Source of the DNA: an uncultured Gammaproteobacteria bacterium
GTDB lineage: Bacteria > Pseudomonadota > Gammaproteobacteria > JABCZS01
Direction: 5' to 3'
DNA: 64,000 nt
Assembly (NCBI GenBank): GCA_963848305.1
Contig: CAWKDC010000001.1
Span: forward strand, 1,504,001 to 1,568,000
Shown: positions 1 through 64,000 of the stretch, one piece after another
How the letters are laid out: each line of letters starts with the position of its first letter
Position numbering within the stretch: the stretch's first letter is position 1
Made by a program: the position numbers and the translations under genes
Notes under the pieces: model-generated
Told to the model about the DNA's origin: nothing
The model's input: only the letters and a program-made list of their open reading frames with translations
Databases searched by the model: none

Positions 1-1187
1 CCGGGGCTGCGCGTCATTTTGCGGAAACGGTGGGGCATCGATTCGCGTCGGGTCCTCGTACGGCGAAAGTGTTCACTTGGGTGATGGGATTGATTTTTCA
101 TCAAGGTGGTACGATCAGCACGATCCTCACGGGCACCACGGTCCGGCCAGTCACAGATAAGTATAAAGTGAGTCATGAGGAACTGGCTTATATCGTCGAT
201 TCTACCGCATCGCCTGTCGCCACCATCATCCCATTCAATGCCTGGCCGATTTACGTTGGCGGTATCATCATGGGCACATTGCCTTTTGTAAATTCTGAAG
301 CGGATGCATTCAGTTTATTTATTGCCTCTATCCCATTTAATTTTTATGCATTGTTTGCCGTATTTGCGACACTGTTGATGTCATTAGAAGTGTTGCCCTG
401 GGTGGGGTCAGGTTTGAAGGCTGCCATGATACGTTCGCGTATGACGGGTCAATTAGATGCGGATGATGCGCAACCGCTCATGAAATTGAGTTCAGGCAAA
501 GCGCAACAAGCCTATGGGTATTTGCCGAGCAATTGGGATTTCGTATTACCAATTTTATTGTTATTAACTGTTGCGGTCGTGCCTTATGCTGCGGCACATT
601 TAGGTTACATCGATTTGAAATATGCGAATTTTATTCCAGAAGCCTTTTTGGTCGCTGTATTAACCAGTATGATCGTTGCTAAATGCCGAGGGATGGCGTT
701 ATCAGATGTGATGGCGGGGTTCAATGAAGGTTGTCAAAGTGTGACAGTGGCGGCGATATTGTTAGGATTGGCGGTGACATTGGGCGTTGTGACCAAAAAA
801 TTAGGCCTCGCTTCATTTCTCGTGGAGATTGCCAATGGTGCTTTGTCGCCCACATTGCTACCAGGTTTGCTCACGCTGCTCTGTTTGCTCATCGCTTTTT
901 CAACAGGTTCATCATTCGGCACCTTCGCCGTTGTGTTGCCTGTCGCCATGCCACTCGCGTATGCATTGGTGCCCGATATCACCTATGTTCAAATTTGTTT
1001 GGGCGCAGTGTTGGGAGGGTCAGTCGCGGGTGATCAATGCTCTCCCGTTTCAGACACAGTGGTATTATCCAGCATGAGCACAGGCTGTGATTTAATGCAC
1101 CATGTCAAGACACAGTTGCCAATGTCCATGACAATATTGGGGATTGCAGCTATTTTTTCAATGATTGCTGTCAAAATATGGGTATAA
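1..1187 (+). CDS. Na+/H+ antiporter NhaC-family membrane transporter (5' truncated by window edge)
   Basis: Multi-TM protein with NhaC-family motifs ELAYIVDSTASPVA, FSTGSSFGTF and GDQCSPVSDT..LSS...GC. Confidence 0.85.
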   Translation, partial: GAARHFAETVGHRFASGPRTAKVFTWVMGLIFHQGGTISTILTGTTVRPVTDKYKVSHEELAYIVDSTASPVATIIPFNAWPIYVGGIIMGTLPFVNSEADAFSLFIASIPFNFYALFAVFATLLMSLEVLPWVGSGLKAAMIRSRMTGQLDADDAQPLMKLSSGKAQQAYGYLPSNWDFVLPILLLLTVAVVPYAAAHLGYIDLKYANFIPEAFLVAVLTSMIVAKCRGMALSDVMAGFNEGCQSVTVAAILLGLAVTLGVVTKKLGLASFLVEIANGALSPTLLPGLLTLLCLLIAFSTGSSFGTFAVVLPVAMPLAYALVPDITYVQICLGAVLGGSVAGDQCSPVSDTVVLSSMSTGCDLMHHVKTQLPMSMTILGIAAIFSMIAVKIWV

Positions 1188-1190
1188 ATA

Positions 1191-2228
1191 ATGATCAATC
1201 TCAAGCAGGTTAGTAAAGTGTATGGGGAAGCATCGCCTGTGGTGGCGTTGCATCCCACCTCTTTGCATATTCAAGCCGGGGAAATGTTTGGGATCATCGG
1301 GGAAAGCGGTGCCGGCAAAAGCACGCTATTGCGGCTGATCAACGGCTTGGAAACTCCCACCAGGGGTGAAGTGTGGGTCAATCAGCAATCCATTCAATCT
1401 TTGTCACCCAGTGCATTGCGTCAGGTTCGCAGTCGAATCGGGATGATCTTTCAGCACTTCCATTTGGTACTGGCCAAAACGGTGTTTGATAATGTGGCTA
1501 TGCCGATGCGTTTTGCGGGTGCGCCTGAAACAGAGATTCAACAACGCGTGCCTGTTTTGCTTGAGCGTGTCGGCCTCACGCGGTATGCTAAAAACTTTCC
1601 GGGTCAATTGAGTGGCGGGCAAAAACAACGTGTGGCGATTGCGCGTGCGCTGGCCCTTAACCCGAATATTTTATTGTCTGATGAATCAACCTCATCCCTG
1701 GATCCTGACACCACGGAACAAATTTTATCTTTGTTGAAAAGCCTTCATGATGAATTAGGATTAACCATTGTATTGATCACGCATGAAATGGAAGTGATCA
1801 AATCGATTTGTACGCGCATTGCGGTGATGAGTCGTGGACAGGTCGTGGAGCAGGGGGATGTGCTCGATATTTTCACCGCGCCGACAGATCCTTTCACGAA
1901 GAAATTGGTGGCGCGCTCAATGGGTGAATCCTTGCCGGCTGCATTGTTGGCGCGCATGTCTGTGCAAGCGACGGATACCAATCAACAACCTTTGATCCAT
2001 GTTTCATTTCGAGGCAAAGCTGCAACGGAGCCGCTCATTTCCGGTTTGGTGCGCGACTGCCACGTGTCTGTCAATATTTTGCAAGCGCATCTTGAAACAT
2101 TGCGCGGGGAAGGGTGCGGCACCATGATATTCACGTTGGATGATCCGCAGAAAAGAGATCCTGTGTTACATTATTTAAAAACGCGTGGCGCAACAGCGGA
2201 GGTGATGGGCTATGTTTCCATTCATTAA
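1191..2228 (+). CDS. metN: Methionine ABC transporter ATP-binding subunit
   Basis: Walker A GESGAGKS, LSGGQKQRVAIARALA, C-terminal NIL-type domain; first gene of a metNIQ operon. Confidence 0.95.
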   Translation: MINLKQVSKVYGEASPVVALHPTSLHIQAGEMFGIIGESGAGKSTLLRLINGLETPTRGEVWVNQQSIQSLSPSALRQVRSRIGMIFQHFHLVLAKTVFDNVAMPMRFAGAPETEIQQRVPVLLERVGLTRYAKNFPGQLSGGQKQRVAIARALALNPNILLSDESTSSLDPDTTEQILSLLKSLHDELGLTIVLITHEMEVIKSICTRIAVMSRGQVVEQGDVLDIFTAPTDPFTKKLVARSMGESLPAALLARMSVQATDTNQQPLIHVSFRGKAATEPLISGLVRDCHVSVNILQAHLETLRGEGCGTMIFTLDDPQKRDPVLHYLKTRGATAEVMGYVSIH

Positions 2229-2847
2229 AGCAACGATTGAAACACTTTACATGGTGCTGGTCTCTGGCTCGATAGCGGGTTTGTGTGGCCTCTCAATTGG
2301 TTTATGGATGTATGCCACTTCCAGCGCACATTTATTGGCGCAAAGAAATGTGTATCGTTTTGTCAGTGTTGTCGCGAATATTGTGCGTTCCATTCCCTTT
2401 ATTATTTTCATGATCATTTTAATTCCCGTCACACGGCTGATTGTCGGTACATCGATTGGTACGCATGCCGCGATTGTCCCGCTCACATTGGCCGCCATTC
2501 CGTTTTTTGCGCGCCTGAGTGAATCCGTGTTTGCTGAATTGCCGTCTGGTTTATTGGAAGCAGGAAAAGCGATGGGCGCAACGCCGCGTCAAATATTGTG
2601 CCACATGGTATTGCCCGAAGCATTACCGGGACTCATTCGCGCGATGACGGTGATGCTGATCACCTTAGTAGGATATTCTGCCATGGCAGGTATTGTCGGT
2701 GGGGGTGGGTTGGGTACACTCGCTTATAACGAGGGTTACCAGCATTTTAATGCCACCGTGATGTTGATCACGACAGTGATATTGATTGTACTGGTTCAGG
2801 CTATTCAGTCCACGGGGGATTATTTGGCTGCGCATTATACAAGATAG
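2212..2847 (+). CDS. metI: Methionine ABC transporter permease
   Basis: ETLYMV, RSIPFII, GYSAMAGIVGGGGLG motifs. Confidence 0.95.
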   Translation: MFPFIKATIETLYMVLVSGSIAGLCGLSIGLWMYATSSAHLLAQRNVYRFVSVVANIVRSIPFIIFMIILIPVTRLIVGTSIGTHAAIVPLTLAAIPFFARLSESVFAELPSGLLEAGKAMGATPRQILCHMVLPEALPGLIRAMTVMLITLVGYSAMAGIVGGGGLGTLAYNEGYQHFNATVMLITTVILIVLVQAIQSTGDYLAAHYTR

Positions 2848-2859
2848 GGAGAATTCAGC

Positions 2860-3647
2860 ATGAAATTATTCGCATTGTTATTTGTTTTTTTATTGACGGC
2901 TTGTTCTTCGCCAGATGCGCATCTTAATCGTTTGCGTGTGGGGACAATTGCAGGACCTGAAACAGAACTGATGGAAGTTGCAAAAGAAGTTGCATTGGCA
3001 CAATCGGGTTTGGAGATTCAAATCACGACTTTTGCTGATTATATTTTACCGAACACAGCATTGGCGGATGGTTCGTTGGATGCGAATGTTTTTCAACATC
3101 AGGTTTATTTGGATGCGTATTTAAAAGCGCATCCTGCACAGCATTTGGTGGCTGTTGGAAAAACATTTATTTATCCTGTCGGGATTTATTCCCAGCGTTA
3201 TACACTGGAGACATTGCCTGACGGCGCCAAAGTGGCTATCCCGAACGATCCGAGTAATGGGCCCGTGCATTATTATTATTGGCAAAGGCGGGGCTGATCA
3301 CGCTCGGACACAGCAATCCGAATAACGTCACGCAGGCGGATATTGTCAGCAATCCCAAACATCTTCATATCATGGCGATGGATGCTGCACAATTACCTCG
3401 CGTGTTGCCGGACGTTGGCCTTGCGGTGATCAACACGAATTACAGTTTATTAGCAGGCCTACATCCCCATAAAGATGCACTCATTTTGGAAGACAATGAT
3501 TCACCCTACGCGAATATTGTCGTCGTGCGTGCTGGTTTTGAAAACGATCCTCGCGTGAGCCAATTGGTGGAAGCGTTGCAGTCGCCCGCAGTGATAGATA
3601 AAGCAGATAGTTTATTTCAAGGACAGGCCATTAAAGCGTGGAAATAA
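2860..3647 (+). CDS. metQ: Methionine ABC transporter substrate-binding lipoprotein, split by a 1-nt frameshift near 3260 (probable sequencing error)
   Basis: Lipobox LTAC, DANVFQH; the motif PNDPSN-G-ARALLLL continues in another frame after aatgggcccgt; ends DSPYANIVVVR...AIKAWK. Confidence 0.9.
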
Positions 3648-3667
3648 ACGGGTTGGGAAGACATGAT

Positions 3668-3744
3668 TGGTGGCTATGGGTGGACTCGAACCACCGACCT
3701 CAGCATTATGAGTGCCGCGCTCTAACCGGCTGAGCTACATAGCC
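3668..3744 (-). tRNA. tRNA-Met (CAT), elongator type
   Basis: Reverse complement GGCTATGTAGCTCAGCCGGTTAGAGCGCGGCACTCATAATGCTGAGGTCGGTGGTTCGAGTCCACCCATAGCCACCA; cloverleaf, CAT anticodon, encoded CCA. Confidence 0.95.
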
Positions 3745-3756
3745 ATAAGATGCGAC

Positions 3757-3785
3757 ATTTTGACCGTTAATCATCGGGTTGTCAA
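3757..3785 (-). promoter_or_regulatory. Sigma70-like promoter for tRNA-Met
   Basis: TTGACA-17 nt-CAAAAT just upstream of the tRNA on the minus strand. Confidence 0.65.
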
Positions 3786-3920
3786 TAGAAATGGAACATT
3801 TTTTGCCCTCTATGAAGCGGATCTCTACATGCGGGGGTTGGTATGTTGAGGCCAAGACGAGTGACGGTTCCAAATTTCCTCAAAACTGTTATACTCGAAG
3901 CATAACTCCCGGAGGTTCTG

Positions 3921-5108
3921 ATGCTTTCCTCTCAAAACACCCCAAACATCCTTGACCCCAATCGCCCCCTCAGCTGGGACGAGCTCTTGAGGCTGCCTGG
4001 CAATAATATCCTGAAAAATCTGTATTATGCGAATCAACGCTGGGAAGCGCTTAAAGCACATGCGGCTGTGACCTTGCAGCACCAAGCCAATCTTGAGGAA
4101 CAAGCATCATTAGAAACGACAGAACCTTCACGCCCAGCCAGATCAGATAAAGTCGATATTTTCAGTGATGGCCGCGAAGCGGAGGAAGTCTTACTAGAGA
4201 TGGGCATAGATCCTTCCTCTGGTCCGCTTGAGGAATTGGCTGAAGAGGCACGTGCGAAAAGAGCCATTGAGTTGATATACACGCCTGATGAAAAAGCCTA
4301 TAGCCTTCTTGATGAATTGTTATCTGCGTTGACCCGTGGCCTCAACATGATTTCCTTCCAACAAGCTTTGAGAACGCCTGTGGATCCTACTCAGGCTGCT
4401 GCACAACGTAGTCTCAAAGAAAAACTATTGGAGGATTTGTACCGGCAACGCCCAGATTTAGCGATGCAAAATTGGATATTGGCGGCTAATTTCGTTGATC
4501 GATTGGCCAACGCACTGATCAATTTGGGTTATACGGCAGATACCTACGCAGCTGCATTCGCCACTTCGCCTGACGGGTCACGTGCCTTTGTCTTGGATTT
4601 TGAAAAACATGTCGCGCACATGTCTCAACTGTCCCATGAAGCACGTCGTGCGGTTGATGCGAGCCGTGCTCCCGAGATCTCGCCCAATGTATTCCCCAGC
4701 CCGCAAACGTTTCGTTTGCCACCCAAGCAAGAGGGACAATCGAATCAAGAGTGGCGATATGAGATTGCCCTCGAATACATACAAAAGATGTGGCCTCACG
4801 TCACGACGGAACGTACGACACCGGCCGAACAGCAAAACCAATTGCAAGCGCAGCAACAACGTTCAACACCTTTTAAATTGAAGCCAGAAGCGCCCGCGCC
4901 TGAACCCTCTGCACAAGAGAAATTGGAATACATCGCCAAAGATGTCTTACAAATAGACCTTGAAACCCTGGTCTCTCGCGCTGTTTATGGGGCCATGCAT
5001 ACATTGGGTATCCCCGGTATGGGTCCAGAGCAGGATGAAGAGGCCAAGAAGAAAAAGGCTCCCAGTCCATTTGAACCCCCTAACCCATTTGGAGATAAAA
5101 CAAAGTGA
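3921..5108 (+). CDS. Hypothetical helical protein with Pro/Gln-rich low-complexity C-terminal half
   Basis: 395-aa ORF, RBS GGAGG upstream, no recognisable family. Confidence 0.75.
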   Translation: MLSSQNTPNILDPNRPLSWDELLRLPGNNILKNLYYANQRWEALKAHAAVTLQHQANLEEQASLETTEPSRPARSDKVDIFSDGREAEEVLLEMGIDPSSGPLEELAEEARAKRAIELIYTPDEKAYSLLDELLSALTRGLNMISFQQALRTPVDPTQAAAQRSLKEKLLEDLYRQRPDLAMQNWILAANFVDRLANALINLGYTADTYAAAFATSPDGSRAFVLDFEKHVAHMSQLSHEARRAVDASRAPEISPNVFPSPQTFRLPPKQEGQSNQEWRYEIALEYIQKMWPHVTTERTTPAEQQNQLQAQQQRSTPFKLKPEAPAPEPSAQEKLEYIAKDVLQIDLETLVSRAVYGAMHTLGIPGMGPEQDEEAKKKKAPSPFEPPNPFGDKTK

Positions 5109-5560
5109 AGACGTTGAAAGCATGGTGTTTATTGGCTTTGGCATGGCCTGTTCTGTCTATCGCGTGTGATGCCCACAAAATTGCATTCAGCAAGGGTTAT
5201 ATCCCGCTGCCTGCGCCCGGCCAGCCCGTGGCTGCCGTATATATTGAGATCAAAAATGAGGGCGATAAACCCATCACATTGGAAAGCATTTCCAGTCCTG
5301 TTGCAGAACATGTGATGTTACATCAAAATGTTCATACTGCTCATCATGTTAAAATGAAAAGCCTTGAAACGCTTGTGTTGCCTTCGCATCAAACCGTTCA
5401 CCTAAAGCCCGGCCCAGGCAACATGCATATCATGTTGATGGGGTTGAAGCAGTCTTTGAAAGTGGGCGATACGGTGACGCTTTATGTGACCTTTGGCGAT
5501 GCTTCTGAAGCTGAGGTTTATGGGATTCCGGTTATAGCGGCGCATCATGGCGCATTGTAG
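5105..5560 (+). CDS. Periplasmic copper chaperone PCu(A)C family
   Basis: Signal peptide; AAVY..I.N, H-x10-M and LKPG..MHIML motifs. Confidence 0.9.
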   Translation: MKTLKAWCLLALAWPVLSIACDAHKIAFSKGYIPLPAPGQPVAAVYIEIKNEGDKPITLESISSPVAEHVMLHQNVHTAHHVKMKSLETLVLPSHQTVHLKPGPGNMHIMLMGLKQSLKVGDTVTLYVTFGDASEAEVYGIPVIAAHHGAL

Positions 5561-5585
5561 GGGCGCAGCATGCTGGATCCCTACA
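5556..5585. repeat. GTAG-type REP palindrome between convergent genes
   Basis: TGTAGGGGCGCAGCATGCTGGATCCCTACA; contains the TAG stops of both flanking genes. Confidence 0.75.
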
Positions 5586-5895
5586 ATGTGGTTATCTTCG
5601 AGACCATCCCCGCCTCATCAAAATAAATTGTGAGCTTTTTATGTTCCGGATCCTCAAATTTCTCTTTGTAATAATACACATAATCATAACGGTTGGAGCC
5701 AAATGTATCATGTGAAATAGGCTCGCCCAGGATGTAGTTAACCTGCTCTCGGGTCATGCCGACTTTGATTTGATCAACCTTGTCCTGCTCCAGCAAATTA
5801 CCTTGCTGCAGGGGAGGTCTGTGTACAAAAGGTACGTTATTTTGGCAACCCATCAAGACCAGGACAATTAACATCATGACTAATTTCATCAACAC
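5581..5895 (-). CDS. bamE: Outer membrane protein assembly factor BamE
   Basis: Lipobox LMGC, QQGN, GMTREQV.YILG.P, YDYVY; divergent from fur. Confidence 0.95.
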   Translation of the reverse strand: MLMKLVMMLIVLVLMGCQNNVPFVHRPPLQQGNLLEQDKVDQIKVGMTREQVNYILGEPISHDTFGSNRYDYVYYYKEKFEDPEHKKLTIYFDEAGMVSKITTL

Positions 5896-5980
5896 ATTCC
5901 TCAGGCAATGAATACATCTGGCAATTGTACCCGATCCGAGGTAACCTTGGTAATAACATTTTCAAAGTGACGAGGACTTT

Positions 5981-6388
5981 ATGGATAACGATGATCTGCG
6001 CAAAGCGGGATTAAAGGGGACGTTACCGCGCCTGCGTATTTTGCAGATATTGGCGGATGCATCCGACAAACACATGAGTGCTGAAGACATCTATAAAGGC
6101 TTGCTCGAGATGGGTGATGAGGTGGGGTTGGCCACGGTCTATCGCGCCTTAACCAAATTCGTGGATGCCGGCTTGGTGAACCGCTTGAATTTTGAAGGCG
6201 GCCAAGCGGTGTATGAGTTGAATGAAGGCCGACACCATGATCATATTGTATGTATTAAATGCAATGCCGTGGAAGAGTTTGTCGACGATGTGATTGAAGC
6301 GCGCCAGAAAGCGATTGCGGAGAAATATGGGTATGAAATGACCGATCATGCCTTGAATATATTTGGGGTGTGCAAAAAGTGTCGCTGA
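5981..6388 (+). CDS. fur: Ferric uptake regulator
   Basis: TLPRLRIL, GLATVYR, HHDHIVC..C, C..C. Confidence 0.97.
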   Translation: MDNDDLRKAGLKGTLPRLRILQILADASDKHMSAEDIYKGLLEMGDEVGLATVYRALTKFVDAGLVNRLNFEGGQAVYELNEGRHHDHIVCIKCNAVEEFVDDVIEARQKAIAEKYGYEMTDHALNIFGVCKKCR

Positions 6389-6398
6389 GATAATCCCG

Positions 6399-8060
6399 TC
6401 ACCCCAGCATCTCTTCCGCATGCTCCAGCGTTTTCTCTGTGATTTTCACACCGCCGAGCATGCGGGCGACTTCATGAATGCGGCCAGGTTTATCTAATAC
6501 TGACACCAAGGTGCGTGTTTGACCGTTTTCAATGTGTTTTGCAATATGAAAATGATGATCGCCCAGCGCCGCCACTTGCGGCAAATGCGTGACACACAAT
6601 ACCTGCGCTTTCTGTCCCAGGGTATGCAACAATTGCCCGACAATTTCAGCCGTGCTGCCGCCAATGCCGACATCCACTTCATCAAACACAATCACGGGAA
6701 GGCTATCGTCTTGAACAATCAATACCTGCAAGGCGAGAGAAATGCGAGACAATTCACCACCCGAGGCAATTCTATGGAGCGGTGCAGCAGGGCTACCAGG
6801 ATTCGTGCTCACCATAAAAACCACTTGCTCAGCGCCGTGCGCATTCGGTGTGTCGAGGGGTTCGAGCTGCACAAAAAACTCGCCATTGGGCATGCCGAGT
6901 TGTTGAATCGACGATGAAACCGCTTGACTGAGCAATAATGCCGATTCGGTTCTTCTTTCGGTTAATTCAATACACAAGGTTTGAAAAAAATGTTGCTGTG
7001 TGTCGATTTGAGCGCTCAATGATTCAATCGCTTCACTCTGTGATTGCAATGCATTCAAGCGCGATTGCAGTGCAGAAAATTTATCGAGCAATGCTTCAGG
7101 CGCGACACGATGCTTGCGTGCCATGTCATGTAAAACAGTGAGCCGCTCATGGGCAGCAGCCAAATGCGTCGGATCATTATCCATTTTTTGCGCATACGCA
7201 TTGAGCGTGCTGGCTGCTTCAATGCAATTGATGCGTGCTTCAGAGAGCATTGCGTGTACGGGCTCTAACGTTTTATCGATCTGCATCAGCGATTCACATT
7301 GCGTATGTAATTGTGATAAAGCCTTCACAATATTATGCGAAGGGTGATCATTCAATAATTGTAATGCCGATTCTATATTGCGCATCAATGTTTCGCTGTG
7401 GGATAAACGATCATGCTGCGCTGTCAGCGTTTCCCATTCATTTGGTTTGATCTGCACTGTTTCAAATTCTGTGATCTGAAATTGCAATAAATTCATTTCA
7501 TCTGATTTTTGTGATTCACTCAGGGTGAGTGCCGCAAGCTCTTCTTTGAGTGATTTTAAAATACGATACGCTTCTTGTGTGCACTGAGCAAGTGCTTGAT
7601 GTTTGCCGAAGATATCCAATAAGTGGCGGTGCGTATCTGTTTTGAATAATGCATGGTGCGCGTGTTGGCTGTGAATATCAATCATCAATCGAGACAGGGA
7701 TTTGAGTGTGGTGAGGGGCACGGCTTCACCATTAATATAAGCACGTGAACGGCCATCAGATAATATGGTGCGTCGGATCACGCATTCTTCACCGTGATTT
7801 AATTCATGTTCAATCAACCAGGTTTGTACCGCGGGCAATAAGCTGATATCCAATGTCACGCTGATTTCAGCGCGCTCAAACCCTGCGCGTACAAAACTCG
7901 CATCCGCGCGTTCGCCCATGCATAATGATAAGGCATCAATCATGATGGATTTGCCCGCACCCGTTTCGCCCGTCATCACGGTCATGCCGGGATATAATTC
8001 TAAATCCAGTTCGTCAATAATTGCAAAATGTCGAATATGAATATGCGTTAACATGGCCAC
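6399..8060 (-). CDS. recN: DNA repair protein RecN
   Basis: TGETGAGKS, coiled coil, ASGGELSR, FDEVDVGIGG, VTHLPQVAA. Confidence 0.97.
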   Translation of the reverse strand: MAMLTHIHIRHFAIIDELDLELYPGMTVMTGETGAGKSIMIDALSLCMGERADASFVRAGFERAEISVTLDISLLPAVQTWLIEHELNHGEECVIRRTILSDGRSRAYINGEAVPLTTLKSLSRLMIDIHSQHAHHALFKTDTHRHLLDIFGKHQALAQCTQEAYRILKSLKEELAALTLSESQKSDEMNLLQFQITEFETVQIKPNEWETLTAQHDRLSHSETLMRNIESALQLLNDHPSHNIVKALSQLHTQCESLMQIDKTLEPVHAMLSEARINCIEAASTLNAYAQKMDNDPTHLAAAHERLTVLHDMARKHRVAPEALLDKFSALQSRLNALQSQSEAIESLSAQIDTQQHFFQTLCIELTERRTESALLLSQAVSSSIQQLGMPNGEFFVQLEPLDTPNAHGAEQVVFMVSTNPGSPAAPLHRIASGGELSRISLALQVLIVQDDSLPVIVFDEVDVGIGGSTAEIVGQLLHTLGQKAQVLCVTHLPQVAALGDHHFHIAKHIENGQTRTLVSVLDKPGRIHEVARMLGGVKITEKTLEHAEEMLG

Positions 8061-8969
8061 CTACTCAGGTTCAGTGAAATACTTATTTTTCAGCGGTGTT
8101 CCCCATTCGAGTTTGGTCCGCAGGGTGTGATAATACCCGTAATCTTTAGGGTGGATCAACTTAAGACAATTTTTCTTGCGAGTTACCTGCAATGTTGCGC
8201 CAACGGACAAGGCAATCAAGGCCTGGCCATCACAACTGATGGCAGGATGGTTTGCAGATTGTGTGCACGCCACCCGTAATTCAATCAGCGCATCACTACT
8301 GACGGCAATGGGGCGAGAGGTCAGGGTGTGCGGGAACATGGGCACCAAGACAATCGATTCTAAAGAGGGGTGCAAAATAGGTCCCCCAGCGGAGAGGGCA
8401 TAAGCCGTTGAACCGGTGGGAGTGGCGATGATCAGCCCATCCGAGCGTTGGCTGTACACGAATTGTTTGTCAATATACAATTCAAATTCAATCATGCGGG
8501 CGATTTCGCCGGCATACAAGACCACATCATTAAGGGCAACCCCAATCAATGAGGCTTTGCCATCGACAAACAGATGGGCTTCCAATAAAAAACGCGACTC
8601 TTCAATATATTCCCCACGTAATATCGCACCGATTTGCGTTTCCAGCCCATCAGGTGAAATATCCGTTAAAAAACCCAACAATCCGCGGTTCACACCAATG
8701 ACAGGGATATGATCATCCACCACAGCGTGTGCAGCGTTGAGCAGGCTACCATCCCCGCCGACCACTATCACCAAGTCCACTTCTTTGCCCAAACGTTCCC
8801 GTAAAATCACGGGGAGTTTGAGGGAGGGCACATGTTCAGCGGTGTCGGCTTCTAAGAAGAGGTCCACTGGTTGTGTGGAGAGAAAATGCGCCAGCTTTTC
8901 CAGGGTGTCACGAGTGGAATGGGTGCTGTATCGACCCATCAAGGCGATGCGTTTAAAATGGGGCTGCAT
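8061..8969 (-). CDS. nadK: NAD kinase
   Basis: VGGDGSLL, NDVV, ATPTGSTAYALSAGGPI. Confidence 0.97.
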   Translation of the reverse strand: MQPHFKRIALMGRYSTHSTRDTLEKLAHFLSTQPVDLFLEADTAEHVPSLKLPVILRERLGKEVDLVIVVGGDGSLLNAAHAVVDDHIPVIGVNRGLLGFLTDISPDGLETQIGAILRGEYIEESRFLLEAHLFVDGKASLIGVALNDVVLYAGEIARMIEFELYIDKQFVYSQRSDGLIIATPTGSTAYALSAGGPILHPSLESIVLVPMFPHTLTSRPIAVSSDALIELRVACTQSANHPAISCDGQALIALSVGATLQVTRKKNCLKLIHPKDYGYYHTLRTKLEWGTPLKNKYFTEPE

Positions 8970-9062
8970 GATTGTTCTCCCGAGTGTACCTTCCTATTAT
9001 CGGTCAATTGATGAAAAAAAACCAATGGTTTCTGGTGACAAGCATTTTAGCGTTGAGCGTCC

Positions 9063-9091
9063 CTTGAATTTCGCCGGCTTTATCCCCATAT
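9063..9091 (+). promoter_or_regulatory. Sigma32 (RpoH) heat-shock promoter of grpE
   Basis: CTTGAA-15 nt-CCCCATAT. Confidence 0.85.
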
Positions 9092-9128
9092 GCTCTTCAA
9101 GTGCGAGAGATATACAGAGGAGTGTGGC

Positions 9129-9674
9129 ATGAGCAAGCATGATAAGCCTGAAGATTTCAGTTTCGATGAAGCGGTAGCGCCCCCCGAACTCACTGAAAAA
9201 ACATCAGATTCAGCCAAACAATTGGCTGAGGCCGAGAAAAAGGCTCAAGAAAACTGGGAATTGGCGTTGCGCACCCGCGCTGAAATGGAAAACCTTCAAA
9301 AGCGTGCTGTGCGAGATGTGGAACATGCCCATAAATATGCGTTGGAGCCTTTCATCAAGGCCCTGATCCCCGTGATTGACAGCCTCGAACAAGGGCTGGC
9401 CATGCCGACAGACAGCGGCGAACACGCCAAATCCTTGCACCATGGCATGGAACTCACCCTGAAAATGTTTTTAACGACCTTGGGAAAATTCAGTGTGGAG
9501 GTCATTGACCCGCTGCACAAGCCTTTCGACCCTATCCACCATGAAGCCATGGTGATGCAACCCACCGGCGATCACCCCGCAGGCACGGTTTTGACCGTCG
9601 TTCAAAAGGGCTATCTGCTGCATGGGCGCTTGATTCGGCCCGCTCGCGTGATCGTTTCAAAAGCGCTGGATTAG
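9129..9674 (+). CDS. grpE: Nucleotide exchange factor GrpE
   Basis: AEMENLQKR, FDPIHHEAM, QKGYLLHGRLIRPARVIV; ATG at 9129 after RBS GAGGAG. Confidence 0.97.
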   Translation: MSKHDKPEDFSFDEAVAPPELTEKTSDSAKQLAEAEKKAQENWELALRTRAEMENLQKRAVRDVEHAHKYALEPFIKALIPVIDSLEQGLAMPTDSGEHAKSLHHGMELTLKMFLTTLGKFSVEVIDPLHKPFDPIHHEAMVMQPTGDHPAGTVLTVVQKGYLLHGRLIRPARVIVSKALD

Positions 9675-9676
9675 GG

Positions 9677-9703
9677 CTTGAAAAATATTCAACAACCCCC
9701 CAT
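9677..9703 (+). promoter_or_regulatory. Sigma32 (RpoH) heat-shock promoter of dnaK
   Basis: CTTGAA-15 nt-CCCCAT. Confidence 0.85.
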
Positions 9704-9735
9704 GTGGGGAAGACATGACAACTGGGAGAACAAAG

Positions 9736-11696
9736 ATGGCAAAGCATGTAATCGGTATTGATTTAGGAACCACCAACTCTTGTGTGGCTGTATTAGACAA
9801 AGGTGGCAAGGTCACCGTGATCGCGAACTCTGAAGGTGTGCGTACCACCCCTTCCATCGTCGCCTACACCAAAGACGGGCAAAAGTTGGTCGGTGCCCCC
9901 GCTAAACGTCAATCCGTCACCAATCCCACGAACACATTCTACGCAATCAAGCGTTTGATCGGCCGTATGTTCAAAGATGAAGTCGTTCAGCGCGACATCA
10001 AAATGGTGCCTTACAAAATCATTGCCGCCAACAATGGCGATGCATGGGTAGAAGTGCAATGGGCAGATAAACCCCATGAACCCAAAGCGCCTGCGCAAGT
10101 GTCTGCAGAAGTGCTGATCAAAATGAAGCAAACCGCTGAAGAATATTTGGGCGAGGAAATCACCGAGGCTGTGATCACTGTCCCTGCTTATTTCAACGAT
10201 TCGCAACGCCAAGCCACCAAGGATGCAGGTCGCATTGCCGGTCTTGAGGTGAAGCGTATCATCAATGAACCCACAGCTGCTGCCTTGGCATACGGCATGG
10301 ACAAAGCCCGTGGCGACAGCAAAATCGCTGTGTACGATTTGGGTGGTGGTACTTTCGATATTTCCATCATTGAAATTGCAGAAGTTGAAGGCGAGCACCA
10401 ATTTGAAGTGTTGGCCACCAACGGGGATACCTTTTTGGGAGGTGAAGACTTCGACATGCGCATCATCGATTTCTTGGTCGAAGAATTCAAGAAAGAACAA
10501 GGCATTGATTTGCGCAACGATCCCCTCGCTTTGCAGCGCTTGAAAGAAGCCGCTGAAAAAGCGAAAATCGAGTTGTCTTCCTTGCAGCAAACCGATGTCA
10601 ACCTGCCTTACATCACCGCAGACGCAAGTGGGCCGAAGCATTTGAACATCAAAATGACGCGCGCCAAACTCGAATCACTCGTGGAAGATTTGGTTGAACG
10701 TACAATCAATCCTTGTAAGACGGCCTTGAAAGATTCTGGTTTATCTCTCGATCAAATAAGCGATGTCATTCTCGTCGGTGGTCAAACCCGTATGCCGAAA
10801 GTGCAAGAAATTGTCAAACAGATCTTTGGCAAAGAAGCACGTCGTGACGTCAATCCCGATGAAGCGGTTGCCATTGGTGCGGCCATTCAGGGCGGCGTGT
10901 TGTCTGGTAGCGTGAAAGATATTCTATTGCTCGACGTGACGCCTTTATCCTTGGGGATTGAAACCATGGGCGGCGTGCTCACGAAACTGATTGAAAAGAA
11001 CACGACCATTCCGACAAAACATTCACAAGTGTTTTCAACGGCTGACGACAATCAAACCGCTGTGACGGTGCATGTTGTGCAAGGTGAGCGTGAACGTGCG
11101 AATGCGGAAGGGAATAAATCGTTGGGTCGCTTCGATCTGACAGATATTCCGCCTGCCCCCCGAGGCGTGCCGCAAATCGAAGTCACCTTCGACATTGACG
11201 CGAATGGTATTTTGAATGTGTCTGCCAAGGACAAGGCAACCAATAAGCAGCAATCCATCGTGATCCGCTCGTCAGGCGGTTTGTCTGAAGCTGAAATCGA
11301 CAAGATGGTGAAAGAAGCAGAAATGCATGCGGAAGAAGATCATAAATTCAAAGCGTTGGTTGAAACCAAAAACCAAGCAGATGCCATGATCCATTCCGTC
11401 ACCAAATCGATGAAGGAAGCGGGCGATAAAGTGTCCGCTGACGAGCGCGCATCAATCGAATCTGCCATCAATGCGTTGAAAGAAGCCATCAAGTCTGAGG
11501 ATAAATCATTGATCGAAGCGAAACTGCAAGCCTTGACAGATGCCTCTGGCAAAATGGCTGAGAAGCTATACGCTGCCGGTGGCGATCAAGGCGGCCCGGC
11601 CCAGCCGGCGGTGCGACAGCAGGTGAGCAAGCGGGTGGCGAGAGCGATGCAGTGGATGCGGAGTTCGAAGAAGTGAAGGACAAGGATAAAAAATGA
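9736..11696 (+). CDS. dnaK: Chaperone DnaK (Hsp70); 1-nt frameshift near 11600 in the C-terminal tail
   Basis: [18 protein letters not shown]; canonical tail [16 protein letters not shown] lies in another frame ending at TGA 11694-11696. Confidence 0.97.
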
Positions 11697-11705
11697 TTGA
11701 AAATG

Positions 11706-11733
11706 GTAGGGGTGCAGCATGCTGCTCCCCTAC
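11706..11733. repeat. GTAG-type REP palindrome between dnaK and dnaJ
   Basis: GTAGGGGTGCAGCATGCTGCTCCCCTAC, near-perfect hairpin. Confidence 0.75.
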
Positions 11734-11763
11734 ACAGAACGCTTCCCAAAATTTAGGCTTATC

Positions 11764-12885
11764 ATGTCCAAACGCGATTACTATGAAATCCTCGGCATTG
11801 CCCGTGGTGCCTCACCCGATGAGATCAAAAAGGCATACCGTCGCCTCGCGATGAAATACCATCCTGATCGAAATGCGGAAGATGCCTCTGCGAAAGAAAA
11901 ATTTCAGGAATGCCAAGAAGCCTATACGGTACTCTCTGATCCGCAGAAACGTGCCGCCTATGATCAATTCGGTCATGCCGGTGTGCAAGGTCCAGGCGGT
12001 GCGGGGCCTGGCGGCTTTACTGGAGGCGGATTCGAAGATATTTTTGGTGATATCTTTGGCGATATTTTCGGGGGTCGCGGTGGCCGCGGACAAGGAGCCG
12101 GCAGCCGTGCCACGCGAGGCCACGATCTCAAATATGATTTGGCACTCACTTTAGAACAAGCGGTTCAGGGTGTCACGCAAGAAATCAAAGTACCGACATG
12201 GGTCGGGTGTAAGACTTGTAGTGGTTCTGGCGCAAAACCCGGTTCATCCAAAAAAACCTGTTCAACCTGTGGGGGTGCAGGTCAAGTTCGCATGCAACAA
12301 GGTTTCTTTGCGGTCACGCAAACCTGCCCAGCATGTCATGGTGAAGGCAGCATGATTTCAGATCCTTGCACCTCGTGTAAAGGACAGGGTCGTGTTCGTG
12401 AAACCAAAACATTGTCTGTTAAAATTCCCGCGGGAGTTGATAATGGCGATCGCGTGCGTTTAGCAGGCGAGGGTGAAGCGGGCATGCATGGCGGTCCTGC
12501 GGGCGATTTATATGTTGAAGTGCATGTGACACCGCATCCATTTTTCGAGCGTGATGGTAACAATTTACATTCTGAAGTACCCATTGGTTTCGTGACCGCG
12601 GCATTAGGGGGTGATATTGATGTGCCGACGCTGAATGGTCATGTGAAATTGAAAATTCCTGCAGAAACACAAAATGGTAAAGTTTTCCGCTTACGCGGCC
12701 AAGGGGTGAAAGCGCTGCGCAGTAGCCAGGTCGGTGATTTATTGTGTCGCGTCCACATTGAAACGCCGGTTAACCTCGATAGTAATCAACGCGCTTTACT
12801 GGAATCTTTGGGTACCAGTTTAAACGCAAATCCCAGTAAGCATGAGCCTAGAACAACGGCGTGGCACGCAAAGTCACGGAAATGA
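11764..12885 (+). CDS. dnaJ: Chaperone DnaJ
   Basis: [16 protein letters not shown] region, four CxxCxGxG repeats. Confidence 0.97.
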
Positions 12886-12906
12886 AATGTGACACACACG
12901 CTCTTC

Positions 12907-12977
12907 GTCATCCCGGGCGCACATAGCGCGACCCGGGATCCCGGATAATTTTGCTACACAAAATTTTCGGGATGACA
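12907..12977. repeat. Palindromic extragenic element (GTCATCCCG...CGGGATGAC type)
   Basis: GTCATCCCGGGCGC...GCGACCCGGGATCC followed by CCGGATAATTTT...AAAATTTTCGGGATGAC. Confidence 0.6.
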
Positions 12978-13062
12978 AGATCAGGAGTGCTCCCCACAAT
13001 AAATCTTGTTCTTTTAAATTTTTCCTTCTATACTCTTCAAGCCAACATGACAGGAGTACACC

Positions 13063-13281
13063 ATGGCTGATCACTTATTCCAAGAAATTGAGCTGCGCAT
13101 CGAAACACTCGTGAGCACCTCCCGTAAACTCAAAGAAGAAAATGCATTTTTGCGTGAAATGGTTGAGGCACTGGAAGCAGAGCTCGCTGAATCACAAGAG
13201 AAACAAGCACAAGCCCGCGCGAGAATTGAAAAGGTGCTTGAACACTTAAAAGCAACGGACACTGTCGATGAACTTCAATAA
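13063..13281 (+). CDS. Small coiled-coil protein, ZapB/TIGR02449-like
   Basis: 72-aa heptad protein (LKEENAFLR...ARARIE) directly upstream of zapA. Confidence 0.8.
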   Translation: MADHLFQEIELRIETLVSTSRKLKEENAFLREMVEALEAELAESQEKQAQARARIEKVLEHLKATDTVDELQ

Positions 13282-13549
13282 AGAAACAGTACATATCCAT
13301 CTCCTCGGCAAATCTTATCCCATGGTGTGCCCTGCAGATGAAACAGAAAGTTTGAAAGATGCTGCGCAATACTTGGATCAAAAACTTCAAATCCTTGCGC
13401 GCTCGCATCCTCAACTCCCGCTAGAACGTCTCGCTCTCATGGCTGCGTTGGACTTGTCTCAAGAATGTTTGTCGTCTTCCCTATTTCGTGAAGGCCTAGA
13501 AGCCAAAATGCGTGCGTTGAATCATGCACTTGAAACAGAATTGTGTTAA
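13268..13549 (+). CDS. zapA: Cell division protein ZapA
   Basis: LLGKSY...CP..E...L..AA.YLD, ERLALMAALDL; upstream of 6S RNA. Confidence 0.9.
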   Translation: MNFNKETVHIHLLGKSYPMVCPADETESLKDAAQYLDQKLQILARSHPQLPLERLALMAALDLSQECLSSSLFREGLEAKMRALNHALETELC

Positions 13550-13559
13550 TCTGATGTGG

Positions 13560-13728
13560 GCCCATTGATTGTCCCCTCCGGGTGTCTTGAGCCGATACTT
13601 TATAGACGCAGGAAATACAGTCTCTGTCACCGTTGTGCATGCCGTGTTCGCACGGAAGCCTGAAGTGATATACTTTTTTCCGACTTGAACCCAGTGGTTC
13701 AAGGCAGAGGGGGGGACAATCAATGGGC
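13560..13728 (+). ncRNA. ssrS: 6S RNA
   Basis: Lies between zapA and ygfA; long closing stem GCCCATTGATTGTCCCC/GGGGACAATCAATGGGC, central bulge, CTTGAACC...GGTTCAAG hairpin. Confidence 0.9.
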
Positions 13729-13740
13729 GAAAAAACTTCT

Positions 13741-13840
13741 ATTTGGGTGATCTTGCGCTAAAATCCTGCGTTGAAATGCTCACATAGAAAAACACTATGC
13801 TGCGCTTTCTCCTCGCATTTTAGCGCAAGATCACTCAAAT
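13741..13840. repeat. ~100-bp element with 24-bp terminal inverted repeats (MITE/REP-like)
   Basis: ATTTGGGTGATCTTGCGCTAAAAT ... ATTTTAGCGCAAGATCACTCAAAT (1 mismatch). Confidence 0.6.
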
Positions 13841-13869
13841 ATAACCGTTTTTTTGATATGGGTACCTGA

Positions 13870-14454
13870 TTGATGCGTGATACTGTCAAATCAAAACGCC
13901 GTGCCCTGAAACCCGACGAGGTGATGGCGATGAGCGATCTGATCATCACCCGCCTGTGCGAGACATCCCTTATTCAAGGGCAACATATCGCCATTTATTT
14001 TTCATACCATCAAGAAGTCATGGCTGAACGCATTGTTCCCTGGTTATTAAAGCATCGCAAGCAAGTGTATATGCCCGTATTAGACACCGACACAGGCGTA
14101 TTATTTTTTGCGCATTACACATCTGACACTGCATTGCAACCGAATTTCTACGGTATTTTAGAGCCCGTGAAGCCGCATACTCTCCTGGAACCGTCAAAGC
14201 TCGATACGGTGCTTGTGCCGTTGGTCGCGTTTACACAACGCTGTGAACGTTTGGGCATGGGCAAAGGATATTATGACAAAACATTTGCTTTCCTCCTTCA
14301 ACATCCCCGTCCCCCCCATCCTAAGCTGATCGGATTGGCATACGATTTTCAGGAAATGCCCGAATTAATACAACATGATCAAGATGTTCGATTAGATGCT
14401 GTGGTCACGGAAACTCGGGTGATTTCTGTGATAGACTCCTCTTTTTCCTCATGA
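13870..14454 (+). CDS. ygfA: 5-formyltetrahydrofolate cyclo-ligase
   Basis: YGILEP, VPLVAF, RLGMGKGYYD; follows 6S RNA. Confidence 0.95.
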   Translation: MMRDTVKSKRRALKPDEVMAMSDLIITRLCETSLIQGQHIAIYFSYHQEVMAERIVPWLLKHRKQVYMPVLDTDTGVLFFAHYTSDTALQPNFYGILEPVKPHTLLEPSKLDTVLVPLVAFTQRCERLGMGKGYYDKTFAFLLQHPRPPHPKLIGLAYDFQEMPELIQHDQDVRLDAVVTETRVISVIDSSFSS

Positions 14455-14463
14455 GAAAGAGAC

Positions 14464-15906
14464 ATGGACATACTCGCCAAAGCGAAAGACATTTTGCTTG
14501 CTCCCACAGCGCTGACAGAAAGCGCTTTATCAAATTTGCTTTCCCACCTGAACGGCCGCGCGATTGATCAAGCGGATCTGTACTTTCAAGTGATTCAACA
14601 TGAACATTTTGGCTTAGAAGATGGCAAAGTGAAAGGCAACAGTTTCAGCCTGGATAAAGGCGTGGGGATCCGTGCCATCAGCGGTGAAAAAACAGGGTTT
14701 GCCTACAGCGATGAACTGTACATGCCCGCGCTTGAAAAAGCGACTCAAGCGGCTAAAAGTATTGCCCGCGGTGGTGGCGGAAATGCGATTCCGCAAGCGC
14801 CTCATCATGTCTTGCCCAAAGCATTATATGCCCCGGTCGATCCCCTCGAGAGTGTGAGTACCGCAGAAAAAATGGCTGTGCTGCAACACATTGATCGTTT
14901 TGCCAGAGCAATGGATCCCCGCATCACGCAGGTCATGACAAACCTAACGGCTTCACATGAAGTGATCCTCGTCATGTCGCAAGACGGCACGCTTTCTGCT
15001 GATATTCGTCCGCTTGTTCGCTTGGATGTTCGCGTGATTGCACAATCGGGTAACCGTCGTGAACAAGGTTTTTCCGGTGGCGGTGGTCGTACAGATTATC
15101 GTCCTGTGATTGATCTGAAAACAGCAGAGTGGCACGCCGCTGAAGCGGTTCGTTTAGCGCTCTTGAATTTGGAAGCAGGCGCAGCGCCTGCCGGCTTGAT
15201 GCCTGTGGTGCTCGGCCCAGGTTGGCCCGGCGTGTTATTGCATGAAGCCGTGGGACACGGTTTAGAAGGCGATTTCAATCGAAAAGGTAGCAGTTTTTAC
15301 GCCGGTCGTTTAGGTGAACAAGTCGCCAGCCCTCTCGTCACGGTGGTGGATGATGGCACATTGCCAAATCGTCGAGGTTCTCTGACGATTGATGACGAAG
15401 GCGTGCCTTCTCAATGCACAACGCTCATCGAAAATGGCATCCTAAAAAATTACATGCAAGATAAAATGAATGCGAGATTGATGGGAATGCAGCCCACAGG
15501 GAATGGCCGCCGTGAATCTTATGCGCATCTGCCCATGCCCCGGATGACCAACACATATTTATTGGCAGGCAAAAGTGATCCCGCGGAAATCATCAGCAGT
15601 GTTCAAAATGGTATTTATGCTGTGAATTTTTCGGGCGGGCAAGTGGACATCACGTCAGGTAAATTTGTTTTCACCACGAGCGAGGCGTACCTCATCGAAA
15701 ATGGGAAAGTGACACGTCCAGTAAAAGGCGCGACCTTGATTGGCATGGGTCCGGAAGTCATGCAAAATATTTCCATGGTGGGGAATGACTTGAAGTTGGA
15801 TCAAGGTGTAGGCGTTTGCGGGAAGCAAGGCCAATCGGTACCAGTAGGGGTTGGCCAGCCGACGCTGAAGGTGGATCAAATGACCGTAGGCGGCACTCAA
15901 CAATAA
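14464..15906 (+). CDS. tldD: Metalloprotease TldD
   Basis: [39 protein letters not shown]. Confidence 0.97.
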
Positions 15907-15917
15907 GGATTTATTGC

Positions 15918-17237
15918 ATGCATTCAGAAACATTCAAAAACACCGTTTCATACACCCTCGACAAAGCCAAATCACTCGGCGCGACAGATTGCGAAGTGAG
16001 CCTTGCCCTCGTAGAAGGGTTTGATGTGATGGTACGTAACCTGGATGTCGAAACCGTAGAATTCACGGGTGAAAAGGCGATGGCCATCAACGTTTATCGT
16101 GGTCACAAGAAAGCGTCTGTGGGTATTTCCGATGCATCTCATGCTGAAATTGACAAAGCTGTTGCACGTGCCATTGACATGGCCGATGCACTCGAGGCCG
16201 ATCAGTTCGAAGGATTACCCGCGCCCAGTGAATTGGCACAGCATTTTAAAGCATTGTCTCTCGATCATCCGTGGGATATCACGCCAGAAAAAGCGATTGA
16301 CATGGGGATCATGATCGAAAAGGAAGCACTGGCACAAGACAAGCGTATCAAACAATCCGAGGGCGTGCACATTTCAACCCAGCGGGCTGTGCAAGTGTTT
16401 GGAAACAGCATTGGTTTTATGGAACATGAAGAACGCACGCGTCACAGTATTTCTTGTGTACTGATTGCAGAAGAAGCGGGCCGCATGCAACGCGATTATG
16501 CATACGATACCCGACGCGATTTTCATGATTTAATGCCGCACAGCGAATTGGTCGTGATGGCAGCACAACGGACAGTGGCACGCTTGAATGCGCGATCCAT
16601 TCCCACCACACGCGTGCCTGTGTTATTCGATCCGCCGCTCGCTGCAGGTTTAATTCATCATTTTTTATCGGCCATCAGTGGCGGAGCCTTATACCGCGAG
16701 GCCTCATTTTTATGCGGCGCATTGGGCGAGCGGATTTTTCCAACATGGATGAACATTGAAGACAATCCATTCTTATTGAAAGGCATGGGATCCTGCAATG
16801 CGGATAATGATGGCGTGCAAACACAAGAGCGTCATTTGATCAAAGACGGTGTTTTACAAGGATATTTGCTGAGCGTGTACACGGGTCGCCGTTTGAAAAT
16901 GGCTTCCACAGGTAATGCGGGCGGCGCACACAACGTGCTGGTGCAATCAGGTCCTGATGATCTGCCTGGTTTATTGCGTAAAATGGATCGCGGCTTATAT
17001 GTCACGGAGTTAATGGGGCAGGGGGTTAATATAGTGACGGGGGATTATTCTCGCGGAGCATCCGGCTTCTGGGTTGAAAATGGTCAAATTCAATTTCCTG
17101 TTGAAAATATCACCATTGCCGGTAACCTTAAAGAGATGTTCGCGCATGTTGTTGCGGTAGGCAGCGACATCGACACGCGTGGGCAGGTGCGTATCGGTTC
17201 GCTGTTGCTCAGCGAGATGACAGTGGCAGGGAATTAA
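15918..17237 (+). CDS. pmbA: Metalloprotease partner PmbA/TldE
   Basis: MQRDY, STGNAGG, GQGVNIVTGDYSRGASGFWVENG; ATG at 15918 after AAGGA. Confidence 0.95.
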   Translation: MHSETFKNTVSYTLDKAKSLGATDCEVSLALVEGFDVMVRNLDVETVEFTGEKAMAINVYRGHKKASVGISDASHAEIDKAVARAIDMADALEADQFEGLPAPSELAQHFKALSLDHPWDITPEKAIDMGIMIEKEALAQDKRIKQSEGVHISTQRAVQVFGNSIGFMEHEERTRHSISCVLIAEEAGRMQRDYAYDTRRDFHDLMPHSELVVMAAQRTVARLNARSIPTTRVPVLFDPPLAAGLIHHFLSAISGGALYREASFLCGALGERIFPTWMNIEDNPFLLKGMGSCNADNDGVQTQERHLIKDGVLQGYLLSVYTGRRLKMASTGNAGGAHNVLVQSGPDDLPGLLRKMDRGLYVTELMGQGVNIVTGDYSRGASGFWVENGQIQFPVENITIAGNLKEMFAHVVAVGSDIDTRGQVRIGSLLLSEMTVAGN

Positions 17238-17238
17238 T

Positions 17239-18333
17239 GTGAGCACGTACGATGTGTTGATCGTTGGTGCCGGTCTTGTCGGCACTACCCTGGCGTTAGC
17301 CTTGCATCAAACGGGTGTGAGGGTTGCGCTGATGGATGCCAAACCACGTTTGTCCGCTGACAACATGAGTGATGTGCGCACGGTGGCGCTGTCATTGGCT
17401 TCTGTGAGATGGCTCGAAAAAACAGGCGTCTGGGCATTGTTATCAGACGAGGAAAAATCGCCTTACACCCACATGTGTGTGTTTGAACCGGATTATCCCG
17501 CATCCACACTCACATTTTCTGCGCAGCAATCGGGTTTGCCTTGTTTGGGCTATATCGTTGCGCACGATCGTCTATTAATGGCCGCACAATCATTATTACA
17601 GTGCGATACCTTTTTTGACACGCCAATTCATGCGTTGAGTGATGTCACAGATCGTGCGCAGATAGTTATTGGATGTGATGGCGCTGATTCTTTGCTGCGT
17701 CAAGCGATCAGCATCACACAGCAGACGCATGATTACGAGCAGAAGGCATTGGTTGCTGAATTACAATGCGAGCATTGGCATGAACACACTGCTTGGCAAT
17801 CATTCTCGCAAGGAGCCATCATGGGGTTATTGCCCTTGCACGATCGCCATCGTGTGAACATGGTCTGGAGCCTGAACAGAACGCTGGCCGACGAATATGC
17901 GTCTTTGCCTGTCACATCATTAGAACCATTGATTCAATCCATGTTCGGTGATCGCTTGGGTCGCTTATCAATCGTGTCAACCCGTGTCGGGAAGTTCTCC
18001 TTGGTGGCGCGCCATGCTCATCAATATGGGAATGATCGCGTGATATTACTAGGTGATGCCATTCACACCGTGCATCCATTGGCGGGGCAGGGTGTTAATT
18101 TGGGTTTTCTGGATGCAGCTGCGCTAGTCGAGTGTTGGGGCAGTAGGAATCTGCGCGCGTGTGTCGAGCGCCGCCGCAAAGCCCATAATTTTTTCACCAC
18201 TCATTTAATGACAGCCTTGCAGCAAGCGTACGCGCAAACGGGGCTTGTCGCACAAGCGCGCCATTTGGGTGTCAGAGGGTTGAATGCGGTGCCAATGTTA
18301 AAAAGCATGATCGTGAAAGCAATGACAACATGA
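17239..18333 (+). CDS. UbiH/UbiF/VisC-family FAD-dependent hydroxylase
   Basis: GAGLVG, GCDGADS, GDAIHTVHPLAGQGVNLGFLD. Confidence 0.9.
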   Translation: MSTYDVLIVGAGLVGTTLALALHQTGVRVALMDAKPRLSADNMSDVRTVALSLASVRWLEKTGVWALLSDEEKSPYTHMCVFEPDYPASTLTFSAQQSGLPCLGYIVAHDRLLMAAQSLLQCDTFFDTPIHALSDVTDRAQIVIGCDGADSLLRQAISITQQTHDYEQKALVAELQCEHWHEHTAWQSFSQGAIMGLLPLHDRHRVNMVWSLNRTLADEYASLPVTSLEPLIQSMFGDRLGRLSIVSTRVGKFSLVARHAHQYGNDRVILLGDAIHTVHPLAGQGVNLGFLDAAALVECWGSRNLRACVERRRKAHNFFTTHLMTALQQAYAQTGLVAQARHLGVRGLNAVPMLKSMIVKAMTT

Positions 18334-18384
18334 ATATGGGCTCTTGTAGGGGCACATATTTGCGCCGGTTAAACACGATTGATT

Positions 18385-20038
18385 TTATGTCAACGACGGT
18401 TTTCCTAAATGCACTTCTTTTGCTTCATCTGCTGATCCGAATCGAGTCCATCCCCACCACGTTGTCCATGTTGTCTTAACAGCCTCTTGTTTACCTGTAG
18501 GCTTATTGGGTTGTTCTCCACCATGTTCCATCTCAATATACTTCTCACCATTCTCCCACTTGACCGCCCTCGGCTTCGCTGCAAACAAGTAAAACCCTAA
18601 TGATGAAGACAAACCTGTTATTTCTGCCAATATGCTTTTAAACTGTTCTGTTTCACTGAAAGATTCACCCTCATGCTTTTCCAAACCTTCGCGATAAAAA
18701 TGTTTATTCTGAGCGCCATTGTTGTAAGCATTGATAAAGCCCCAAATGTTCATATGATTGAAAATAGCGCGAGCGAATATGTGGGGTAAGAAGAAATAAG
18801 AATTTTTAATGTTATGCTGAATACGTGCGTATTTCACCGCTTCTTTCCAGCAGTAGACTTCCGCTACCAACAACGTCCAGGGTATGAAGAAAATGGTGGC
18901 AAATCCAGTGGCCCAGAAATTTCCGATTGTGCTTGCAGTGTTCTTTTGTAAGCTTTGATGCTGTTTCACACCGATATCTTTGCATGCACTGAGGAAACTT
19001 GACGCCCCAATCGCTAATTTTTGAGAAATAGTCATATTATAAATACCACGACCAATCACAAAGATATAGCCCAAGGGTTCGATAAGATAGCCGATCCAAT
19101 CAACTGGCATTTTTTCTTTCGTTGCATGGCTAAAAAAGTCTTGCAAAATTTCAACCAAATTCTCCCCTGCGTATTGCGTGGCTGCATAAATCGCATAAGT
19201 GAAAATGACGTTGAAACCAATAAACAATAAGCCGCGGGTGAGGGCTCCTAGTACAAGTCCGATGCTCATGCTGGGAAGCTTCGTGTCCTTTGTGACATCT
19301 TGTCCATACCAAAGCGCCTGCATCCCTTCCCAAATAGTTAGCTTGAAGCCATTTTTTGTAAAATTCGCAAACCATTCTCGGGGTGCCTGTGTGAACAGGC
19401 CGATCATCGATATGGCAGTTGCGCCACCAAAGATCAGAATAGGTAGGAAAAATTTATACCAATATGATTTGTCAATGCCCTTATCGGACGTGGTCTCATC
19501 CCCCTCAATCAGCTCCAGGAGTGGACTTAATTGTGCGGCGCTATTAATGATGGCGGCGGCGGCGAATAAAATAAAGAAAGCCGTATATGCCTTGGCATAC
19601 TTCCCAGAAGGCTTTTCTGAATTTTTAGCATTCTTGTTCAGTGCGTTTGGGACATTGTCCCAGAAACCATATAAATTGACGCCCATCGTGATCAGCATGC
19701 CGCAAATGGCTAATTCAGTGGTTGCCAGGAATGGCACGCTGGTTTGGGCAAGTAAGCCGACATATGTTGCAACCCCGCAAACAGCCGCATAAATCAGGGC
19801 GGCTACTCGTCCTTTTTTTTCTGCTGTGGTAAATTTGTTCCAATCATACCAAAGCCGATCGGCCTTATTTTGGGCGGCATTGATGTCTTCGATTTCTTCT
19901 CGCACGGCAGAGTCATCTGAGCTTTGATTTTGTTGTATTAGACGGTTGAGTTGCCTCTCTGGCTGACTTAATAGCCTGTATATCTGCTGCTTCGAGTGCT
20001 TTGCGAGCTGCTTGAATTTTCAGTAGATTTTCAGACAT
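18385..20038 (-). CDS. Hypothetical multi-pass membrane protein; probable true start ATG 20038 with a frameshift near 20020
   Basis: 506-aa ORF 18385-19905 with many hydrophobic segments; frame stays open upstream to ~20020; an ATG with a GGGGA RBS (MSENLLK) lies at 20038 in another frame. Confidence 0.7.
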
Positions 20039-20150
20039 ATCCCAATTCCCCTTATACAGATAACCCAGGATAACATGACGGAAAAAGAAAGGGAAGCTTT
20101 ATTTTAGTCTTAGAGCTAACTATGTGATTGTTAGGGGAAATATTTGAGGA

Positions 20151-20315
20151 TCAGGCCGCAGGCCTTTAAGTACCCAGCCCAGGGTCTAGGTGCGCAAAGC
20201 GCACCGTAACCTTGGGTTTGAATAGGGTAGAGTATAGAAGATTAATATGTCCCAGGGTTGGGGTGCGCTACGCGCCCCTCACCCTGGGCTATAAGCTTTC
20301 AGGCCTTCGGCCTGA
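20151..20315. repeat. Inverted REP doublet (REPIN/BIME-like)
   Basis: Two ~65-bp GC-rich inverted units (TCAGGCCG(C/A)AGGCCT ... AGCCCAGGGT..GG(T/G)GCGC...GCGCACC..AACC(T/C)TGGG) around an AT-rich spacer. Confidence 0.7.
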
Positions 20316-20338
20316 GAGCTTATTGAGATCATGACAAC

Positions 20339-21187
20339 TTATTTATCAATATACTGATGTTTCACATGCTTCTTTTCAGGCTTTTTGTAAAAGTCTGGAA
20401 TCATGAAGCGGAAGCCTAAATAAACTTCTTGCGCTGTCAGCTCGGAATCATACGCGGATAAAGAAGATACCCCACCTACCATAACAATGGTTGGGGCTAC
20501 CGCATTATCAATTCTATAGCTTACGTCACCCAAGTCTGAATAACGGTAACTGAGATCAATGGCCAACCATTCTAATGGATTGACCGTCACACCGGCCGTG
20601 CCCATCCAGCTGAAGGCGTAATCATGATCCTTCCCATCGGCTGACCCGATGAAATCACTATCTATGCCATAAATTGACAGAGATGAATCGCTATAATTAA
20701 GCGCTGCACCCAGGCCCGCACCCACGAACAAGGCAAACATCTTCGTCACGGGAATATCAAGGTAAAAGTTCGCCAAGATAGTTTGGCTATCTACAGTTGA
20801 GCTAAACGTTTCATAGTCTTTTCTTTCAGCGTTCTGTGTGCCCAACAGAAAACCGCCACCACCGGTACGCGAAGGATGAAATTCAGAGTTGATGGTATAG
20901 TGGTTGCGGTACAGGTATTCTGTTTCCATGCGCAAAGGAACAGGTAAGCTGTCATATTTGTAACCCACTGCGCCACCCCAACCCACGGCGTTTGTATTGG
21001 ATGAACCCTTGGACGCTTTGAGGTCTGCCTTAAGGGCGCTGCTACTTGAAAAGGGGAAGTTGATATCGAAATCAGATATTTCGCCACCGGACCAACCCAC
21101 TTTGGGCGCTACATAGATGCCGCTAACCGCCAATGCTTGGCTCGCGAAAAGGGCTAATATGGCGGAAGAGATTAAGGTTTTTTTCAT
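20339..21187 (-). CDS. Outer membrane beta-barrel protein (OmpA-TM/opacity-like), copy 1
   Basis: Signal peptide MKKTLISSAILALFASQALA; strands GGAVGY, LRMETEY, LANFYLDI, FVGAGLG, IDLSYRYSDLG, YLGFRF. Confidence 0.85.
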   Translation of the reverse strand: MKKTLISSAILALFASQALAVSGIYVAPKVGWSGGEISDFDINFPFSSSSALKADLKASKGSSNTNAVGWGGAVGYKYDSLPVPLRMETEYLYRNHYTINSEFHPSRTGGGGFLLGTQNAERKDYETFSSTVDSQTILANFYLDIPVTKMFALFVGAGLGAALNYSDSSLSIYGIDSDFIGSADGKDHDYAFSWMGTAGVTVNPLEWLAIDLSYRYSDLGDVSYRIDNAVAPTIVMVGGVSSLSAYDSELTAQEVYLGFRFMIPDFYKKPEKKHVKHQYIDK

Positions 21188-21347
21188 AGAATGATATCCT
21201 TTCAAAGTTGAACGAGAATACCAAAAGTATAGAGGGCGAAATCGAATATGCAACCTTGCTGGAACAGAATAAAGCGGGAATGATTGCTGATGGTCGTTAA
21301 GTTGTGTAGCAGTTTTTTCAGGATTGATCTGCTTCGCATATCAGGCA

Positions 21348-21391
21348 CCCCGCTTTCGCGGGGGACAAACTTCACATGCTGCGCCCCGACA
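21348..21391. repeat. CCCCGCTTTCGCGGGG palindrome adjacent to a partial REP
   Basis: The same unit (CCCCGCTTTCGCGGGGG..AAACT) occurs at 37071-37094. Confidence 0.6.
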
Positions 21392-21399
21392 ATGCATTC

Positions 21400-22248
21400 T
21401 TATTTATCAATATACTGATGCTTCACATGCTTCTTCTCAGGCTTTTTGTAAAAGTCTGGAATCATGAAGCGGAAGCCTAAATAAACTTCTTGCGCTGTCA
21501 GCTCGGAATCATACGCGGATAAAGAAGATTCCCCACCTAAAATAACAATTGATGGGGCTACCGCATTATCAATTCTATAGCTTACGTCACCCAAGTCTGA
21601 ATAACGGTAACTGAGATCAATCGCCAACCATTCTAATGGATTGACCGTCACACCGGCCGTGCCCATCCAGCTGAAGGCGTAATCATGATCCTTCCCATCG
21701 GCTGACCCGATGAAATCACTATCTATGCCATAAATTGACAGAGATGAATCGCTATAATTAAGCGCTGCACCCAGGCCCGCACCCACGAACAAGGCAAACA
21801 TCTTCGTCACGGGAATATCGAGGTAAAAGTTCGCCAAGATAGTTTGACTATCTACAGTTGAACTAAACGCTTCATAATCACCGTTCTCGAAGTTCTGTGT
21901 GCCCAACAGAAAACCGCCACCACCGGTACGCGAAGGATGAAATTCAGAGTTGATGGTATAGTGGTTGCGGTACAGGTATTCTGTTTCCATGCGCAAAGGA
22001 ACAGGTAAGCTGTCATATTTGTAACCCACTGCGCCACCCCAACCCACGGCGTTTGTATTGGATGAACCCTTGGACGCTTTGAGGTCTGCCTCAAGGGCGC
22101 TGCCACTTGAAAAGGGGAAGTTGATATCGAAATCAGATATTTCGCCACCGGACCAACCCACTTTGGGCGCTACATAGATGCCGCTAACCGCCAATGCTTG
22201 GCTCGCGAAAAGGGCTAATATGGCGGAAGAGATTAAGGTTTTTTTCAT
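21400..22248 (-). CDS. Outer membrane beta-barrel protein, copy 2 (tandem paralog)
   Basis: 282 aa, 10 amino-acid differences from copy 1; upstream ~90 bp also duplicated; period 1061 bp. Confidence 0.85.
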   Translation of the reverse strand: MKKTLISSAILALFASQALAVSGIYVAPKVGWSGGEISDFDINFPFSSGSALEADLKASKGSSNTNAVGWGGAVGYKYDSLPVPLRMETEYLYRNHYTINSEFHPSRTGGGGFLLGTQNFENGDYEAFSSTVDSQTILANFYLDIPVTKMFALFVGAGLGAALNYSDSSLSIYGIDSDFIGSADGKDHDYAFSWMGTAGVTVNPLEWLAIDLSYRYSDLGDVSYRIDNAVAPSIVILGGESSLSAYDSELTAQEVYLGFRFMIPDFYKKPEKKHVKHQYIDK

Positions 22249-22373
22249 AGAATGATATCCTTTCAAAGTTGAACGAGAATACCAAAAGTATAGAGGGCGA
22301 AATCGAATATGCAACCTTGCTGGAACACAATAAAGCAGGTATGATTACCGCTTATTCTCGGAGACTATAGCTC

Positions 22374-23939
22374 ATGACACTCAACAGACGCTTCTCGCCC
22401 CTCACGTTGCTATTCATCAGTATCAATGGCATGGTGGGGTCCGCCTGGTTATTTGCGCCTTTCTATGCCGCGAAAATGGCGGGTTCGGGAGCGATCATTG
22501 CTTGGTTGATTGCCGGCGGCGCAACTGCGTTGATTGCACTGACGTTTGCTGAGTTATCCGTGATGTTTCCCGTGGCCGGTGGGACTGTTCAAATACCACA
22601 GCTGAGTCATGGAACTTCCACCAGTTTTATGTTCAGCTGGATTGCATGGCTATCCGCCGTCACCATGGCCCCGATTGAAGTGCAAGCAGTTCTTCAGTAT
22701 GCGTCGACATATTTCACGTCGTTGACGGAGCCAGTCAATGGGTTGCACGCACTGACGCCAATTGGCTTGATATGGGCAACGATACTGATGTTATTTTTAT
22801 GTGTATTCAATATAGTGAGTTTTAAAGGGCTCGTCCGTTTCAATTTTGTGTTATTTTTCTTCAAAGTCGCCGTGATTATGCTGGTGATTGCATGGTTGAT
22901 GGAAGAAAGCTTCCATACGGCTAATTTTGCAATGGGCGGCGCCCATGATGGCGGCTGGCAAGCAATTTTATCGGCTGTGGCAGCGAGTGGCGTAGCATTT
23001 GCATTCACGGGCTTCAAGCATGGTGTTGAGTTGGCCGGTGAAGCCAAATCCAGAAAAGCCATTTTCATTGCGATTGTTGGTTCGGTCGTTTGTTGCTTGC
23101 TGCTCTATCTGGGCTTACAAGTGGCATTTATTGGCGCGCTGGATCCTGCCACGATTGCCAATGGCTGGGGCAAGTTGTCATTCGTCGGCGATGTTGGGCC
23201 ATTTGCAGGGTTGGCCGCAGGTTTGGGCTTGCTGCTATTGCTGAAATTATTGTACATCGATGCAGTCGTGTCACCCTTGGGCGCGGGTTTGATCTACGTG
23301 ACATCAACAGCACGTATCTTTTATGCGATGAGTCACATTGGTTTCTTCCCCAAAATATTCATGTCGTTGAATAAACAATCGTTCCCTTATGCAGCCATTC
23401 TGCTCAATTTCGCAGTGGGGATGTTTTTGTTTTTGCCGCTGCCCAATTGGCAATCCATGGTAAGTTTTTTGGTGTCAGGTATGGTGATTTCTTATGCGGC
23501 AGGTCCGATTGCGTTGCTGTGCTTGCGTCTGAATTTGCCTGATGAAAAACGGGCGTTCCGTTTGCCTGCGGCGAATCTATTATGTTTGATTGCTTTTTAT
23601 TGCTGTAACTTGATGAGTTACTGGACAGGTTGGGAGACCATGTATAAATTGGCCATCGCAATTACCATTGGCCTTATCTTTTTTGCGTGGGCGTATTGGC
23701 GTGGTCGCTTGGATCGCTCGCTGATTGCATTGCGCTCAGCTGCTTGGATGGTGCCGTATTTGGGCGGCTTGGTGTTGATTTCTTATTTAGGCCCGTTTGG
23801 TGGTAAAAATATCATTCCCTTTGGTTGGGATTTCTTGGTCATGGGTGTATTCAGCGCAGTGATATTGTACATAGCCGTTCGTAGCCGTTCGACGGATATT
23901 GCGCGGAATTTTGCGACGATGGAGAATATTACTTTGTAA
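22374..23939 (+). CDS. APC-family amino acid permease
   Basis: GMVGSAWLF, FAEL..MFP.AGG, FAFTGF...ELAGEA; about 14 TM segments. Confidence 0.9.
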   Translation: MTLNRRFSPLTLLFISINGMVGSAWLFAPFYAAKMAGSGAIIAWLIAGGATALIALTFAELSVMFPVAGGTVQIPQLSHGTSTSFMFSWIAWLSAVTMAPIEVQAVLQYASTYFTSLTEPVNGLHALTPIGLIWATILMLFLCVFNIVSFKGLVRFNFVLFFFKVAVIMLVIAWLMEESFHTANFAMGGAHDGGWQAILSAVAASGVAFAFTGFKHGVELAGEAKSRKAIFIAIVGSVVCCLLLYLGLQVAFIGALDPATIANGWGKLSFVGDVGPFAGLAAGLGLLLLLKLLYIDAVVSPLGAGLIYVTSTARIFYAMSHIGFFPKIFMSLNKQSFPYAAILLNFAVGMFLFLPLPNWQSMVSFLVSGMVISYAAGPIALLCLRLNLPDEKRAFRLPAANLLCLIAFYCCNLMSYWTGWETMYKLAIAITIGLIFFAWAYWRGRLDRSLIALRSAAWMVPYLGGLVLISYLGPFGGKNIIPFGWDFLVMGVFSAVILYIAVRSRSTDIARNFATMENITL

Positions 23940-23974
23940 GGGGTCGCATGCGGGCTCCTTGGCATGCTGCGCGC

Positions 23975-24352
23975 CTACAAACAGATGATCCCGTCATGCC
24001 CTCCGCTCACCGCCTTCTGTGACAGCACCTCGAGTGACAATGTCGGATTGTTGCATACGCGAAACAACATCGGCAATGATAATCCCGAAATCACAATGCG
24101 TGTATCACTGCTCAAACGCTTCGCAATGTTATCAGGTGTTGCGCCGCAAATATCCGTGAAAATGATCAATCCGTCGCCTTCGTCTAACGCCTGCGCGCGC
24201 GATTCGCAGTAACGCAAGCATTCATTTGGATCGGTATCGCCAAACACGGGAACGGCTTCTGCGGGCATGGGCAGGTTGCCAAATGTTTGGGCAACGGTGT
24301 CGAGCAATATTTGTCCCATGTAATCATGGGTGATTAATAAGAGTGCGACGAT
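23975..24352 (-). CDS. PTS EIIA component, mannose/fructose family
   Basis: VALLLITH (phospho-His) upstream of the ORF-track start; IFTDICGATPDN, GLSLPML. Confidence 0.85.
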   Translation of the reverse strand: MVALLLITHDYMGQILLDTVAQTFGNLPMPAEAVPVFGDTDPNECLRYCESRAQALDEGDGLIIFTDICGATPDNIAKRLSSDTRIVISGLSLPMLFRVCNNPTLSLEVLSQKAVSGGHDGIICL

Positions 24353-25197
24353 GATTTCACCTCGCGATGACGGGCTTGAACGTTCGGATATTGTTGTTTG
24401 AAGTGAGCGACTAACCGTTCCACCAGATACACTGAGCGGTGTTGACCACCCGTGCAGCCAATAGCCACGGTTAAATAACTGCGGCGATCCGCTTCAAACG
24501 CAGGAATAAATGTTTCTAAAAAATGGGTGATGGCTTGTTCCATCTCAGCGACACTGTGGTGAGATGCTAAAAAATCAATGACGGGTTTATCCAGTCCCGT
24601 GAGGGGCCGCAAAGCCGTTTCCCAGTAAGGATTGGGCAGACAACGGATATCAAACACATAATCTGCATCGCGTGGAATGCCATATTTATATCCAAACGAT
24701 TGAAACAGTAGCGAGAGTGAATGGGCATCTCTGGGTAAAATGCGTTCACGCAAAATATTCATCAAATCATGTGCGTGAAGTGAGTGCGTGTCTATCATTA
24801 AATCGGCGCGGTTCACAATCGGTTCAAGCAATGTACGTTCTTTCGCAATCGCCTCTTGCAGCGAGACCGTTTTGTCGCTGAGGGGATGCTTGCGGCGCGT
24901 TTCACTGTAGCGCTTCAACAACGTGGAATCGTTGGCGTCTAAATAAATCACATCCACACTGTGGCCGCTGTGATCAATCGTATCGAGCAGTAACGCGGTG
25001 TCGGCAGGATTTTCAGGTAAATTGCGGCTGTCTAAGCTGACAGCAATGGCAGGGTGCGTTGTTGACAATGTGTCTAATAATTGCGGCAATAATTTGAATG
25101 GCAAATTGTCGACGACATAATAACCCAGATCTTCAAGGTGTCGTAATAAAATACTTTTACCTGAGCCTGAACGGCCGCTGACAATGATCAGTTTCAT
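24334..25197 (-). CDS. rapZ: RNase adapter RapZ
   Basis: VSGRSGSGKS, SETRRKHPL, SFGYKYGIP, AIGCTGGQHRSV. Confidence 0.97.
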   Translation of the reverse strand: MKLIIVSGRSGSGKSILLRHLEDLGYYVVDNLPFKLLPQLLDTLSTTHPAIAVSLDSRNLPENPADTALLLDTIDHSGHSVDVIYLDANDSTLLKRYSETRRKHPLSDKTVSLQEAIAKERTLLEPIVNRADLMIDTHSLHAHDLMNILRERILPRDAHSLSLLFQSFGYKYGIPRDADYVFDIRCLPNPYWETALRPLTGLDKPVIDFLASHHSVAEMEQAITHFLETFIPAFEADRRSYLTVAIGCTGGQHRSVYLVERLVAHFKQQYPNVQARHREVKSSSHSY

Positions 25198-26129
25198 GGG
25201 TTATTCATCTCATTCCGTTGACGATCGGCAAAAATCTCACTGGCCTGGTAACCGCTTTTGCGCAACACTTGGTTATGTACGGAGGCTTCCACTAACACAG
25301 ATAAACTGCGACCGGGGCCAGCGGGGACAGTGACTTCAGGCACATCCACGCCCAAAATTTCTCGTGTGCGATGCATGCCTTCCAGTCTATCAATTTTTGC
25401 AACGACAGGATCGGCAATATTCACAATATGCACAATCAAATTTAATTTTTTACAATCCTTCACGGCGGTATTACCAAACATCGCACGCACATTGATAATG
25501 CCCAAACCGCGCACTTCTAAAAAATCTTTGAGTAAATCGGGGGAGCGGCCAGTGAGCGAATCGGGTGCATCGCGTGAAAAAATGGGCGAATCATCCGCAA
25601 TCAAACGGTGGCCGCGATTGATCAATTCCAAGGCCAATTCGCTTTTGCCCACGCCGCTGTCGCCAGTGAGCATCACGCCCAGATCAAACACTTCCATGAA
25701 TACACCGTGAATATTGGTGCTCGGCGCCAAGACCATGGATAAATAATGCGATAAATGGTTTAATACCGCGGCGGAATTTAAATGAGTGTGCCAAATAGGC
25801 GTTTGTAACATTTGGGCATGTTGCAGCATTTCAGCGGTGGGCACTTGATCTTCGCAGATCAATAACAATAAAGGGTGCGTTGCAAATAATGCTTCCATCG
25901 CGCGTTGATAATCTGTTACGGATAAATTTGCCAAATAATGGAATTCTTGCGTGCCAAATAAAACAATGTGCGAGGGATGGACAAAATTTAAAAACCCAAC
26001 AGCGGTTTTGCCGCCGTCATGTAATTCTGATAATGCTTTTTCTGAAAATTCTTGGCCGTACTTCCATTCGAGGGAAAGGTTGGCTTTGTGTGTGCGATAG
26101 AGTTCGCTGAGGGTGATGCTATGGTGCAT
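25194..26129 (-). CDS. hprK: HPr kinase/phosphorylase
   Basis: HGVFM, GDSGVGKSELALELI.RGHRLIADD, LEVRGLGIIN. Confidence 0.95.
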   Translation of the reverse strand: MHHSITLSELYRTHKANLSLEWKYGQEFSEKALSELHDGGKTAVGFLNFVHPSHIVLFGTQEFHYLANLSVTDYQRAMEALFATHPLLLLICEDQVPTAEMLQHAQMLQTPIWHTHLNSAAVLNHLSHYLSMVLAPSTNIHGVFMEVFDLGVMLTGDSGVGKSELALELINRGHRLIADDSPIFSRDAPDSLTGRSPDLLKDFLEVRGLGIINVRAMFGNTAVKDCKKLNLIVHIVNIADPVVAKIDRLEGMHRTREILGVDVPEVTVPAGPGRSLSVLVEASVHNQVLRKSGYQASEIFADRQRNEMNNP

Positions 26130-26574
26130 GGGTGAGGATGTTCCAGATATCATCTGCACTCCGGGCTTGCCGAATGGCGTCGCGCGCTGAGGCTTGATTC
26201 AGCAACGTCGCCACTTCAGACAATAAATGCAAATGGGTGGTATGTTCATTTTCAGGGACAAATAAACCAAAAATCAAATCGACAGGGGCATCGTCGTGGC
26301 TGTCATATGGAATGGGATCTTTGAGGCGGATAAACACAGCGACAGGTTTTTCAATTTGAGGCACGCGTGCATGAGGCAATGCGACCCCGTGACCCAGTGA
26401 CGTGCTGCCCAATTTTTCACGTTCCAACAAGGCTTCAAAGAACTCGTTTTCCAGATCGGCGGGGGCGCACGCGTGAGCGACATATTCCAATAAACGTTTT
26501 TTAGCGGCAATGGGCGCATCAACCTCAACGCGTGCGGGTGTCAATACATCTGTCAGTAACATGCGGTCCGTCAC
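26119..26574 (-). CDS. ptsN: PTS IIA-Ntr nitrogen regulator
   Basis: REKLGSTSLGHGVALPHAR; located in the rpoN operon. Confidence 0.93.
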   Translation of the reverse strand: MTDRMLLTDVLTPARVEVDAPIAAKKRLLEYVAHACAPADLENEFFEALLEREKLGSTSLGHGVALPHARVPQIEKPVAVFIRLKDPIPYDSHDDAPVDLIFGLFVPENEHTTHLHLLSEVATLLNQASARDAIRQARSADDIWNILTHAP

Positions 26575-26888
26575 TCCTCGTTTTCTTCATGACCGCGTCC
26601 GTGGTCATGCAGTTTTTCTTTGAACTTGATTGCTTGACGTTCGAGTTTTTCATACAGGTCTTGAATCGTGACATACATGTCGCCTGAGGATGCGGATGCT
26701 CGGATCTGACCTCCGCGGTGGTTCAGCGTGGCTTCTGCTTTGTGTTGGGTTTTATCGACATGCATCACCACATGGACTTGGGTGATGGCTTGTAGATGGC
26801 GTTCCAGTTTTGCGAATTTTTCTTCAACAGCTTCACGTAGGCCATCCGTCACTTTCATATGTTGGCCGGTGATTTCAATGTTCATCAT
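26571..26888 (-). CDS. hpf: Ribosome hibernation promoting factor
   Basis: NIEITGQH, KFAKLERH, DMY..I..L..KLERQ; directly after rpoN. Confidence 0.93.
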   Translation of the reverse strand: MMNIEITGQHMKVTDGLREAVEEKFAKLERHLQAITQVHVVMHVDKTQHKAEATLNHRGGQIRASASSGDMYVTIQDLYEKLERQAIKFKEKLHDHGRGHEENEE

Positions 26889-26890
26889 AC

Positions 26891-28192
26891 TCACTCCTGA
26901 CACTTGCGATACACGCAAGAAGGTATTTGCAATGCTTCCCGGTATTTCGTGACTGTTCGCCTTGCAATCTGCACACCCTGTGCATGGAGCATTTGGGTGA
27001 GTGCATCGTCCGTGAGGGGCGTTGCGCGGTTTTCAGTCGAAACCCATTCCTTAATCATAGCCTTAATTGTGGTAGAAGCCCAGTGTTTTTCACCAGACTG
27101 AATGCCGCCACTCAAAAAATATTTTAGCTCGAAAATACCGCGAGGGGTATCTATATATTTTTGCGAGGTGATGCGAGAGAGGGTAGAAGGATGGTAGCCC
27201 AGTACATCCGCGAGGTTTTGCAGGGTCAGCGGTTTCAATTCTTGAGTGCCTTGGTGGAAAAAGTCTTTTTGTATCGATATGATAGCGCGCCCAACGTTTA
27301 ATAACGTTTGATGGCGCATCTCAAGCTGTTGCAAGAATTGTTTGGCATGTTGTAAGGCTTCTGCGAGATCTGCGTGTTGCATCGCGGCATCGAGGTAGGG
27401 TTCATGTAGCTTCAGCGCATAATGAGGGTATGGGATGAGGGTGACCTGGGGTTCCCCGGCATGTAGGTGCAATTTCAGATCAGGCCTGATGGTTTCCACT
27501 CGGTGTTCAGTCACTTGTCGGCCGGGCTTGGGATCCAAATGCTGGATCATGGTGAGTGCGGCTTGAATGCGCTCAAGGGGTTGGTGCGTCTTTCTGGCGA
27601 GAAAGGCGGGTTTGTATAGATTTTCCAAATGAAACTGCACCAATTCGTGGGCAAGAGTAATGGTTTCATTCTGAGTGGGCAATGCTTGGAGTTGAATCAA
27701 TAAGCATTCTTTCAGGTTGCGTGCACCGACGCCAATTGGTTCAAACGTTTGAATTTTATTCAAGGCTTGGAGAATCAATGCGTTGAGGTTTTTCGGGTGC
27801 TGAGATGGGTGAAAAAGGGCATCGAGTGGTGTGGGCAAATAGCCGTTGTCATCAATGGCATCGATCAGAATGCGTGCAACCTCATCAGCTTTCGGAGATA
27901 AATGAGCCAGGTCGCATTGTGCGAGCAAATTATCCCGCAAGGAGACAGGGTTTTCCAGAGAGAACAGCGTGTCTGCCTCGAGATAAACCGCGGGCTCACG
28001 GATATTCGCGGTGAGGGGCGTGGGGGGCGCGTCTTCATTGTTTTCTTGGTTCAGTAATACGTTTTCATTGAGGGTTTCCTCAATCAAGGCTTGCAATTCC
28101 AGTTGCGACAGCGACATCAGGCGAATGGCATGCGACAGCTGCACATGCATCTGTGATTTCTGGATCGTCGTCTGCCGTTGCGCTGTCTTCAT
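26891..28192 (-). CDS. rpoN: RNA polymerase sigma-54 factor
   Basis: GVGARNLKECL, HPSTLSR, RpoN box ARRTVTKYRE. Confidence 0.95.
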   Translation of the reverse strand: MKTAQRQTTIQKSQMHVQLSHAIRLMSLSQLELQALIEETLNENVLLNQENNEDAPPTPLTANIREPAVYLEADTLFSLENPVSLRDNLLAQCDLAHLSPKADEVARILIDAIDDNGYLPTPLDALFHPSQHPKNLNALILQALNKIQTFEPIGVGARNLKECLLIQLQALPTQNETITLAHELVQFHLENLYKPAFLARKTHQPLERIQAALTMIQHLDPKPGRQVTEHRVETIRPDLKLHLHAGEPQVTLIPYPHYALKLHEPYLDAAMQHADLAEALQHAKQFLQQLEMRHQTLLNVGRAIISIQKDFFHQGTQELKPLTLQNLADVLGYHPSTLSRITSQKYIDTPRGIFELKYFLSGGIQSGEKHWASTTIKAMIKEWVSTENRATPLTDDALTQMLHAQGVQIARRTVTKYREALQIPSCVYRKCQE

Positions 28193-28246
28193 ATGTTCAG
28201 TTTAGCTGATGCAGCGCCAATGTGTCTGCTCCCTTCAAAAAGGGGG

Positions 28247-28279
28247 CAACATCATGCTACGCATGATGTTGGGGTTTTT
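28247..28279. terminator. Hairpin, probable terminator of the OMP gene
   Basis: CAACATCATGC-TAC-GCATGATGTTG perfect inverted repeat. Confidence 0.55.
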
Positions 28280-28281
28280 AA

Positions 28282-29049
28282 CTAAAATTGATACGCCACC
28301 GTGACCATCAATGCATTGGTGCTCACACGTTCTGGCTCGCCTTGGGCGGTAAATGTGATGTCTTTCGCAACATTTCCTCCGGACGTGCTGAATGAGCGCC
28401 AATCACCATTGTAAGCCGTGTATTGGTACTCAATCCCAGCGATCAGGTGCTTGGAGTATATATGCGACAGTCCTGCGCCGGCAGTCACCCCTAATTGATA
28501 GCGAGATTGTTGATCTTCATCTTCTGCCAGGGCATTCTGCGTCCCATACTCGAGAGCCTGGGTCTTGAGAGAGGTCTCGAAATGCCCCCAACGTGGGCCG
28601 ACCAGTGCATAAACCATGGTTTGTCCCAATGCGTAACCGGGTTTGAACAGGACAGCGAAGTCATTTTTCAATTGGGTTTTCATGCTACTAGAGAGTACGA
28701 TCTGGTGCGCATTGCTTGTTCCGCCTCCAATAGAAGCTCTATTGTCGAATGTCATGAGATTATAGTTCGCTGTGATGGCTGCGCCCAATACCAAGCCCGG
28801 GTTGAATTGATAAGCGTAGACAAGGCCGAGCATGCCCGCCACATTGCCTTGAAAAATGGTTTCTTTATTTGCGTAGTTGAGTGGGATAGTGTCTACTGTG
28901 CCTTGCCCCTCTTGGGACAAGGTTGCCTCTCCGGCGATACCCCCCAAGCCGGCCATGATGCTAAAGCCTGTGAAAGGGGCTGGCATGTGCTGTTCAGCAG
29001 ATGCCATTACCGCAATGGAGGAGAGCAGCAATATGGGCAAGTGTTTCAT
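28282..29049 (-). CDS. Outer membrane beta-barrel protein (OmpA-TM-like)
   Basis: Signal peptide, FTGF.I.AG.G, KPGY, AGAGL, GIEYQY, terminal YQF. Confidence 0.8.
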   Translation of the reverse strand: MKHLPILLLSSIAVMASAEQHMPAPFTGFSIMAGLGGIAGEATLSQEGQGTVDTIPLNYANKETIFQGNVAGMLGLVYAYQFNPGLVLGAAITANYNLMTFDNRASIGGGTSNAHQIVLSSSMKTQLKNDFAVLFKPGYALGQTMVYALVGPRWGHFETSLKTQALEYGTQNALAEDEDQQSRYQLGVTAGAGLSHIYSKHLIAGIEYQYTAYNGDWRSFSTSGGNVAKDITFTAQGEPERVSTNALMVTVAYQF

Positions 29050-29082
29050 GAGGTCATCCTTGATCTATATAAGACTTTTATG

Positions 29083-29162
29083 ATGTTAGACGAGATTTGG
29101 GGAGAATGTCAAAAAGGCGTGAAAGTTTTCCCTTTGACATTGCCCTCAATCTGAGATATCCT
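29083..29162. promoter_or_regulatory. Back-to-back sigma70 promoters
   Basis: Plus strand TTGACA(29134)-17-TATCCT; minus strand TTGACA(29112)-18-TAACAT. Confidence 0.6.
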
Positions 29163-29194
29163 GACCCTTGGCTTATTCTACAAGGGGAATTGCC

Positions 29195-30373
29195 GTGCGC
29201 CTGATTGTTAAGCTGATTCTAGGTATTGTTGCCGGCATCGTCATGGGACTGATGGCGCCGACGGAACTCATCCGTGCTGTGGCAACCTTTCAGCACATCT
29301 TTGGGCAATTTATCTCATTTATCATGCCCTTACTCATTTTTTTCTTTGTCGCCGAAGGGATTGCCAGCTTGAATTACGGTGCCGGTAAAATGCTTACTTG
29401 GACCGTTGGCCTGTCGTATGCTTCCACGCTGGGGGCGGGTGCGTTGGCTGCCTTGGTGGGCCTTGAAATCATTCCTCAAATGCCCTTGGGTGCTTTTTTT
29501 GAACCCGTGGATGCGATGGTGATTTTACCTTATATAAAGCTGGATATTCCCCCGGTCATGGGGATCCTCACGGCTTTGGTCATGGCGTTTTTGTGGGGCA
29601 TTGGGGCGGGGCAAATGCAATCACCCGTGATGCGTCAAGGGTTGAACGAGGGTAAGCGTATCATTGAAAATACCATCACCCACGTCATGATCCCCTTGCT
29701 GCCTTTTTATATTTTTTCACTCTTCACCGAAATGACGGTGGGCGGCCAAGTCGTCGCGACCCTCGAAACCTTCGGATTGGTGTTGATGGTGGCGGTGGCC
29801 TTGCATATTATCTGGTTGGTTGTGCTTTACGGGATTGCGTGTACTTTAACAGGCGTGGGTTTGTGGAAAGCGCTCAAAAACATGCTGCCGGCTTATTTGA
29901 CTGCGATTGGTACTATGTCCAGCGTCGCCACCATCCCTGTGACGTTGCGTCAAACCCTGAAAAATGGCGTGGATGACGACATCGCAAATTTTGTGGTGCC
30001 TTTATGCGCCACCATTCACATGGCAGGCAGTGCGATCACCATTACCACAGCGTCGATTGCGGTGATGCTGCTTACCAAAGGGGTGGTGCCCGCGTGGACT
30101 GAATTATGGCCATTCATCATGATGTTGGGTGTCACGACGATTGCCGCGCCCGGCGCCCCTGGCGGTGCTGTGATGGCTGCCTTGGGTTTGTTCACGTCCA
30201 TTCTCGGTTTCAGTGAAGCCGCCGTGGGGTTGATGATCACGATTTATATCGCACAAGACAGTTTTGGCACAGCCTGCAATGTGACAGGGGATGGTGCCTT
30301 GGCAATGATTGTTCATAAAGTCATGGCACGCAACGCCGAACCTGAAGAGGCATTGGAAGAAGGCGTTTCATGA
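29195..30373 (+). CDS. Dicarboxylate/amino acid:cation symporter (DAACS)
   Basis: [44 protein letters not shown]; GTG start after GGGGA. Confidence 0.9.
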
Positions 30374-31942
30374 AAGAACTCGATAGACGTCGCACCTTTG
30401 CGATCATTTCTCATCCGGACGCCGGTAAAACCACCATCACTGAAAAATTATTGTTGTACGGTGGTGCGATCATGTTGGCTGGAACTGTCAAGGGGCGCAA
30501 AGCTTCGCGCATGGCAACGTCCGACTGGTTGGAAATGGAACAGAAACGCGGTATTTCGGTGGCAACATCGGTGATGCAGTTTCCCTACGGTGAATGCTTG
30601 TTCAATCTGTTGGACACGCCTGGTCACGAAGATTTTTCCGAAGACACCTATCGCACCCTGACCGCAGTCGATGCGGCATTGATGGTGATTGACGTGGCAA
30701 AAGGGGTAGAAGAGCGCACAGTGAAACTCATGGAAGTGTGCCGTTTGCGCACAACGCCTATTATCACTTTTATTAATAAATTAGATCGCGAAGGGAAAGA
30801 GCCGATTGAATTATTGGATGAAGTCGAATCCGTACTAAACATCAAATGTGCGCCGATCACGTGGCCGATTGGCATGGGTTCGCGTTTGAAAGGCATTTAT
30901 CATATCACTCATGATGAAATTTATTTATACGAGCCTGGCAAAAACAGTGAAATTAAAAAGGCGAAGACGATTAAGGGTCTTGATAGCACCGAATTGGATC
31001 GCGTGATTGGCGAGCAAGATGCGAAAGCGTTTCGCGATGAAATTGAATTGGTGAAAGGGGCATCACATGTATTTGATGAGCATTTGTTTAAAGCCGGTAA
31101 AATGACGCCGGTGTTTTTCGGTTCAGCCTTGAATAATTTCGGGGTAGAATCTTTGCTTGATGCATTTGTCGAATATTCTCCGACACCATTGCCTCGTCCG
31201 ACAGAAACGCGTGAAGTATCTCCTGAAGAAGAAGCCTTCACCGGTTTTGTATTTAAAATTCAAGCCAACATGGATCCGCAGCATCGCGATCGCATTGCAT
31301 TCATGCGCGTGTGTTCTGGGCGTTATCACAAAGGCATGAAAATGCATCAAGTGAGATTAGGTCGCGATGTGTTGATCAGCCAAGCCCTCACGTTTATGGC
31401 GAAAGATCGTACACACATTGAAGAAGCATATCCGGGTGATATCATTGGCTTGCACAATCATGGCACCATTCAAATCGGTGATACCTTCACGGAAGGCGAA
31501 ACGTTGAAATTCACGGGCATTCCGCATTTTGCGCCTGAATTATTCAAACGTGTGGTATTGAAAGATCCGCTCAAACGCAAAGCGCTACAAAAAGGGTTGA
31601 TGCAATTATCGGAAGAGGGTGCTGTTCAATTATTCCGCCCATTACGCAACAACGATTTGATTTTAGGTGCAGTGGGCACATTGCAGTTCGATGTGGTTGA
31701 AGAGCGCTTAAAGAGTGAATATAACGTGGCGTGCACATATGAGCAAGTGATGGTGCATGCAGCCCGTTGGGTATCTTGTCCCGATGACAAAATGATCGGA
31801 CCAATTCCAAGAAAAAGCCTATGAATATTTGGCCCGGGATGGCGCCGATCAACTCACTTATCTGGCTCCATCCCGTGTGAACTTACAGATTGCCATGGAA
31901 AAGTGGCCAGCGGTGGTGTTTGCCGCGACGTGTGAGAAATAG
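30370..31942 (+). CDS. prfC: Peptide chain release factor 3; 1-nt frameshift near 31798
   Basis: [32 protein letters not shown]; C-terminus [19 protein letters not shown]...ATCEK* continues in the shifted frame. Confidence 0.95.
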
Positions 31943-32025
31943 GAATTGTAGGTGATAGGGGATTCGTCCCTACAGTTCATTATGATACAATCTTCCCTTC
32001 AATCCATGCACACCCGGGGAATACC

Positions 32026-34620
32026 ATGCAAGTCGATGATTTACGAGAGCTATTTCTGTCATATTTCGAACAAAACGGCCATATGCGCCAGCCATCCAGC
32101 CCGTTGATACCTGCCAACGATCCCACCCTGTTGTTTACCAATGCGGGCATGGTTCAATTCAAGGACGTTTTTTTGGGCAAAGAACAGCGCCCCTTTACCC
32201 GCGCCACGACGTCACAACGCTGCGTTCGAGCTGGCGGAAAACATAATGATTTGGAAAACGTTGGGTATACTGCGCGTCACCACACATTCTTTGAAATGCT
32301 GGGGAATTTCAGTTTTGGCGATTATTTCAAAAAAGAAGCCATTGCTTATGCCTGGGAATTTTTGACAAAACATTTGCATTTGCCGCCTGAAAAACTGTGG
32401 GTCACTGTTTACAAAGAAGATCAAGAATCAGAAGACATTTGGTTGAAAGACATGAAGATCGACTCAACGCGTTTTTCCCGCTGCGGTGAAGCGTCCAATT
32501 TTTGGGCGATGGGCGATACAGGCCATTCTGGTCCTTGCACTGAAATTTTTTATGATCATGGTGCAGACATTGCCGGTGGGCCTCCGGGCAGTCCTGATGA
32601 AGACGGTGATCGTTACATTGAAGTCTGGAATTTAGTGTTCATGCAATACAATCGCACCGCCGATGGTGTTTTGCATCCGCTGCCCAAACCTTCTGTAGAT
32701 ACCGGTATGGGATTGGAGCGCATTGCAGCTGTGATGCAACATGTGCACAATAATTACGATATTGATATTTTTCAGATCCTGATCAAAGATGCAGCAAACC
32801 TATTGCACGTAACTGATGTAACAGATAAATCCTTGCGCGTGATCGCCGATCATATTCGCGCCTGTAGCTTCTTGATCATGGATGGTGTGCGTCCATCAAA
32901 TGAAGGCCGCGGTTATGTGTTGCGTCGTATCATTCGCCGTGCTGTGCGGCATGGACATCATTTGGGTGCCACACAACCCTTCTTTTATCAACTCGTGAAA
33001 AGTTTGGTGAAGGCCATGGGGAAAGCGTACCCTGAATTATCACGCGATCAAGCTGTGATTGAAAAAGTGTTGAAACAAGAGGAAGAACAATTTTCACGCA
33101 CACTGGCACAAGGCATGAAATTGCTTGATGAGGTATTACAATCAATGTCAGGAATAATCATCCCCGGTGATGTTGTGTTTAAATTGTATGACACTTATGG
33201 TTTCCCCGTTGATCTCACGCAAGACATTGCGCGTGAAAAAGGCTTAACGGTGGACATGACTGCTTTCGAATTACACATGCAACAGCAGAAGGAACGCTCA
33301 TCCGCTGCCAGTCAATTTGAGATGGATCACCGTGCGCAGTTGTCTATCGAAGGCCACAATGAATTCACGGGTTACGAGCATCTTCAAGACGATGGTAAAG
33401 TCATTGGCATTTTTGTGAATGGCCAGCCGGCTCAAACGCTAAAGGAAAATGAAGCAGGGATGATTGTGCTCGACAAAACACCTTTTTATGCTGCTTCAGG
33501 TGGTCAGGTAGGGGATATCGGACACATTGACAACGCCACTGCTTTTTTCGATGTGAAAGACACGGTGAAGCAACAGAAAATGCATGTGCATGTGGGTGTC
33601 TTGCAGAAAGGTAAATTGTCTGTAGGCGACCAGGTCAGCGCAACCGTTGATAAAAACACCCGCGATGCGATTGTGCTGAATCATTCGGCCACGCATTTGT
33701 TGCATGCCGCATTGCGTCACATTTTGGGTCCACATGTTGTTCAAAAAGGATCCTTGGTCGCCAATGATAAATTGCGTTTCGATTTCGCGCACAATGAATC
33801 ACTGACGCGTGATGAATGGGTGGCGGTCGAGCAATTGGTCAACCAAAAAATTCGTGAGGATGCGCCGTCTCATCTCGACGTGATGGATATGCAATCTGCG
33901 ATGAAAAGCGGTGCCATGGCGTTGTTTGGTGAAAAGTATGACGACAAGGTGCGTGTGCTTGAAATGGCAAACGGTTTTTCAAAAGAACTGTGTGGTGGAA
34001 CACATGTCTCGCGCACCGGTGAAATTGGATTTTTCAAAATCGTGAGTGAAGCGGGTATTTCAGCCGGCGTCCGACGCATTGAGGCGCTCACCGGTCAGGC
34101 CGCGTTGGATTATGTGGCCTCACAAGAAAATGATTTATTATCTTTGTCTGCATTACTTAAAACCTCACGCGATGGTTTGTACGATAAAACGCAACAACTC
34201 ATGGATAGGAATAAAGACCTGGAGCGTGATCTTCGTGCGTTGAAACAAAAGCTTTTGGCCGCGCAAGGAGACGATGCACTGTCTCAAGCAGTGTCTATCG
34301 GTGACATGAAGATCCTGACAATGGAAGTGACCGACGTTGATGCAAAGGGTTTAAGGGATGCGATCGATGTTTGGCGTCACAAGATCAAAAAGGGAGTCGT
34401 CGTGCTCGCGCAGGTTCAGGAAAATAAAGTAAACTTAATTGTGGGTGTTACGCCAGATTGCGCTAAACTTTATCCTGCCGGTGCATTGGTGAAGTTTTTG
34501 GCACAGCAGTTGGATGGGCAAGGTGGCGGTCGCGATGATTTGGCTCAAGGCGGCGGTGCCGCTGACGATCGACTCGCGGGTGTGTTGAAAAGTGCGGTTG
34601 ATTGGGTGAGGGATCGTTAA
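32026..34620 (+). CDS. alaS: Alanine--tRNA ligase
   Basis: DPTLLFTNAGMVQFK, HHTFFEMLGNFSFGDYFK, HSATHLLH, ELCGGTH. Confidence 0.98.
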   Translation: MQVDDLRELFLSYFEQNGHMRQPSSPLIPANDPTLLFTNAGMVQFKDVFLGKEQRPFTRATTSQRCVRAGGKHNDLENVGYTARHHTFFEMLGNFSFGDYFKKEAIAYAWEFLTKHLHLPPEKLWVTVYKEDQESEDIWLKDMKIDSTRFSRCGEASNFWAMGDTGHSGPCTEIFYDHGADIAGGPPGSPDEDGDRYIEVWNLVFMQYNRTADGVLHPLPKPSVDTGMGLERIAAVMQHVHNNYDIDIFQILIKDAANLLHVTDVTDKSLRVIADHIRACSFLIMDGVRPSNEGRGYVLRRIIRRAVRHGHHLGATQPFFYQLVKSLVKAMGKAYPELSRDQAVIEKVLKQEEEQFSRTLAQGMKLLDEVLQSMSGIIIPGDVVFKLYDTYGFPVDLTQDIAREKGLTVDMTAFELHMQQQKERSSAASQFEMDHRAQLSIEGHNEFTGYEHLQDDGKVIGIFVNGQPAQTLKENEAGMIVLDKTPFYAASGGQVGDIGHIDNATAFFDVKDTVKQQKMHVHVGVLQKGKLSVGDQVSATVDKNTRDAIVLNHSATHLLHAALRHILGPHVVQKGSLVANDKLRFDFAHNESLTRDEWVAVEQLVNQKIREDAPSHLDVMDMQSAMKSGAMALFGEKYDDKVRVLEMANGFSKELCGGTHVSRTGEIGFFKIVSEAGISAGVRRIEALTGQAALDYVASQENDLLSLSALLKTSRDGLYDKTQQLMDRNKDLERDLRALKQKLLAAQGDDALSQAVSIGDMKILTMEVTDVDAKGLRDAIDVWRHKIKKGVVVLAQVQENKVNLIVGVTPDCAKLYPAGALVKFLAQQLDGQGGGRDDLAQGGGAADDRLAGVLKSAVDWVRDR

Positions 34621-34622
34621 TG

Positions 34623-34668
34623 GGTTCCAGATAAATGTATGCACTGCGTGCATACATTTTCCGGGATG
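34623..34668. repeat. Palindromic element/terminator after alaS
   Basis: AAATGTATGCAC-TGC-GTGCATACATTT; flanks (CC.GATAA.T...ATTTT.CGGGATG) resemble 12940-12976. Confidence 0.55.
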
Positions 34669-34712
34669 CGTTCAAATCATGCTCCGCATGATTTTCACTG
34701 ACGGTGATATGA

Positions 34713-35969
34713 ATGGGCATACTTGTCAAAAAATTCGGCGGCACCTCGGTTGCCACCATAGAACGCATTGAAGCTTGTGCGGACATTGTCGCGCGCAGCG
34801 CAAAGGATCGTCCTGTGGTTGTCGTGGTTTCCGCCATGGCTGGTGAAACAGATCGTCTGCTGAATATGGCGAAAGCAATATCCCCTGACCCCGATCCCCG
34901 CGAAACAGACATGTTGCTCGTCACGGGAGAGCAAGTGACGATAGCACTATTATCGATTGCGCTCCACAAACGCGGCGTACAGGCGCGTTCACTGACCGGT
35001 GATCAAATTCCAATCCGAACGAGCCCCATTCACACCAAGGCACGTATTGAATTTATCGACAGCGAACGACTTCACCAATATATCCGTGCAGGCGAAGTGT
35101 TGGTGATTGCGGGTTTTCAAGGTGTCACAGAAGACGGCGAAAAAACAACGTTAGGGCGTGGCGGTTCAGATACATCAGCAGTGGCAATCGCAGCCGCTTT
35201 GAATGCGGATGAATGCGAAATTTACACAGACGTGCGGGGTGTTTATACAACAGATCCACGTGTGGAACCTGCCGCACGATTAATGCGCCATGTCACTTTT
35301 GAAGAAATGTTGGAAATGGCGTCGTTGGGTGCGAAAGTATTACAAATCCGCGCAGTTGAATTTGCCGGCCGTTATAAAATTCCCTTGCGCGTGCGATCCA
35401 CATTCGATCCCACTGATGAAGGCACCCTAATTACTCTAGAGGAAAACAAAATGGAATATGTCACGATTTCTGGTATTGCATTTAGCCGCGATGAAGCTAA
35501 GCTTACTGTGGTGGGTATTCCTGATGAACCCGGTGTGGCTGCATCATTGCTCAGTCCTATCACAGAAGCGAACATTGATGTTGATATGATTGTGCAAAAT
35601 GCACCTCATCAGGGACGGACGGATTTTACATTCACCATTCATCGCAATGATTATGAAAAAGCATTGCAACTGTTGAAGAAAAATGCGCAAGCATTGGGTG
35701 CAGTAAGCGTGGATGGCAACCCGCGCATTGCCAAAATCTCCCTGGTGGGGGTGGGCATGCGATCACATGCAGGGGTGGCCAGTCGGATGTTTACAACCTT
35801 GGCAAGGGAGAATATCAATATAATTATGGTAACTACCTCAGAGATTAAAATATCGGTAGGGGTAGATGAGAAGTACCTAGAGCTGGGTGTTAGAGCCCTG
35901 CATGCAGAGTTCCAGTTGGATAAGGAACCGACCGAAGAAACAATTTCTGGCCACATTTTTCAAAAATGA
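34713..35969 (+). CDS. lysC: Aspartate kinase
   Basis: KFGGTSV, TTLGRGGSDTSAVA, two ACT domains; alaS-lysC-csrA synteny. Confidence 0.96.
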   Translation: MGILVKKFGGTSVATIERIEACADIVARSAKDRPVVVVVSAMAGETDRLLNMAKAISPDPDPRETDMLLVTGEQVTIALLSIALHKRGVQARSLTGDQIPIRTSPIHTKARIEFIDSERLHQYIRAGEVLVIAGFQGVTEDGEKTTLGRGGSDTSAVAIAAALNADECEIYTDVRGVYTTDPRVEPAARLMRHVTFEEMLEMASLGAKVLQIRAVEFAGRYKIPLRVRSTFDPTDEGTLITLEENKMEYVTISGIAFSRDEAKLTVVGIPDEPGVAASLLSPITEANIDVDMIVQNAPHQGRTDFTFTIHRNDYEKALQLLKKNAQALGAVSVDGNPRIAKISLVGVGMRSHAGVASRMFTTLARENINIIMVTTSEIKISVGVDEKYLELGVRALHAEFQLDKEPTEETISGHIFQK

Positions 35970-36083
35970 GTTATACTCTAAACATTAGATAATGATTGAC
36001 GAATTCTGGGCACTCTGTCGTCCAAAAAAAGACAGGGGCCGGTAGAGGGAGAGTCAATAATATAAATTATTAAGGAGATTGAC

Positions 36084-36287
36084 ATGTTAATTCTGACCCG
36101 TCGCGTCGGCGAAACCCTTATGGTGGGTGATGAGGTGAGCATCACTGTACTTGGGGTGAAAGGAAATCAAGTCCGTTTGGGTGTGGATGCCCCCAAAACG
36201 ATCGCCGTTCACCGCGAGGAAATCTACGCGCGGATCCAACAAGAGAAAAATGGCGGGCAGAGTACTGACGCTGAAGGCAATGAATAA
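36084..36287 (+). CDS. csrA: Carbon storage regulator
   Basis: [10 protein letters not shown]...VHREEIY. Confidence 0.98.
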
Positions 36288-36348
36288 GCCCGTTTGCCCT
36301 TTTATATGCTAATATGCCTCCTCAGCTGATTGTTGAGGAGTTCATATC

Positions 36349-37050
36349 ATGTTGCTGCAACGTTTCTCTATAGCCACCCTGTCTATCGTTTTTCTGTGCT
36401 CACCTGCATTCGCGTCTGATTCGGCTGGCGTGTGTGACCCTGCCCGCAAACCCTTTCTGGTTAAAAAGATCACTGCAGAGAAGATTGCTGAGGGATTGAC
36501 AGGCATGCCTCCCATGGCAGTTGGTTTTGATGTCGATGAAACCATCTTGTTTTCAAGCCCTGTCTTTTATCACCTGTCCCAGACCTTGCCTGATTGCGAG
36601 GGGATGCTGGAGGGGTGCAGTGTTCAGCCAGGCTATTGGGAGCAGGCCAACACATTAGATACCTTCAGCTTGCCTAAACCTGTTGGCGTTGAATTGGCCA
36701 AAATGCACATTGCACGTGGCGATGAAGTGTATTTCATCACCGCACGGACGGGCACTGACAATGAAACCTTGTCACAAGTGTTGCGCGATTTATTGGATGA
36801 TCAAACCCTGGCGGATGTTGTGTTTGTGGGCTACGTGCCCGGTACCAATCCCAAAATTGAAGCCATTCAAGAACGCAATATCCAGATATATTACGGGGAT
36901 TCTGATGGCGATATGAGGGCTGCTTATGCCCAAGAACCGCCCATCACCGGCTACCGCATGTTACGCTCAGAAAATACGCTGGAAAATATTTATGGTGTGC
37001 CTACACCGGGGATCTGTGGGGAGAGGGTGGTGAAGGGTTCAGATTTGTAG
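36349..37050 (+). CDS. aphA: Class B acid phosphatase (AphA-like, HAD), secreted
   Basis: Signal peptide; VGFDVDETILFSSP, FSLPK, YFITAR, YYGDSDGD. Confidence 0.85.
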   Translation: MLLQRFSIATLSIVFLCSPAFASDSAGVCDPARKPFLVKKITAEKIAEGLTGMPPMAVGFDVDETILFSSPVFYHLSQTLPDCEGMLEGCSVQPGYWEQANTLDTFSLPKPVGVELAKMHIARGDEVYFITARTGTDNETLSQVLRDLLDDQTLADVVFVGYVPGTNPKIEAIQERNIQIYYGDSDGDMRAAYAQEPPITGYRMLRSENTLENIYGVPTPGICGERVVKGSDL

Positions 37051-37054
37051 ATAC

Positions 37055-37110
37055 TGTAAGGGCGCATAGGCCCCCGCTTTCGCGGGGGTAAACTCCGTAT
37101 CCGCCCTACA
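37055..37110. repeat. REP with nested CCCCGCTTTCGCGGGG palindrome
   Basis: TGTAAGGGCGCATA...TATCCGCCCTACA; includes the yhbY stop. Confidence 0.7.
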
Positions 37111-37381
37111 GTGCCCGTGCCTTAAAAAGCACCACCACATTCCCCACACGTTGCACCTTTCCAGCGCCATGGGTGGCACAGATTGCTTCAATCATGGCAT
37201 CACGGGCGTCGTGGTCAGTGCCGGGGAGTCGGACTTTTATCAATTCGTGATCAAACAGGGCACGGGCAATTTCCGCATGAACGGATTCGGTGAGCCCCTT
37301 GCCGCCAATCATGACGACAGGTTTCAGTTGGTGAGCCTTGGCTTTGAGGACTTGGCGTTCGGATTGTGTTAAAGTATTCAT
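37106..37381 (-). CDS. yhbY: Ribosome assembly RNA-binding protein YhbY
   Basis: AHQLKPVVMIG.KGLT, HELIKV; divergent from rlmE. Confidence 0.95.
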   Translation of the reverse strand: MNTLTQSERQVLKAKAHQLKPVVMIGGKGLTESVHAEIARALFDHELIKVRLPGTDHDARDAMIEAICATHGAGKVQRVGNVVVLFKARAL

Positions 37382-37410
37382 CCGCGCATTGTAACACACT
37401 CGGAGCCCAA

Positions 37411-38037
37411 ATGACTCGTCCTAAATCCACCAAGTGGATTCATGAACACATCAACGATCCATATGTCAAACAAGCCCAAAAGGATGGCTATCGTTCCCGT
37501 GCGGCCTATAAGATCAAAGAAATTCAAGAAAAACATAAGCTTATAAAACCAGGCATGATCGTCATTGACTTGGGCGCTGCGCCGGGCAGTTGGAGCGAAT
37601 TGGTTGTGAACTGGGTGGGTAAAAATGGCAAGGTATATGCCCTTGATTTATTACCCATTGCCCCCATTTCAGGGGTAGAATGTATTCAGGGAGATGTTCA
37701 AGATCCTGCCGTTGTGGCCGATCTTAAAGATCGCATGGCCGGAAAACTGGCAGATGTCGTGTTATCTGACATTGCACCCAATATTTCCGGTAATGCCAGT
37801 GTAGATGCATCGCGGTCTGCGTACTTGTGGGATATGTCTCTCGACGTCGCAGACACATTTTTAAAGGAAGGCGGTGCGTTTTGCATCAAGGTTTTCCAGG
37901 GGGCTGGGTTTGAGGCGTTTTTAAAAAAGCTTCGGCAGCAATTTACAACAGTCTATATTTATAAACCTAAGGCTTCTAGACCGAAATCAAGTGAGGTTTA
38001 TTTAGTGTGTAAGGGCGCATGCTTGCGCCCGAAGTGA
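37411..38037 (+). CDS. rlmE: 23S rRNA Um2552 methyltransferase
   Basis: [37 protein letters not shown]. Confidence 0.96.
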
Positions 38038-38048
38038 AGGAGTGCACC

Positions 38049-39851
38049 TTGAACGATATCGTTAAAAATCTTTTCCTGTGGCTTATCATCGCAGCGGTGT
38101 TGATGTCCGTGTTCAGTAATTTCGGGCAACGCGGTGGTGCACAAACACGCTACGATTATTCTCAGTTTTTAACCATGGTCAATCAGGGCGAAGTGAAACA
38201 AGTCGTTATTGATGGACGCGCTATTCAGGGCGTGACACGCAGTGATCAGCGTTTTACCACGTATATGCCAATGGAAGACACGGGCCTCATCAGCGATTTA
38301 CTGAAAAATGATGTGGCGATAGAAGGCAAGCCACCCGAGCAAACCAGTTTCTTGATGCAAATCTTTTTGAATTGGTTCCCCATTTTATTATTTATTGGTG
38401 TGTGGATTTTCTTCATGCGTCAAATGCAAGGCGGCGGTCGCGGGGGTGCGATGTCCTTCGGTAAAAGCCGTGCACGATTACTCGGTGAAAATGAAGTGAA
38501 AGTCACGTTTGCGGATGTCGCTGGTGCGGATGAAGCCAAAGAAGAAGTGACTGAGCTTGTCGATTTCTTGAAAGATCCCGCTAAATTTCAAAGTATCGGT
38601 GGTCGTATTCCGCGTGGTGTGTTGATGGTGGGTTCACCCGGTACGGGTAAAACATTGTTGGCCCGTGCGATTGCGGGAGAAGCTGGTGTGCCTTTCTTCA
38701 CCATTTCAGGTTCCGATTTTGTGGAAATGTTTGTTGGTGTTGGTGCTTCTCGTGTGCGTGATATGTTCGAGCAAGCAAAAAAACAAGCGCCTTGTATTAT
38801 TTTCATCGATGAAATTGATGCAGTGGGTCGCCATCGTGGCGCCGGTTTGGGCGGCGGTCATGATGAACGCGAGCAAACCCTCAATCAATTATTGGTTGAA
38901 ATGGATGGCTTCTCAGGCAGCGAAGGGGTGATCGTGATCGCCGCTACCAACCGTCCTGACGTGCTTGATCCTGCGCTCTTGCGTCCCGGTCGTTTCGATC
39001 GACAAGTTGTCGTGCCATTGCCTGATATCAAAGGCCGCGAAGCAATTTTGAATGTGCACCTCAAAAAAGTCACAACAGATGGTTCCATCAATGCAGAAGT
39101 GATAGCCCGTGGCACGCCTGGTTTTTCAGGCGCAGATTTGGCAAACCTGGTCAATGAAGCGGCGCTCATGGCTGCTCGAAATGGCAAACAAACTGTGTCG
39201 ATGAAAGAATTAGACATGGCAAAAGATAAAATCATGATGGGTGCAGAACGACGCTCCATGGTGATGACAGAGTCCGAGAAAAAATTAACGGCTTATCACG
39301 AAGCAGGCCATACGATTGTTGGTCGTTTGGTGCCTGAACATGATCCTGTTTACAAAGTCACGATCATTCCGCGTGGCCGTGCATTGGGTGTGACCATGCA
39401 TTTACCTGAACAAGATCGTTACAGTTATTCTAAACAACGGCTGAAGAGCCAAATTGCGTCACTTTTTGGGGGTCGCATTGCCGAAGAATTGATTTTTGGT
39501 AAAGACGCCATCACGACGGGCGCTTCCAACGACATTGAAAAAGCGACTGAATTAGCACGCAACATGGTCACGAAATGGGGTTTATCTGACAAGATGGGGC
39601 CGATTGCGTATGGTCAAGATGACGGTGAGGTTTTCCTAGGACATTCCGTCACGAAACATAAAGAAATGTCACAAGAAACGGCTCGTGCGATTGATGCGGA
39701 AATTCGTGCGTTGATCGATGAAAATTACAACATCGCTTACAATATCCTGAAAACCCACTTGGATACGCTCCACAAAATGGCTGCCGCGTTGATTGAACAA
39801 GAAACGTTAAACGCCGAACAAATCCAAGCGATTATGGATAATAGGGCGTAG
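38049..39851 (+). CDS. ftsH: ATP-dependent zinc metalloprotease FtsH
   Basis: Two TMs, [16 protein letters not shown]; TTG start after AAGGAG. Confidence 0.98.
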
Positions 39852-39900
39852 GGGGCGCATACTTGCGCCCATGCGCGAAGCGCGGGGGATTTATATAACA

Positions 39901-40689
39901 GTGCAATACCTCATCATGGGCGTCCTCAACCTCACGCCCGATTCCTTTTTCGAGGGTAGCCGCGCATCCTCACTCGCGCATGCCAAGTCATCGATTGAAT
40001 CCATGATGGCTGACGGCGCAGACATCATTGATATCGGCGCTGAATCGACCCGCCCTGGGGCAACCCCTGTGTCGGTTGAAGCTGAGTGTGAACGTCTTTT
40101 CCCCATACTCGAATGGCTTCAACATCAATCTATTCCCTTTTCTATCGATACCCGCAAAACAGACGTTATGTCAGCCGTGCTACCTTTCAAGCCGGCCATG
40201 ATCAACGATGTCAATGCTTTTCAAGCGCCCGGCGCGCTAGAAGTCATAGCGGATCATCCTGTTGAAGTGTGTTTGATGCATGCGAAGGGAGAGCCGAAAA
40301 CCATGCAGGATAATCCTGAGTATACTGATGTGGTCGCAGAAGTGTATGCTTTTTTTCAAGACAGAATCACGGCTTGCGAAGCCGCGGGCATTGATAAAAG
40401 CCGCATTTGGTTGGACCCAGGGTTCGGTTTTGGAAAAACACTCACTCACAACTTAAAAATGTTACAATCGCTTCAAGCTTTTACGGGCTTAGGGTGTCGG
40501 CTGATGGTCGGTATGTCCCGCAAAGGCATGATTGGAGCTATCCTCAATAAGCCGGTTGATGAACGTCTTTATGGCAGTCTCACGGCACATACAGTGGCAT
40601 TGCTGCACGGGGCGAGCATGGTTCGCACCCATGATGTAGCAGCCACGAAGGATGCGGTTAACATTTTACAGGCAATATATGGCACATAA
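39901..40689 (+). CDS. folP: Dihydropteroate synthase
   Basis: [35 protein letters not shown]. Confidence 0.96.
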
Positions 40690-42041
40690 AACGCATTTTG
40701 GAACGGACGGTATCCGTGGCACGGTAGGCGAAGCGCCTATCACAGTTGATTTTGTGTTAAAGCTCGGCTGGGCAGTGGGGTCTGTGTTGGCCAAGCAGAG
40801 GTCCCGCGAAAGTGGTGATTGGGAAAGACACACGTATTTCTGGGTATATGTTGGAATCGGCTCTCGAAGCGGGTTTATCCGCCGCGGGGGTGGATGTCTG
40901 TTTGCTCGGCCCCATCCCAACACCTGCGATCGCGTATTTAACCCGCAAGTTGTCTGCACAAGCCGGTATTGTGGTCAGCGCATCACACAATCCCTATCCT
41001 GACAATGGCATCAAATTATTTTCCGCTGCTGGTGAAAAGATAGGCGATCAGATTGAACAAGACATTGATCGCCAATTGGCCTTGCCCATTCTCACATTAA
41101 GTGCGAAATCTTTGGGCAAAGCTTATCGCATCCAAGATGCACAAACGCAATATATCGATTTTTGTTTATCATTATTTAAAAACTTATCGCTGAAAGGCCT
41201 GAAGATTGTGGTGGATTGTGCGCATGGCGCCACTTACCACATTGCGCCAGAATTGTTCACGCGATTGGGCGCAGAAGTCGTGGCCATCGGTATTGCACCG
41301 AATGGGCGCAATATCAACGAATCATGCGGCTCAACACATCCGGCTTTGCTGCAGCAAACGGTCCTCGCTGAAAAGGCTGATTTAGGCATGGCTTTCGATG
41401 GTGATGGTGATCGTGTGATTTTTGTCGATCAACATGGTGTCGTTGTTGATGGTGATCAACTTGTGTATATGTTGGCAAAGCATGCCCATCAGCAGGGTTT
41501 GTTGAAGGGCGGCGTGGTCGGTACGCAAATGAGCAATTTGGGTTTAGAGTTGGCGTTAAAAGCGTTAGACATTCCATTTGTGCGCACCTGCGTCGGTGAT
41601 AAATACGTTCACGCGAAACTCGAGGAATTAGGTTGGATGTTGGGCGGGGAGTCTTCTGGTCACATCATCCAGATGCATTGTCTTTCCACGGGTGATGGTA
41701 TTTTGGCAGGGCTGGGCGTGCTGCAAGCGTTGTCCATGCAGCAAATCACTTTGCATGAAGCGGTGAAAGACGTGGCATTATTCCCACAAGTGATGATCAA
41801 TGTGCGCGTGTTATGTTCGCAAGATCCCATCTTGAATCCTGTCATTGCGCAAGCAGTGAATGACGTGGAAGCGCAGTTATCTGGTCGTGGCCGTGTTTTG
41901 TTGCGCCGATCAGGCACAGAGCCGGTGGTGCGCGTGATGGTTGAAGGCGAAGATGCAGCGCTGGTACAAGCCTTGGCGAATCACCTCGGGGAAATCGTTG
42001 AAACAGCATTGGTCAGTCATCAGCAGTTTAGTGCTTTTTAA
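40679..42041 (+). CDS. glmM: Phosphoglucosamine mutase; 1-nt frameshift near 40800
   Basis: HFGTDGIRG in one frame, then [32 protein letters not shown] in the next. Confidence 0.95.
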
Positions 42042-42052
42042 TGGGGGCCGAT

Positions 42053-42796
42053 ATGCGTTCTTACATGGTGGTTGCTAACTGGAAAATGAATGGCAATGAA
42101 TCCTTACTCATCGCTGTGCGCGAAGCGTTGGCGGCTGTTCAGTCTGAAGCAACGGTACTCATCATTCCCCCATTTGTCTATCTGCCCGCGGCAGGCCAGC
42201 ATTTGCGAGAGGCGGGGATTCAGATCGGCGCCCAAAATGTTAGTCAGTATGAAGAAGGCGCCTACACAGGCGAAATCTCCACGACAATGCTGCGCGACAT
42301 GGGTTGTCATCATGTGTTGGTGGGTCATTCCGAGCGCCGCGCTTTATATGGCGAAACGAACGACATTGTCGCAGCGAAATTCATGGCGGTGCACCAAGCG
42401 AATATGGTGCCTATTCTCTGCGTGGGGGAAACCCTGGCTGAGCGCGAGGCGGGTCATACGCAACAAGTGATTGAAGCGTCTTTAGAGGCGGTGAGGGCTG
42501 CGGCAGGTATTGAGGCATTTGGCAGGGCAGTGGTTGCCTATGAACCTGTCTGGGCGATAGGGACAGGCTTGGCGGCTACTCCTGAGATGGCCCAAGCCGT
42601 GCATGAGCATATCAGAAAATGGCTGACAAAATATGATGAAGCTCTTGCAAAAAAACTCCAAATTCTGTATGGTGGCAGCGTGAGTCCGTCGAATGCGCAG
42701 GCGTTGTTTAGTATGCCTGATATTGATGGCGGATTGGTAGGCGGGGCGTCCCTTAAACCGGATGCATTTGCTGAGATTGTGGCGAAAGCAAGGTAA
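42053..42796 (+). CDS. tpiA: Triosephosphate isomerase
   Basis: NWKMN, GHSERR, AYEPVWAIGTG, YGGSV, LVGGASL. Confidence 0.98.
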   Translation: MRSYMVVANWKMNGNESLLIAVREALAAVQSEATVLIIPPFVYLPAAGQHLREAGIQIGAQNVSQYEEGAYTGEISTTMLRDMGCHHVLVGHSERRALYGETNDIVAAKFMAVHQANMVPILCVGETLAEREAGHTQQVIEASLEAVRAAAGIEAFGRAVVAYEPVWAIGTGLAATPEMAQAVHEHIRKWLTKYDEALAKKLQILYGGSVSPSNAQALFSMPDIDGGLVGGASLKPDAFAEIVAKAR

Positions 42797-42803
42797 AATA
42801 ACC

Positions 42804-43121
42804 ATGTATCAAGTGATTTTGATCATCCATGTGGCGATATCAGCGGCTCTGGTGATGTTTATCCTATTGCAGCAAGGCAAAGGCGGCGGCATGGGCGGAT
42901 TAGGGGGCGGTGGCGCTTCCACAACGTTATTTGGCAGTGGCGGGCCCGCAGACTTCATGAGCCACACAACCGCGATCCTAGCAACCGGTTTCTTTATCAC
43001 CAGTTTGACCCTGAGCCTATTGGCTGTGAATCAAATCAAGGCCCAACGCGCACTCGACATGCCCGTCGTGCCCGAACAAGTTTCTGTAAATAGCGAAGTT
43101 CCAGTTGATACTGGATTGTAG
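42804..43121 (+). CDS. secG: Preprotein translocase subunit SecG
   Basis: ILLQQGKG...GGGAS.TLFGS, two TMs; tpiA-secG-tRNA-Leu synteny. Confidence 0.95.
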   Translation: MYQVILIIHVAISAALVMFILLQQGKGGGMGGLGGGGASTTLFGSGGPADFMSHTTAILATGFFITSLTLSLLAVNQIKAQRALDMPVVPEQVSVNSEVPVDTGL

Positions 43122-43149
43122 GAGCGCATACTTGCGCCCTTCCTTATCC

Positions 43150-43234
43150 GCCGATGTGGTGAAATTGGCAGACACGCCATCTTGAGGGGGTGGTAGCGCA
43201 AGCTGTGCCGGTTCGAGTCCGGCCATCGGCACCA
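43150..43234 (+). tRNA. tRNA-Leu (GAG)
   Basis: GCCGATGTGGTGAAATTGGCAGACACGCCATCTTGAGGGGGTGG...GGTTCGAGTCCGGCCATCGGCACCA; long variable arm, GAG anticodon. Confidence 0.95.
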
Positions 43235-43257
43235 TTTTTTGTATGTGGGGTAGTCAT

Positions 43258-44586
43258 ATGTCTTTATTCAAAAAAATCATGATCGCTTTTCTCCTGTGTT
43301 CACTTCATGGCTTGGTCTACGCACAAGCGAACATCCCGATCGCATCTTGCAATGATTTGAAATCCATCAGCGCTAATATGAGCGGTTATTACTACCTCAC
43401 ACAGGATGTTTACTGTGGCACGGTTCACCCGATTGATGGCACTTTCACGGGCACATTGGATGGGCAAGGGTTTACCATTTTCAATCTGAATATTGTGAAT
43501 CAAGATGGTCGTAAAAGCGAAAACACCGGGATTTTTAGAACAATAGGGCAAAATGCACAAGTCACCAATATCCGCTTTTTCAATACCGTGTTGACTGCGC
43601 ACCGAGATACGAATCGTGGGGTCATTGCGGGTGTGGCAACGGGAAATGTTAACGTCACGGACGTGGTTTTCGAGAAACTTCAAATATTGCACCACGATGT
43701 GGCTCCGGATAAGAAGAAGGATTTAGGCGGGACAGGCAGCGTGGTGGGTCTTGCCACAGAAGGTACGATTGTGCTCAGACGCGTCATGGTGACAGGCCCA
43801 GCAGATGGCGTTTTGATCTCTCAAAACGCATTTGCAGGCGGGTTAGTGGGTATTGCTGAGGGCAATATTATCATTGAGCAGTCAAGTGTTTGGGCGTTGC
43901 AAGCAAAGGGAGGCAAAGAATGTTACAACCCTGCGAATGAATGTGGGTATGGTGGTTTGGTCGGCTTAATCGGTAAATTCCAGCCCCACAATTATGATCA
44001 TCCTGACAACCATGTACCCGCTCTTGAGAATGGCAACAGTGCGATCATTTCCCAATCTTCAGCATCAGGCGCTATTTTTTCAGACAAAAACATAGGTGGA
44101 TTCGTTGGCATGATCAAAGCAGATCGAGGTGTTTTAATTGAAAACAGCTACTCTGATATTGCTATTTTATGCAGAAGATATTATCCAATTGGAAATGAAT
44201 GTGAGGTTCCCAGTAAGTTTGCCGGTGGTGTGGTGGGGAAAGCTGTGGAAAGTGGTCATCAAAAAATGATCGCCCTGGGAAATGTGTATGTCATTGGGAG
44301 GAATGACAATGACATTAAGAATGAACCCTACAGAGAATGGGACACGCATTCTGCTGCGATAGTAGGGATAGATGAGTCCGCTTCAACACGAATTATCAAT
44401 TTGCCCAATACGCAAAGTTACTACGATAGGGATAGCACAAAAATGTCAATATCAGGTGACATGGTATCGAGAGGGTTGACATCTAATCAAATGCAATCAG
44501 GCTATACTGCCGATTTTTCGACCTGGGATCCTTCCGTTTGGACTTTTATCTATGGTTATTATCCTATTTTGAATGAAACACGGTAG
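43258..44586 (+). CDS. Secreted beta-helical protein with GLUG-like repeats
   Basis: Signal peptide; Y.LTQD, FTGTLDGQGFTIFNL, repeated (A/Y/I)GG(L/F/V)VG motifs, terminal W...W.....YYP.L. Confidence 0.75.
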   Translation: MSLFKKIMIAFLLCSLHGLVYAQANIPIASCNDLKSISANMSGYYYLTQDVYCGTVHPIDGTFTGTLDGQGFTIFNLNIVNQDGRKSENTGIFRTIGQNAQVTNIRFFNTVLTAHRDTNRGVIAGVATGNVNVTDVVFEKLQILHHDVAPDKKKDLGGTGSVVGLATEGTIVLRRVMVTGPADGVLISQNAFAGGLVGIAEGNIIIEQSSVWALQAKGGKECYNPANECGYGGLVGLIGKFQPHNYDHPDNHVPALENGNSAIISQSSASGAIFSDKNIGGFVGMIKADRGVLIENSYSDIAILCRRYYPIGNECEVPSKFAGGVVGKAVESGHQKMIALGNVYVIGRNDNDIKNEPYREWDTHSAAIVGIDESASTRIINLPNTQSYYDRDSTKMSISGDMVSRGLTSNQMQSGYTADFSTWDPSVWTFIYGYYPILNETR

Positions 44587-44673
44587 AAGTAAATAGATGG
44601 GAGGTGCGTAAGCTGTGCTGGTTTGACTTCAGCCTTCTGCACCACATAGTTAAATGGACAGGGTCATTATATC

Positions 44674-47600
44674 ATGGTGAATGTTTCATGGATTCAGAGA
44701 ACATTGGGTGCTGAATCTTGCTACAACATGGGTCAGCGATATGAAACAGGAGCTATTGTTTCGCGTGATATGGCAACTGCTCTAGAATGGTATAGAGCGT
44801 CAGCGGCACTGGGCCATGTGGATGCACAATTATGGCTTGCTGATCATTATAGAAAACAGAAAAACGTCGCTGAAGCAAGACAATATTATCGAAAAGCGAT
44901 AGTAAAAAAACCGAAATTAGCACACTATGGTCTTGCTTTATTGCTCGAAGATGAAGAAAAATATTCTGCTGCTTTAGAGGCTTTTGAACTCGCTGCATCG
45001 CTTGGATGTCATTTGTCTGAAAAAAAACTAATAGACTTTTCTCGTACAGGTGATCACAGGCCAAGCATTACTGATTTTGGGTGAGCTCGAAGAACATAAA
45101 GAGAACTGGGTCAAGGCAGAACAACATTACACAGAAGCAGCAAATTTAATGTCTGCCAAAACGGTACCGCTAGCAAGTATTGAAGCATTAAAACGATTAG
45201 GTGATTTCTATATTAAGGGTCGTGCCACTATCCTCCAAAACAAATCCGTGGCAATCAAATACTATCAACAAGCAGCGATGTTAGGATCGACAGAAGCGTT
45301 AAATGCATTATTGGTGCTGGCAGAGACGGATGGAGAGGCAAACTATGCATTGGCAGAATGTTATTGTGAAGGGTTGTCTGCCGCTAGTGAAAATCTAAAA
45401 AAGGAGAAACTTGAAAAAATACTTGAATACTTAAAGAAGTCTAATGCACAGAGATTTCTGCCAGCCAAAATGAAATTGGCTGAGATTACGAAAGATTATC
45501 TAAAGGACGAAGCACAAGCCTGTCACTATTATATTGAAGCTGCAGAACAAGGTGATAAGCAAGCACTAAGTCTATTGCCAGTGCTTCTTGATAAAATAAC
45601 AAACATGGATTTATACCTTCGGTTTGGCCGTTTGAAGGAAAAACTGAAGGATGTTCAGGGCGCCATGGTTTATTATCATAAAGTCCATAAAATCTACGGC
45701 GGAAATCATGGTCAGCAGCAATTGGCGCGGCTAGCCAATCAAGATGCGAAATATGCATTTGATATTGGAAAACTATTTGTACTGGACGACCCGATCAATG
45801 CGCTGAATTATTATATGATATCTGCGCGTGCTAAAAATGCGGAAGCGTTAGCTGCCGCTGAATCTCTGTCGGAAAAGGGTTCTGCAGAGATCCAATATAA
45901 ATTAGCAATGGAATATTTTTTGCCTGCTAAAAACATGCGAAAAGGCGTGAATTTTTTGTTGCATGCTTGGAATAAAGGGTATCAATTAGCGTTAACTGCG
46001 CTTAAATCAACAACATTTGATGTCGCGATGTATCAGTATCTTGCCGAGCAATTTGAAAAAGGGGGTATTGTTAAGCAGGATGAATCATTGGCATTGTATT
46101 TTTATATTAAATGCGCCGAGTTACAACCTATACCAGGTGGATTTAAAGTCGGTGAGTATTATCTGAACGGACGTGGTACAGCTGTGAATGTATCACTTGG
46201 CTGCGAATATTATTTGAGCGCTGCAAAATTAAATTATCAGCCAGCCATTAATGGATTACAGCAAATGGCTGCAGAACAAAACCCAGAAGCACTCTATGCC
46301 TACGGGAAGTATCTATTTCAGCATTTGAAAAAGGACGATGGATTACTTTATTATGCCGCAGCTGCGCAGTGTCATCATACGCAAGCAAAAGAGTTTATTG
46401 GGAATAATGCTCTGTTCACGCAGGATCAACATATAATACTTGCAACAGCGTTTGATAAAGGGGCTGATAATCCCAAAGTGGCAGCAAATGCTGGGGCAGC
46501 GAAAAGATATTACCGAGCCGCCAGTCACAAAGGCTCCGCGATGGCAAGTTTTCGCCTCGGTGAATATGCTGAAAACGCAACAGAATCATCTGAAGATCCC
46601 GTCGATCACTTTGTCACAGCATTACATCAAAAGCATCCGAAAGCAATAAGCCGATTAGAAATATATGGAAAGGCGAAAAATCAGAAGGCCTGTTTTGCGC
46701 TTTCAAAGGCATATGGGCAAAACAATCGCATTGGTATTCAATGGTTAATTTGCGCGGCAGATTTAGGGCACAGTGATGCCTTAAATCAATTGAAAAGCAT
46801 AAAAATTGATCACACAAGTGCTTTTATCGTTGCTGCGGCACTTGATACAGGCAAGACCCCCTTCTTTGATATCACACAAAATCTGTCGCTCGCATTTTGT
46901 TATTATAAAAGTGTGGTGGAGAATGATCCAAACTATCTAGATGCACTCTACCGAATAGTTCAATTTTATGAGCAAGGCCTAGGTGGTGTTGCTGTTGATC
47001 AAGTGTGTACAGCGAAAACGTACGTGTCAATCGCGCTGAAATCATCAGGTGAGCAAGCCACAGCAGCCTTAGAAAAGGCATCAAAGATCATTGAGGGGAT
47101 AAGCAATTGGGAATTGTGCTATCAATTAGGTATTGCATACGAACATCATCAACAGACGAGCAAGGCCATACATGCATGTAAAAAAGCTGCTGATAATGGA
47201 CATGCACTTGCCTTAAGTCGCCTCAACCGAATGGCGCAGCAAGATACCGAGTCAGCATATACCATCGGACTGTTGTATGAACAACAAGATATCAATCGCG
47301 CACTTGAATTTTATCAACCAGCATTGATGAGTAATCACGAGGCAACCGTTGAGAAAGTGAAAAAACTCGCGATTCATTTGCCTCAGGCCATGTACGTCAT
47401 TGCACGTGATTATTATGTGCAGCATAAACAGATGCAAGCTGCAATTGAATCATTGATGCGAGCTATTGCACATCAACAACCTGACGCGCTGCTCTTTCTA
47501 AAAGGATTGAACTTAACAGCAACACAATGCAATGCAATTGCCGCTACATATGAAAAAGGGGAAGGAATTCATGTGCAAAATTTTGCGTATGCCATAGCCT

Positions 47601-47917
47601 TTCGAGTGAAAGCGTTAAATAAGAGAAATCCAAATGAATTAATGCATCTCGCTGCTTTGTGTGAAAATAATCAGGAATCACCAAAAGAAAATAGGGCGCT
47701 TGCTTGGGAGTATTATTACAAGGCTGCAGAGTTAGGCTCAAATGATGCTTTTCTTGCATTGGAACGACTAGCGCGAACAGAATCAGAAGATAAAATACAA
47801 GCTTTAAATCAGCTGAAAGATAAAAAAAATCGTACTCCTACTGTGACTTTCAGCTGGAATTCGACATTGCCGAAACGAGCCGCTTTGCCTGCTTCATATA
47901 CTTCTAAAAGGAATTAG
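44674..47917 (+). CDS. Large Sel1-like (SLR/TPR) repeat protein, ~1080 aa if a 1-nt frameshift near 45060 is corrected
   Basis: Many Sel1 repeats (ALEWYRASAALGHVDA, AIKYYQQAAMLGSTEA, YYYKAAELGSNDA); ORFs 44674-45084 and 45050-47917 join as TGDH-QALLILG. Confidence 0.85.
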
Positions 47918-47920
47918 GAA

Positions 47921-50900
47921 ATGAGAAATCATACAGATCTGTATTCAGTATTGAATGTTCCAAGCACTGCCACATTTGACGAGATAAAAAAGGCTTATCG
48001 TAAGCTCGCCATGAAACAGCATACAGACAAAGGTGGCACTGATGATGCAATGGCAACGTTAAATAATGCATACGAAGTTTTAAGTGATGCTGCCCGCAAG
48101 AGCGCCTATGATGCGATGCAAGCGAGTGGTGCTGATGCCATTGATCGGATGTTTGAAGCGAAAGGCAAATGGGTGAAATTAGGCAGCACAGGTGAACGCT
48201 TTTCGGAAAGGTATAGGAAACGTTTCATCGAGTTGAAGGCATCATACCAGAATGCGATACCAGTAGCGTTCGATATGAAAAATGTTGTTCCAGTGCATCA
48301 GAGCCAATTGTTTGATATCAGCACGCGAGAAGGAGTAATCAAAGAAGGTGGATTGCTTGAATTTCTCAAGAAACATGCGTTGTCCCACAAAGACGCGATG
48401 CTCCCTTCCGGCGTATGGCGTACGCCTTTAACGCCACAGCATGCGATAGGAGTGCTGATTGATTTTGTCGAAGGTGATTATCGTGGGCTTCAACTGAAAC
48501 AACTGTATGATTATATGATGGCGGAAGCGGAGAACGTTGATCAGAGAGAGAGGCAGCTATATCTCGCGTTAGCGAACATATTTATATTTGCCTACCGAGA
48601 ATCATTGCCGAGCGAACTAGAGAAGTCAACGGCTCCATCAATGACGATGTCTGGACACAAGTCTTTGTGTGCTGTGACAAATTATATTAAAAAGACATCC
48701 AGCTTCAGTATGTCTTACTGTGCCTCATTGTTACAAAATGAATATTTTCGTGATTTTTATCAGTGGATACTCGTGAATGCTGTTTGGAGACAACCTGATC
48801 CAAAATTAATTCAAAACACATTGGCTGAATACAATAATTACGATCATACACGTGAAGAGCTGCAAAAGTTGTTGGACAGGCAAGAATCTTTACCAGAAGA
48901 TGCAGAAATGCGCAGCGGGTTTGAGCAATGGGTCACAACGTATAAATATCTCTATCTTTATGAAAAAAATGCCAAGGAACATCGAGAAAAACCAGTATAC
49001 CTTAAATCAGCAGAGCATCATATCGAATGTGCATATGATATTATGGATTGGTTTCCAGTGTTAGGTGAACGCGTTCCAAGAGAAATTCTCGCAAACCTGT
49101 TGCTTCAAGCAGGTGCTCAAATGCAAGTATCAGGCCAATTATCCACAAACCATCCGGAGAAAATGGCATGTGAAAAATTGAGCTATGAGTTTTATATGAA
49201 TGCGCTTATGTTTGCAAATCGTTCATCCTTAGACGTTGAGTTATATGTCCTCCAACACATTATTTCTAATATCAGTGATTATCGCTTTCAAAATGAATCC
49301 GCTAAAAAAGCGCTGCCAGAATTAGTAAAACTATATTCACATATATCAAATGTTTTTCCGCTCTATGAAGAACCGCAGGCACATATTCAATTATTTTCGA
49401 CCAGTGATAATGGTTTGCAAGGTACGATGCGTCGCCTGCTGTATGTATTGGTTGATGTGGTTCGATTCAATCGATCACATGCGGCAGATGAGGCGAAACC
49501 CTTTGATCATAAATATGTTGATGTCTTGTATTATGCATACGAAGCATGTTTGCGTAGATGGTATGAGTCCAATGAAGCGACTGAAAAAGATATTCGAACA
49601 ACTCTTATGGAAGAATTGTTAGCTGACAGAGGCTGGAAGTTTTCTGATTTGAATAAGCGTTTGCAATCACCTTATATCATGATCGATCGAACACCAGATG
49701 GCTGGCTATCTCCGACACGCACATTGGCATTGCCAACAAAAGAGAAACAAACAGCATTCGCTTCACTCGATGCCATTGAAATCGATGACAATACAGGCAA
49801 CTTTCACTTCGTGATGCGCGATATTACCGGCTGGCAAGATCCACAACAGCGCGTGGTCAGTTTTTCAGATATACAAGAAATATTCTCGCACAATGTCACA
49901 GGGGCACTGCTGAGTCTTGATGAAGTCAATGAATACATGCGATTCCATCCATTTAATAAAATCAGAGTATCTCCAACATCCTTGTTCGAGACGGATTTTA
50001 TCAATACGTTTTTGCTAACCGATTATTTCCTAAAATTCATGACGGTGGGTCATGAGGTCAATGGCCAGTATCCCTACAACATGCGACCAGTCAGAGAGAT
50101 GATCTCGCATTTTCCTACTCATTTAAAATTGATTATTGAACAATTTCAAGACGCTCAGAAGGATGAATCTGCTCATCGTTTTTGGATCGAGGCATGTCCG
50201 GTGAATGCATTTTTGCCTGTTCAGGAGCGTGGCAATGACGAGACAACTCGAATCATGGTTCCTGAAATTCATATGATTGTTAAAAAACATCTTTTACGTC
50301 GAAGCGCTAGCGGTGCTTTAGTGGATGATCAAAATGAGCCTGATGAAGGCTGGCACTTGTATCGCTTTGATAAGCTACCAGGGCAGAATAAACTCTGTGA
50401 GTTAGCAACAGATAAATCCGTGATCGTTTTTACAAAAAAACTTACTGAGGTTTATTTTATTCCTAAAGGCGGGCAATCTGAAAAAATGCATTTACCAAAT
50501 CATATAATGCATCTTTTTGTTAAATTATCAGCAATGACTATTGATGATAGTGGTGCAATTTCAAGGACTGACGAAAATTCAAGTTATCTATATTATGTTG
50601 TCAAAGTATTGTGCGCTGAGTATAAAAAACCAACCCTTTTTTCACCAGAATATGTGTTCGCACAGGAGTTTACACTCCACTATGATGAATTTGCAAACTG
50701 TTTGCCTGAGTTTGCTCGCCTTCGCGAGCTGGCTCGTTTGACAGTGTACGTTCAATTATTAAATCGCGTGAAATCATCAAACGAGCTTCAAAAGACAAAG
50801 CTGGAATCTATCCTTAATGATGTCGAACATTGGAAAAAACGTGAAGCCGTAGTCAAAAAAGCCATTGCAGATATTAAGCAGCAATACGATAATCTTTATA

Positions 50901-52408
50901 ACCAAACGTTTCAAGACATGCAGACTAATATTTCTGAGAAGTTTAGTCACTTTAATCGAGACTTTTCTCGGACAGCCTTAGAACGAAAATATCTTGCTAT
51001 CCTTAATGGTATTAAACAGGACATTGATCCGCTTGATTTTAATGAAAGATCCCGGCAAGTCGTCGATGCGGTTGACAAGATGTACAATGAAAATCGAAGC
51101 CGTATTATCAATCAGCATGGCATGGCTCAATGGAATTACAATGCGACTAACATTCGAAACCAGTGCGATGCAGAAAAAGGCAAAATCGCACGCGAGTTAA
51201 CAAGAATGAAACGCGAATCTGTTCATGCAAGTCTGTTGAGTCAATATGATTCGATCTTGGCTTTGCCGAGAAGCACGATCTCGACATATGTCACTGAATT
51301 TATGAATGGAAACCATCAGAATCTGCTGCGATCTCTAGTGAATGAAAGTTACAATAAATCATTGACAGCATTGGTCAGCTCTTTCGGTTCCTTTGATATC
51401 GGGCACTCCACTGTTGAAAATGCATTAACTTCCCCATCCGCTAGAAATAGCATTACTAAAATCATTGTTGATAAAAATACAGCAGCGCTGCGAACACAAT
51501 GTGATAGCGAAATTGCCCGTGCAAACAATATTATCTCTGAAGAGAAAGCTGAGATACGAGCAGCGATCGCTAAATTTCAGCGCGTGATCAATAAATTGGG
51601 TGAGCTAGGGATCGGTCGCAAAGACGCTTTGGATCAGGCCGACATTTCTCCCGAGAAATGCACTTGGGTGCCTGCCAGTGTTGATCGACAAGAAAACCGC
51701 ACTCGTCTTGTATATGGTGGAGTTCATGTGCAGCCCAGTATTCATGTGGTGACAAGTATGAACTCGCAAACACAATCAGCGGTAAATCAGTGTTATTCCC
51801 CGTCGAATCATTTTCGTTATTCGTCACAAGATTTACCTCGTGCGACTCAGAATGGATGCAGTAATAATTTCCAACAACGCATGGCCTCTCAGCCGTCTGC
51901 TCCTCCGCCACCCCCATCTTCCGGTGGCGGATATGGTGGTGGTTCATCGAGTGGTGGAGGGCGACGTCCGCCTTCACCGCCGCCACCAGGGAATGGCTAC
52001 TCGAATAGTATGAGTGATGCGTTGCGTCATAAAGTTGTCCTCAGTTTCCAAGAGGCGGGTATGATGCGACAGAGCGAGAAATTGACGCAGCAGGCTATAA
52101 ACGGAAGCGAAAGAATTATTGCTGGAAGAGATCTCAATAATCCCCATCTTGTCAATACATTAACTGCAGGTGGGAAAAATATCAATGATTGGGGTAAGTA
52201 TACTACACCTTCAGTCACACTTTCGACTGGTCAAAGTGTTCAGATACATTACTATAAGCATGAACCTACCGGTAAAATTTCAAATATTGAGTATAAAGTT
52301 AAAGGTGTGGTAGATTATGCAGGCAAACCCAGTGCTGCTGAACGCACGGGCGCTGATCCTTACCGAGGCACTGGAAAGGCAAAATATGCATCCGAACTTT
52401 TTAAATAG
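47921..52408 (+). CDS. 1495-aa protein: N-terminal J-domain (HTD), unknown core, Pro/Gly linker, putative C-terminal toxin domain
   Basis: DLYSVLNV....[20 protein letters not shown]...LNNAYEVLSD...KSAYD; linker PSAPPPPPSSGGGYGGGSSSGGGRRPPSPPPPG; CT motifs DWGKYTT, IHYYKHEPTG, EYKVK. Confidence 0.8.
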   Translation: MRNHTDLYSVLNVPSTATFDEIKKAYRKLAMKQHTDKGGTDDAMATLNNAYEVLSDAARKSAYDAMQASGADAIDRMFEAKGKWVKLGSTGERFSERYRKRFIELKASYQNAIPVAFDMKNVVPVHQSQLFDISTREGVIKEGGLLEFLKKHALSHKDAMLPSGVWRTPLTPQHAIGVLIDFVEGDYRGLQLKQLYDYMMAEAENVDQRERQLYLALANIFIFAYRESLPSELEKSTAPSMTMSGHKSLCAVTNYIKKTSSFSMSYCASLLQNEYFRDFYQWILVNAVWRQPDPKLIQNTLAEYNNYDHTREELQKLLDRQESLPEDAEMRSGFEQWVTTYKYLYLYEKNAKEHREKPVYLKSAEHHIECAYDIMDWFPVLGERVPREILANLLLQAGAQMQVSGQLSTNHPEKMACEKLSYEFYMNALMFANRSSLDVELYVLQHIISNISDYRFQNESAKKALPELVKLYSHISNVFPLYEEPQAHIQLFSTSDNGLQGTMRRLLYVLVDVVRFNRSHAADEAKPFDHKYVDVLYYAYEACLRRWYESNEATEKDIRTTLMEELLADRGWKFSDLNKRLQSPYIMIDRTPDGWLSPTRTLALPTKEKQTAFASLDAIEIDDNTGNFHFVMRDITGWQDPQQRVVSFSDIQEIFSHNVTGALLSLDEVNEYMRFHPFNKIRVSPTSLFETDFINTFLLTDYFLKFMTVGHEVNGQYPYNMRPVREMISHFPTHLKLIIEQFQDAQKDESAHRFWIEACPVNAFLPVQERGNDETTRIMVPEIHMIVKKHLLRRSASGALVDDQNEPDEGWHLYRFDKLPGQNKLCELATDKSVIVFTKKLTEVYFIPKGGQSEKMHLPNHIMHLFVKLSAMTIDDSGAISRTDENSSYLYYVVKVLCAEYKKPTLFSPEYVFAQEFTLHYDEFANCLPEFARLRELARLTVYVQLLNRVKSSNELQKTKLESILNDVEHWKKREAVVKKAIADIKQQYDNLYNQTFQDMQTNISEKFSHFNRDFSRTALERKYLAILNGIKQDIDPLDFNERSRQVVDAVDKMYNENRSRIINQHGMAQWNYNATNIRNQCDAEKGKIARELTRMKRESVHASLLSQYDSILALPRSTISTYVTEFMNGNHQNLLRSLVNESYNKSLTALVSSFGSFDIGHSTVENALTSPSARNSITKIIVDKNTAALRTQCDSEIARANNIISEEKAEIRAAIAKFQRVINKLGELGIGRKDALDQADISPEKCTWVPASVDRQENRTRLVYGGVHVQPSIHVVTSMNSQTQSAVNQCYSPSNHFRYSSQDLPRATQNGCSNNFQQRMASQPSAPPPPPSSGGGYGGGSSSGGGRRPPSPPPPGNGYSNSMSDALRHKVVLSFQEAGMMRQSEKLTQQAINGSERIIAGRDLNNPHLVNTLTAGGKNINDWGKYTTPSVTLSTGQSVQIHYYKHEPTGKISNIEYKVKGVVDYAGKPSAAERTGADPYRGTGKAKYASELFK

Positions 52409-52862
52409 ATAGGAACATTATGAAACTGATATGCAATCTAAAGGATAGTACATGGGTAAACTATGGTGATGCATATTATCCATTGGCAATTAGTTTTAGT
52501 TTGAAAAGTGGTATTGAAGTGTATATACAATCTGAGGATAATAATACCCCAATTTGGAAAAAAATAACTGGTTTTGAAGTCATTGATCAAATCATTCCCA
52601 GCTCATGGGTTAGGAAAGTAGATGCAGATCCCGCATATGGGATAATCACATTTCTCCCGGCAAAATGGGTCTATCGTGGTTTTTTTGAAGAATTATATGA
52701 TGATGTCCCCTCTGCTGTAGCATTATTCAATGAAGAAGCGATAAAAATATATAAGGAATTGAAAGCGCCAGGGTATGAACAGGATTAATTTCGTTATTGG
52801 AATTGCAAAAGTAATTAGATTGATATGAATGTAGGGGCGCATATTTGTGCCTGTCCGCGCCA
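52303..52862 (+). repeat. 560-bp cassette copy 1 (toxin 3' tip + immunity-like gene + downstream REP)
   Basis: Aligns without gaps to 53403-53962; near-identical first 111 bp and last ~145 bp. Confidence 0.9.
52420..52788 (+). CDS. Putative cognate immunity protein
   Basis: 122 aa, starts 11 nt after the toxin-like stop with AGGA RBS; FEVID..IPS.W and GFFE.L.D motifs. Confidence 0.7.
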   Translation: MKLICNLKDSTWVNYGDAYYPLAISFSLKSGIEVYIQSEDNNTPIWKKITGFEVIDQIIPSSWVRKVDADPAYGIITFLPAKWVYRGFFEELYDDVPSAVALFNEEAIKIYKELKAPGYEQD

Positions 52863-52934
52863 TGGTGCGGCAATAAATCGATTTCGGATCGCGTTGTGGA
52901 TCAAAAGAGAGAAAGTCGACAATGAGCACGGAAA

Positions 52935-53294
52935 ATGAAAAGAGAAGATTTAATTCAAATACTTGAAGGCGATATAGATCATATCGATCATGTGGATATG
53001 TATGATGAGAACATGTGTTCCCCGGAAGTGGAAGTGCATCCAAAACATGTAAAAAGGATGTTGCTCGATTTCATCAGTGATAAACTTAGCGCGCAACAAT
53101 TACAAAAATGGGCAGAGTTCATATCATATCGTTGTGACTATTCGTCGATCAATTTCATGGAACTCGAAGATGAAGATTATTATGAAGTCATGTGGGATGT
53201 GATCAATTGCTTGTCAACCCCCGAACTTGACGGTGAAATCACCAAAGAAAGTGTGAAGGGATACTTGTTGGAACTGCAGAAGTATACGGAGTAA
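52935..53294 (+). CDS. Putative orphan immunity protein, unrelated to its neighbours
   Basis: 119 aa, very acidic, QLQKWAEFI...LSTPELDG; sits between the two cassettes. Confidence 0.6.
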   Translation: MKREDLIQILEGDIDHIDHVDMYDENMCSPEVEVHPKHVKRMLLDFISDKLSAQQLQKWAEFISYRCDYSSINFMELEDEDYYEVMWDVINCLSTPELDGEITKESVKGYLLELQKYTE

Positions 53295-53402
53295 GGCCTC
53301 AGCCTCGTCAGAGGCAGCAGATGTGGAGCCCCGCATGTAGCGCGCCTGATAGGGCGTGCAAATGTGGGGTTCCCATGAGGCCGCTGTAGGCGGCGGAATG
53401 GG

Positions 53403-53962
53403 AGGTGTGGTAGATTATGCAGGCAAACCCAGTGCTGCTGAACGCACGGGCGCTGATCCTTACCGGGGTACTGGAAAAGCGAAATATGCATCCGAACTTT
53501 TTAAATAGATAGGTACGATATGAAGCTCATTTGTAAAATAAAGGACAATCTATGGGTTAATTATGAAGAGGAATATTATCCTCTTGCAATTAGCTTTTCG
53601 TTAAAAAGAGGGATCGATATATGCATACAAGTTGGCGAAGATGGAATGCCGGGTTGGAGTAGTCTAGTTGGTTTTGAAGTTATCGATCAGACCATTCCTA
53701 GCTGTTGGGTGAGAGATGTACACGAAGATCCAACGTATGGAATCATCACGTATCTGCCTGCGAAATGGGCCTACCATGGATTTTTTGAGGACTTAAGCAA
53801 TGATATACCTGCTGCCGTAGCATTATTCAATGAAGAAGCGATAAAAATATATAAGGAATTGAAAGCGCCAGGGTATGAACAGGATTAGTTTCGTTATTGG
53901 AATTGCAAAAGTAATTAGATTGATATGAATGTAGGGGTGCATATTTGCGCCTGTCTGCGCCA
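53403..53962 (+). repeat. 560-bp cassette copy 2
   Basis: Exactly 1100 bp downstream of copy 1; starts with the last 34 codons of the toxin-like gene. Confidence 0.9.
53520..53888 (+). CDS. Paralogous putative immunity protein
   Basis: 122 aa, 86/122 identical to 52420-52788 by manual alignment; last 24 aa identical. Confidence 0.7.
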   Translation: MKLICKIKDNLWVNYEEEYYPLAISFSLKRGIDICIQVGEDGMPGWSSLVGFEVIDQTIPSCWVRDVHEDPTYGIITYLPAKWAYHGFFEDLSNDIPAAVALFNEEAIKIYKELKAPGYEQD

Positions 53963-53988
53963 GAGAACAAATTTCTTAGCTAACCAAA

Positions 53989-54013
53989 TCCCTGAGGCCG
54001 GAGGCCTTAGGGA
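53989..54013. terminator. Hairpin between convergent genes
   Basis: TCCCTGAGGCC-GGA-GGCCTTAGGGA. Confidence 0.55.
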
Positions 54014-54031
54014 TTCTCCTTAATAAAGAGG

Positions 54032-54616
54032 TTATTGTTTCTTGTAGCAATAACCTATCTTTTTACCATTGCCGGACCAGCACCCAGCATTCAAATCCAT
54101 CAGAGCGCATAGACCAGCTGCGTTGATGGTGTATTTTGAGTTAGTAATGCCGTTGTTGCACTGGAAAGTTTGATCATAACTAAAGTTGTTGCCATCATCA
54201 GAAGCATTACATTCTGCTATACCCCCACCATTAGGGCAATGGACGATTTCTGACGTAGTCGCCGTAACATTGGGATCACTGCTTTTGTCACAAAGAACAT
54301 TCTGTCCTCCATGTTTTATGCAGTCTAAATAATTGTCGCTGTTGACGCCACAGATTGTGCTTTGACCCCCATTGGGGTTAGATAATTGTACGGCATAATT
54401 ACATGTTGAATCACCCTGAGGGACCTCGGCGCATTGAGAGAGTGGCAGTTTGGCCGAGCAGTTAGGTGCGGTATCGCTGAGGGCAGGGAATGTGATGAGA
54501 GACAGCAAGAGAGGGGTTGCACAGCGAAGTGTCACTGATAAAATTGATGTATTGATGAAACTTTTCCTTAAGATGGATTGATACGAATAGTTTAGATGTT
54601 TAAGCATGAAAGTCAA
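54032..54616 (-). CDS. Small secreted cysteine-rich protein (start uncertain)
   Basis: Signal-like PLLLSLITFPALS-D, then 12 Cys in ~147 residues. Confidence 0.65.
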   Translation of the reverse strand: MTFMLKHLNYSYQSILRKSFINTSILSVTLRCATPLLLSLITFPALSDTAPNCSAKLPLSQCAEVPQGDSTCNYAVQLSNPNGGQSTICGVNSDNYLDCIKHGGQNVLCDKSSDPNVTATTSEIVHCPNGGGIAECNASDDGNNFSYDQTFQCNNGITNSKYTINAAGLCALMDLNAGCWSGNGKKIGYCYKKQ

Positions 54617-54797
54617 TATCCGAAGGGCGAATATCTGATCTCAATACTATGGCCATAAGCTGATCTGGCACCAAAGAGGGATAACGCGAAGTGAAAGAAG
54701 CTTGGAAAAGCAGGAATGGAAGATAACAGGCAAAGACATTAACGATTTATCATCTCTTTGCCTATAATGATAAGAATTAATGAGAGGCTAGTGCCAT

Positions 54798-55865
54798 ATG
54801 AAAGCAAACAAACATCTTATTTGGATCATTCTCACGCTGCTGTTGGGCTGCTCCAAATCCGATCAAGTATCAACAGCCCCGCGCTTGGTCAAAACCGTTG
54901 TGGTGGGAGAGGCTGGGGTGTCGGCGGAACGTTCCTTTCCGGGGCGTGTGATTGCAGGTCAACGGGCGGACATGTCTTTTCAAGTCTCTGGAACATTGAG
55001 TGAATTGCCGGTTAAAGAAGGACAGCGCGTCACGCAGGGGCAACTTCTTGCAAAGCTCAATTCACGTGATTTTGAAAATCGTTATAATGCAGCGAAATCC
55101 ACGCGTGACATCACCGAAATCAATTATGAACGTGGAAAAAAATTAGTCGTGAACGGCACGGTTGCACAAGTCACTTTTGATGATCTGCGCAATAAATTTG
55201 AAGTCGCAAAATCAGAAGAAGCCATTGCACAAAAAGCACTGGAAGACACACAAATGTTGGCACCTTTCACCGGCATGATTGCGCGCGTCTATGTTGATAA
55301 TTTTCAAGAAGTGCAAGCAAAAGAAAAAATCCTCACCGTGCAAGATGTTCAAGATGTGGATATCCTGATCGATGTCCCCGAGCGAGATATTATTAATCGA
55401 CAGAATATGAATAATAACCGTGTTGAGGATCAAACATTGCCCAATGGTTATGTGGTGTTTGATGCCATTCCTGGTCAACAGTTTCAGGTCACTGTAAAGG
55501 AATACGCAACTGAAGCAGACCCGACCACACAAACCTATCGCGTGCGACTGAGCATGAAGGCTCCTGAAAACATCAATATTTTACCCGGCATGACAGCGAC
55601 ATTGAAAATGAAACAGCCTGCACAAATGATCACTGAGACATCTTTGCCAGCAAATGCTGTCGCTGTCGACCCTCAAGGACATTTTTATGTGTGGGTTGTG
55701 AAAGAAGACATGACGGTGACCAAAGTGCCTGTTCAAGTCGGCGATATGGTCGGGAATGATATTCGCATCACGCAAGGCATTTCGCAAGGTCAACGTGTGG
55801 TTGTTGCGGGCGTGCCGTATTTAACAGAAGGCATGAAGATCCGTTTATTCACCAACCAATATTAG
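54798..55865 (+). CDS. RND efflux membrane fusion protein (lipoprotein)
   Basis: Lipobox LLGC, MSFQVSG.L..LPVKEGQRV, LAPFTG, ADPTTQTY, ILPGMTA. Confidence 0.93.
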   Translation: MKANKHLIWIILTLLLGCSKSDQVSTAPRLVKTVVVGEAGVSAERSFPGRVIAGQRADMSFQVSGTLSELPVKEGQRVTQGQLLAKLNSRDFENRYNAAKSTRDITEINYERGKKLVVNGTVAQVTFDDLRNKFEVAKSEEAIAQKALEDTQMLAPFTGMIARVYVDNFQEVQAKEKILTVQDVQDVDILIDVPERDIINRQNMNNNRVEDQTLPNGYVVFDAIPGQQFQVTVKEYATEADPTTQTYRVRLSMKAPENINILPGMTATLKMKQPAQMITETSLPANAVAVDPQGHFYVWVVKEDMTVTKVPVQVGDMVGNDIRITQGISQGQRVVVAGVPYLTEGMKIRLFTNQY

Positions 55866-55872
55866 GATTGAT

Positions 55873-58800
55873 ATGAACCTCGCCACCAAAGCCATTCAAT
55901 ATAAATTATTCACGCTTGTCTTAACGCTATTGGTGATTATTGGCGGCGGATTTGCCTATGAAAAATTGGGACGATTGGAAGATCCAGAATTCACTGTGAA
56001 ATCCGCATTAGTCGTCACACAATATCCGGGTGCCAGCGCGACTGAGGTCGAAAAAGAAGTGACTGAAGTGCTTGAAACGGAAATTCAAGAATTAGGACAG
56101 ATCGATTATTTGGAATCACAAACCAGTACAGGATTGTCCAGTATCACTGTCACTATTTTAGATAAATATGATAAACACACGTTACCACAAGTGTGGGATG
56201 AATTGCGCAGAAAAGTGAATGATGCGCAAACCAAATTACCTCCAGGCGTGGGGCGTTCTGCAGTGTATGATGATTATGGCGATGTGTATGGCGTATTATT
56301 GGCCGTGACAGGTTCTGAATATTCAGCAGAAGAATTAGAAGATTTCGCAGATTTTTTACGGCGCGAATTACTGACGGTGCGAGATGTGGCTAAAATTAAT
56401 ATGTGGGGTGTGCAACAGCGTCAGGTCTTTGTCGATATTGCACAATCAAAAATGGCTCAACTGGGAATCAGTCTAGAGTCCATTTATGCCACACTGGAAA
56501 AACAAAATTTGGTGCAAGGGGCAGGGCATGTCAATGTGGACAACGAATTCATTCGGATCAGCCCAACAGGCGAAATCAGTTCGGTTGAGGCCATTGGCAA
56601 TTTACTGATAGGTAGCCATGATCAACAGCTGATTTATTTGAAAGACATCGCTACCATCAGCCGCGGTTTAATCACTCCTCCCTCGGAGCATTTGCGATAT
56701 AAAGGTAAAAATGGGATTGCCTTGGGCGTATCGACGGTCTCAGGTGGCAACGTCGTATTGATGGGCGAAGCCATCCAGCATAAATTAAAATCATTGGAAG
56801 CGCAAACACCACTCGGCATGCAAATTGATCCGATATACTTTCAAGCCGATGGTGTGAAAAAAGCCGTAAATGGATTTGTGGTCAATTTAATTGAAGCCCT
56901 TGCGATTGTGATCATCGTGTTGATGATATTCATGGGCAAGCGTAGTGGGTTGTTGATTGGCGGCGTTTTATTAATCACTGTGGCTGCGACGGTTTGCATG
57001 ATGCAGTTTTACGCGATTGATTTACAGCGCATTTCATTGGGTGCACTGATCATTGCACTTGGGATGCTTGTGGATAATGCGATTGTGGTGGTCGAAGGCA
57101 TGCAGGTCAAAATGCAACAAGGTATGCCAGCTGTTAAAGCTGCGGAAGAAACGGTGGGGCAAACCATGTGGCCCTTATTGGGTGCGACTGCTATTGCCGT
57201 GTTGGCATTTGCGGCGATTGGTCTATCACAAGATTCCACTGGAGAATATTTGAGATCACTTTATCAGGTGATGTTGATTTCACTCGGGTTAAGCTGGTTG
57301 ATTGCAATCACTGTCACGCCTGTATTAGGCGTTATGTTTTTAAAAGTTACCAATCAATCGCAAGACCCGTATGCAAATCCCATTTTTAAACGATACAAAG
57401 CATTTCTATCAACCTGTATTGATCATCCCATGCCCACATTATCGATAGTCTTAGGATTACTATTATGTTCCGTGGTCGCTTTCAAGCAATTAGAACAGAG
57501 CTTTTTCCCCGATTCTACCACCCCTCAATTATTGATTCATTATTGGTTGCCGCAAGGGACAGATATTCGAAAAACAAGCAGCGATCAAAAAGACATCGAA
57601 GCGTTCATCGCAAAACAACCAGGTGTGAAATCGGTCAGTACATTTGTGGGGGGCGGTGCTCCGCGATACACGTTGGTCTACAGTCCTGAAAAAGTGAACA
57701 ATGCCTACGGATTATTCATGATTGATGTAGATGATTATCGCATCATCAATGATCTCACAAAAACCATCATGGATTATATTCACCAACATTTTATCGATGC
57801 CAATCCTCGTGCTGAGAAAATTAAACTGGGACCAAGTGGTGGTTATCCATTAGAGTTTCGTATTCAAGGAACAGATGCAAATGTGTTGCGGGCGTTGGGA
57901 GATCAAGTCAAAAATATTTTGATTGAGGATGGTGGTGCGAAAGGGATCCGTGATAATTGGCGTGAACGTGTTAAATTAATTCGTCCAGAGATTAAAACAA
58001 TTCAAGCAGAACGTGCGGGTTTAACCCGCTCTGATATTGCGCGGGCAATTGAAACTGTATTTATTGGGACGCAAGTGGGTATTTACCGAGAAGGCGATAA
58101 ATTATTACCGATTGTTTCCAGGGGTATTGCATCTGAACGCGAGCTTGTCGACAATTTATATAGTATTCAAGTCTGGAGTGATTTGGCGCAAAAAAGTGTG
58201 CCTCTCAGTCAATTGGTGTCCGAGTTCACGACAACGTACGACGACTCAATTGTACAACGGCGTAACAAATTAAGAACCTTAACCGTGCAAGCAGAGCCTG
58301 TCGCGGGCAATGTCAGTGTTTTATTTGAAAGGGTGCGTGATAAGATAGAAGCGATTCCTTTACCAGTCGGATATGCGTTTGAATGGGGCGGTGAATATGA
58401 AGATTCAACCAAGGCACAAAAAAGTTTAGCGGCGAAAATTCCGCCCACGTTAATCTTGATGATCTTGATCACGATTGGATTATTCAATGCATTAAAACAA
58501 CCCATGATCATTTGGATCACTGTTCCATTGTCTATCATTGGTGTGGCATTTGGATTATTATTATTCGGCGAACCCTTTGGCTTTATGGCTTTATTAGGAT
58601 TTTTGAGTTTATCGGGTATGTTGATTAAAAATGCGATAGTCCTATTGGATGAAATGGATCTAGAAGTGAAATCGGGCAAAGGATTGGACGATGCCATTTT
58701 AGCTGCTTCTGTTTCCCGTATGCGCCCGGTTCTCATGGCAGCTGTGACCACGGTATTGGGCATGATTCCCCTTTTAACCGACGTCTTCTTCAAAGGCATG

Positions 58801-58896
58801 GCCGTGACGATCATGGCGGGGCTAACGTTTGCCACGGCTTTAACCTTGATTGTCGTGCCTGTTCTATACCGATTGGCATTTGCGCGATTGAAATGA
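55873..58896 (+). CDS. RND efflux permease (AcrB/AcrD/AcrF family)
   Basis: RLEDPEFT, ALGMLVDNAIVV, GMLIKNAIVL, SRMRPVLM. Confidence 0.95.
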   Translation: MNLATKAIQYKLFTLVLTLLVIIGGGFAYEKLGRLEDPEFTVKSALVVTQYPGASATEVEKEVTEVLETEIQELGQIDYLESQTSTGLSSITVTILDKYDKHTLPQVWDELRRKVNDAQTKLPPGVGRSAVYDDYGDVYGVLLAVTGSEYSAEELEDFADFLRRELLTVRDVAKINMWGVQQRQVFVDIAQSKMAQLGISLESIYATLEKQNLVQGAGHVNVDNEFIRISPTGEISSVEAIGNLLIGSHDQQLIYLKDIATISRGLITPPSEHLRYKGKNGIALGVSTVSGGNVVLMGEAIQHKLKSLEAQTPLGMQIDPIYFQADGVKKAVNGFVVNLIEALAIVIIVLMIFMGKRSGLLIGGVLLITVAATVCMMQFYAIDLQRISLGALIIALGMLVDNAIVVVEGMQVKMQQGMPAVKAAEETVGQTMWPLLGATAIAVLAFAAIGLSQDSTGEYLRSLYQVMLISLGLSWLIAITVTPVLGVMFLKVTNQSQDPYANPIFKRYKAFLSTCIDHPMPTLSIVLGLLLCSVVAFKQLEQSFFPDSTTPQLLIHYWLPQGTDIRKTSSDQKDIEAFIAKQPGVKSVSTFVGGGAPRYTLVYSPEKVNNAYGLFMIDVDDYRIINDLTKTIMDYIHQHFIDANPRAEKIKLGPSGGYPLEFRIQGTDANVLRALGDQVKNILIEDGGAKGIRDNWRERVKLIRPEIKTIQAERAGLTRSDIARAIETVFIGTQVGIYREGDKLLPIVSRGIASERELVDNLYSIQVWSDLAQKSVPLSQLVSEFTTTYDDSIVQRRNKLRTLTVQAEPVAGNVSVLFERVRDKIEAIPLPVGYAFEWGGEYEDSTKAQKSLAAKIPPTLILMILITIGLFNALKQPMIIWITVPLSIIGVAFGLLLFGEPFGFMALLGFLSLSGMLIKNAIVLLDEMDLEVKSGKGLDDAILAASVSRMRPVLMAAVTTVLGMIPLLTDVFFKGMAVTIMAGLTFATALTLIVVPVLYRLAFARLK

Positions 58897-58949
58897 TATA
58901 GATTGAACTGTGAGGGCGCAATGATGCGCCCTTACAAATTAAACATCAT

Positions 58950-60389
58950 TTATGATAATTTCTTGACCAGCAAATCATTCAACTGCGCGGGATTCGCTGT
59001 GCCCTTGCTTGCCTTCATTACTTGGCCGACAAAAAAACCAAACAATTTATCTTTACCTGAACGGTATTCGCTGAGTTGTTGCGGGAATTGAGCCATAACT
59101 TCATCAATGATTTTCTCAATCGCGGATGTGTCTGTCATTTGTTTCATGCCTTTGGCAGCAATCAAATCGTCTGGTTTGCCTTCACCTGCACACATGGATT
59201 CAAAAATGGTTTTGGCCATTTTACTTGAAATCGTATGATCTTGAATGCGTGCAACCAGCGTGCCTAAATCAGTGGCAGGGATTGGGCTTTCTTCAATCGA
59301 CAGATTCATTTTATTCAACGCACCAAGCAAATCGCCGACCACCCAGTTTGCAATGATCTGTGGACTGGAAGGTACTTCAGCGAGTGCCGCTTCAAAATAA
59401 TCCGCCAATACTTTTTGGGAAACCAACGTAGTGGCGGTATCAGGATTTAAACCAAACACATTGACAAACCGTTCCCGTTTTTGATGCGGCAGTTCGGGCA
59501 ATGTTTTTTGCATTTCTGCGATCATGTCAGCGGTGACGTGAAGCGGCAACAAATCCGGATCGGGGAAATAGCGATAATCGTTTGCGTTTTCTTTCGTGCG
59601 CAATGTACGGGTTTCATTGCTATCCGCATCATATAATCGTGTTTCTTGGTTAATGGTGCCGCCATTTTCAAGCACTTCAATTTGACGTTGTACTTCAAAA
59701 TCGATGGCACGTTCGACAAAGCGGAATGAATTCAAATTTTTGACTTCTGTGCGCGTGCCGAATTTAGTTTCGCCCTTTTTGCGGACTGAGACGTTTGCGT
59801 CGCAGCGGAAGGAACCTTCTTGCATATTGCCATCGCAAATGTCGATGTATCGCAATAAATTATGCAATGTTTTTAAATAGGCTACAGCTTCTTTCGCGTT
59901 GCGCATGTCCGGTTCAGAGACAATTTCCAGTAAGGGTACGCCTGCACGGTTCAAGTCGATCCCTGTGCAACCTTGAAAATCTTCATGTAATGATTTGCCG
60001 GCATCTTCTTCTAAGTGTGCGCGTGTGATGTGAATACGTTTGACGGTATTTGCATCTAGCGTCACATCTAAGTAACCTTTTTGAACGATCGGATCTTCAT
60101 ATTGGCTGATTTGATAGCCTTTGGGAAGATCAGGATAAAAATAATTTTTACGTGCGAAAATGGAACGTTCGGCAATCGGTGCATTGATTGCTAGTCCTAA
60201 TAAAATGGCTTTCTCGACAGCGGCTTTATTCAACACAGGTAATACTCCGGGCGCGCCGATGTCAATTGCACACACTTGCGTATTTGGTGCAGCGCCAAAA
60301 TGCGCGCTGCTGCCCGAGAAAATTTTAGATTTTGTGTTTAGTTGTGCGTGGACTTCGAGTCCTATCACTGTTTCCCAGCTCATGATCAT
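58950..60389 (-). CDS. gatB: Asp/Glu-tRNA amidotransferase subunit B
   Basis: [37 protein letters not shown]. Confidence 0.98.
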
Positions 60390-60436
60390 CCCCCATTAAA
60401 ATTTCTGTGCTGTTCGCGCCCCTACCATTCAACCTA

Positions 60437-61888
60437 TCAGGCGAATGGTGCCGTCCGTGTGTGCCAATTCGTATGGCACCTGATACTGATGCGCTACATG
60501 CAATAATGTGGCTTCATCGAATGCTTTGCCAATCAATTGCATGCCGACGGGTAATCCGCCAACAAAGCCACACGGTATTGACATGCCTGGTAAACCCGCT
60601 AAATTCACTGCAATTGTGTAAATGTCCGATAAATACATCGCAACAGGGTCTGCAGTTTTTTCGCCCAATTTAAAGGCCGGTGTGGGTGTGGTCGGCTCAA
60701 TATCACATCAACCGTTTCAAACGCGCGTGCAAAATCTTGGGCAATTAACCGTCGCACTTTCAAAGCTTTTAAATAATACGCATCAAAATATCCTGCCGAT
60801 AAAGCATACGTGCCAATCATGATACGCCGCTTAACTTCCGCGCCGAATCCTTCTGCGCGTGAGCGTTCATATAAATCTTGCAAGTTTTTGGGATTGTCGC
60901 AACGATGCCCAAAACGAACCCCATCATAACGGGATAAATTTGAAGAACATTCTGCGGGTGCAATCACATAATACGCAGGGATGGACAAGTCAATTGTGTT
61001 GAGTGTGACGGGGTGAAATGTCACGCCCAAGGGGATCAATACTTTTTTGGCTTCCTCAATGCAGGCGGCAATCTCAGGATTCAAGCGCTCATCAAAAAAC
61101 ACCGTGGGCAAACCGATTCTCAGGGGGCGCAGTGGCGCATCCAGTCCGGCAGTGTAATCGGGAACGGGTAGGTTGATGCTGGTGGAATCGCGAGGGTCGT
61201 GACCGGCCATCACATTCAACAACATCGCTGCATCATAAGCTGTTTTCGTCATGGGTCCGCCTTGATCTAGGCTTGATGCATACGCAATCATGCCATAACG
61301 AGACACGCGACCATAGGTAGGCTTTAAACCTGTGATGCCAGTTAATGCCGCAGGTTGACGAATAGAACCACCTGTATCTGTGCCTGTGGCCGCAGCTGCA
61401 AGACCACCAGCCACAGCAGCAGCGGAACCGCCAGAGCTGCCACCGGGGACATGATCGAGATGCCAAGGGTTATGCACCGGGCCATAAAAACTGTTTTCAT
61501 TCGATGAGCCCATTGCAAATTCATCCATGTTGGTTTTACCCAACATCACGGCACCGGCGGATTGGAATTTTTCAATCACGGTGGCATCGTAAGGGGAAAT
61601 GAAATTGTCCAACATGTTGGAGCCGCACGAGGTTTTGACACCCTTCGTGCAAAAGATATCTTTCTGTGCGATTGGAATGCCAGTCAGCGGGCCAGCCATG
61701 CCTTTCTGCCGCGCTGTGTCAGCCGAATGAGCTTGTTCCAAAGCGGTCGACTCAGTGACCGTGATGAAACTGTTCAGCTGTTTATCGTGTGCTTTGATGC
61801 GATCGAGAAAGTGTTGGGTGAGGGCGACGCTGGTATAACGGCCTTGAGCCAAATCATCGGACATCTCGCGTATTGTTTTATGGTGCAT
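60437..61888 (-). CDS. gatA: Asp/Glu-tRNA amidotransferase subunit A; 1-nt frameshifts near 60698 and 60480
   Basis: [33 protein letters not shown]; PTTPTPAF...NLAGLPGMS and [11 protein letters not shown] appear in shifted frames. Confidence 0.95.
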
Positions 61889-61897
61889 GAAAAACCT

Positions 61898-62185
61898 CTA
61901 CTCAATGACTTGTGGAACGAGATACAACCCAAATTCAGTCGCGGGCGCAATCGCGAGAAGAGCATCGCGCTGGTCACCTTCAGACACAACATCTGCGCGC
62001 AGCGGCTGACTTGCATCGAATGCATGGGCCATGGGAGCCAGGTGGCTGGTATCAACTGCCTGCATTTGAGCCATTAGGGCGAGGATATTGTTGAGATTTT
62101 TCTCGTAAACGGGGATGTCTTGTTCGGCCAGGCCGAGACGGGCGAGGAAGGCGACGCCTTTGATTTCTGCTTGAGAGATAGTCAT
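61898..62185 (-). CDS. gatC: Asp/Glu-tRNA amidotransferase subunit C
   Basis: VA.LARL, VDT...PMAH, LRADVV, LYLVPQVIE. Confidence 0.96.
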   Translation of the reverse strand: MTISQAEIKGVAFLARLGLAEQDIPVYEKNLNNILALMAQMQAVDTSHLAPMAHAFDASQPLRADVVSEGDQRDALLAIAPATEFGLYLVPQVIE

Positions 62186-62319
62186 CTTGCTAAAACTCCT
62201 TGATACGTCCGATCATATTATCACGAAATTCTTCCTTGCCCAATCAAATATTCGTGATAAAGTTATATCAGCGCAGTTTTTTTGCGGTACAATGTCGCGG
62301 CAACTAGGGCAATATTTAA

Positions 62320-63381
<1,062 letters not shown>

Positions 63382-63390
63382 GAGCCTGTC

Positions 63391-64000
63391 ATTCGTGAAC
63401 TTTTTCGACAAAGCCGTGTGGCAATCACACGGCTCTTCATCCTGTCCTTGGTATCCATTGCACTGATTGTGCTTGATCACCGCCAGGGACATTTGGCACG
63501 CGTGCGCAGTTTGCTGAGCGTCACCGTTTTGCCGATCCAATACGCAGTCGCGTTCCCAGAAAAGTTTTATCAAAAAATGTCTGCCCAAATGAAGCTGCGG
63601 GATGCTCTAGTGGCGCAAATCAAAATACTCACTGTCGAAAACTTGGCGTTGCATCAACGGTTACAATATTTGCTCGCGTTAGAAGCTGAAAATAATAGTT
63701 TGAAGATGCTCATGAAAACTGCCTCACAACCGGATGAAAAAGTGGCGGTGGCCGAAGTATTGGAAATTAACACGACGCCCTTTTCACAGCGTATTGTCAT
63801 TGATCGTGGCAGTGTCGATGGGGTGTATGAGGGCCAGCCCATTGTCGATGCCATGGGGATTTTAGGTCAAGTCATTCAAGTAGGTCCCAAAACCAGTGTC
63901 GTCTTATTGTTGACGGACAAGCAAAATGCCATCCCTGTTCAATCTAGCCGCAGCGGTGCACGTGCACTCGCCTTTGGCGGCGGAACAGTGGATACGCTGT
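63391..64000 (+). CDS. mreC: Rod shape-determining protein MreC (3' truncated by window edge; probable ATT start)
   Basis: Frame from 63391: IRELFRQS..TRLFILSLVSIALIVLDHR, LEAENNSLK, IVIDRGSVDGV, GILGQV, VLLLTD. Confidence 0.9.
   Translation, partial: MRELFRQSRVAITRLFILSLVSIALIVLDHRQGHLARVRSLLSVTVLPIQYAVAFPEKFYQKMSAQMKLRDALVAQIKILTVENLALHQRLQYLLALEAENNSLKMLMKTASQPDEKVAVAEVLEINTTPFSQRIVIDRGSVDGVYEGQPIVDAMGILGQVIQVGPKTSVVLLLTDKQNAIPVQSSRSGARALAFGGGTVDTL

Follow-up and report, generated by a model that had tools for sequence, protein, structure and literature searches.

A J-domain-led toxin carrier with a Sel1-repeat partner at a probable polymorphic toxin–immunity locus of an uncultured soil/wetland bacterium

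The 64,000-nt stretch of DNA analysed here (the window) very probably carries a polymorphic toxin–immunity locus, which lies on a ~10.8-kb island adjoining a tRNA-Leu gene in a host with a Dot/Icm-type (type IVB) system. The central protein is built of a conserved carrier, a flexible linker and an exchangeable basic toxin domain of ~100 aa, and its relatives bear other toxins. Our data support the view that this carrier, led by a J domain and provided with a Sel1-repeat partner, is a module previously unlisted among the N-terminal modules of polymorphic toxins. In a structure model, the product of a small acidic gene covers the conserved residues of the toxin. A sequence-only reading of the locus had proposed such a system with a new N-terminal module, and the swapped tips, immunity genes, orphans and modelled binding described below bear this out.

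The island, the toxin gene and its Sel1-repeat partner

The GC content is 0.418 in the island and 0.467 genome-wide. The distance from tRNA-Leu(GAG) to the RND adaptor gene is ~11.5 kb here, compared with ~0.7 kb in a genome of the same genus (G002). The host is an uncultured soil/wetland bacterium whose genome encodes DotH/IcmK, a component of the type IVB (Dot/Icm) system. The features of the locus are as follows, in window coordinates.

43150..43234, + strand: tRNA-Leu(GAG), found with ARAGORN; left border of the ~10.8-kb low-GC island
43243..44586, + strand: 447-aa ORF of unknown family, within the island and outside the conserved neighbourhood
44674..47917, + strand: Sel1-repeat partner gene, split in two ORFs by a frame break near 45060
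47921..52408, + strand: probable polymorphic toxin, 1495 aa (J domain, core, linker, C-terminal toxin, tail)
47936..48112, + strand: J domain, aa 6-64 (Pfam DnaJ, E 1.6e-15); HTD at aa 34-36 replaces HPD
48203..49675, + strand: helical (TPR-like) part of the core, aa ~95-585
49733..50620, + strand: alpha/beta domain, aa ~605-900, the most conserved part of the core (secondary structure, invariant residues)
50645..51604, + strand: long-helix (coiled-coil-like) part of the core, aa ~909-1228
51659..51736, + strand: boundary motif CxWVPAS...VYGGV, aa 1247-1272, a beta hairpin
51737..52003, + strand: low-complexity Pro/Gly/Ser linker, 89 aa, 49% Pro/Gly/Ser
52007..52306, + strand: putative C-terminal toxin domain, aa ~1363-1462, basic, alpha+beta, ~100 aa
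52307..52405, + strand: disordered 33-aa tail (pLDDT ~39), copied ahead of the second immunity gene
52420..52788, + strand: putative cognate immunity gene, 122 aa, pI 4.62 (complex model, conserved pairing)
52935..53294, + strand: putative orphan immunity gene of another toxin type, 119 aa, pI 4.37, acidic and unrelated to the 52420 gene
53356..53508, + strand: orphan remnant, a 50-aa ORF ending in 35 codons that are a copy of the toxin tail (53403-53508)
53520..53888, + strand: putative second immunity gene, 122 aa, pI 4.5, 70% protein identity to the 52420 product

The 447-aa ORF had no match in Pfam or NCBIfam and no BLAST match among the related loci. The Sel1-repeat gene had been described as a single ORF of ~1080 aa ending 3 nt before the toxin gene. 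The spacing and the tight coupling that it suggests were correct (stop at 47917, toxin start at 47921), but the gene is broken into an ORF of 136 aa (44674-45084) and one of 955 aa (45050-47917), which overlap and lie in different frames, and its span of 3244 nt is not a multiple of 3. Both ORFs match Sel1 in Pfam (E 6e-10 and 1.1e-16). A two-letter placeholder at the break restores 1081 aa without an internal stop, and a wetland metagenome contig from an independent run (X3; 312 nt, depth 3.2) has two added bases behind position 45060 and is otherwise identical. The break may be either an assembly error or a real lesion. The orthologue in locus L016 is a single ORF of 1090 aa with 32% identity. 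Conservation of an upstream Sel1-type gene had also been anticipated, and such a gene lies 5' of the toxin in 24 of 32 loci; some upstream partners have TPR or ankyrin repeats (counts that overlap with Sel1), and 8 of the 32 loci have no upstream Sel1 match. A transmembrane-like segment at the N-terminus was seen in only one of the 32 upstream partners (L033).

The toxin gene was as first described, with an N-terminal J domain, a core, a Pro/Gly linker and a C-terminal module; an open frame of 1495 aa together with a direct repeat of the length found here is far beyond chance. DnaJ is the only Pfam match in the protein, and the J-domain profile matched only J domains in the PDB, down to E 2.8e-19. 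The HPD tripeptide of J domains is needed for stimulation of Hsp70. Among 92 long homologues matched by motif search, 81 have HPD and 4 have HTD. The 1495-aa protein has HTD and not the HPD of J-domain co-chaperones, and the Hsp70 activity of its J domain is therefore uncertain. The J domain stands at the very N-terminus, and there is no hydrophobic segment or signal peptide. Pfam and NCBIfam found no known trafficking domain, in agreement with the reported absence of FHA/VENN, YD, PAAR/VgrG and LXG modules, and no secretion signal was identified in the protein. It thus has neither a recognised N-terminal trafficking domain nor a signal peptide of the kind that marks polymorphic toxins (Zhang et al. 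2012).

The core of ~1200 aa gave a confident structure model. Its alpha/beta domain contains the motifs FSLD, HPF, DYxLK, HRFWIE and KKH, and conservation extends beyond it to ~aa 960 (SPEY...EFxxHYDEF). This domain has no sequence relative in the PDB and no Foldseek match to the PDB at E<=1e-3, and the long-helix part gave only weak matches to helices of the chemoreceptor type. The core closes with the boundary motif (aa 1247-1272, CTWVPASVDRQENRTRLVYGGVHVQP), and homologues have Gly/Ser-rich linkers at the position of the linker that follows. The C-terminal module begins at ~aa 1362. Numbered from aa 1356, N52, L59, W69, K71, T74, H88, Y90 and T95 are invariant in its toxin domain, and K104 and K106 are nearly so. 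Foldseek gave no match for this domain at E<=1e-3; with its conserved basic and histidine residues K71, H88, K104 and K106, it is possibly a RelE/BECR-like RNase.

Swapped C-termini and immunity genes

The homologues fall into 452 representative clusters at E<=1e-3, 348 at E<=1e-10 and 111 at E<=1e-30, and 46 genomic loci of the family were collected. In a database clustered at 90%, DnaJ was present in 21 of 24 matches, with AHH in addition in five and Ntox8 in one. Alignments of the homologues part directly past VYGGV. The 27 regions that follow the motif contain AHH (8), Ntox17 (1), Ntox8 (1) or no Pfam family (17), and the C-termini of 23 complete toxins form 12 clusters on a shared N-terminus. 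The cores of loci L045 and L048 are 79% identical, but their tips have no detectable similarity; conversely, the tip type of the window occurs on other cores that are only ~28-30% identical to its own. The expected exchange of C-termini behind a conserved J domain and core was thus observed.

A small ORF (60-300 aa, same strand) lies between -60 and +150 nt from the stop in 20 of 24 toxins, so that small immunity-like genes downstream are a conserved feature; the other four have no close small ORF. Six of these 20 ORFs belong to Imm11 and one to Imm43, both of which are paired with Tox-AHH (Zhang et al. 2012, PMC3482391). An ORF of the family of the 52420 gene (imm1) follows 8 of the 11 copies that the window's toxin type has in other loci. 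One of the genomes (G322) has an array of three copies of this type, and orphan toxin fragments lie 3' of the toxin in L018, L020, L022, L052 and L053, an orphan layout that the window shares. A single C-terminus throughout the family and a lack of small genes, which would have spoken against a polymorphic toxin, were not found.

At the locus itself, the tightly coupled small ORF, the unrelated acidic ORF and the repeat of the 3' tip with a diverged copy of the small ORF are all present as described. The 52420 gene begins 11 nt past the toxin stop. The 3' tip of the toxin gene (52303-52408) recurs at 53403-53508 with identity at 102 of 106 nt. The 52420 and 53520 genes match almost perfectly over their final ~80 nt (59 of 60 nt over 52739-52798), and they do not differ at all in the 49 nt past their stops. 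The two genes differ at 36 non-synonymous and 33 synonymous codons, and the modelled interface shows no significant excess of differences (15 of the 36 differing positions are among its 44 positions, Fisher p = 0.42). The 52935 product has only one homologue among the loci, with 47% identity (E 1e-33); the gene for this homologue overlaps the toxin stop in L028, where the toxin has a C-terminus different from that of the window.

The complex of the toxin tip with the 52420 product, the pair suspected from the gene order, reached an ipSAE of 0.90 (0.90, 0.88 and 0.90 in separate runs), compared with 0.08 for the best control. Of 80 solved complexes, 58 attained the ipSAE mark, as did 2 of 110 mismatched pairs; these figures are only roughly valid here because our own alignments were used. 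The runs share at least 75% of contacts, the pLDDT of the partner is 90-91, and the modelled interface contains the conserved K71, H88, K104 and K106. The model thereby speaks for an interaction between the C-terminal module and the 52420 product.

Carriers, site of action and target

Members of the toxin family occur only in giant viruses and in bacteria that live inside protist cells. DotH/IcmK is encoded in 29 of 31 carrier genomes and absent from one Holosporaceae and one Parachlamydiaceae genome, a co-occurrence confounded by phylogeny because nearly all carriers are Legionellales. Full-length homologues are present in the Tupanviruses of a soda lake (BFVD A0A6N1NXY0) and of the deep ocean (YP_010781233.1). 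A structural match to Tupanvirus covers the whole core (E 1.2e-26, TM 0.43/0.54, 1155 columns), and the alpha/beta domain has 31% identity to that of a Tupanvirus protein (E 8e-35). A scan of viral contigs found no locus.

FYVE, a eukaryotic PI3P-binding domain, is inserted as a finger in 14 of 25 divergent members of the family. In one member, from the Legionellaceae, the protein has a eukaryotic-type protein kinase at its end, and no immunity-like gene lies next to it. The relatives with FYVE or kinase domains are at least as compatible with a host-directed role as with a bacterial target. Because of the Tupanvirus homologues, the FYVE insertions and the kinase-bearing member, the carrier probably works inside amoebal cells and not merely in export from the bacterium.

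In the mechanism we propose, the immunity protein would neutralise the toxin within the producer, and the Sel1 protein might assist the carrier in the cytoplasm as an adaptor or co-factor. Export of the toxin would need no signal peptide and would most likely use the type IVB system, and the J domain might engage an Hsp70, either Hsc70 of the host or DnaK of the bacterium, so that the cargo is unfolded, pulled or refolded. Cassette exchange could use the repeated tail and the 3' flank as recombination handles, and the immunity array may point to conflict among bacteria that share amoebal hosts. We lean towards such bacteria as the target of the toxin, while the host cell itself has an appreciable, minority chance of being the target.

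It is conceivable, although we consider it rather unlikely, that the family consists of host-directed effectors. The J/core carrier would then enter the amoeba by translocation, or be produced inside it by giant viruses, and would hijack host Hsp70 and endosomal membranes while the C-terminal enzyme hits the host; the small genes would merely shield the producer before export, and the diversity of tips would reflect an arms race with hosts and not with bacteria. The range of carriers, the FYVE fingers, the kinase-bearing Legionellaceae member and the Sel1, TPR or ankyrin repeat partners all agree with this, and Zhang et al. 2012 (PMC3482391) suggested for some toxins of intracellular bacteria a deployment like that of polymorphic toxins, but inside the host cell. 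However, an orphan immunity gene of another type (52935) and a diverged copy (53520) would be useless if the toxins never entered bacteria, orphan cassette arrays recur in other loci, and AHH with Imm11, Ntox8 and Ntox17 are families typical of inter-bacterial systems.

Delivery by a type VI system, with the large toxin loaded by means of the upstream adaptor-like gene as Rhs/PAAR toxins are with their chaperones, seems improbable. An upstream accessory gene and downstream immunity are a layout like that of type VI effector loci, which the present locus recalls by analogy, and the window's genome has a gene for the type VI sheath protein TssC/VipB (E 3.9e-98). This gene lies ~190 kb from the toxin locus and contains an in-frame stop, however; TssC was found in only 2 of the 31 other carrier genomes, and the toxin has no PAAR, VgrG, Rhs/YD or MIX-type domain. 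It is highly improbable that the locus is a purely intracellular toxin–antitoxin or anti-virus defence system, in which the large protein would be a sensor with swappable effectors and the small proteins antitoxins. Defence systems likewise swap effector domains, an analogy that together with the lack of an identified export signal suits such a role, but orphan toxin-tail and immunity cassettes are foreign to them, FYVE insertions would make no sense within a bacterium, the family is limited to giant viruses and protist-dwelling intracellular bacteria, and Pfam and NCBIfam found no NTPase or sensor-type domain.

The polymorphic toxin–immunity reading can be extended further, as a long shot: the J domain, core and Sel1 protein might form a self-contained, Hsp70-powered delivery device, which would be run from the amoebal cytosol, would bring toxins of bacterial type through a host membrane into the vacuoles or organelles where competing microbes reside and, in the FYVE branch, would be anchored to PI3P membranes. 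Intracellular bacteria and giant viruses would then share a class of weapon that acts in the cytoplasm of a third party.

Comparison with known systems

The polymorphic toxin–immunity layout and the toxin and immunity families (AHH, Ntox8, Ntox17, Imm11, Imm43) are known. Like the present family, the classical polymorphic toxins (CdiA/CdiB, Rhs/PAAR, MafB, LXG) have a conserved N-terminus, a sharp boundary and variable C-terminal toxins from a common pool (AHH, Ntox8, Ntox17, Ntox46, GIY-YIG), with an immunity gene directly downstream (Imm11, Imm43) and orphan cassettes (Zhang et al. 2012, PMC3482391). We found no earlier description of a chaperone-recruiting (J-domain) carrier in the literature, and the words 'chaperone' and 'Hsp70' are absent from the first 300,000 characters of Zhang et al. 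2012 (PMC3482391). Unlike the classical systems, the locus lacks all the trafficking domains, repeats and signal peptides that those have; it has a J domain, a core of ~1200 aa without PDB relatives and a large Sel1 partner, and its family is found only in intracellular bacteria of protists and giant viruses. In Pfam, the TPS domain, FHA repeats, VENN and CdiB neighbour of CdiA/CdiB are absent, the neighbours here being Sel1 and small ORFs, and so are the YD repeats and PAAR/VgrG of type VI effectors of the Rhs/PAAR/VgrG kind.

The J proteins of Tupanviruses share with the toxin an N-terminal J domain, CxWVPA...VYGGV, a Gly-rich linker and a C-terminal module of ~100 aa, but they are longer (1882 aa), related members of their branch bear the FYVE finger, and they are viral and therefore without a secretion system. 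The resemblance to Dot/Icm effectors with eukaryotic-like domains lies in the kind of organism, the secretion system, the Sel1 or ankyrin partners and the one kinase-bearing relative; a type IVB system, as expected for a Dot/Icm substrate, is present in the window's genome, a point confounded by phylogeny. These effectors include the Sel1 proteins LpnE and EnhC and the LegK kinases. We know of no Dot/Icm effector reported with a cognate immunity gene or orphan cassettes.

In the XVIPCD effectors of Xanthomonadales, the conserved part is a recognition domain at the C-terminus and the variable part a toxin at the N-terminus, the reverse of the layout here; their secretion system is of type IVA, and they have neither a J domain nor a Sel1 partner. 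They are alike in type IV delivery, which we propose for the toxin, and in adjacent immunity genes, and they set a precedent for bacterial killing by type IV systems (PMC6759196). ERdj5, Sel1L and BiP are eukaryotic ER proteins, and their likeness is one of analogy, with homology limited to the repeat and J domains. In the retrotranslocation of cholera toxin (PMC3596249), a J protein and a Sel1-repeat protein together with Hsp70 move a toxin across a membrane.

Gene content of the locus and its island

The locus is a real polymorphic toxin–immunity system of a new architectural type. The sequence-only reading had described a Sel1-repeat partner, a J-domain-led toxin and a set of downstream immunity genes, and all of these elements are present in the window:

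43150-43234, forward strand: tRNA-Leu(GAG)
43243-44586, forward strand: ORF of 447 aa, no known family
44674-45084 and 45050-47917, forward strand: two overlapping Sel1-repeat ORFs
47921-52408, forward strand: large ORF of 1495 aa (the toxin), starting 3 nt past the Sel1 stop
52420-52788, forward strand: ORF of 122 aa (imm1)
52935-53294, forward strand: acidic ORF of 119 aa
53356-53508, forward strand: ORF of 50 aa
53520-53888, forward strand: second ORF of 122 aa (imm2)

The Sel1 gene had also been taken to be a single open frame, which it is not, since its 3244-nt span is indivisible by three. When contigs of four metagenome runs were compared, one from a wetland run spanning 44974-45283 had two additional bases behind 45060 and was otherwise identical. 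With a two-letter placeholder at 45060 the gene gives a single reading of 1081 aa, and the Sel1 orthologue of the nearest relative is one ORF of 1090 aa. An A8 run at about 45021-45029 was rejected as the site of the break because the contigs put the length difference at 45060. Two further genes of this genome, both outside the window, are interrupted: DotH/IcmK (C1:920666-921368) lies in two separate frames, and TssC (C1:1361261-1362158), which encodes the type VI sheath, contains an in-frame TGA as well as a second frame. The Sel1 break is therefore as likely to be an artefact as a real lesion, and the three interruptions together suggest that the assembly contains indel errors or that gene decay is under way.

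Among 32 genes directly upstream of family toxins, 24 have a Sel1 match (E<=0.01), at most 8 match TPR families, 4 have ankyrin repeats and 1 has a J domain of its own (these counts overlap). An N-terminal transmembrane-like segment was found in only one of the 32 partners, at locus L033. The Sel1 protein would be a large cytoplasmic solenoid, and this, together with the 3-nt coupling, fits a role as adaptor or co-factor. In a Tatlockia bin, the gene upstream of the toxin (L039:775-1590, forward strand) encodes a small J-domain protein with an HPD motif rather than a Sel1 protein.

The GC content of the segment 43243-54700 is 0.418, compared with 0.467 for the whole 1.89-Mb genome. Comparison with a congeneric genome (G002) shows that roughly 10.8 kb adjoining the tRNA is an island: in G002 some 1.5 kb is enough to hold the triose-phosphate isomerase gene, this tRNA-Leu and the RND adaptor gene, and in the window the three span 12 kb. 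A toxin query of two same-genus genomes did not find the toxin and gave J-domain-level matches only. The 447-aa ORF, directly after the tRNA-Leu and within the low-GC island, matches no Pfam or NCBIfam family and is not conserved beside other family members. A 194-aa ORF (54032-54616, reverse strand), rich in Cys and hydrophobic at its N-terminus, lies at the island's right end in convergent orientation to the immunity array; it has no Pfam or NCBIfam family and no match in related loci. Three runs from three studies, two of soil and one of wetland metagenomes, contain a fraction of 0.31-0.45 of the words sampled from the stretch; their contigs match it at >=99%, and the best-matching run may be the source sample. 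No RNA dataset was among the sequencing runs listed as containing the stretch.

Exchange of toxin tips and their immunity genes

A word-based search found 24 relatives of the toxin, of which 21 have a J domain and 6 have known toxin ends (AHH in five, Ntox8 in one). In an exhaustive search the family comprised 452 representative clusters with a cutoff of E<=1e-3 and 111 with E<=1e-30, and the genome scan gave 46 loci. Alignments of the homologues are collinear as far as VYGGV and unrelated beyond it. The proposal that the J domain and core are kept while the C-termini change is borne out, as 23 complete toxins fall into 12 C-terminal clusters. The 27 post-motif regions comprised eight AHH nucleases, one Ntox17, one Ntox8 and 17 with no Pfam family, the window's included. 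The cores at loci L045 and L048 are 79% identical and their tips have no detectable likeness; conversely, cores bearing the window's tip type are only about 28-30% identical to the window's core. Collinear cores with unrelated tips, and one tip on distant cores, amount to displacement of cassettes. Of 400 genomes sampled from the class, 5 have the window's tip type, the window's genome being one of the five. The word-based search returned no longer proteins with this module, although a six-frame genome search finds them, so that the blank is uninformative. A 2550-nt contig binned as Bacteroidia (L015) codes for a piece of toxin core with 85% identity to that of the window, and is probably a mis-binned piece from a close relative of the window's organism.

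The immunity side of the system agrees with what had been expected. A same-strand ORF of 60-300 aa starts -60 to +150 nt from the stop of 20 of 24 toxins, each with at least 500 nt downstream and counted after leaving out toxins cut by contig ends and same-contig duplicates. Imm11 was found in 6 and Imm43 in 1 of these 20 ORFs; both are tabulated alongside Tox-AHH by Zhang et al. 2012 (PMC3482391). An ORF of the imm1 family follows 8 of the 11 copies of the window's tip type outside the window; the remaining three comprise a copy with a weak match, a copy without any, and the third copy of genome G322, downstream of which its locus shows no match. In the window, a downstream copy repeats the final 106 nt of the toxin gene with 102 identities. 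The two 122-aa genes share 70% protein identity, their last ~80 nt are almost the same (59/60 nt over 52739-52798), and the 49 nt past their stops are identical. Among the loci, the acidic ORF at 52935 has a single homologue, in direct overlap with the stop of the toxin gene at L028; as that toxin ends in another kind of tip, the ORF at 52935 is read as an orphan immunity gene. Orphan toxin fragments also lie downstream at L018, L020, L022, L052 and L053.

Complex modelling supports binding between the toxin module and imm1, with a score of 0.90 (runs 0.90, 0.88 and 0.90) against 0.08 for the best control. Of 80 solved complexes 58 attain this mark, as do 2 of 110 mismatched pairs; these counts are only rough because own alignments were used. 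At least 75% of contacts agree between runs, partner pLDDT is 90-91, and the modelled interface takes in K71, H88, K104 and K106, all conserved residues in the toxin module. Differences between imm1 and imm2 are not significantly enriched at this interface (p = 0.42).

One member of the family, at L052 (9995-19123, forward strand), has 3042 aa and carries a module of about 500 aa three times in its post-motif region; downstream of it are five or more orphan toxin fragments, which belong to three types.

Domain structure of the carrier protein

The J domain (aa 6-64, E 1.6e-15) is the sole Pfam/NCBIfam match of the 1495-aa protein, which has no hydrophobic segment. Its motif is HTD in the window protein and HPD in 81 of 92 long homologues matched by motif search. 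An AlphaFold2 model of aa 66-1265, built from an alignment of 56 sequences, is confident (mean pLDDT 87.2, pTM 0.76). It contains a helical domain (~aa 95-585), an alpha/beta domain (~aa 605-900) with most of the invariant residues (FSLD, HPF, DYxLK, HRFWIE and KKH), a bundle of very long helices (~aa 909-1228) and, at aa 1247-1272, a beta hairpin made up of CTWVPAS...VYGGV. A Pro/Gly/Ser-rich linker of 89 aa follows VYGGV. The C-terminal module is basic (pI 9.53); its residues 8-107 are modelled confidently as a helix and a four-stranded sheet, and its final 33 residues as disordered.

Neither the core nor the toxin domain had a Foldseek match in the PDB at E<=1e-3; Tc toxin A subunits, the top rows for the core with probability 0.11, are not credible relatives. 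The ESM Atlas held no usable match to the core (aa 70-1290) or the alpha/beta domain (aa 600-905). A wide VIA search with the 1200-residue core gave only generic helical-repeat matches (model residues 94-175 and 240-420) and barely probed the alpha/beta domain, structure searches of which were made only within the whole 1200-residue model. In a profile search of the PDB, the alpha/beta domain by itself found only Dixin (E 0.39).

Export, site of action and comparison with known systems

The genome scan found carriers in Legionella shakespearei, L. worsleiensis, L. maceachernii, L. lytica and L. fairfieldensis, in Tatlockia, in bins of Coxiellaceae and other Legionellales, and in one Holosporaceae and one Parachlamydiaceae. 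A second member in L. fairfieldensis has an Ntox17 end and an overlapping 113-aa ORF. The central domain occurs in 13 of 149 sampled Legionellaceae genomes, and this patchy spread is that of an accessory element. DotH/IcmK is present in the window's genome and in 29 of 31 carrier genomes, the Holosporaceae and Parachlamydiaceae being the exceptions, whereas the type VI sheath gene, present in the window's genome, occurs in only 2 of the 31 others, and co-occurrence with type VI was rejected. Type IVB export is therefore put forward, tentatively, as the most likely route in bacteria, its co-occurrence with the toxin following phylogeny. No export signal was identified in the toxin.

The alpha/beta domain also matches proteins of 1600-2000 aa that carry it far from their N-terminus. 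A J domain is present in 17 of 25 such proteins and a FYVE finger in 14, and some end in Ntox17 (two), Ntox8, Ntox46 or GIY-YIG. Tupanvirus deep ocean encodes one of them, listed as a hypothetical protein. Searching a library of viral models with the core model gave a single match at E<=1e-3, to a Tupanvirus soda lake protein described as J domain-containing (E 1.2e-26, probability 1.00, TM 0.43/0.54 over 1155 columns). Like the window toxin, the Tupanvirus protein has a J domain, the CxWVPA...VYGGV motif, a Gly-rich linker and a tip of about 100 aa, and the two share 31% identity over aa 537-801 (E 8e-35). Viral contigs scanned with the family alignment gave no locus.

FYVE is a eukaryotic domain that binds endosomes, and viruses have no secretion system. 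The carrier therefore most likely works in the amoebal cytosol, which favours host Hsp70 as the partner of the J domain. This leaves two readings of the target. The best explanation is a toxin–immunity system that may be aimed at bacteria sharing the amoebal host; the first rival is a family of effectors directed at the host itself. Some of these proteins may already figure among the predicted effectors in supplementary tables of effector surveys of the genus Legionella. In a Legionellaceae genome (G451), a gene of 2467 aa (L072:2929-10329, reverse strand) has the J and central domains and a eukaryotic-type kinase near its C-terminus; it is followed by an AAA/DUF4143 gene and a PIN-domain gene, with no immunity-like ORF. 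Two Tupanvirus-type entries (P0128 and P0134) share a conserved, His-rich end module of about 100 aa. Tupanvirus is reported to degrade host rRNA, and only one strain is said to cause this shutdown (PMC5829246, PMC7399046). Both strains have the homologue, so that the shutdown does not point to this protein in particular and a tie between them is doubtful.

A J-domain-led polymorphic toxin was nowhere described in the freely accessible main texts that were searched, and the words 'chaperone' and 'Hsp70' are absent from the accessible text of the catalogue of classical systems (Zhang et al. 2012, PMC3482391). At least 17 uncharacterised C-terminal regions (27 scanned) and their matching immunity proteins are now available for study. 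The family is almost confined to bacteria inside protists, where rivalry among co-infecting microbes is little understood, and it would offer a testable case of a toxin carrier using the Hsp70 of its victim or host. The architecture shared with Tupanviruses and FYVE-bearing relatives, down to the boundary motif and linker, ties bacterial toxin cassettes to giant-virus biology. What defines a polymorphic toxin is its delivery module, and each new module has brought to light a further route of attack between cells; here a co-chaperone domain comes first, ahead of a large core that has no known relatives in solved structures.

Follow-up and report, generated by a model that had tools for sequence, protein, structure and literature searches.

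In the window (the whole stretch of DNA analysed, 64 kb in length), the last ~135 residues of the protein P0001 probably form an exchangeable polymorphic-toxin tip, and the gene at 52420-52788 probably encodes its cognate immunity protein. This level of confidence applies to the tip and its immunity partner alone, and the RNase and J-domain sub-claims taken up below are graded separately. The whole toxin gene (47921..52408) encodes 1495 aa according to the ORF list and its translation, and all features of the locus given here by coordinates, from the upstream tRNA gene to the second immunity cassette, lie on the + strand.

The module itself occupies 52001-52405 and is followed by the stop codon at 52406-52408. 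It stands behind SQPSAPPPPPSSGGGYGGGSSSGGGRRPPSPPPPGNGY and reads ...LTQQAINGSERIIAGRDLNNPHLVNTLTAGGKNINDWGKYTTPSVTLSTGQSVQIHYYKHEPTGKISNIEYKVKG... in the translations of 47921-52408 and 51935-52405; it is 135 aa long, and whole-protein residue numbers are module numbers plus 1360. A sequence-only reading of the same DNA had placed the module correctly, and the motif string that it quoted after the Pro/Gly linker fits the translation letter for letter. The toxin core comprises module residues 1-106 (52001..52318), of which the family HMM covers 52004-52318 (E=8e-41), so that the conserved domain spans residues ~2-104. When 1.84 billion representatives were searched exhaustively with phmmer, 334 relatives emerged at E<=1e-3, meaning at least 334 clusters at 50% identity; 120 of them lie at E<=1e-10, and the lowest E is 2.5e-34. 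Judged on sequence, the similarity of the module to these relatives is far beyond chance. In a 56-sequence alignment N47, L54, W64, K66 and H83 are invariant, T55, G58, T69, G77, Y85 and K99 are at least 90% conserved, and the family signature reads DW.K /.H(F/Y)Y / TG / (D/E)(F/Y)K.K. The corresponding conserved core residues of P0001 are N1407, W1424, K1426, T1429, H1443, Y1445, E1457 and K1459, the position of E1457 being Asp in most relatives. The module has no Cys.

Pfam (to E<=10 for the module of the window), NCBIfam, PHROGs and PADLOC returned nothing for the module, and PDB sequence and profile searches found nothing at E<=1, the matches being at chance level with E of 1.6 or more. 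A profile search gave 39 matches, none with a precomputed Pfam domain and all named either 'hypothetical' or 'filamentous hemagglutinin'; a word-indexed search made with the single module for longer proteins had no match, which is weak evidence. By these comparisons the module is a family with no Pfam or PDB representative that is also absent from NCBIfam. It could be described under another name in the fuller text of the Levy-lab toxin discovery preprint or of the Pandoomain PT-TG paper.

Among the 143 best matches in which the domain end was covered, the residues after the domain number at most 5 in 79, 6-20 in 39, 21-60 in 22 and more than 60 in 3; that is, at most 60 residues follow in 140 of the 143, the extreme C-terminal position of a polymorphic-toxin tip. 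In P0001 the core is followed by a tail of ~29 residues (52319..52405) modelled with low confidence (pLDDT 69 falling to 44), and some relatives in the alignment have tails with a comparable ...P.Y-like motif. The idea that this tail is a type IV secretion signal specific to J-domain or ankyrin carriers is weakened, because similar ...P.Y tails occur on short and other carriers that have no J domain and because module residues 104-108 contact the immunity protein in the complex model.

The proteins that end in this module are diverse. In a Pfam scan of 23 long relatives, RHS repeats were found in five, TPS/haemagglutinin/DUF637 domains in three, ankyrin repeats in three, an N-terminal DnaJ domain in three, PKD in one, a second nuclease domain in one and nothing in the remaining seven. 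Some family was recognised in 15 of 53 mid-length relatives: PT-TG and DUF637 in three each, PT-VENN and RHS in two each, and PT-HINT, TPS (accompanied by ESPR), eCIS_core and Ank in one each. Pre-toxin domains lie immediately upstream of the module in relatives. Within the related loci the carriers include RHS with DUF6531 (L006), Fil_haemagg (L002, L005, L023) and PT-VENN (L018, L022, L023), and giant ankyrin-repeat proteins have the same tip (L009, P0049, P0060, P0076, P0138). Relatives of both toxin and immunity protein were found in Coxiellaceae, Ca. Berkiella and Holosporales MAGs, and the named records among the 26 related loci are almost all Pseudomonadota. These results support the module as a C-terminal tip common to CDI and Rhs carriers. 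The sequence-only reading had proposed just such a tip and, further, a BECR-fold RNase or tRNase; the former part stands, with the module found at the C-terminus of RHS, TPS/haemagglutinin, PT-VENN, PT-TG, PT-HINT, eCIS and ankyrin carriers, and the latter found no match. That reading was to be refuted by a module that neither ends other toxin carriers nor matches any toxin fold in structure. The first half does not apply, the module being found at the end of RHS- and CdiA-type proteins; in the second half the outcome went against the reading, Foldseek giving no match in the PDB at E<=1e-3. P0001 itself is, according to Pfam, neither a CdiA nor an Rhs protein.

The cognate immunity gene, P0002 (52420..52788, 122 aa), starts 11 nt past the toxin stop codon. 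A locus scan with a 10-sequence alignment yielded 26 related loci, and a P0002 homologue lies directly downstream of the module in all 26 when they are searched with an HMM in six frames; ORF calling alone recovers it in 25, the copy in L004 appearing only in six frames. In L009 and L001, immunity genes and orphan toxin tips form arrays. The AF2 model of P0002 has a pLDDT of 93.5. For the complex of toxin and P0002 the model score, which is a model confidence and not a measurement, was 0.90 in 3 of 3 runs, compared with 0.00 for the best of three controls; of 157 solved complexes 116 attain this mark, as do 2 of 215 mismatched pairs, counts that are rough since our own alignments were used. 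The runs have at least 92% of contacts in common, with a partner pLDDT of at least 91. The modelled interface takes in N47, K66, H83 and K99, an invariant N/K/H/K face, and module residues 104-108 also touch the immunity protein. A memorised solved complex is an unlikely source of the score because neither single-protein AF2 model has a Foldseek match in the PDB: the immunity model had 0 matches at E<=1e-3, with weak, partial SH3/Tudor-like matches only. Neither P0002 nor its second copy, P0004, has a match in Pfam, NCBIfam, PHROGs or PADLOC.

Downstream of P0002 the end of the locus is repeated. The duplicated cassette of toxin tail and immunity gene spans 53403-53965, with conserved flanks around a divergent immunity core. 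It opens with what is left of the toxin's final ~34 codons (53403..53508, inside the ORF 53356-53508), an orphan tail lacking the core, which is identical to 52303-52408 at 102 of 106 nt and gives an identical tail peptide from VVDYAG to ELFK; upstream of the junction at 53403 identity is 23%, and the family HMM finds no second toxin core in six frames. The second immunity paralogue, P0004 (53520..53888, 122 aa; family HMM E=3e-37), is 70% identical to P0002 (BLASTP E=2e-66), with DNA identity of 63-74% over codons 1-92 and 89% over codons 93-123. Behind the two immunity genes, the flanks at 52789..52865 (copy 1) and 53889..53965 (copy 2) match at 72 of 77 nt, and past them identity drops to ~21%. 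The modelled interface shows no excess of differences between the two proteins (12 of 36 fall in 33 interface positions, 24 in the 89 others). Orphan tip and immunity cassettes of this kind, in the window as in the arrays of L009 and L001, are characteristic of polymorphic toxins, and the divergent second copy would most likely protect against a variant toxin allele of competitors. Between the two cassettes lies an acidic 119-aa ORF, P0003 (52935..53294), which has no match in Pfam, NCBIfam, PHROGs or PADLOC and to which none of the ORFs downstream in the 26 loci is homologous; it is possibly an unrelated orphan immunity gene.

On the other side, 3 nt separate the toxin start codon from the end of the gene for a 955-aa Sel1/TPR-like helical-repeat protein (45050..47917; Pfam Sel1 E=1e-16), possibly an adaptor or chaperone; a 136-aa Sel1/TPR protein (44674..45084; Pfam Sel1, TPR) overlaps the start of this 955-aa gene. 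Further upstream, a tRNA-Leu(GAG) gene (43150..43234, ARAGORN) follows tpiA-secG (SecG by Pfam). A lower-GC segment that includes the toxin locus starts right after this tRNA gene, GC dropping from ~0.50-0.52 to ~0.38-0.43 between ~43500 and ~53000.

The carrier part of P0001 begins with a J (DnaJ) domain at residues 6-64 (47936..48112; Pfam PF00226, E=1.6e-15), an N-terminal stretch of ~60 residues scoring 57.4 bits against a Pfam cut-off of 27.8. The HPD motif is what J proteins use to stimulate Hsp70. In P0001 the motif position reads HTD, in the context KQHTDKGG, and the J domain may be weakened because of this replacement; HPD is intact in seven of nine J-domain carrier homologues, and the nearest homologue has HSD. 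The J domain is followed by a conserved region of ~1200 residues with no assigned fold (48113..51724), for which Pfam, NCBIfam, PADLOC and the Atlas give no assignment; an Atlas search with the carrier middle produced no usable match. Homology over nearly the full length of this region extends to P0157 (44%) and P0158 (37%), and more distantly to P0159, P0160, P0101, P0092 and P0103 (25-28%). The region ends in a block, CTWVPASV...LVYGGVHV, whose VYGGV lies at 51710-51724, and a [VI]YGG[VI] block stands 176-232 residues before the C-terminus in seven of the nine carriers. A low-complexity Pro/Gly/Ser linker (51887..52000), visible in the translation, separates carrier and toxin, G, P and S making up 44 of residues 1301-1400, and the homologues have G/S/N/P-rich linkers in the same position. 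Nine J-domain homologues have this carrier in common, and their C-termini differ: the module is present in four, and the other five end otherwise, one of them in an AHH nuclease (Pfam 3.9e-16) and one in a FYVE finger. Homologous carriers with differing C-terminal domains are one of the marks of a polymorphic-toxin system.

How such a protein would leave the cell is less apparent. P0001 lacks a signal peptide and transmembrane segments, its Kyte-Doolittle mean over 19 residues nowhere exceeding 0.98. Pfam recognises no trafficking or pre-toxin domain in it, the DnaJ domain alone being found, and no secretion apparatus, PAAR, VgrG or TPS in P0001 or among the ORFs of the 64-kb window; because of this, export of P0001 is assumed.

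The AF2 model of the module has a pLDDT of 84.8 overall and of 95-98 over residues 11-100, and consists of N-terminal helices followed by four strands, with the conserved K, H, Y, K and T on strands 2-4. We consider a BECR-fold RNase, the family proposed from the sequence, unlikely. According to the part of Zhang et al. (2012; PMC3482391) used here, that fold has an N-terminal helical segment and then a four-stranded meander, a description that the helices and four strands of our model fit loosely; among named Atlas clusters, MafB, Ntox35 and EndoU_bacteria come closest, at no more than 0.77-0.79, a level at which such leads often arise by chance. However, the sheet does not appear to be a plain meander, because a helix (residues 48-54) sits between strands 1 and 2. 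None of the 56 family members matched any Pfam model at E<=1 over the module, including those of the BECR families (EndoU_bacteria, colicin D/E5, RelE, Ntox7/19/21/35/36/41/47-50), and Foldseek gave neither a BECR nor any other toxin structure, with 0 matches in the PDB at E<=1e-3 and a best E of 0.086 at a TM of ~0.2.

The conserved K1426, H1443/Y1445 and K1459, with N1407 and T1429, probably sit on neighbouring strands at one face of the sheet, where they would form the active site, and the immunity protein would neutralise the toxin by covering the N/K/H/K face. The toxin target would be cytoplasmic, because neither immunity copy has a signal peptide for export. The chemistry would most likely be nucleic-acid cleavage; the searches described above gave no similarity to any enzyme. 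A metal-independent RNase is our first choice of activity, held at somewhat below even chance; a metal-dependent mechanism is possible because D63 and D/E97 also belong to the conserved set, and a DNase or a quite different activity is conceivable.

It is conceivable, if improbable, that P0001 serves above all as an effector that an intracellular, Legionellales-like bacterium directs at its host. The J domain would then interact with eukaryotic Hsp70, the host cell would be the site of toxin action, and the immunity protein would only shield the producer before export. FYVE fingers bind a eukaryotic lipid, and one carrier homologue has such a finger; the relatives in Coxiellaceae, Ca. Berkiella and Holosporales MAGs, the giant ankyrin-repeat proteins with the same tip, the Sel1 proteins adjoining the toxin gene and the top structural match among viral proteins, a 'putative hemagglutinin' from a giant virus of amoebae (E=2.7e-4), point the same way. 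The immunity arrays, the orphan tips and the divergent second immunity copy are, however, marks of inter-bacterial conflict, the same tip is found on carriers of the CdiA and Rhs kinds, whose targets are bacteria, and the 64-kb window has no type IV secretion or dot/icm genes. Moreover, toxins that intracellular bacteria direct at their hosts usually come without immunity genes, as stated in the part of Zhang et al. (2012; PMC3482391) consulted.

Still less probable, in our estimation, is that P0001 stays inside the cell as a toxin-antitoxin or abortive-infection module, with the J-domain protein as sensor and the tip as effector. This would suit a protein with no signal peptide, transmembrane segment, pre-toxin or secretion-linked domain in a window where Pfam detects no protein-secretion apparatus among the ORFs scanned, and Rhs elements have been reported as toxin-antitoxin modules (PMC7043789, in the part consulted). 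However, none of the 8 locus proteins matches a PADLOC defence model, and delivered toxins would account both for the exchange of tips on a conserved carrier and for a tip common to CdiA, Rhs and eCIS carriers. That the module is not a toxin at all, but a binding or structural end-domain next to an unrelated small protein, has in its favour the lack of an enzymatic family match and is made highly implausible by the strict pairing with one partner family in 26 of 26 loci, the invariant polar residues, the pre-toxin domains immediately upstream in relatives and the orphan arrays.

Returning to the exchangeable toxin tip and its immunity protein, the J domain may, as a matter of speculation, recruit Hsp70 to hold the large protein unfolded or to pass it on for export or entry. 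A bolder proposal, which we rate as doubtful, is that J-domain-led proteins make up an undescribed class of polymorphic-toxin carriers in uncultured, probably host-associated Gammaproteobacteria, in which the J domain would hijack an Hsp70, whether the producer's, the target bacterium's or that of a eukaryotic host, to unfold, deliver or activate the tip, and in which the folds of tip and immunity protein, having no solved relative, would possibly bring new chemistry. We did not find J-domain toxin carriers of the P0001 kind described in the open-access literature, and the part of Zhang et al. (2012; PMC3482391) that was searched does not mention DnaJ. Polymorphic toxins rank among the chief weapons with which bacteria compete, and they are a source of new enzymes. 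The pair described here is unnamed and widespread on CdiA, Rhs, eCIS and other carriers, and its confident models and modelled interface make it directly testable. The same tips on a J-domain carrier with no known export route bear on toxin delivery by host-associated Gammaproteobacteria, and the carrier itself on whether chaperone recruitment takes part in that delivery.

Compared with known systems, the locus resembles CdiA-CT/CdiI in its small C-terminal toxin, the immunity gene immediately downstream and the orphan or extra immunity cassettes, and the toxin family of the module is also found on TPS/haemagglutinin/DUF637/PT-VENN proteins (in relatives, not in P0001). In contrast, P0001 has no TPS domain, haemagglutinin repeats or DUF637/VENN motif, there is no CdiB in the window, and the module matches no solved CdiA-CT structure with Foldseek. 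With Rhs/YD-repeat toxins it has in common a conserved carrier with exchangeable tips behind a demarcation block, and relatives bear the module after RHS repeats and DUF6531; P0001, however, lacks RHS repeats, PAAR and VgrG, and its demarcation consists of the CxWVPASV...[VI]YGG[VI] block and the Gly/Pro/Ser linker. The small predicted alpha+beta domain, the conserved His, Lys and Thr/Tyr on a modelled sheet and the presumably cytoplasmic immunity protein recall BECR-fold RNases (colicin D/E5, EndoU, Ntox) as portrayed in the part of PMC3482391 consulted, but the module has no sequence, profile or Foldseek match to them.

The likeness to CRCT/CRCA of Rickettsiales is one of description only. 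The part of Verhoeve et al. (2022; PMC9111745) consulted describes an unannotated C-terminal toxin of ~145 aa with a small antidote gene and no domain prediction. Its carriers are CDI-like and Rhs-like proteins and giant proteins from symbionts of amoebae, and it can also form a small gene by itself; our module likewise is a tip on CDI/Rhs-like carriers and giant proteins with a paired antidote. A text search for the module motif in 12 of the 15 supplementary files of that paper gave no match, and rCRCT/A-1 occurs mainly in Actinomycetia and Cyanobacteria (PMC11077975, same group, in the part consulted), whereas the named records among the 26 loci of the module are almost all from Pseudomonadota. 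Finally, P0001 resembles DnaJ/Hsp40 co-chaperones in its N-terminal 60 residues, which match the J-domain model at 57 bits. The window also encodes a true DnaJ, at 11719-12885, which has the Gly/Phe region, zinc finger and DnaJ C-terminal domain; P0001 has none of these, carries HTD for HPD, and continues from its J domain into ~1400 unrelated residues that end in the putative toxin.

P0001, a protein of 1495 residues encoded at 47921-52408 on the forward strand (ORF list and translation), ends in a 135-residue module that the sequence-only reading had taken for a toxin tip, and translation reproduced exactly the motif string quoted there for these last residues. The module follows a Pro/Gly/Ser-rich stretch (51887-52000, forward strand, by translation). 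Pfam recognizes a single domain in the protein, an N-terminal DnaJ (residues 6-64, E=1.6e-15), NCBIfam gave J-domain matches and nothing further, and there is no signal peptide or hydrophobic segment (highest 19-residue hydropathy mean 0.98). Searched exhaustively with phmmer, 1.84 billion cluster representatives yielded 334 proteins similar to the 135-residue module at E<=1e-3, 120 of them at E<=1e-10, with matches spanning module residues ~2-104. Judged by these relatives, the module is a genuine, large protein family. None of 39 relatives from a word search has a precomputed Pfam domain, and all are called either 'hypothetical protein' or 'filamentous hemagglutinin' at source.

The module end was covered in 143 of the 150 phmmer matches listed, and the residues beyond it number at most 5 in 79 of these, 6-20 in 39, 21-60 in 22 and more than 60 in 3. 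Among 23 long relatives, Pfam found RHS repeats in five, TPS/haemagglutinin/DUF637 in three, ankyrin repeats in three, an N-terminal DnaJ in three, a PKD domain in one and a second nuclease domain downstream of the module in one; seven have no Pfam family. Of 53 mid-length relatives, 38 have none either, and the other 15 include PT-TG (3), DUF637 (3), PT-VENN (2), RHS (2) and one each of PT-HINT, TPS+ESPR, eCIS_core, Ank, DUF6861 and a weak ART. This C-terminal position on RHS, TPS/haemagglutinin and other carriers supports the toxin-tip reading of the P0001 end.

Scanning a single genome per species with a pattern located the module at 26 loci, which do not include the window's own genome (nearest locus 65% identical). 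They come from Burkholderia, Paraburkholderia, Pararobbsia, Haemophilus, Rodentibacter and Halotalea, from a Desulfobulbus MAG, and from MAGs labelled Coxiellaceae, Ca. Berkiella, Holosporales, Patescibacteria, Nitrospirae and Oligoflexus, with RHS+DUF6531, haemagglutinin repeats and PT-VENN among the carriers. At all 26 loci the toxin ORF is followed, after a 4-nt overlap or a gap of less than ~30 nt, by an ORF of 111-135 aa (213 aa at L012). The corresponding gene in the window, P0002 (122 aa, 52420-52788, forward strand), starts 11 nt past the toxin stop codon. As a phmmer query P0002 links 20 loci at E<=3e-5, the partner profile links 25 of the 26, and the last, L004, whose called ORF overran the start, was linked by a six-frame search. 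One MAG locus has an array 3' of a giant ankyrin-repeat protein (L009:6010-9927), in the order toxin, immunity, orphan tip, immunity, broken tip and broken immunity, the last two being frameshifted; L001 has a truncated tip and then two immunity genes. The N-termini of 28 aligned partner proteins read M(K/I)(V/I/L), with no hydrophobic leader in any of them, and the partner is therefore cytoplasmic, which suggests a cytoplasmic toxin target as well.

AlphaFold2 modelled the module from a 56-row alignment (pLDDT 84.8, pTM 0.72), with pLDDT 95-98 in the core and below 70 in the final ~30 residues, as helices 4-18, 30-34 and 48-54 and strands 37-41, 64-68, 79-87 and 92-101. The P0002 model (pLDDT 93.5, pTM 0.85) has seven strands and two C-terminal helices. 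When residues 1-108, the toxin core, were modelled together with P0002, each supplied with an alignment, every one of three runs reached a score of 0.90, and the highest-scoring of three controls reached 0.00. This level was attained by 116 of the 157 solved complexes and 2 of the 215 mismatched pairs, counts that are approximate here because custom alignments were used. The runs have at least 92% of contacts in common, with partner pLDDT of at least 91. The modelled interface comprises toxin residues 35, 37-41, 43-47, 60, 62, 66, 68, 70-71, 79, 81, 83, 88, 99, 101 and 104-108, and so spans the strands bearing invariant N47, K66 and H83 and conserved K99. The model supports the interpretation that P0002 binds the toxin and would occlude its active site.

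Five residues, N47, L54, W64, K66 and H83, do not vary in the 56-sequence alignment, and conservation is at least 90% at T55, G58, T69, G77, Y85 and K99; D63, Q81, N87, T90 and D97 are also conspicuous in the 160 aligned domain rows from the 150 matches listed. The i/i+2 spacing of K66, H83/Y85 and K99 on adjacent strands would turn them all to the same side of the sheet, on one face with T69 and N47. Small metal-independent RNase toxins of the barnase, RelE and colicin D/E5 types typically display such a combination of Lys, His, Tyr and Thr on one face of a sheet. Given this residue set and the cytoplasmic immunity protein, we tentatively favour RNA cleavage as the likeliest activity. D63 and D/E97 would also be compatible with a metal-dependent nuclease, and a new chemistry is conceivable as well. 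The BECR-fold RNase assignment proposed from sequence found no support in any test: no Pfam model matched the module in 56 members at E<=1, and Foldseek gave no PDB match at E<=1e-3 for either the toxin model (best E=0.086, TM ~0.2) or the partner model (weak, partial SH3/Tudor-like matches only).

Ten of the 160 rows carry K>D, H>Q and Y>L, and appear to be internal repeats of one protein, P0007 (2135 aa, PKD domain), in which 13 separate stretches match, confined to module residues ~63-106. The conserved K, H and Y are substituted in these repeats. The toxin's beta-hairpin half may share ancestry with a repeat that has no catalytic role. Against viral models, the toxin model had a single match at E<=1e-3: a 'putative hemagglutinin' from Indivirus, a giant virus of amoebae (BFVD A0A1V0SD22, E=2.7e-4), a hint that giant viruses encode the tip as well.

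The toxin locus lies downstream of tpiA-secG-tRNA-Leu(GAG), within a stretch whose GC content is ~0.38-0.43 versus ~0.50 upstream. The product of its first gene past the tRNA (43243-44586, 447 aa) has a clear signal peptide, carries glycine-rich GG(L/F)VG repeats and weakly matches the M26 IgA1-protease N-terminal region (E=0.007) and one PHROG of uncharacterised function. A 136-aa Sel1/TPR protein is also present, and the stop codon of a 955-aa Sel1-type protein lies 3 nt ahead of the toxin start. Pfam identified no secretion system among the window ORFs. Judging from the relatives, the source would be an uncultured gammaproteobacterium, perhaps a Legionellales-like one. Elsewhere in the window, glmM occupies two frames (ORF 40652-41002, PGM_PMM_I profile positions 2-38; ORF 40812-42041, from position 44 on), and the frameshift near 40800 reflects a sequencing indel or marks a pseudogene. 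One more gene of housekeeping type is broken: that for an NlpA/MetQ lipoprotein, split between 2860-3297 (profile positions 1-109) and 3279-3647 (117-236). Two tandem 304-aa outer-membrane beta-barrel paralogues (OMP_b-brl) lie at 20339-22314 on the reverse strand, and a third, of 255 aa, at 28282-29049. A 194-aa ORF of uncharacterised function (54032-54616, reverse strand), with a terminator-like hairpin at 54029-54056, separates the toxin locus from an RND efflux operon (54798-58896).

Beyond the original finding, the more unusual features are the immunity cassette and the J-domain carrier family. The segment 52303-52865 is repeated at 53403-53965, with identity of 23% upstream of the junction, 102/106 nt over the toxin tail codons (identical tail peptide), 63-74% over immunity codons 1-92, 89% over codons 93-123, 93.5% over the 77-nt 3' flank and ~21% past it. 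P0002 and the second immunity protein, P0004, are 70% identical, and their differing codons comprise 33 synonymous and 36 non-synonymous changes. A six-frame search found no second toxin core. We read the second copy as an orphan immunity cassette whose conserved flanks keep the copies alignable; its probable role is protection from a variant toxin allele. The cassettes are separated by P0003 (52935-53294), an acidic 119-aa ORF that is unrelated to them, matches no family and lacks homologues at the 26 related loci. P0003 may be an orphan immunity gene belonging to a different type of toxin.

Residues 1-1320 of P0001, used as a query, retrieved six proteins. One is a truncated copy (1157 aa) with 100% identity, four are homologues at 44%, 37%, 28% and 28% identity across ~99% of the query, and the sixth is P0161 (1867 aa), with DnaJ and FYVE domains. 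FYVE zinc fingers, as a type, bind a lipid of eukaryotic membranes, and the pairing of one with a J domain suggests that the carrier family has host-directed members. Adding the three J-domain proteins retrieved with the module gives nine carriers, which align over most of their length. All nine have the J domain and seven retain HPD, which is HTD in P0001 and HSD in its closest homologue. In seven, a [VI]YGG[VI] block lies 176-232 residues before the C-terminus, followed by a low-complexity linker. The family HMM detects the module in four carriers, the other five being negative even at E<=10; one of these ends in an AHH nuclease (Pfam, 3.9e-16), and Pfam matches none of the remaining four ends at E<=1. 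We found no description of J-domain toxin carriers in the open-access full-text literature, and neither 'DnaJ' nor 'J domain' occurs in the available part of the text of Zhang et al. 2012 (PMC3482391). As far as the literature found goes, the J-domain carrier thus stands outside any described class, and its shared body with differing ends, set off by the block and linker, is the hallmark of a polymorphic toxin carrier.
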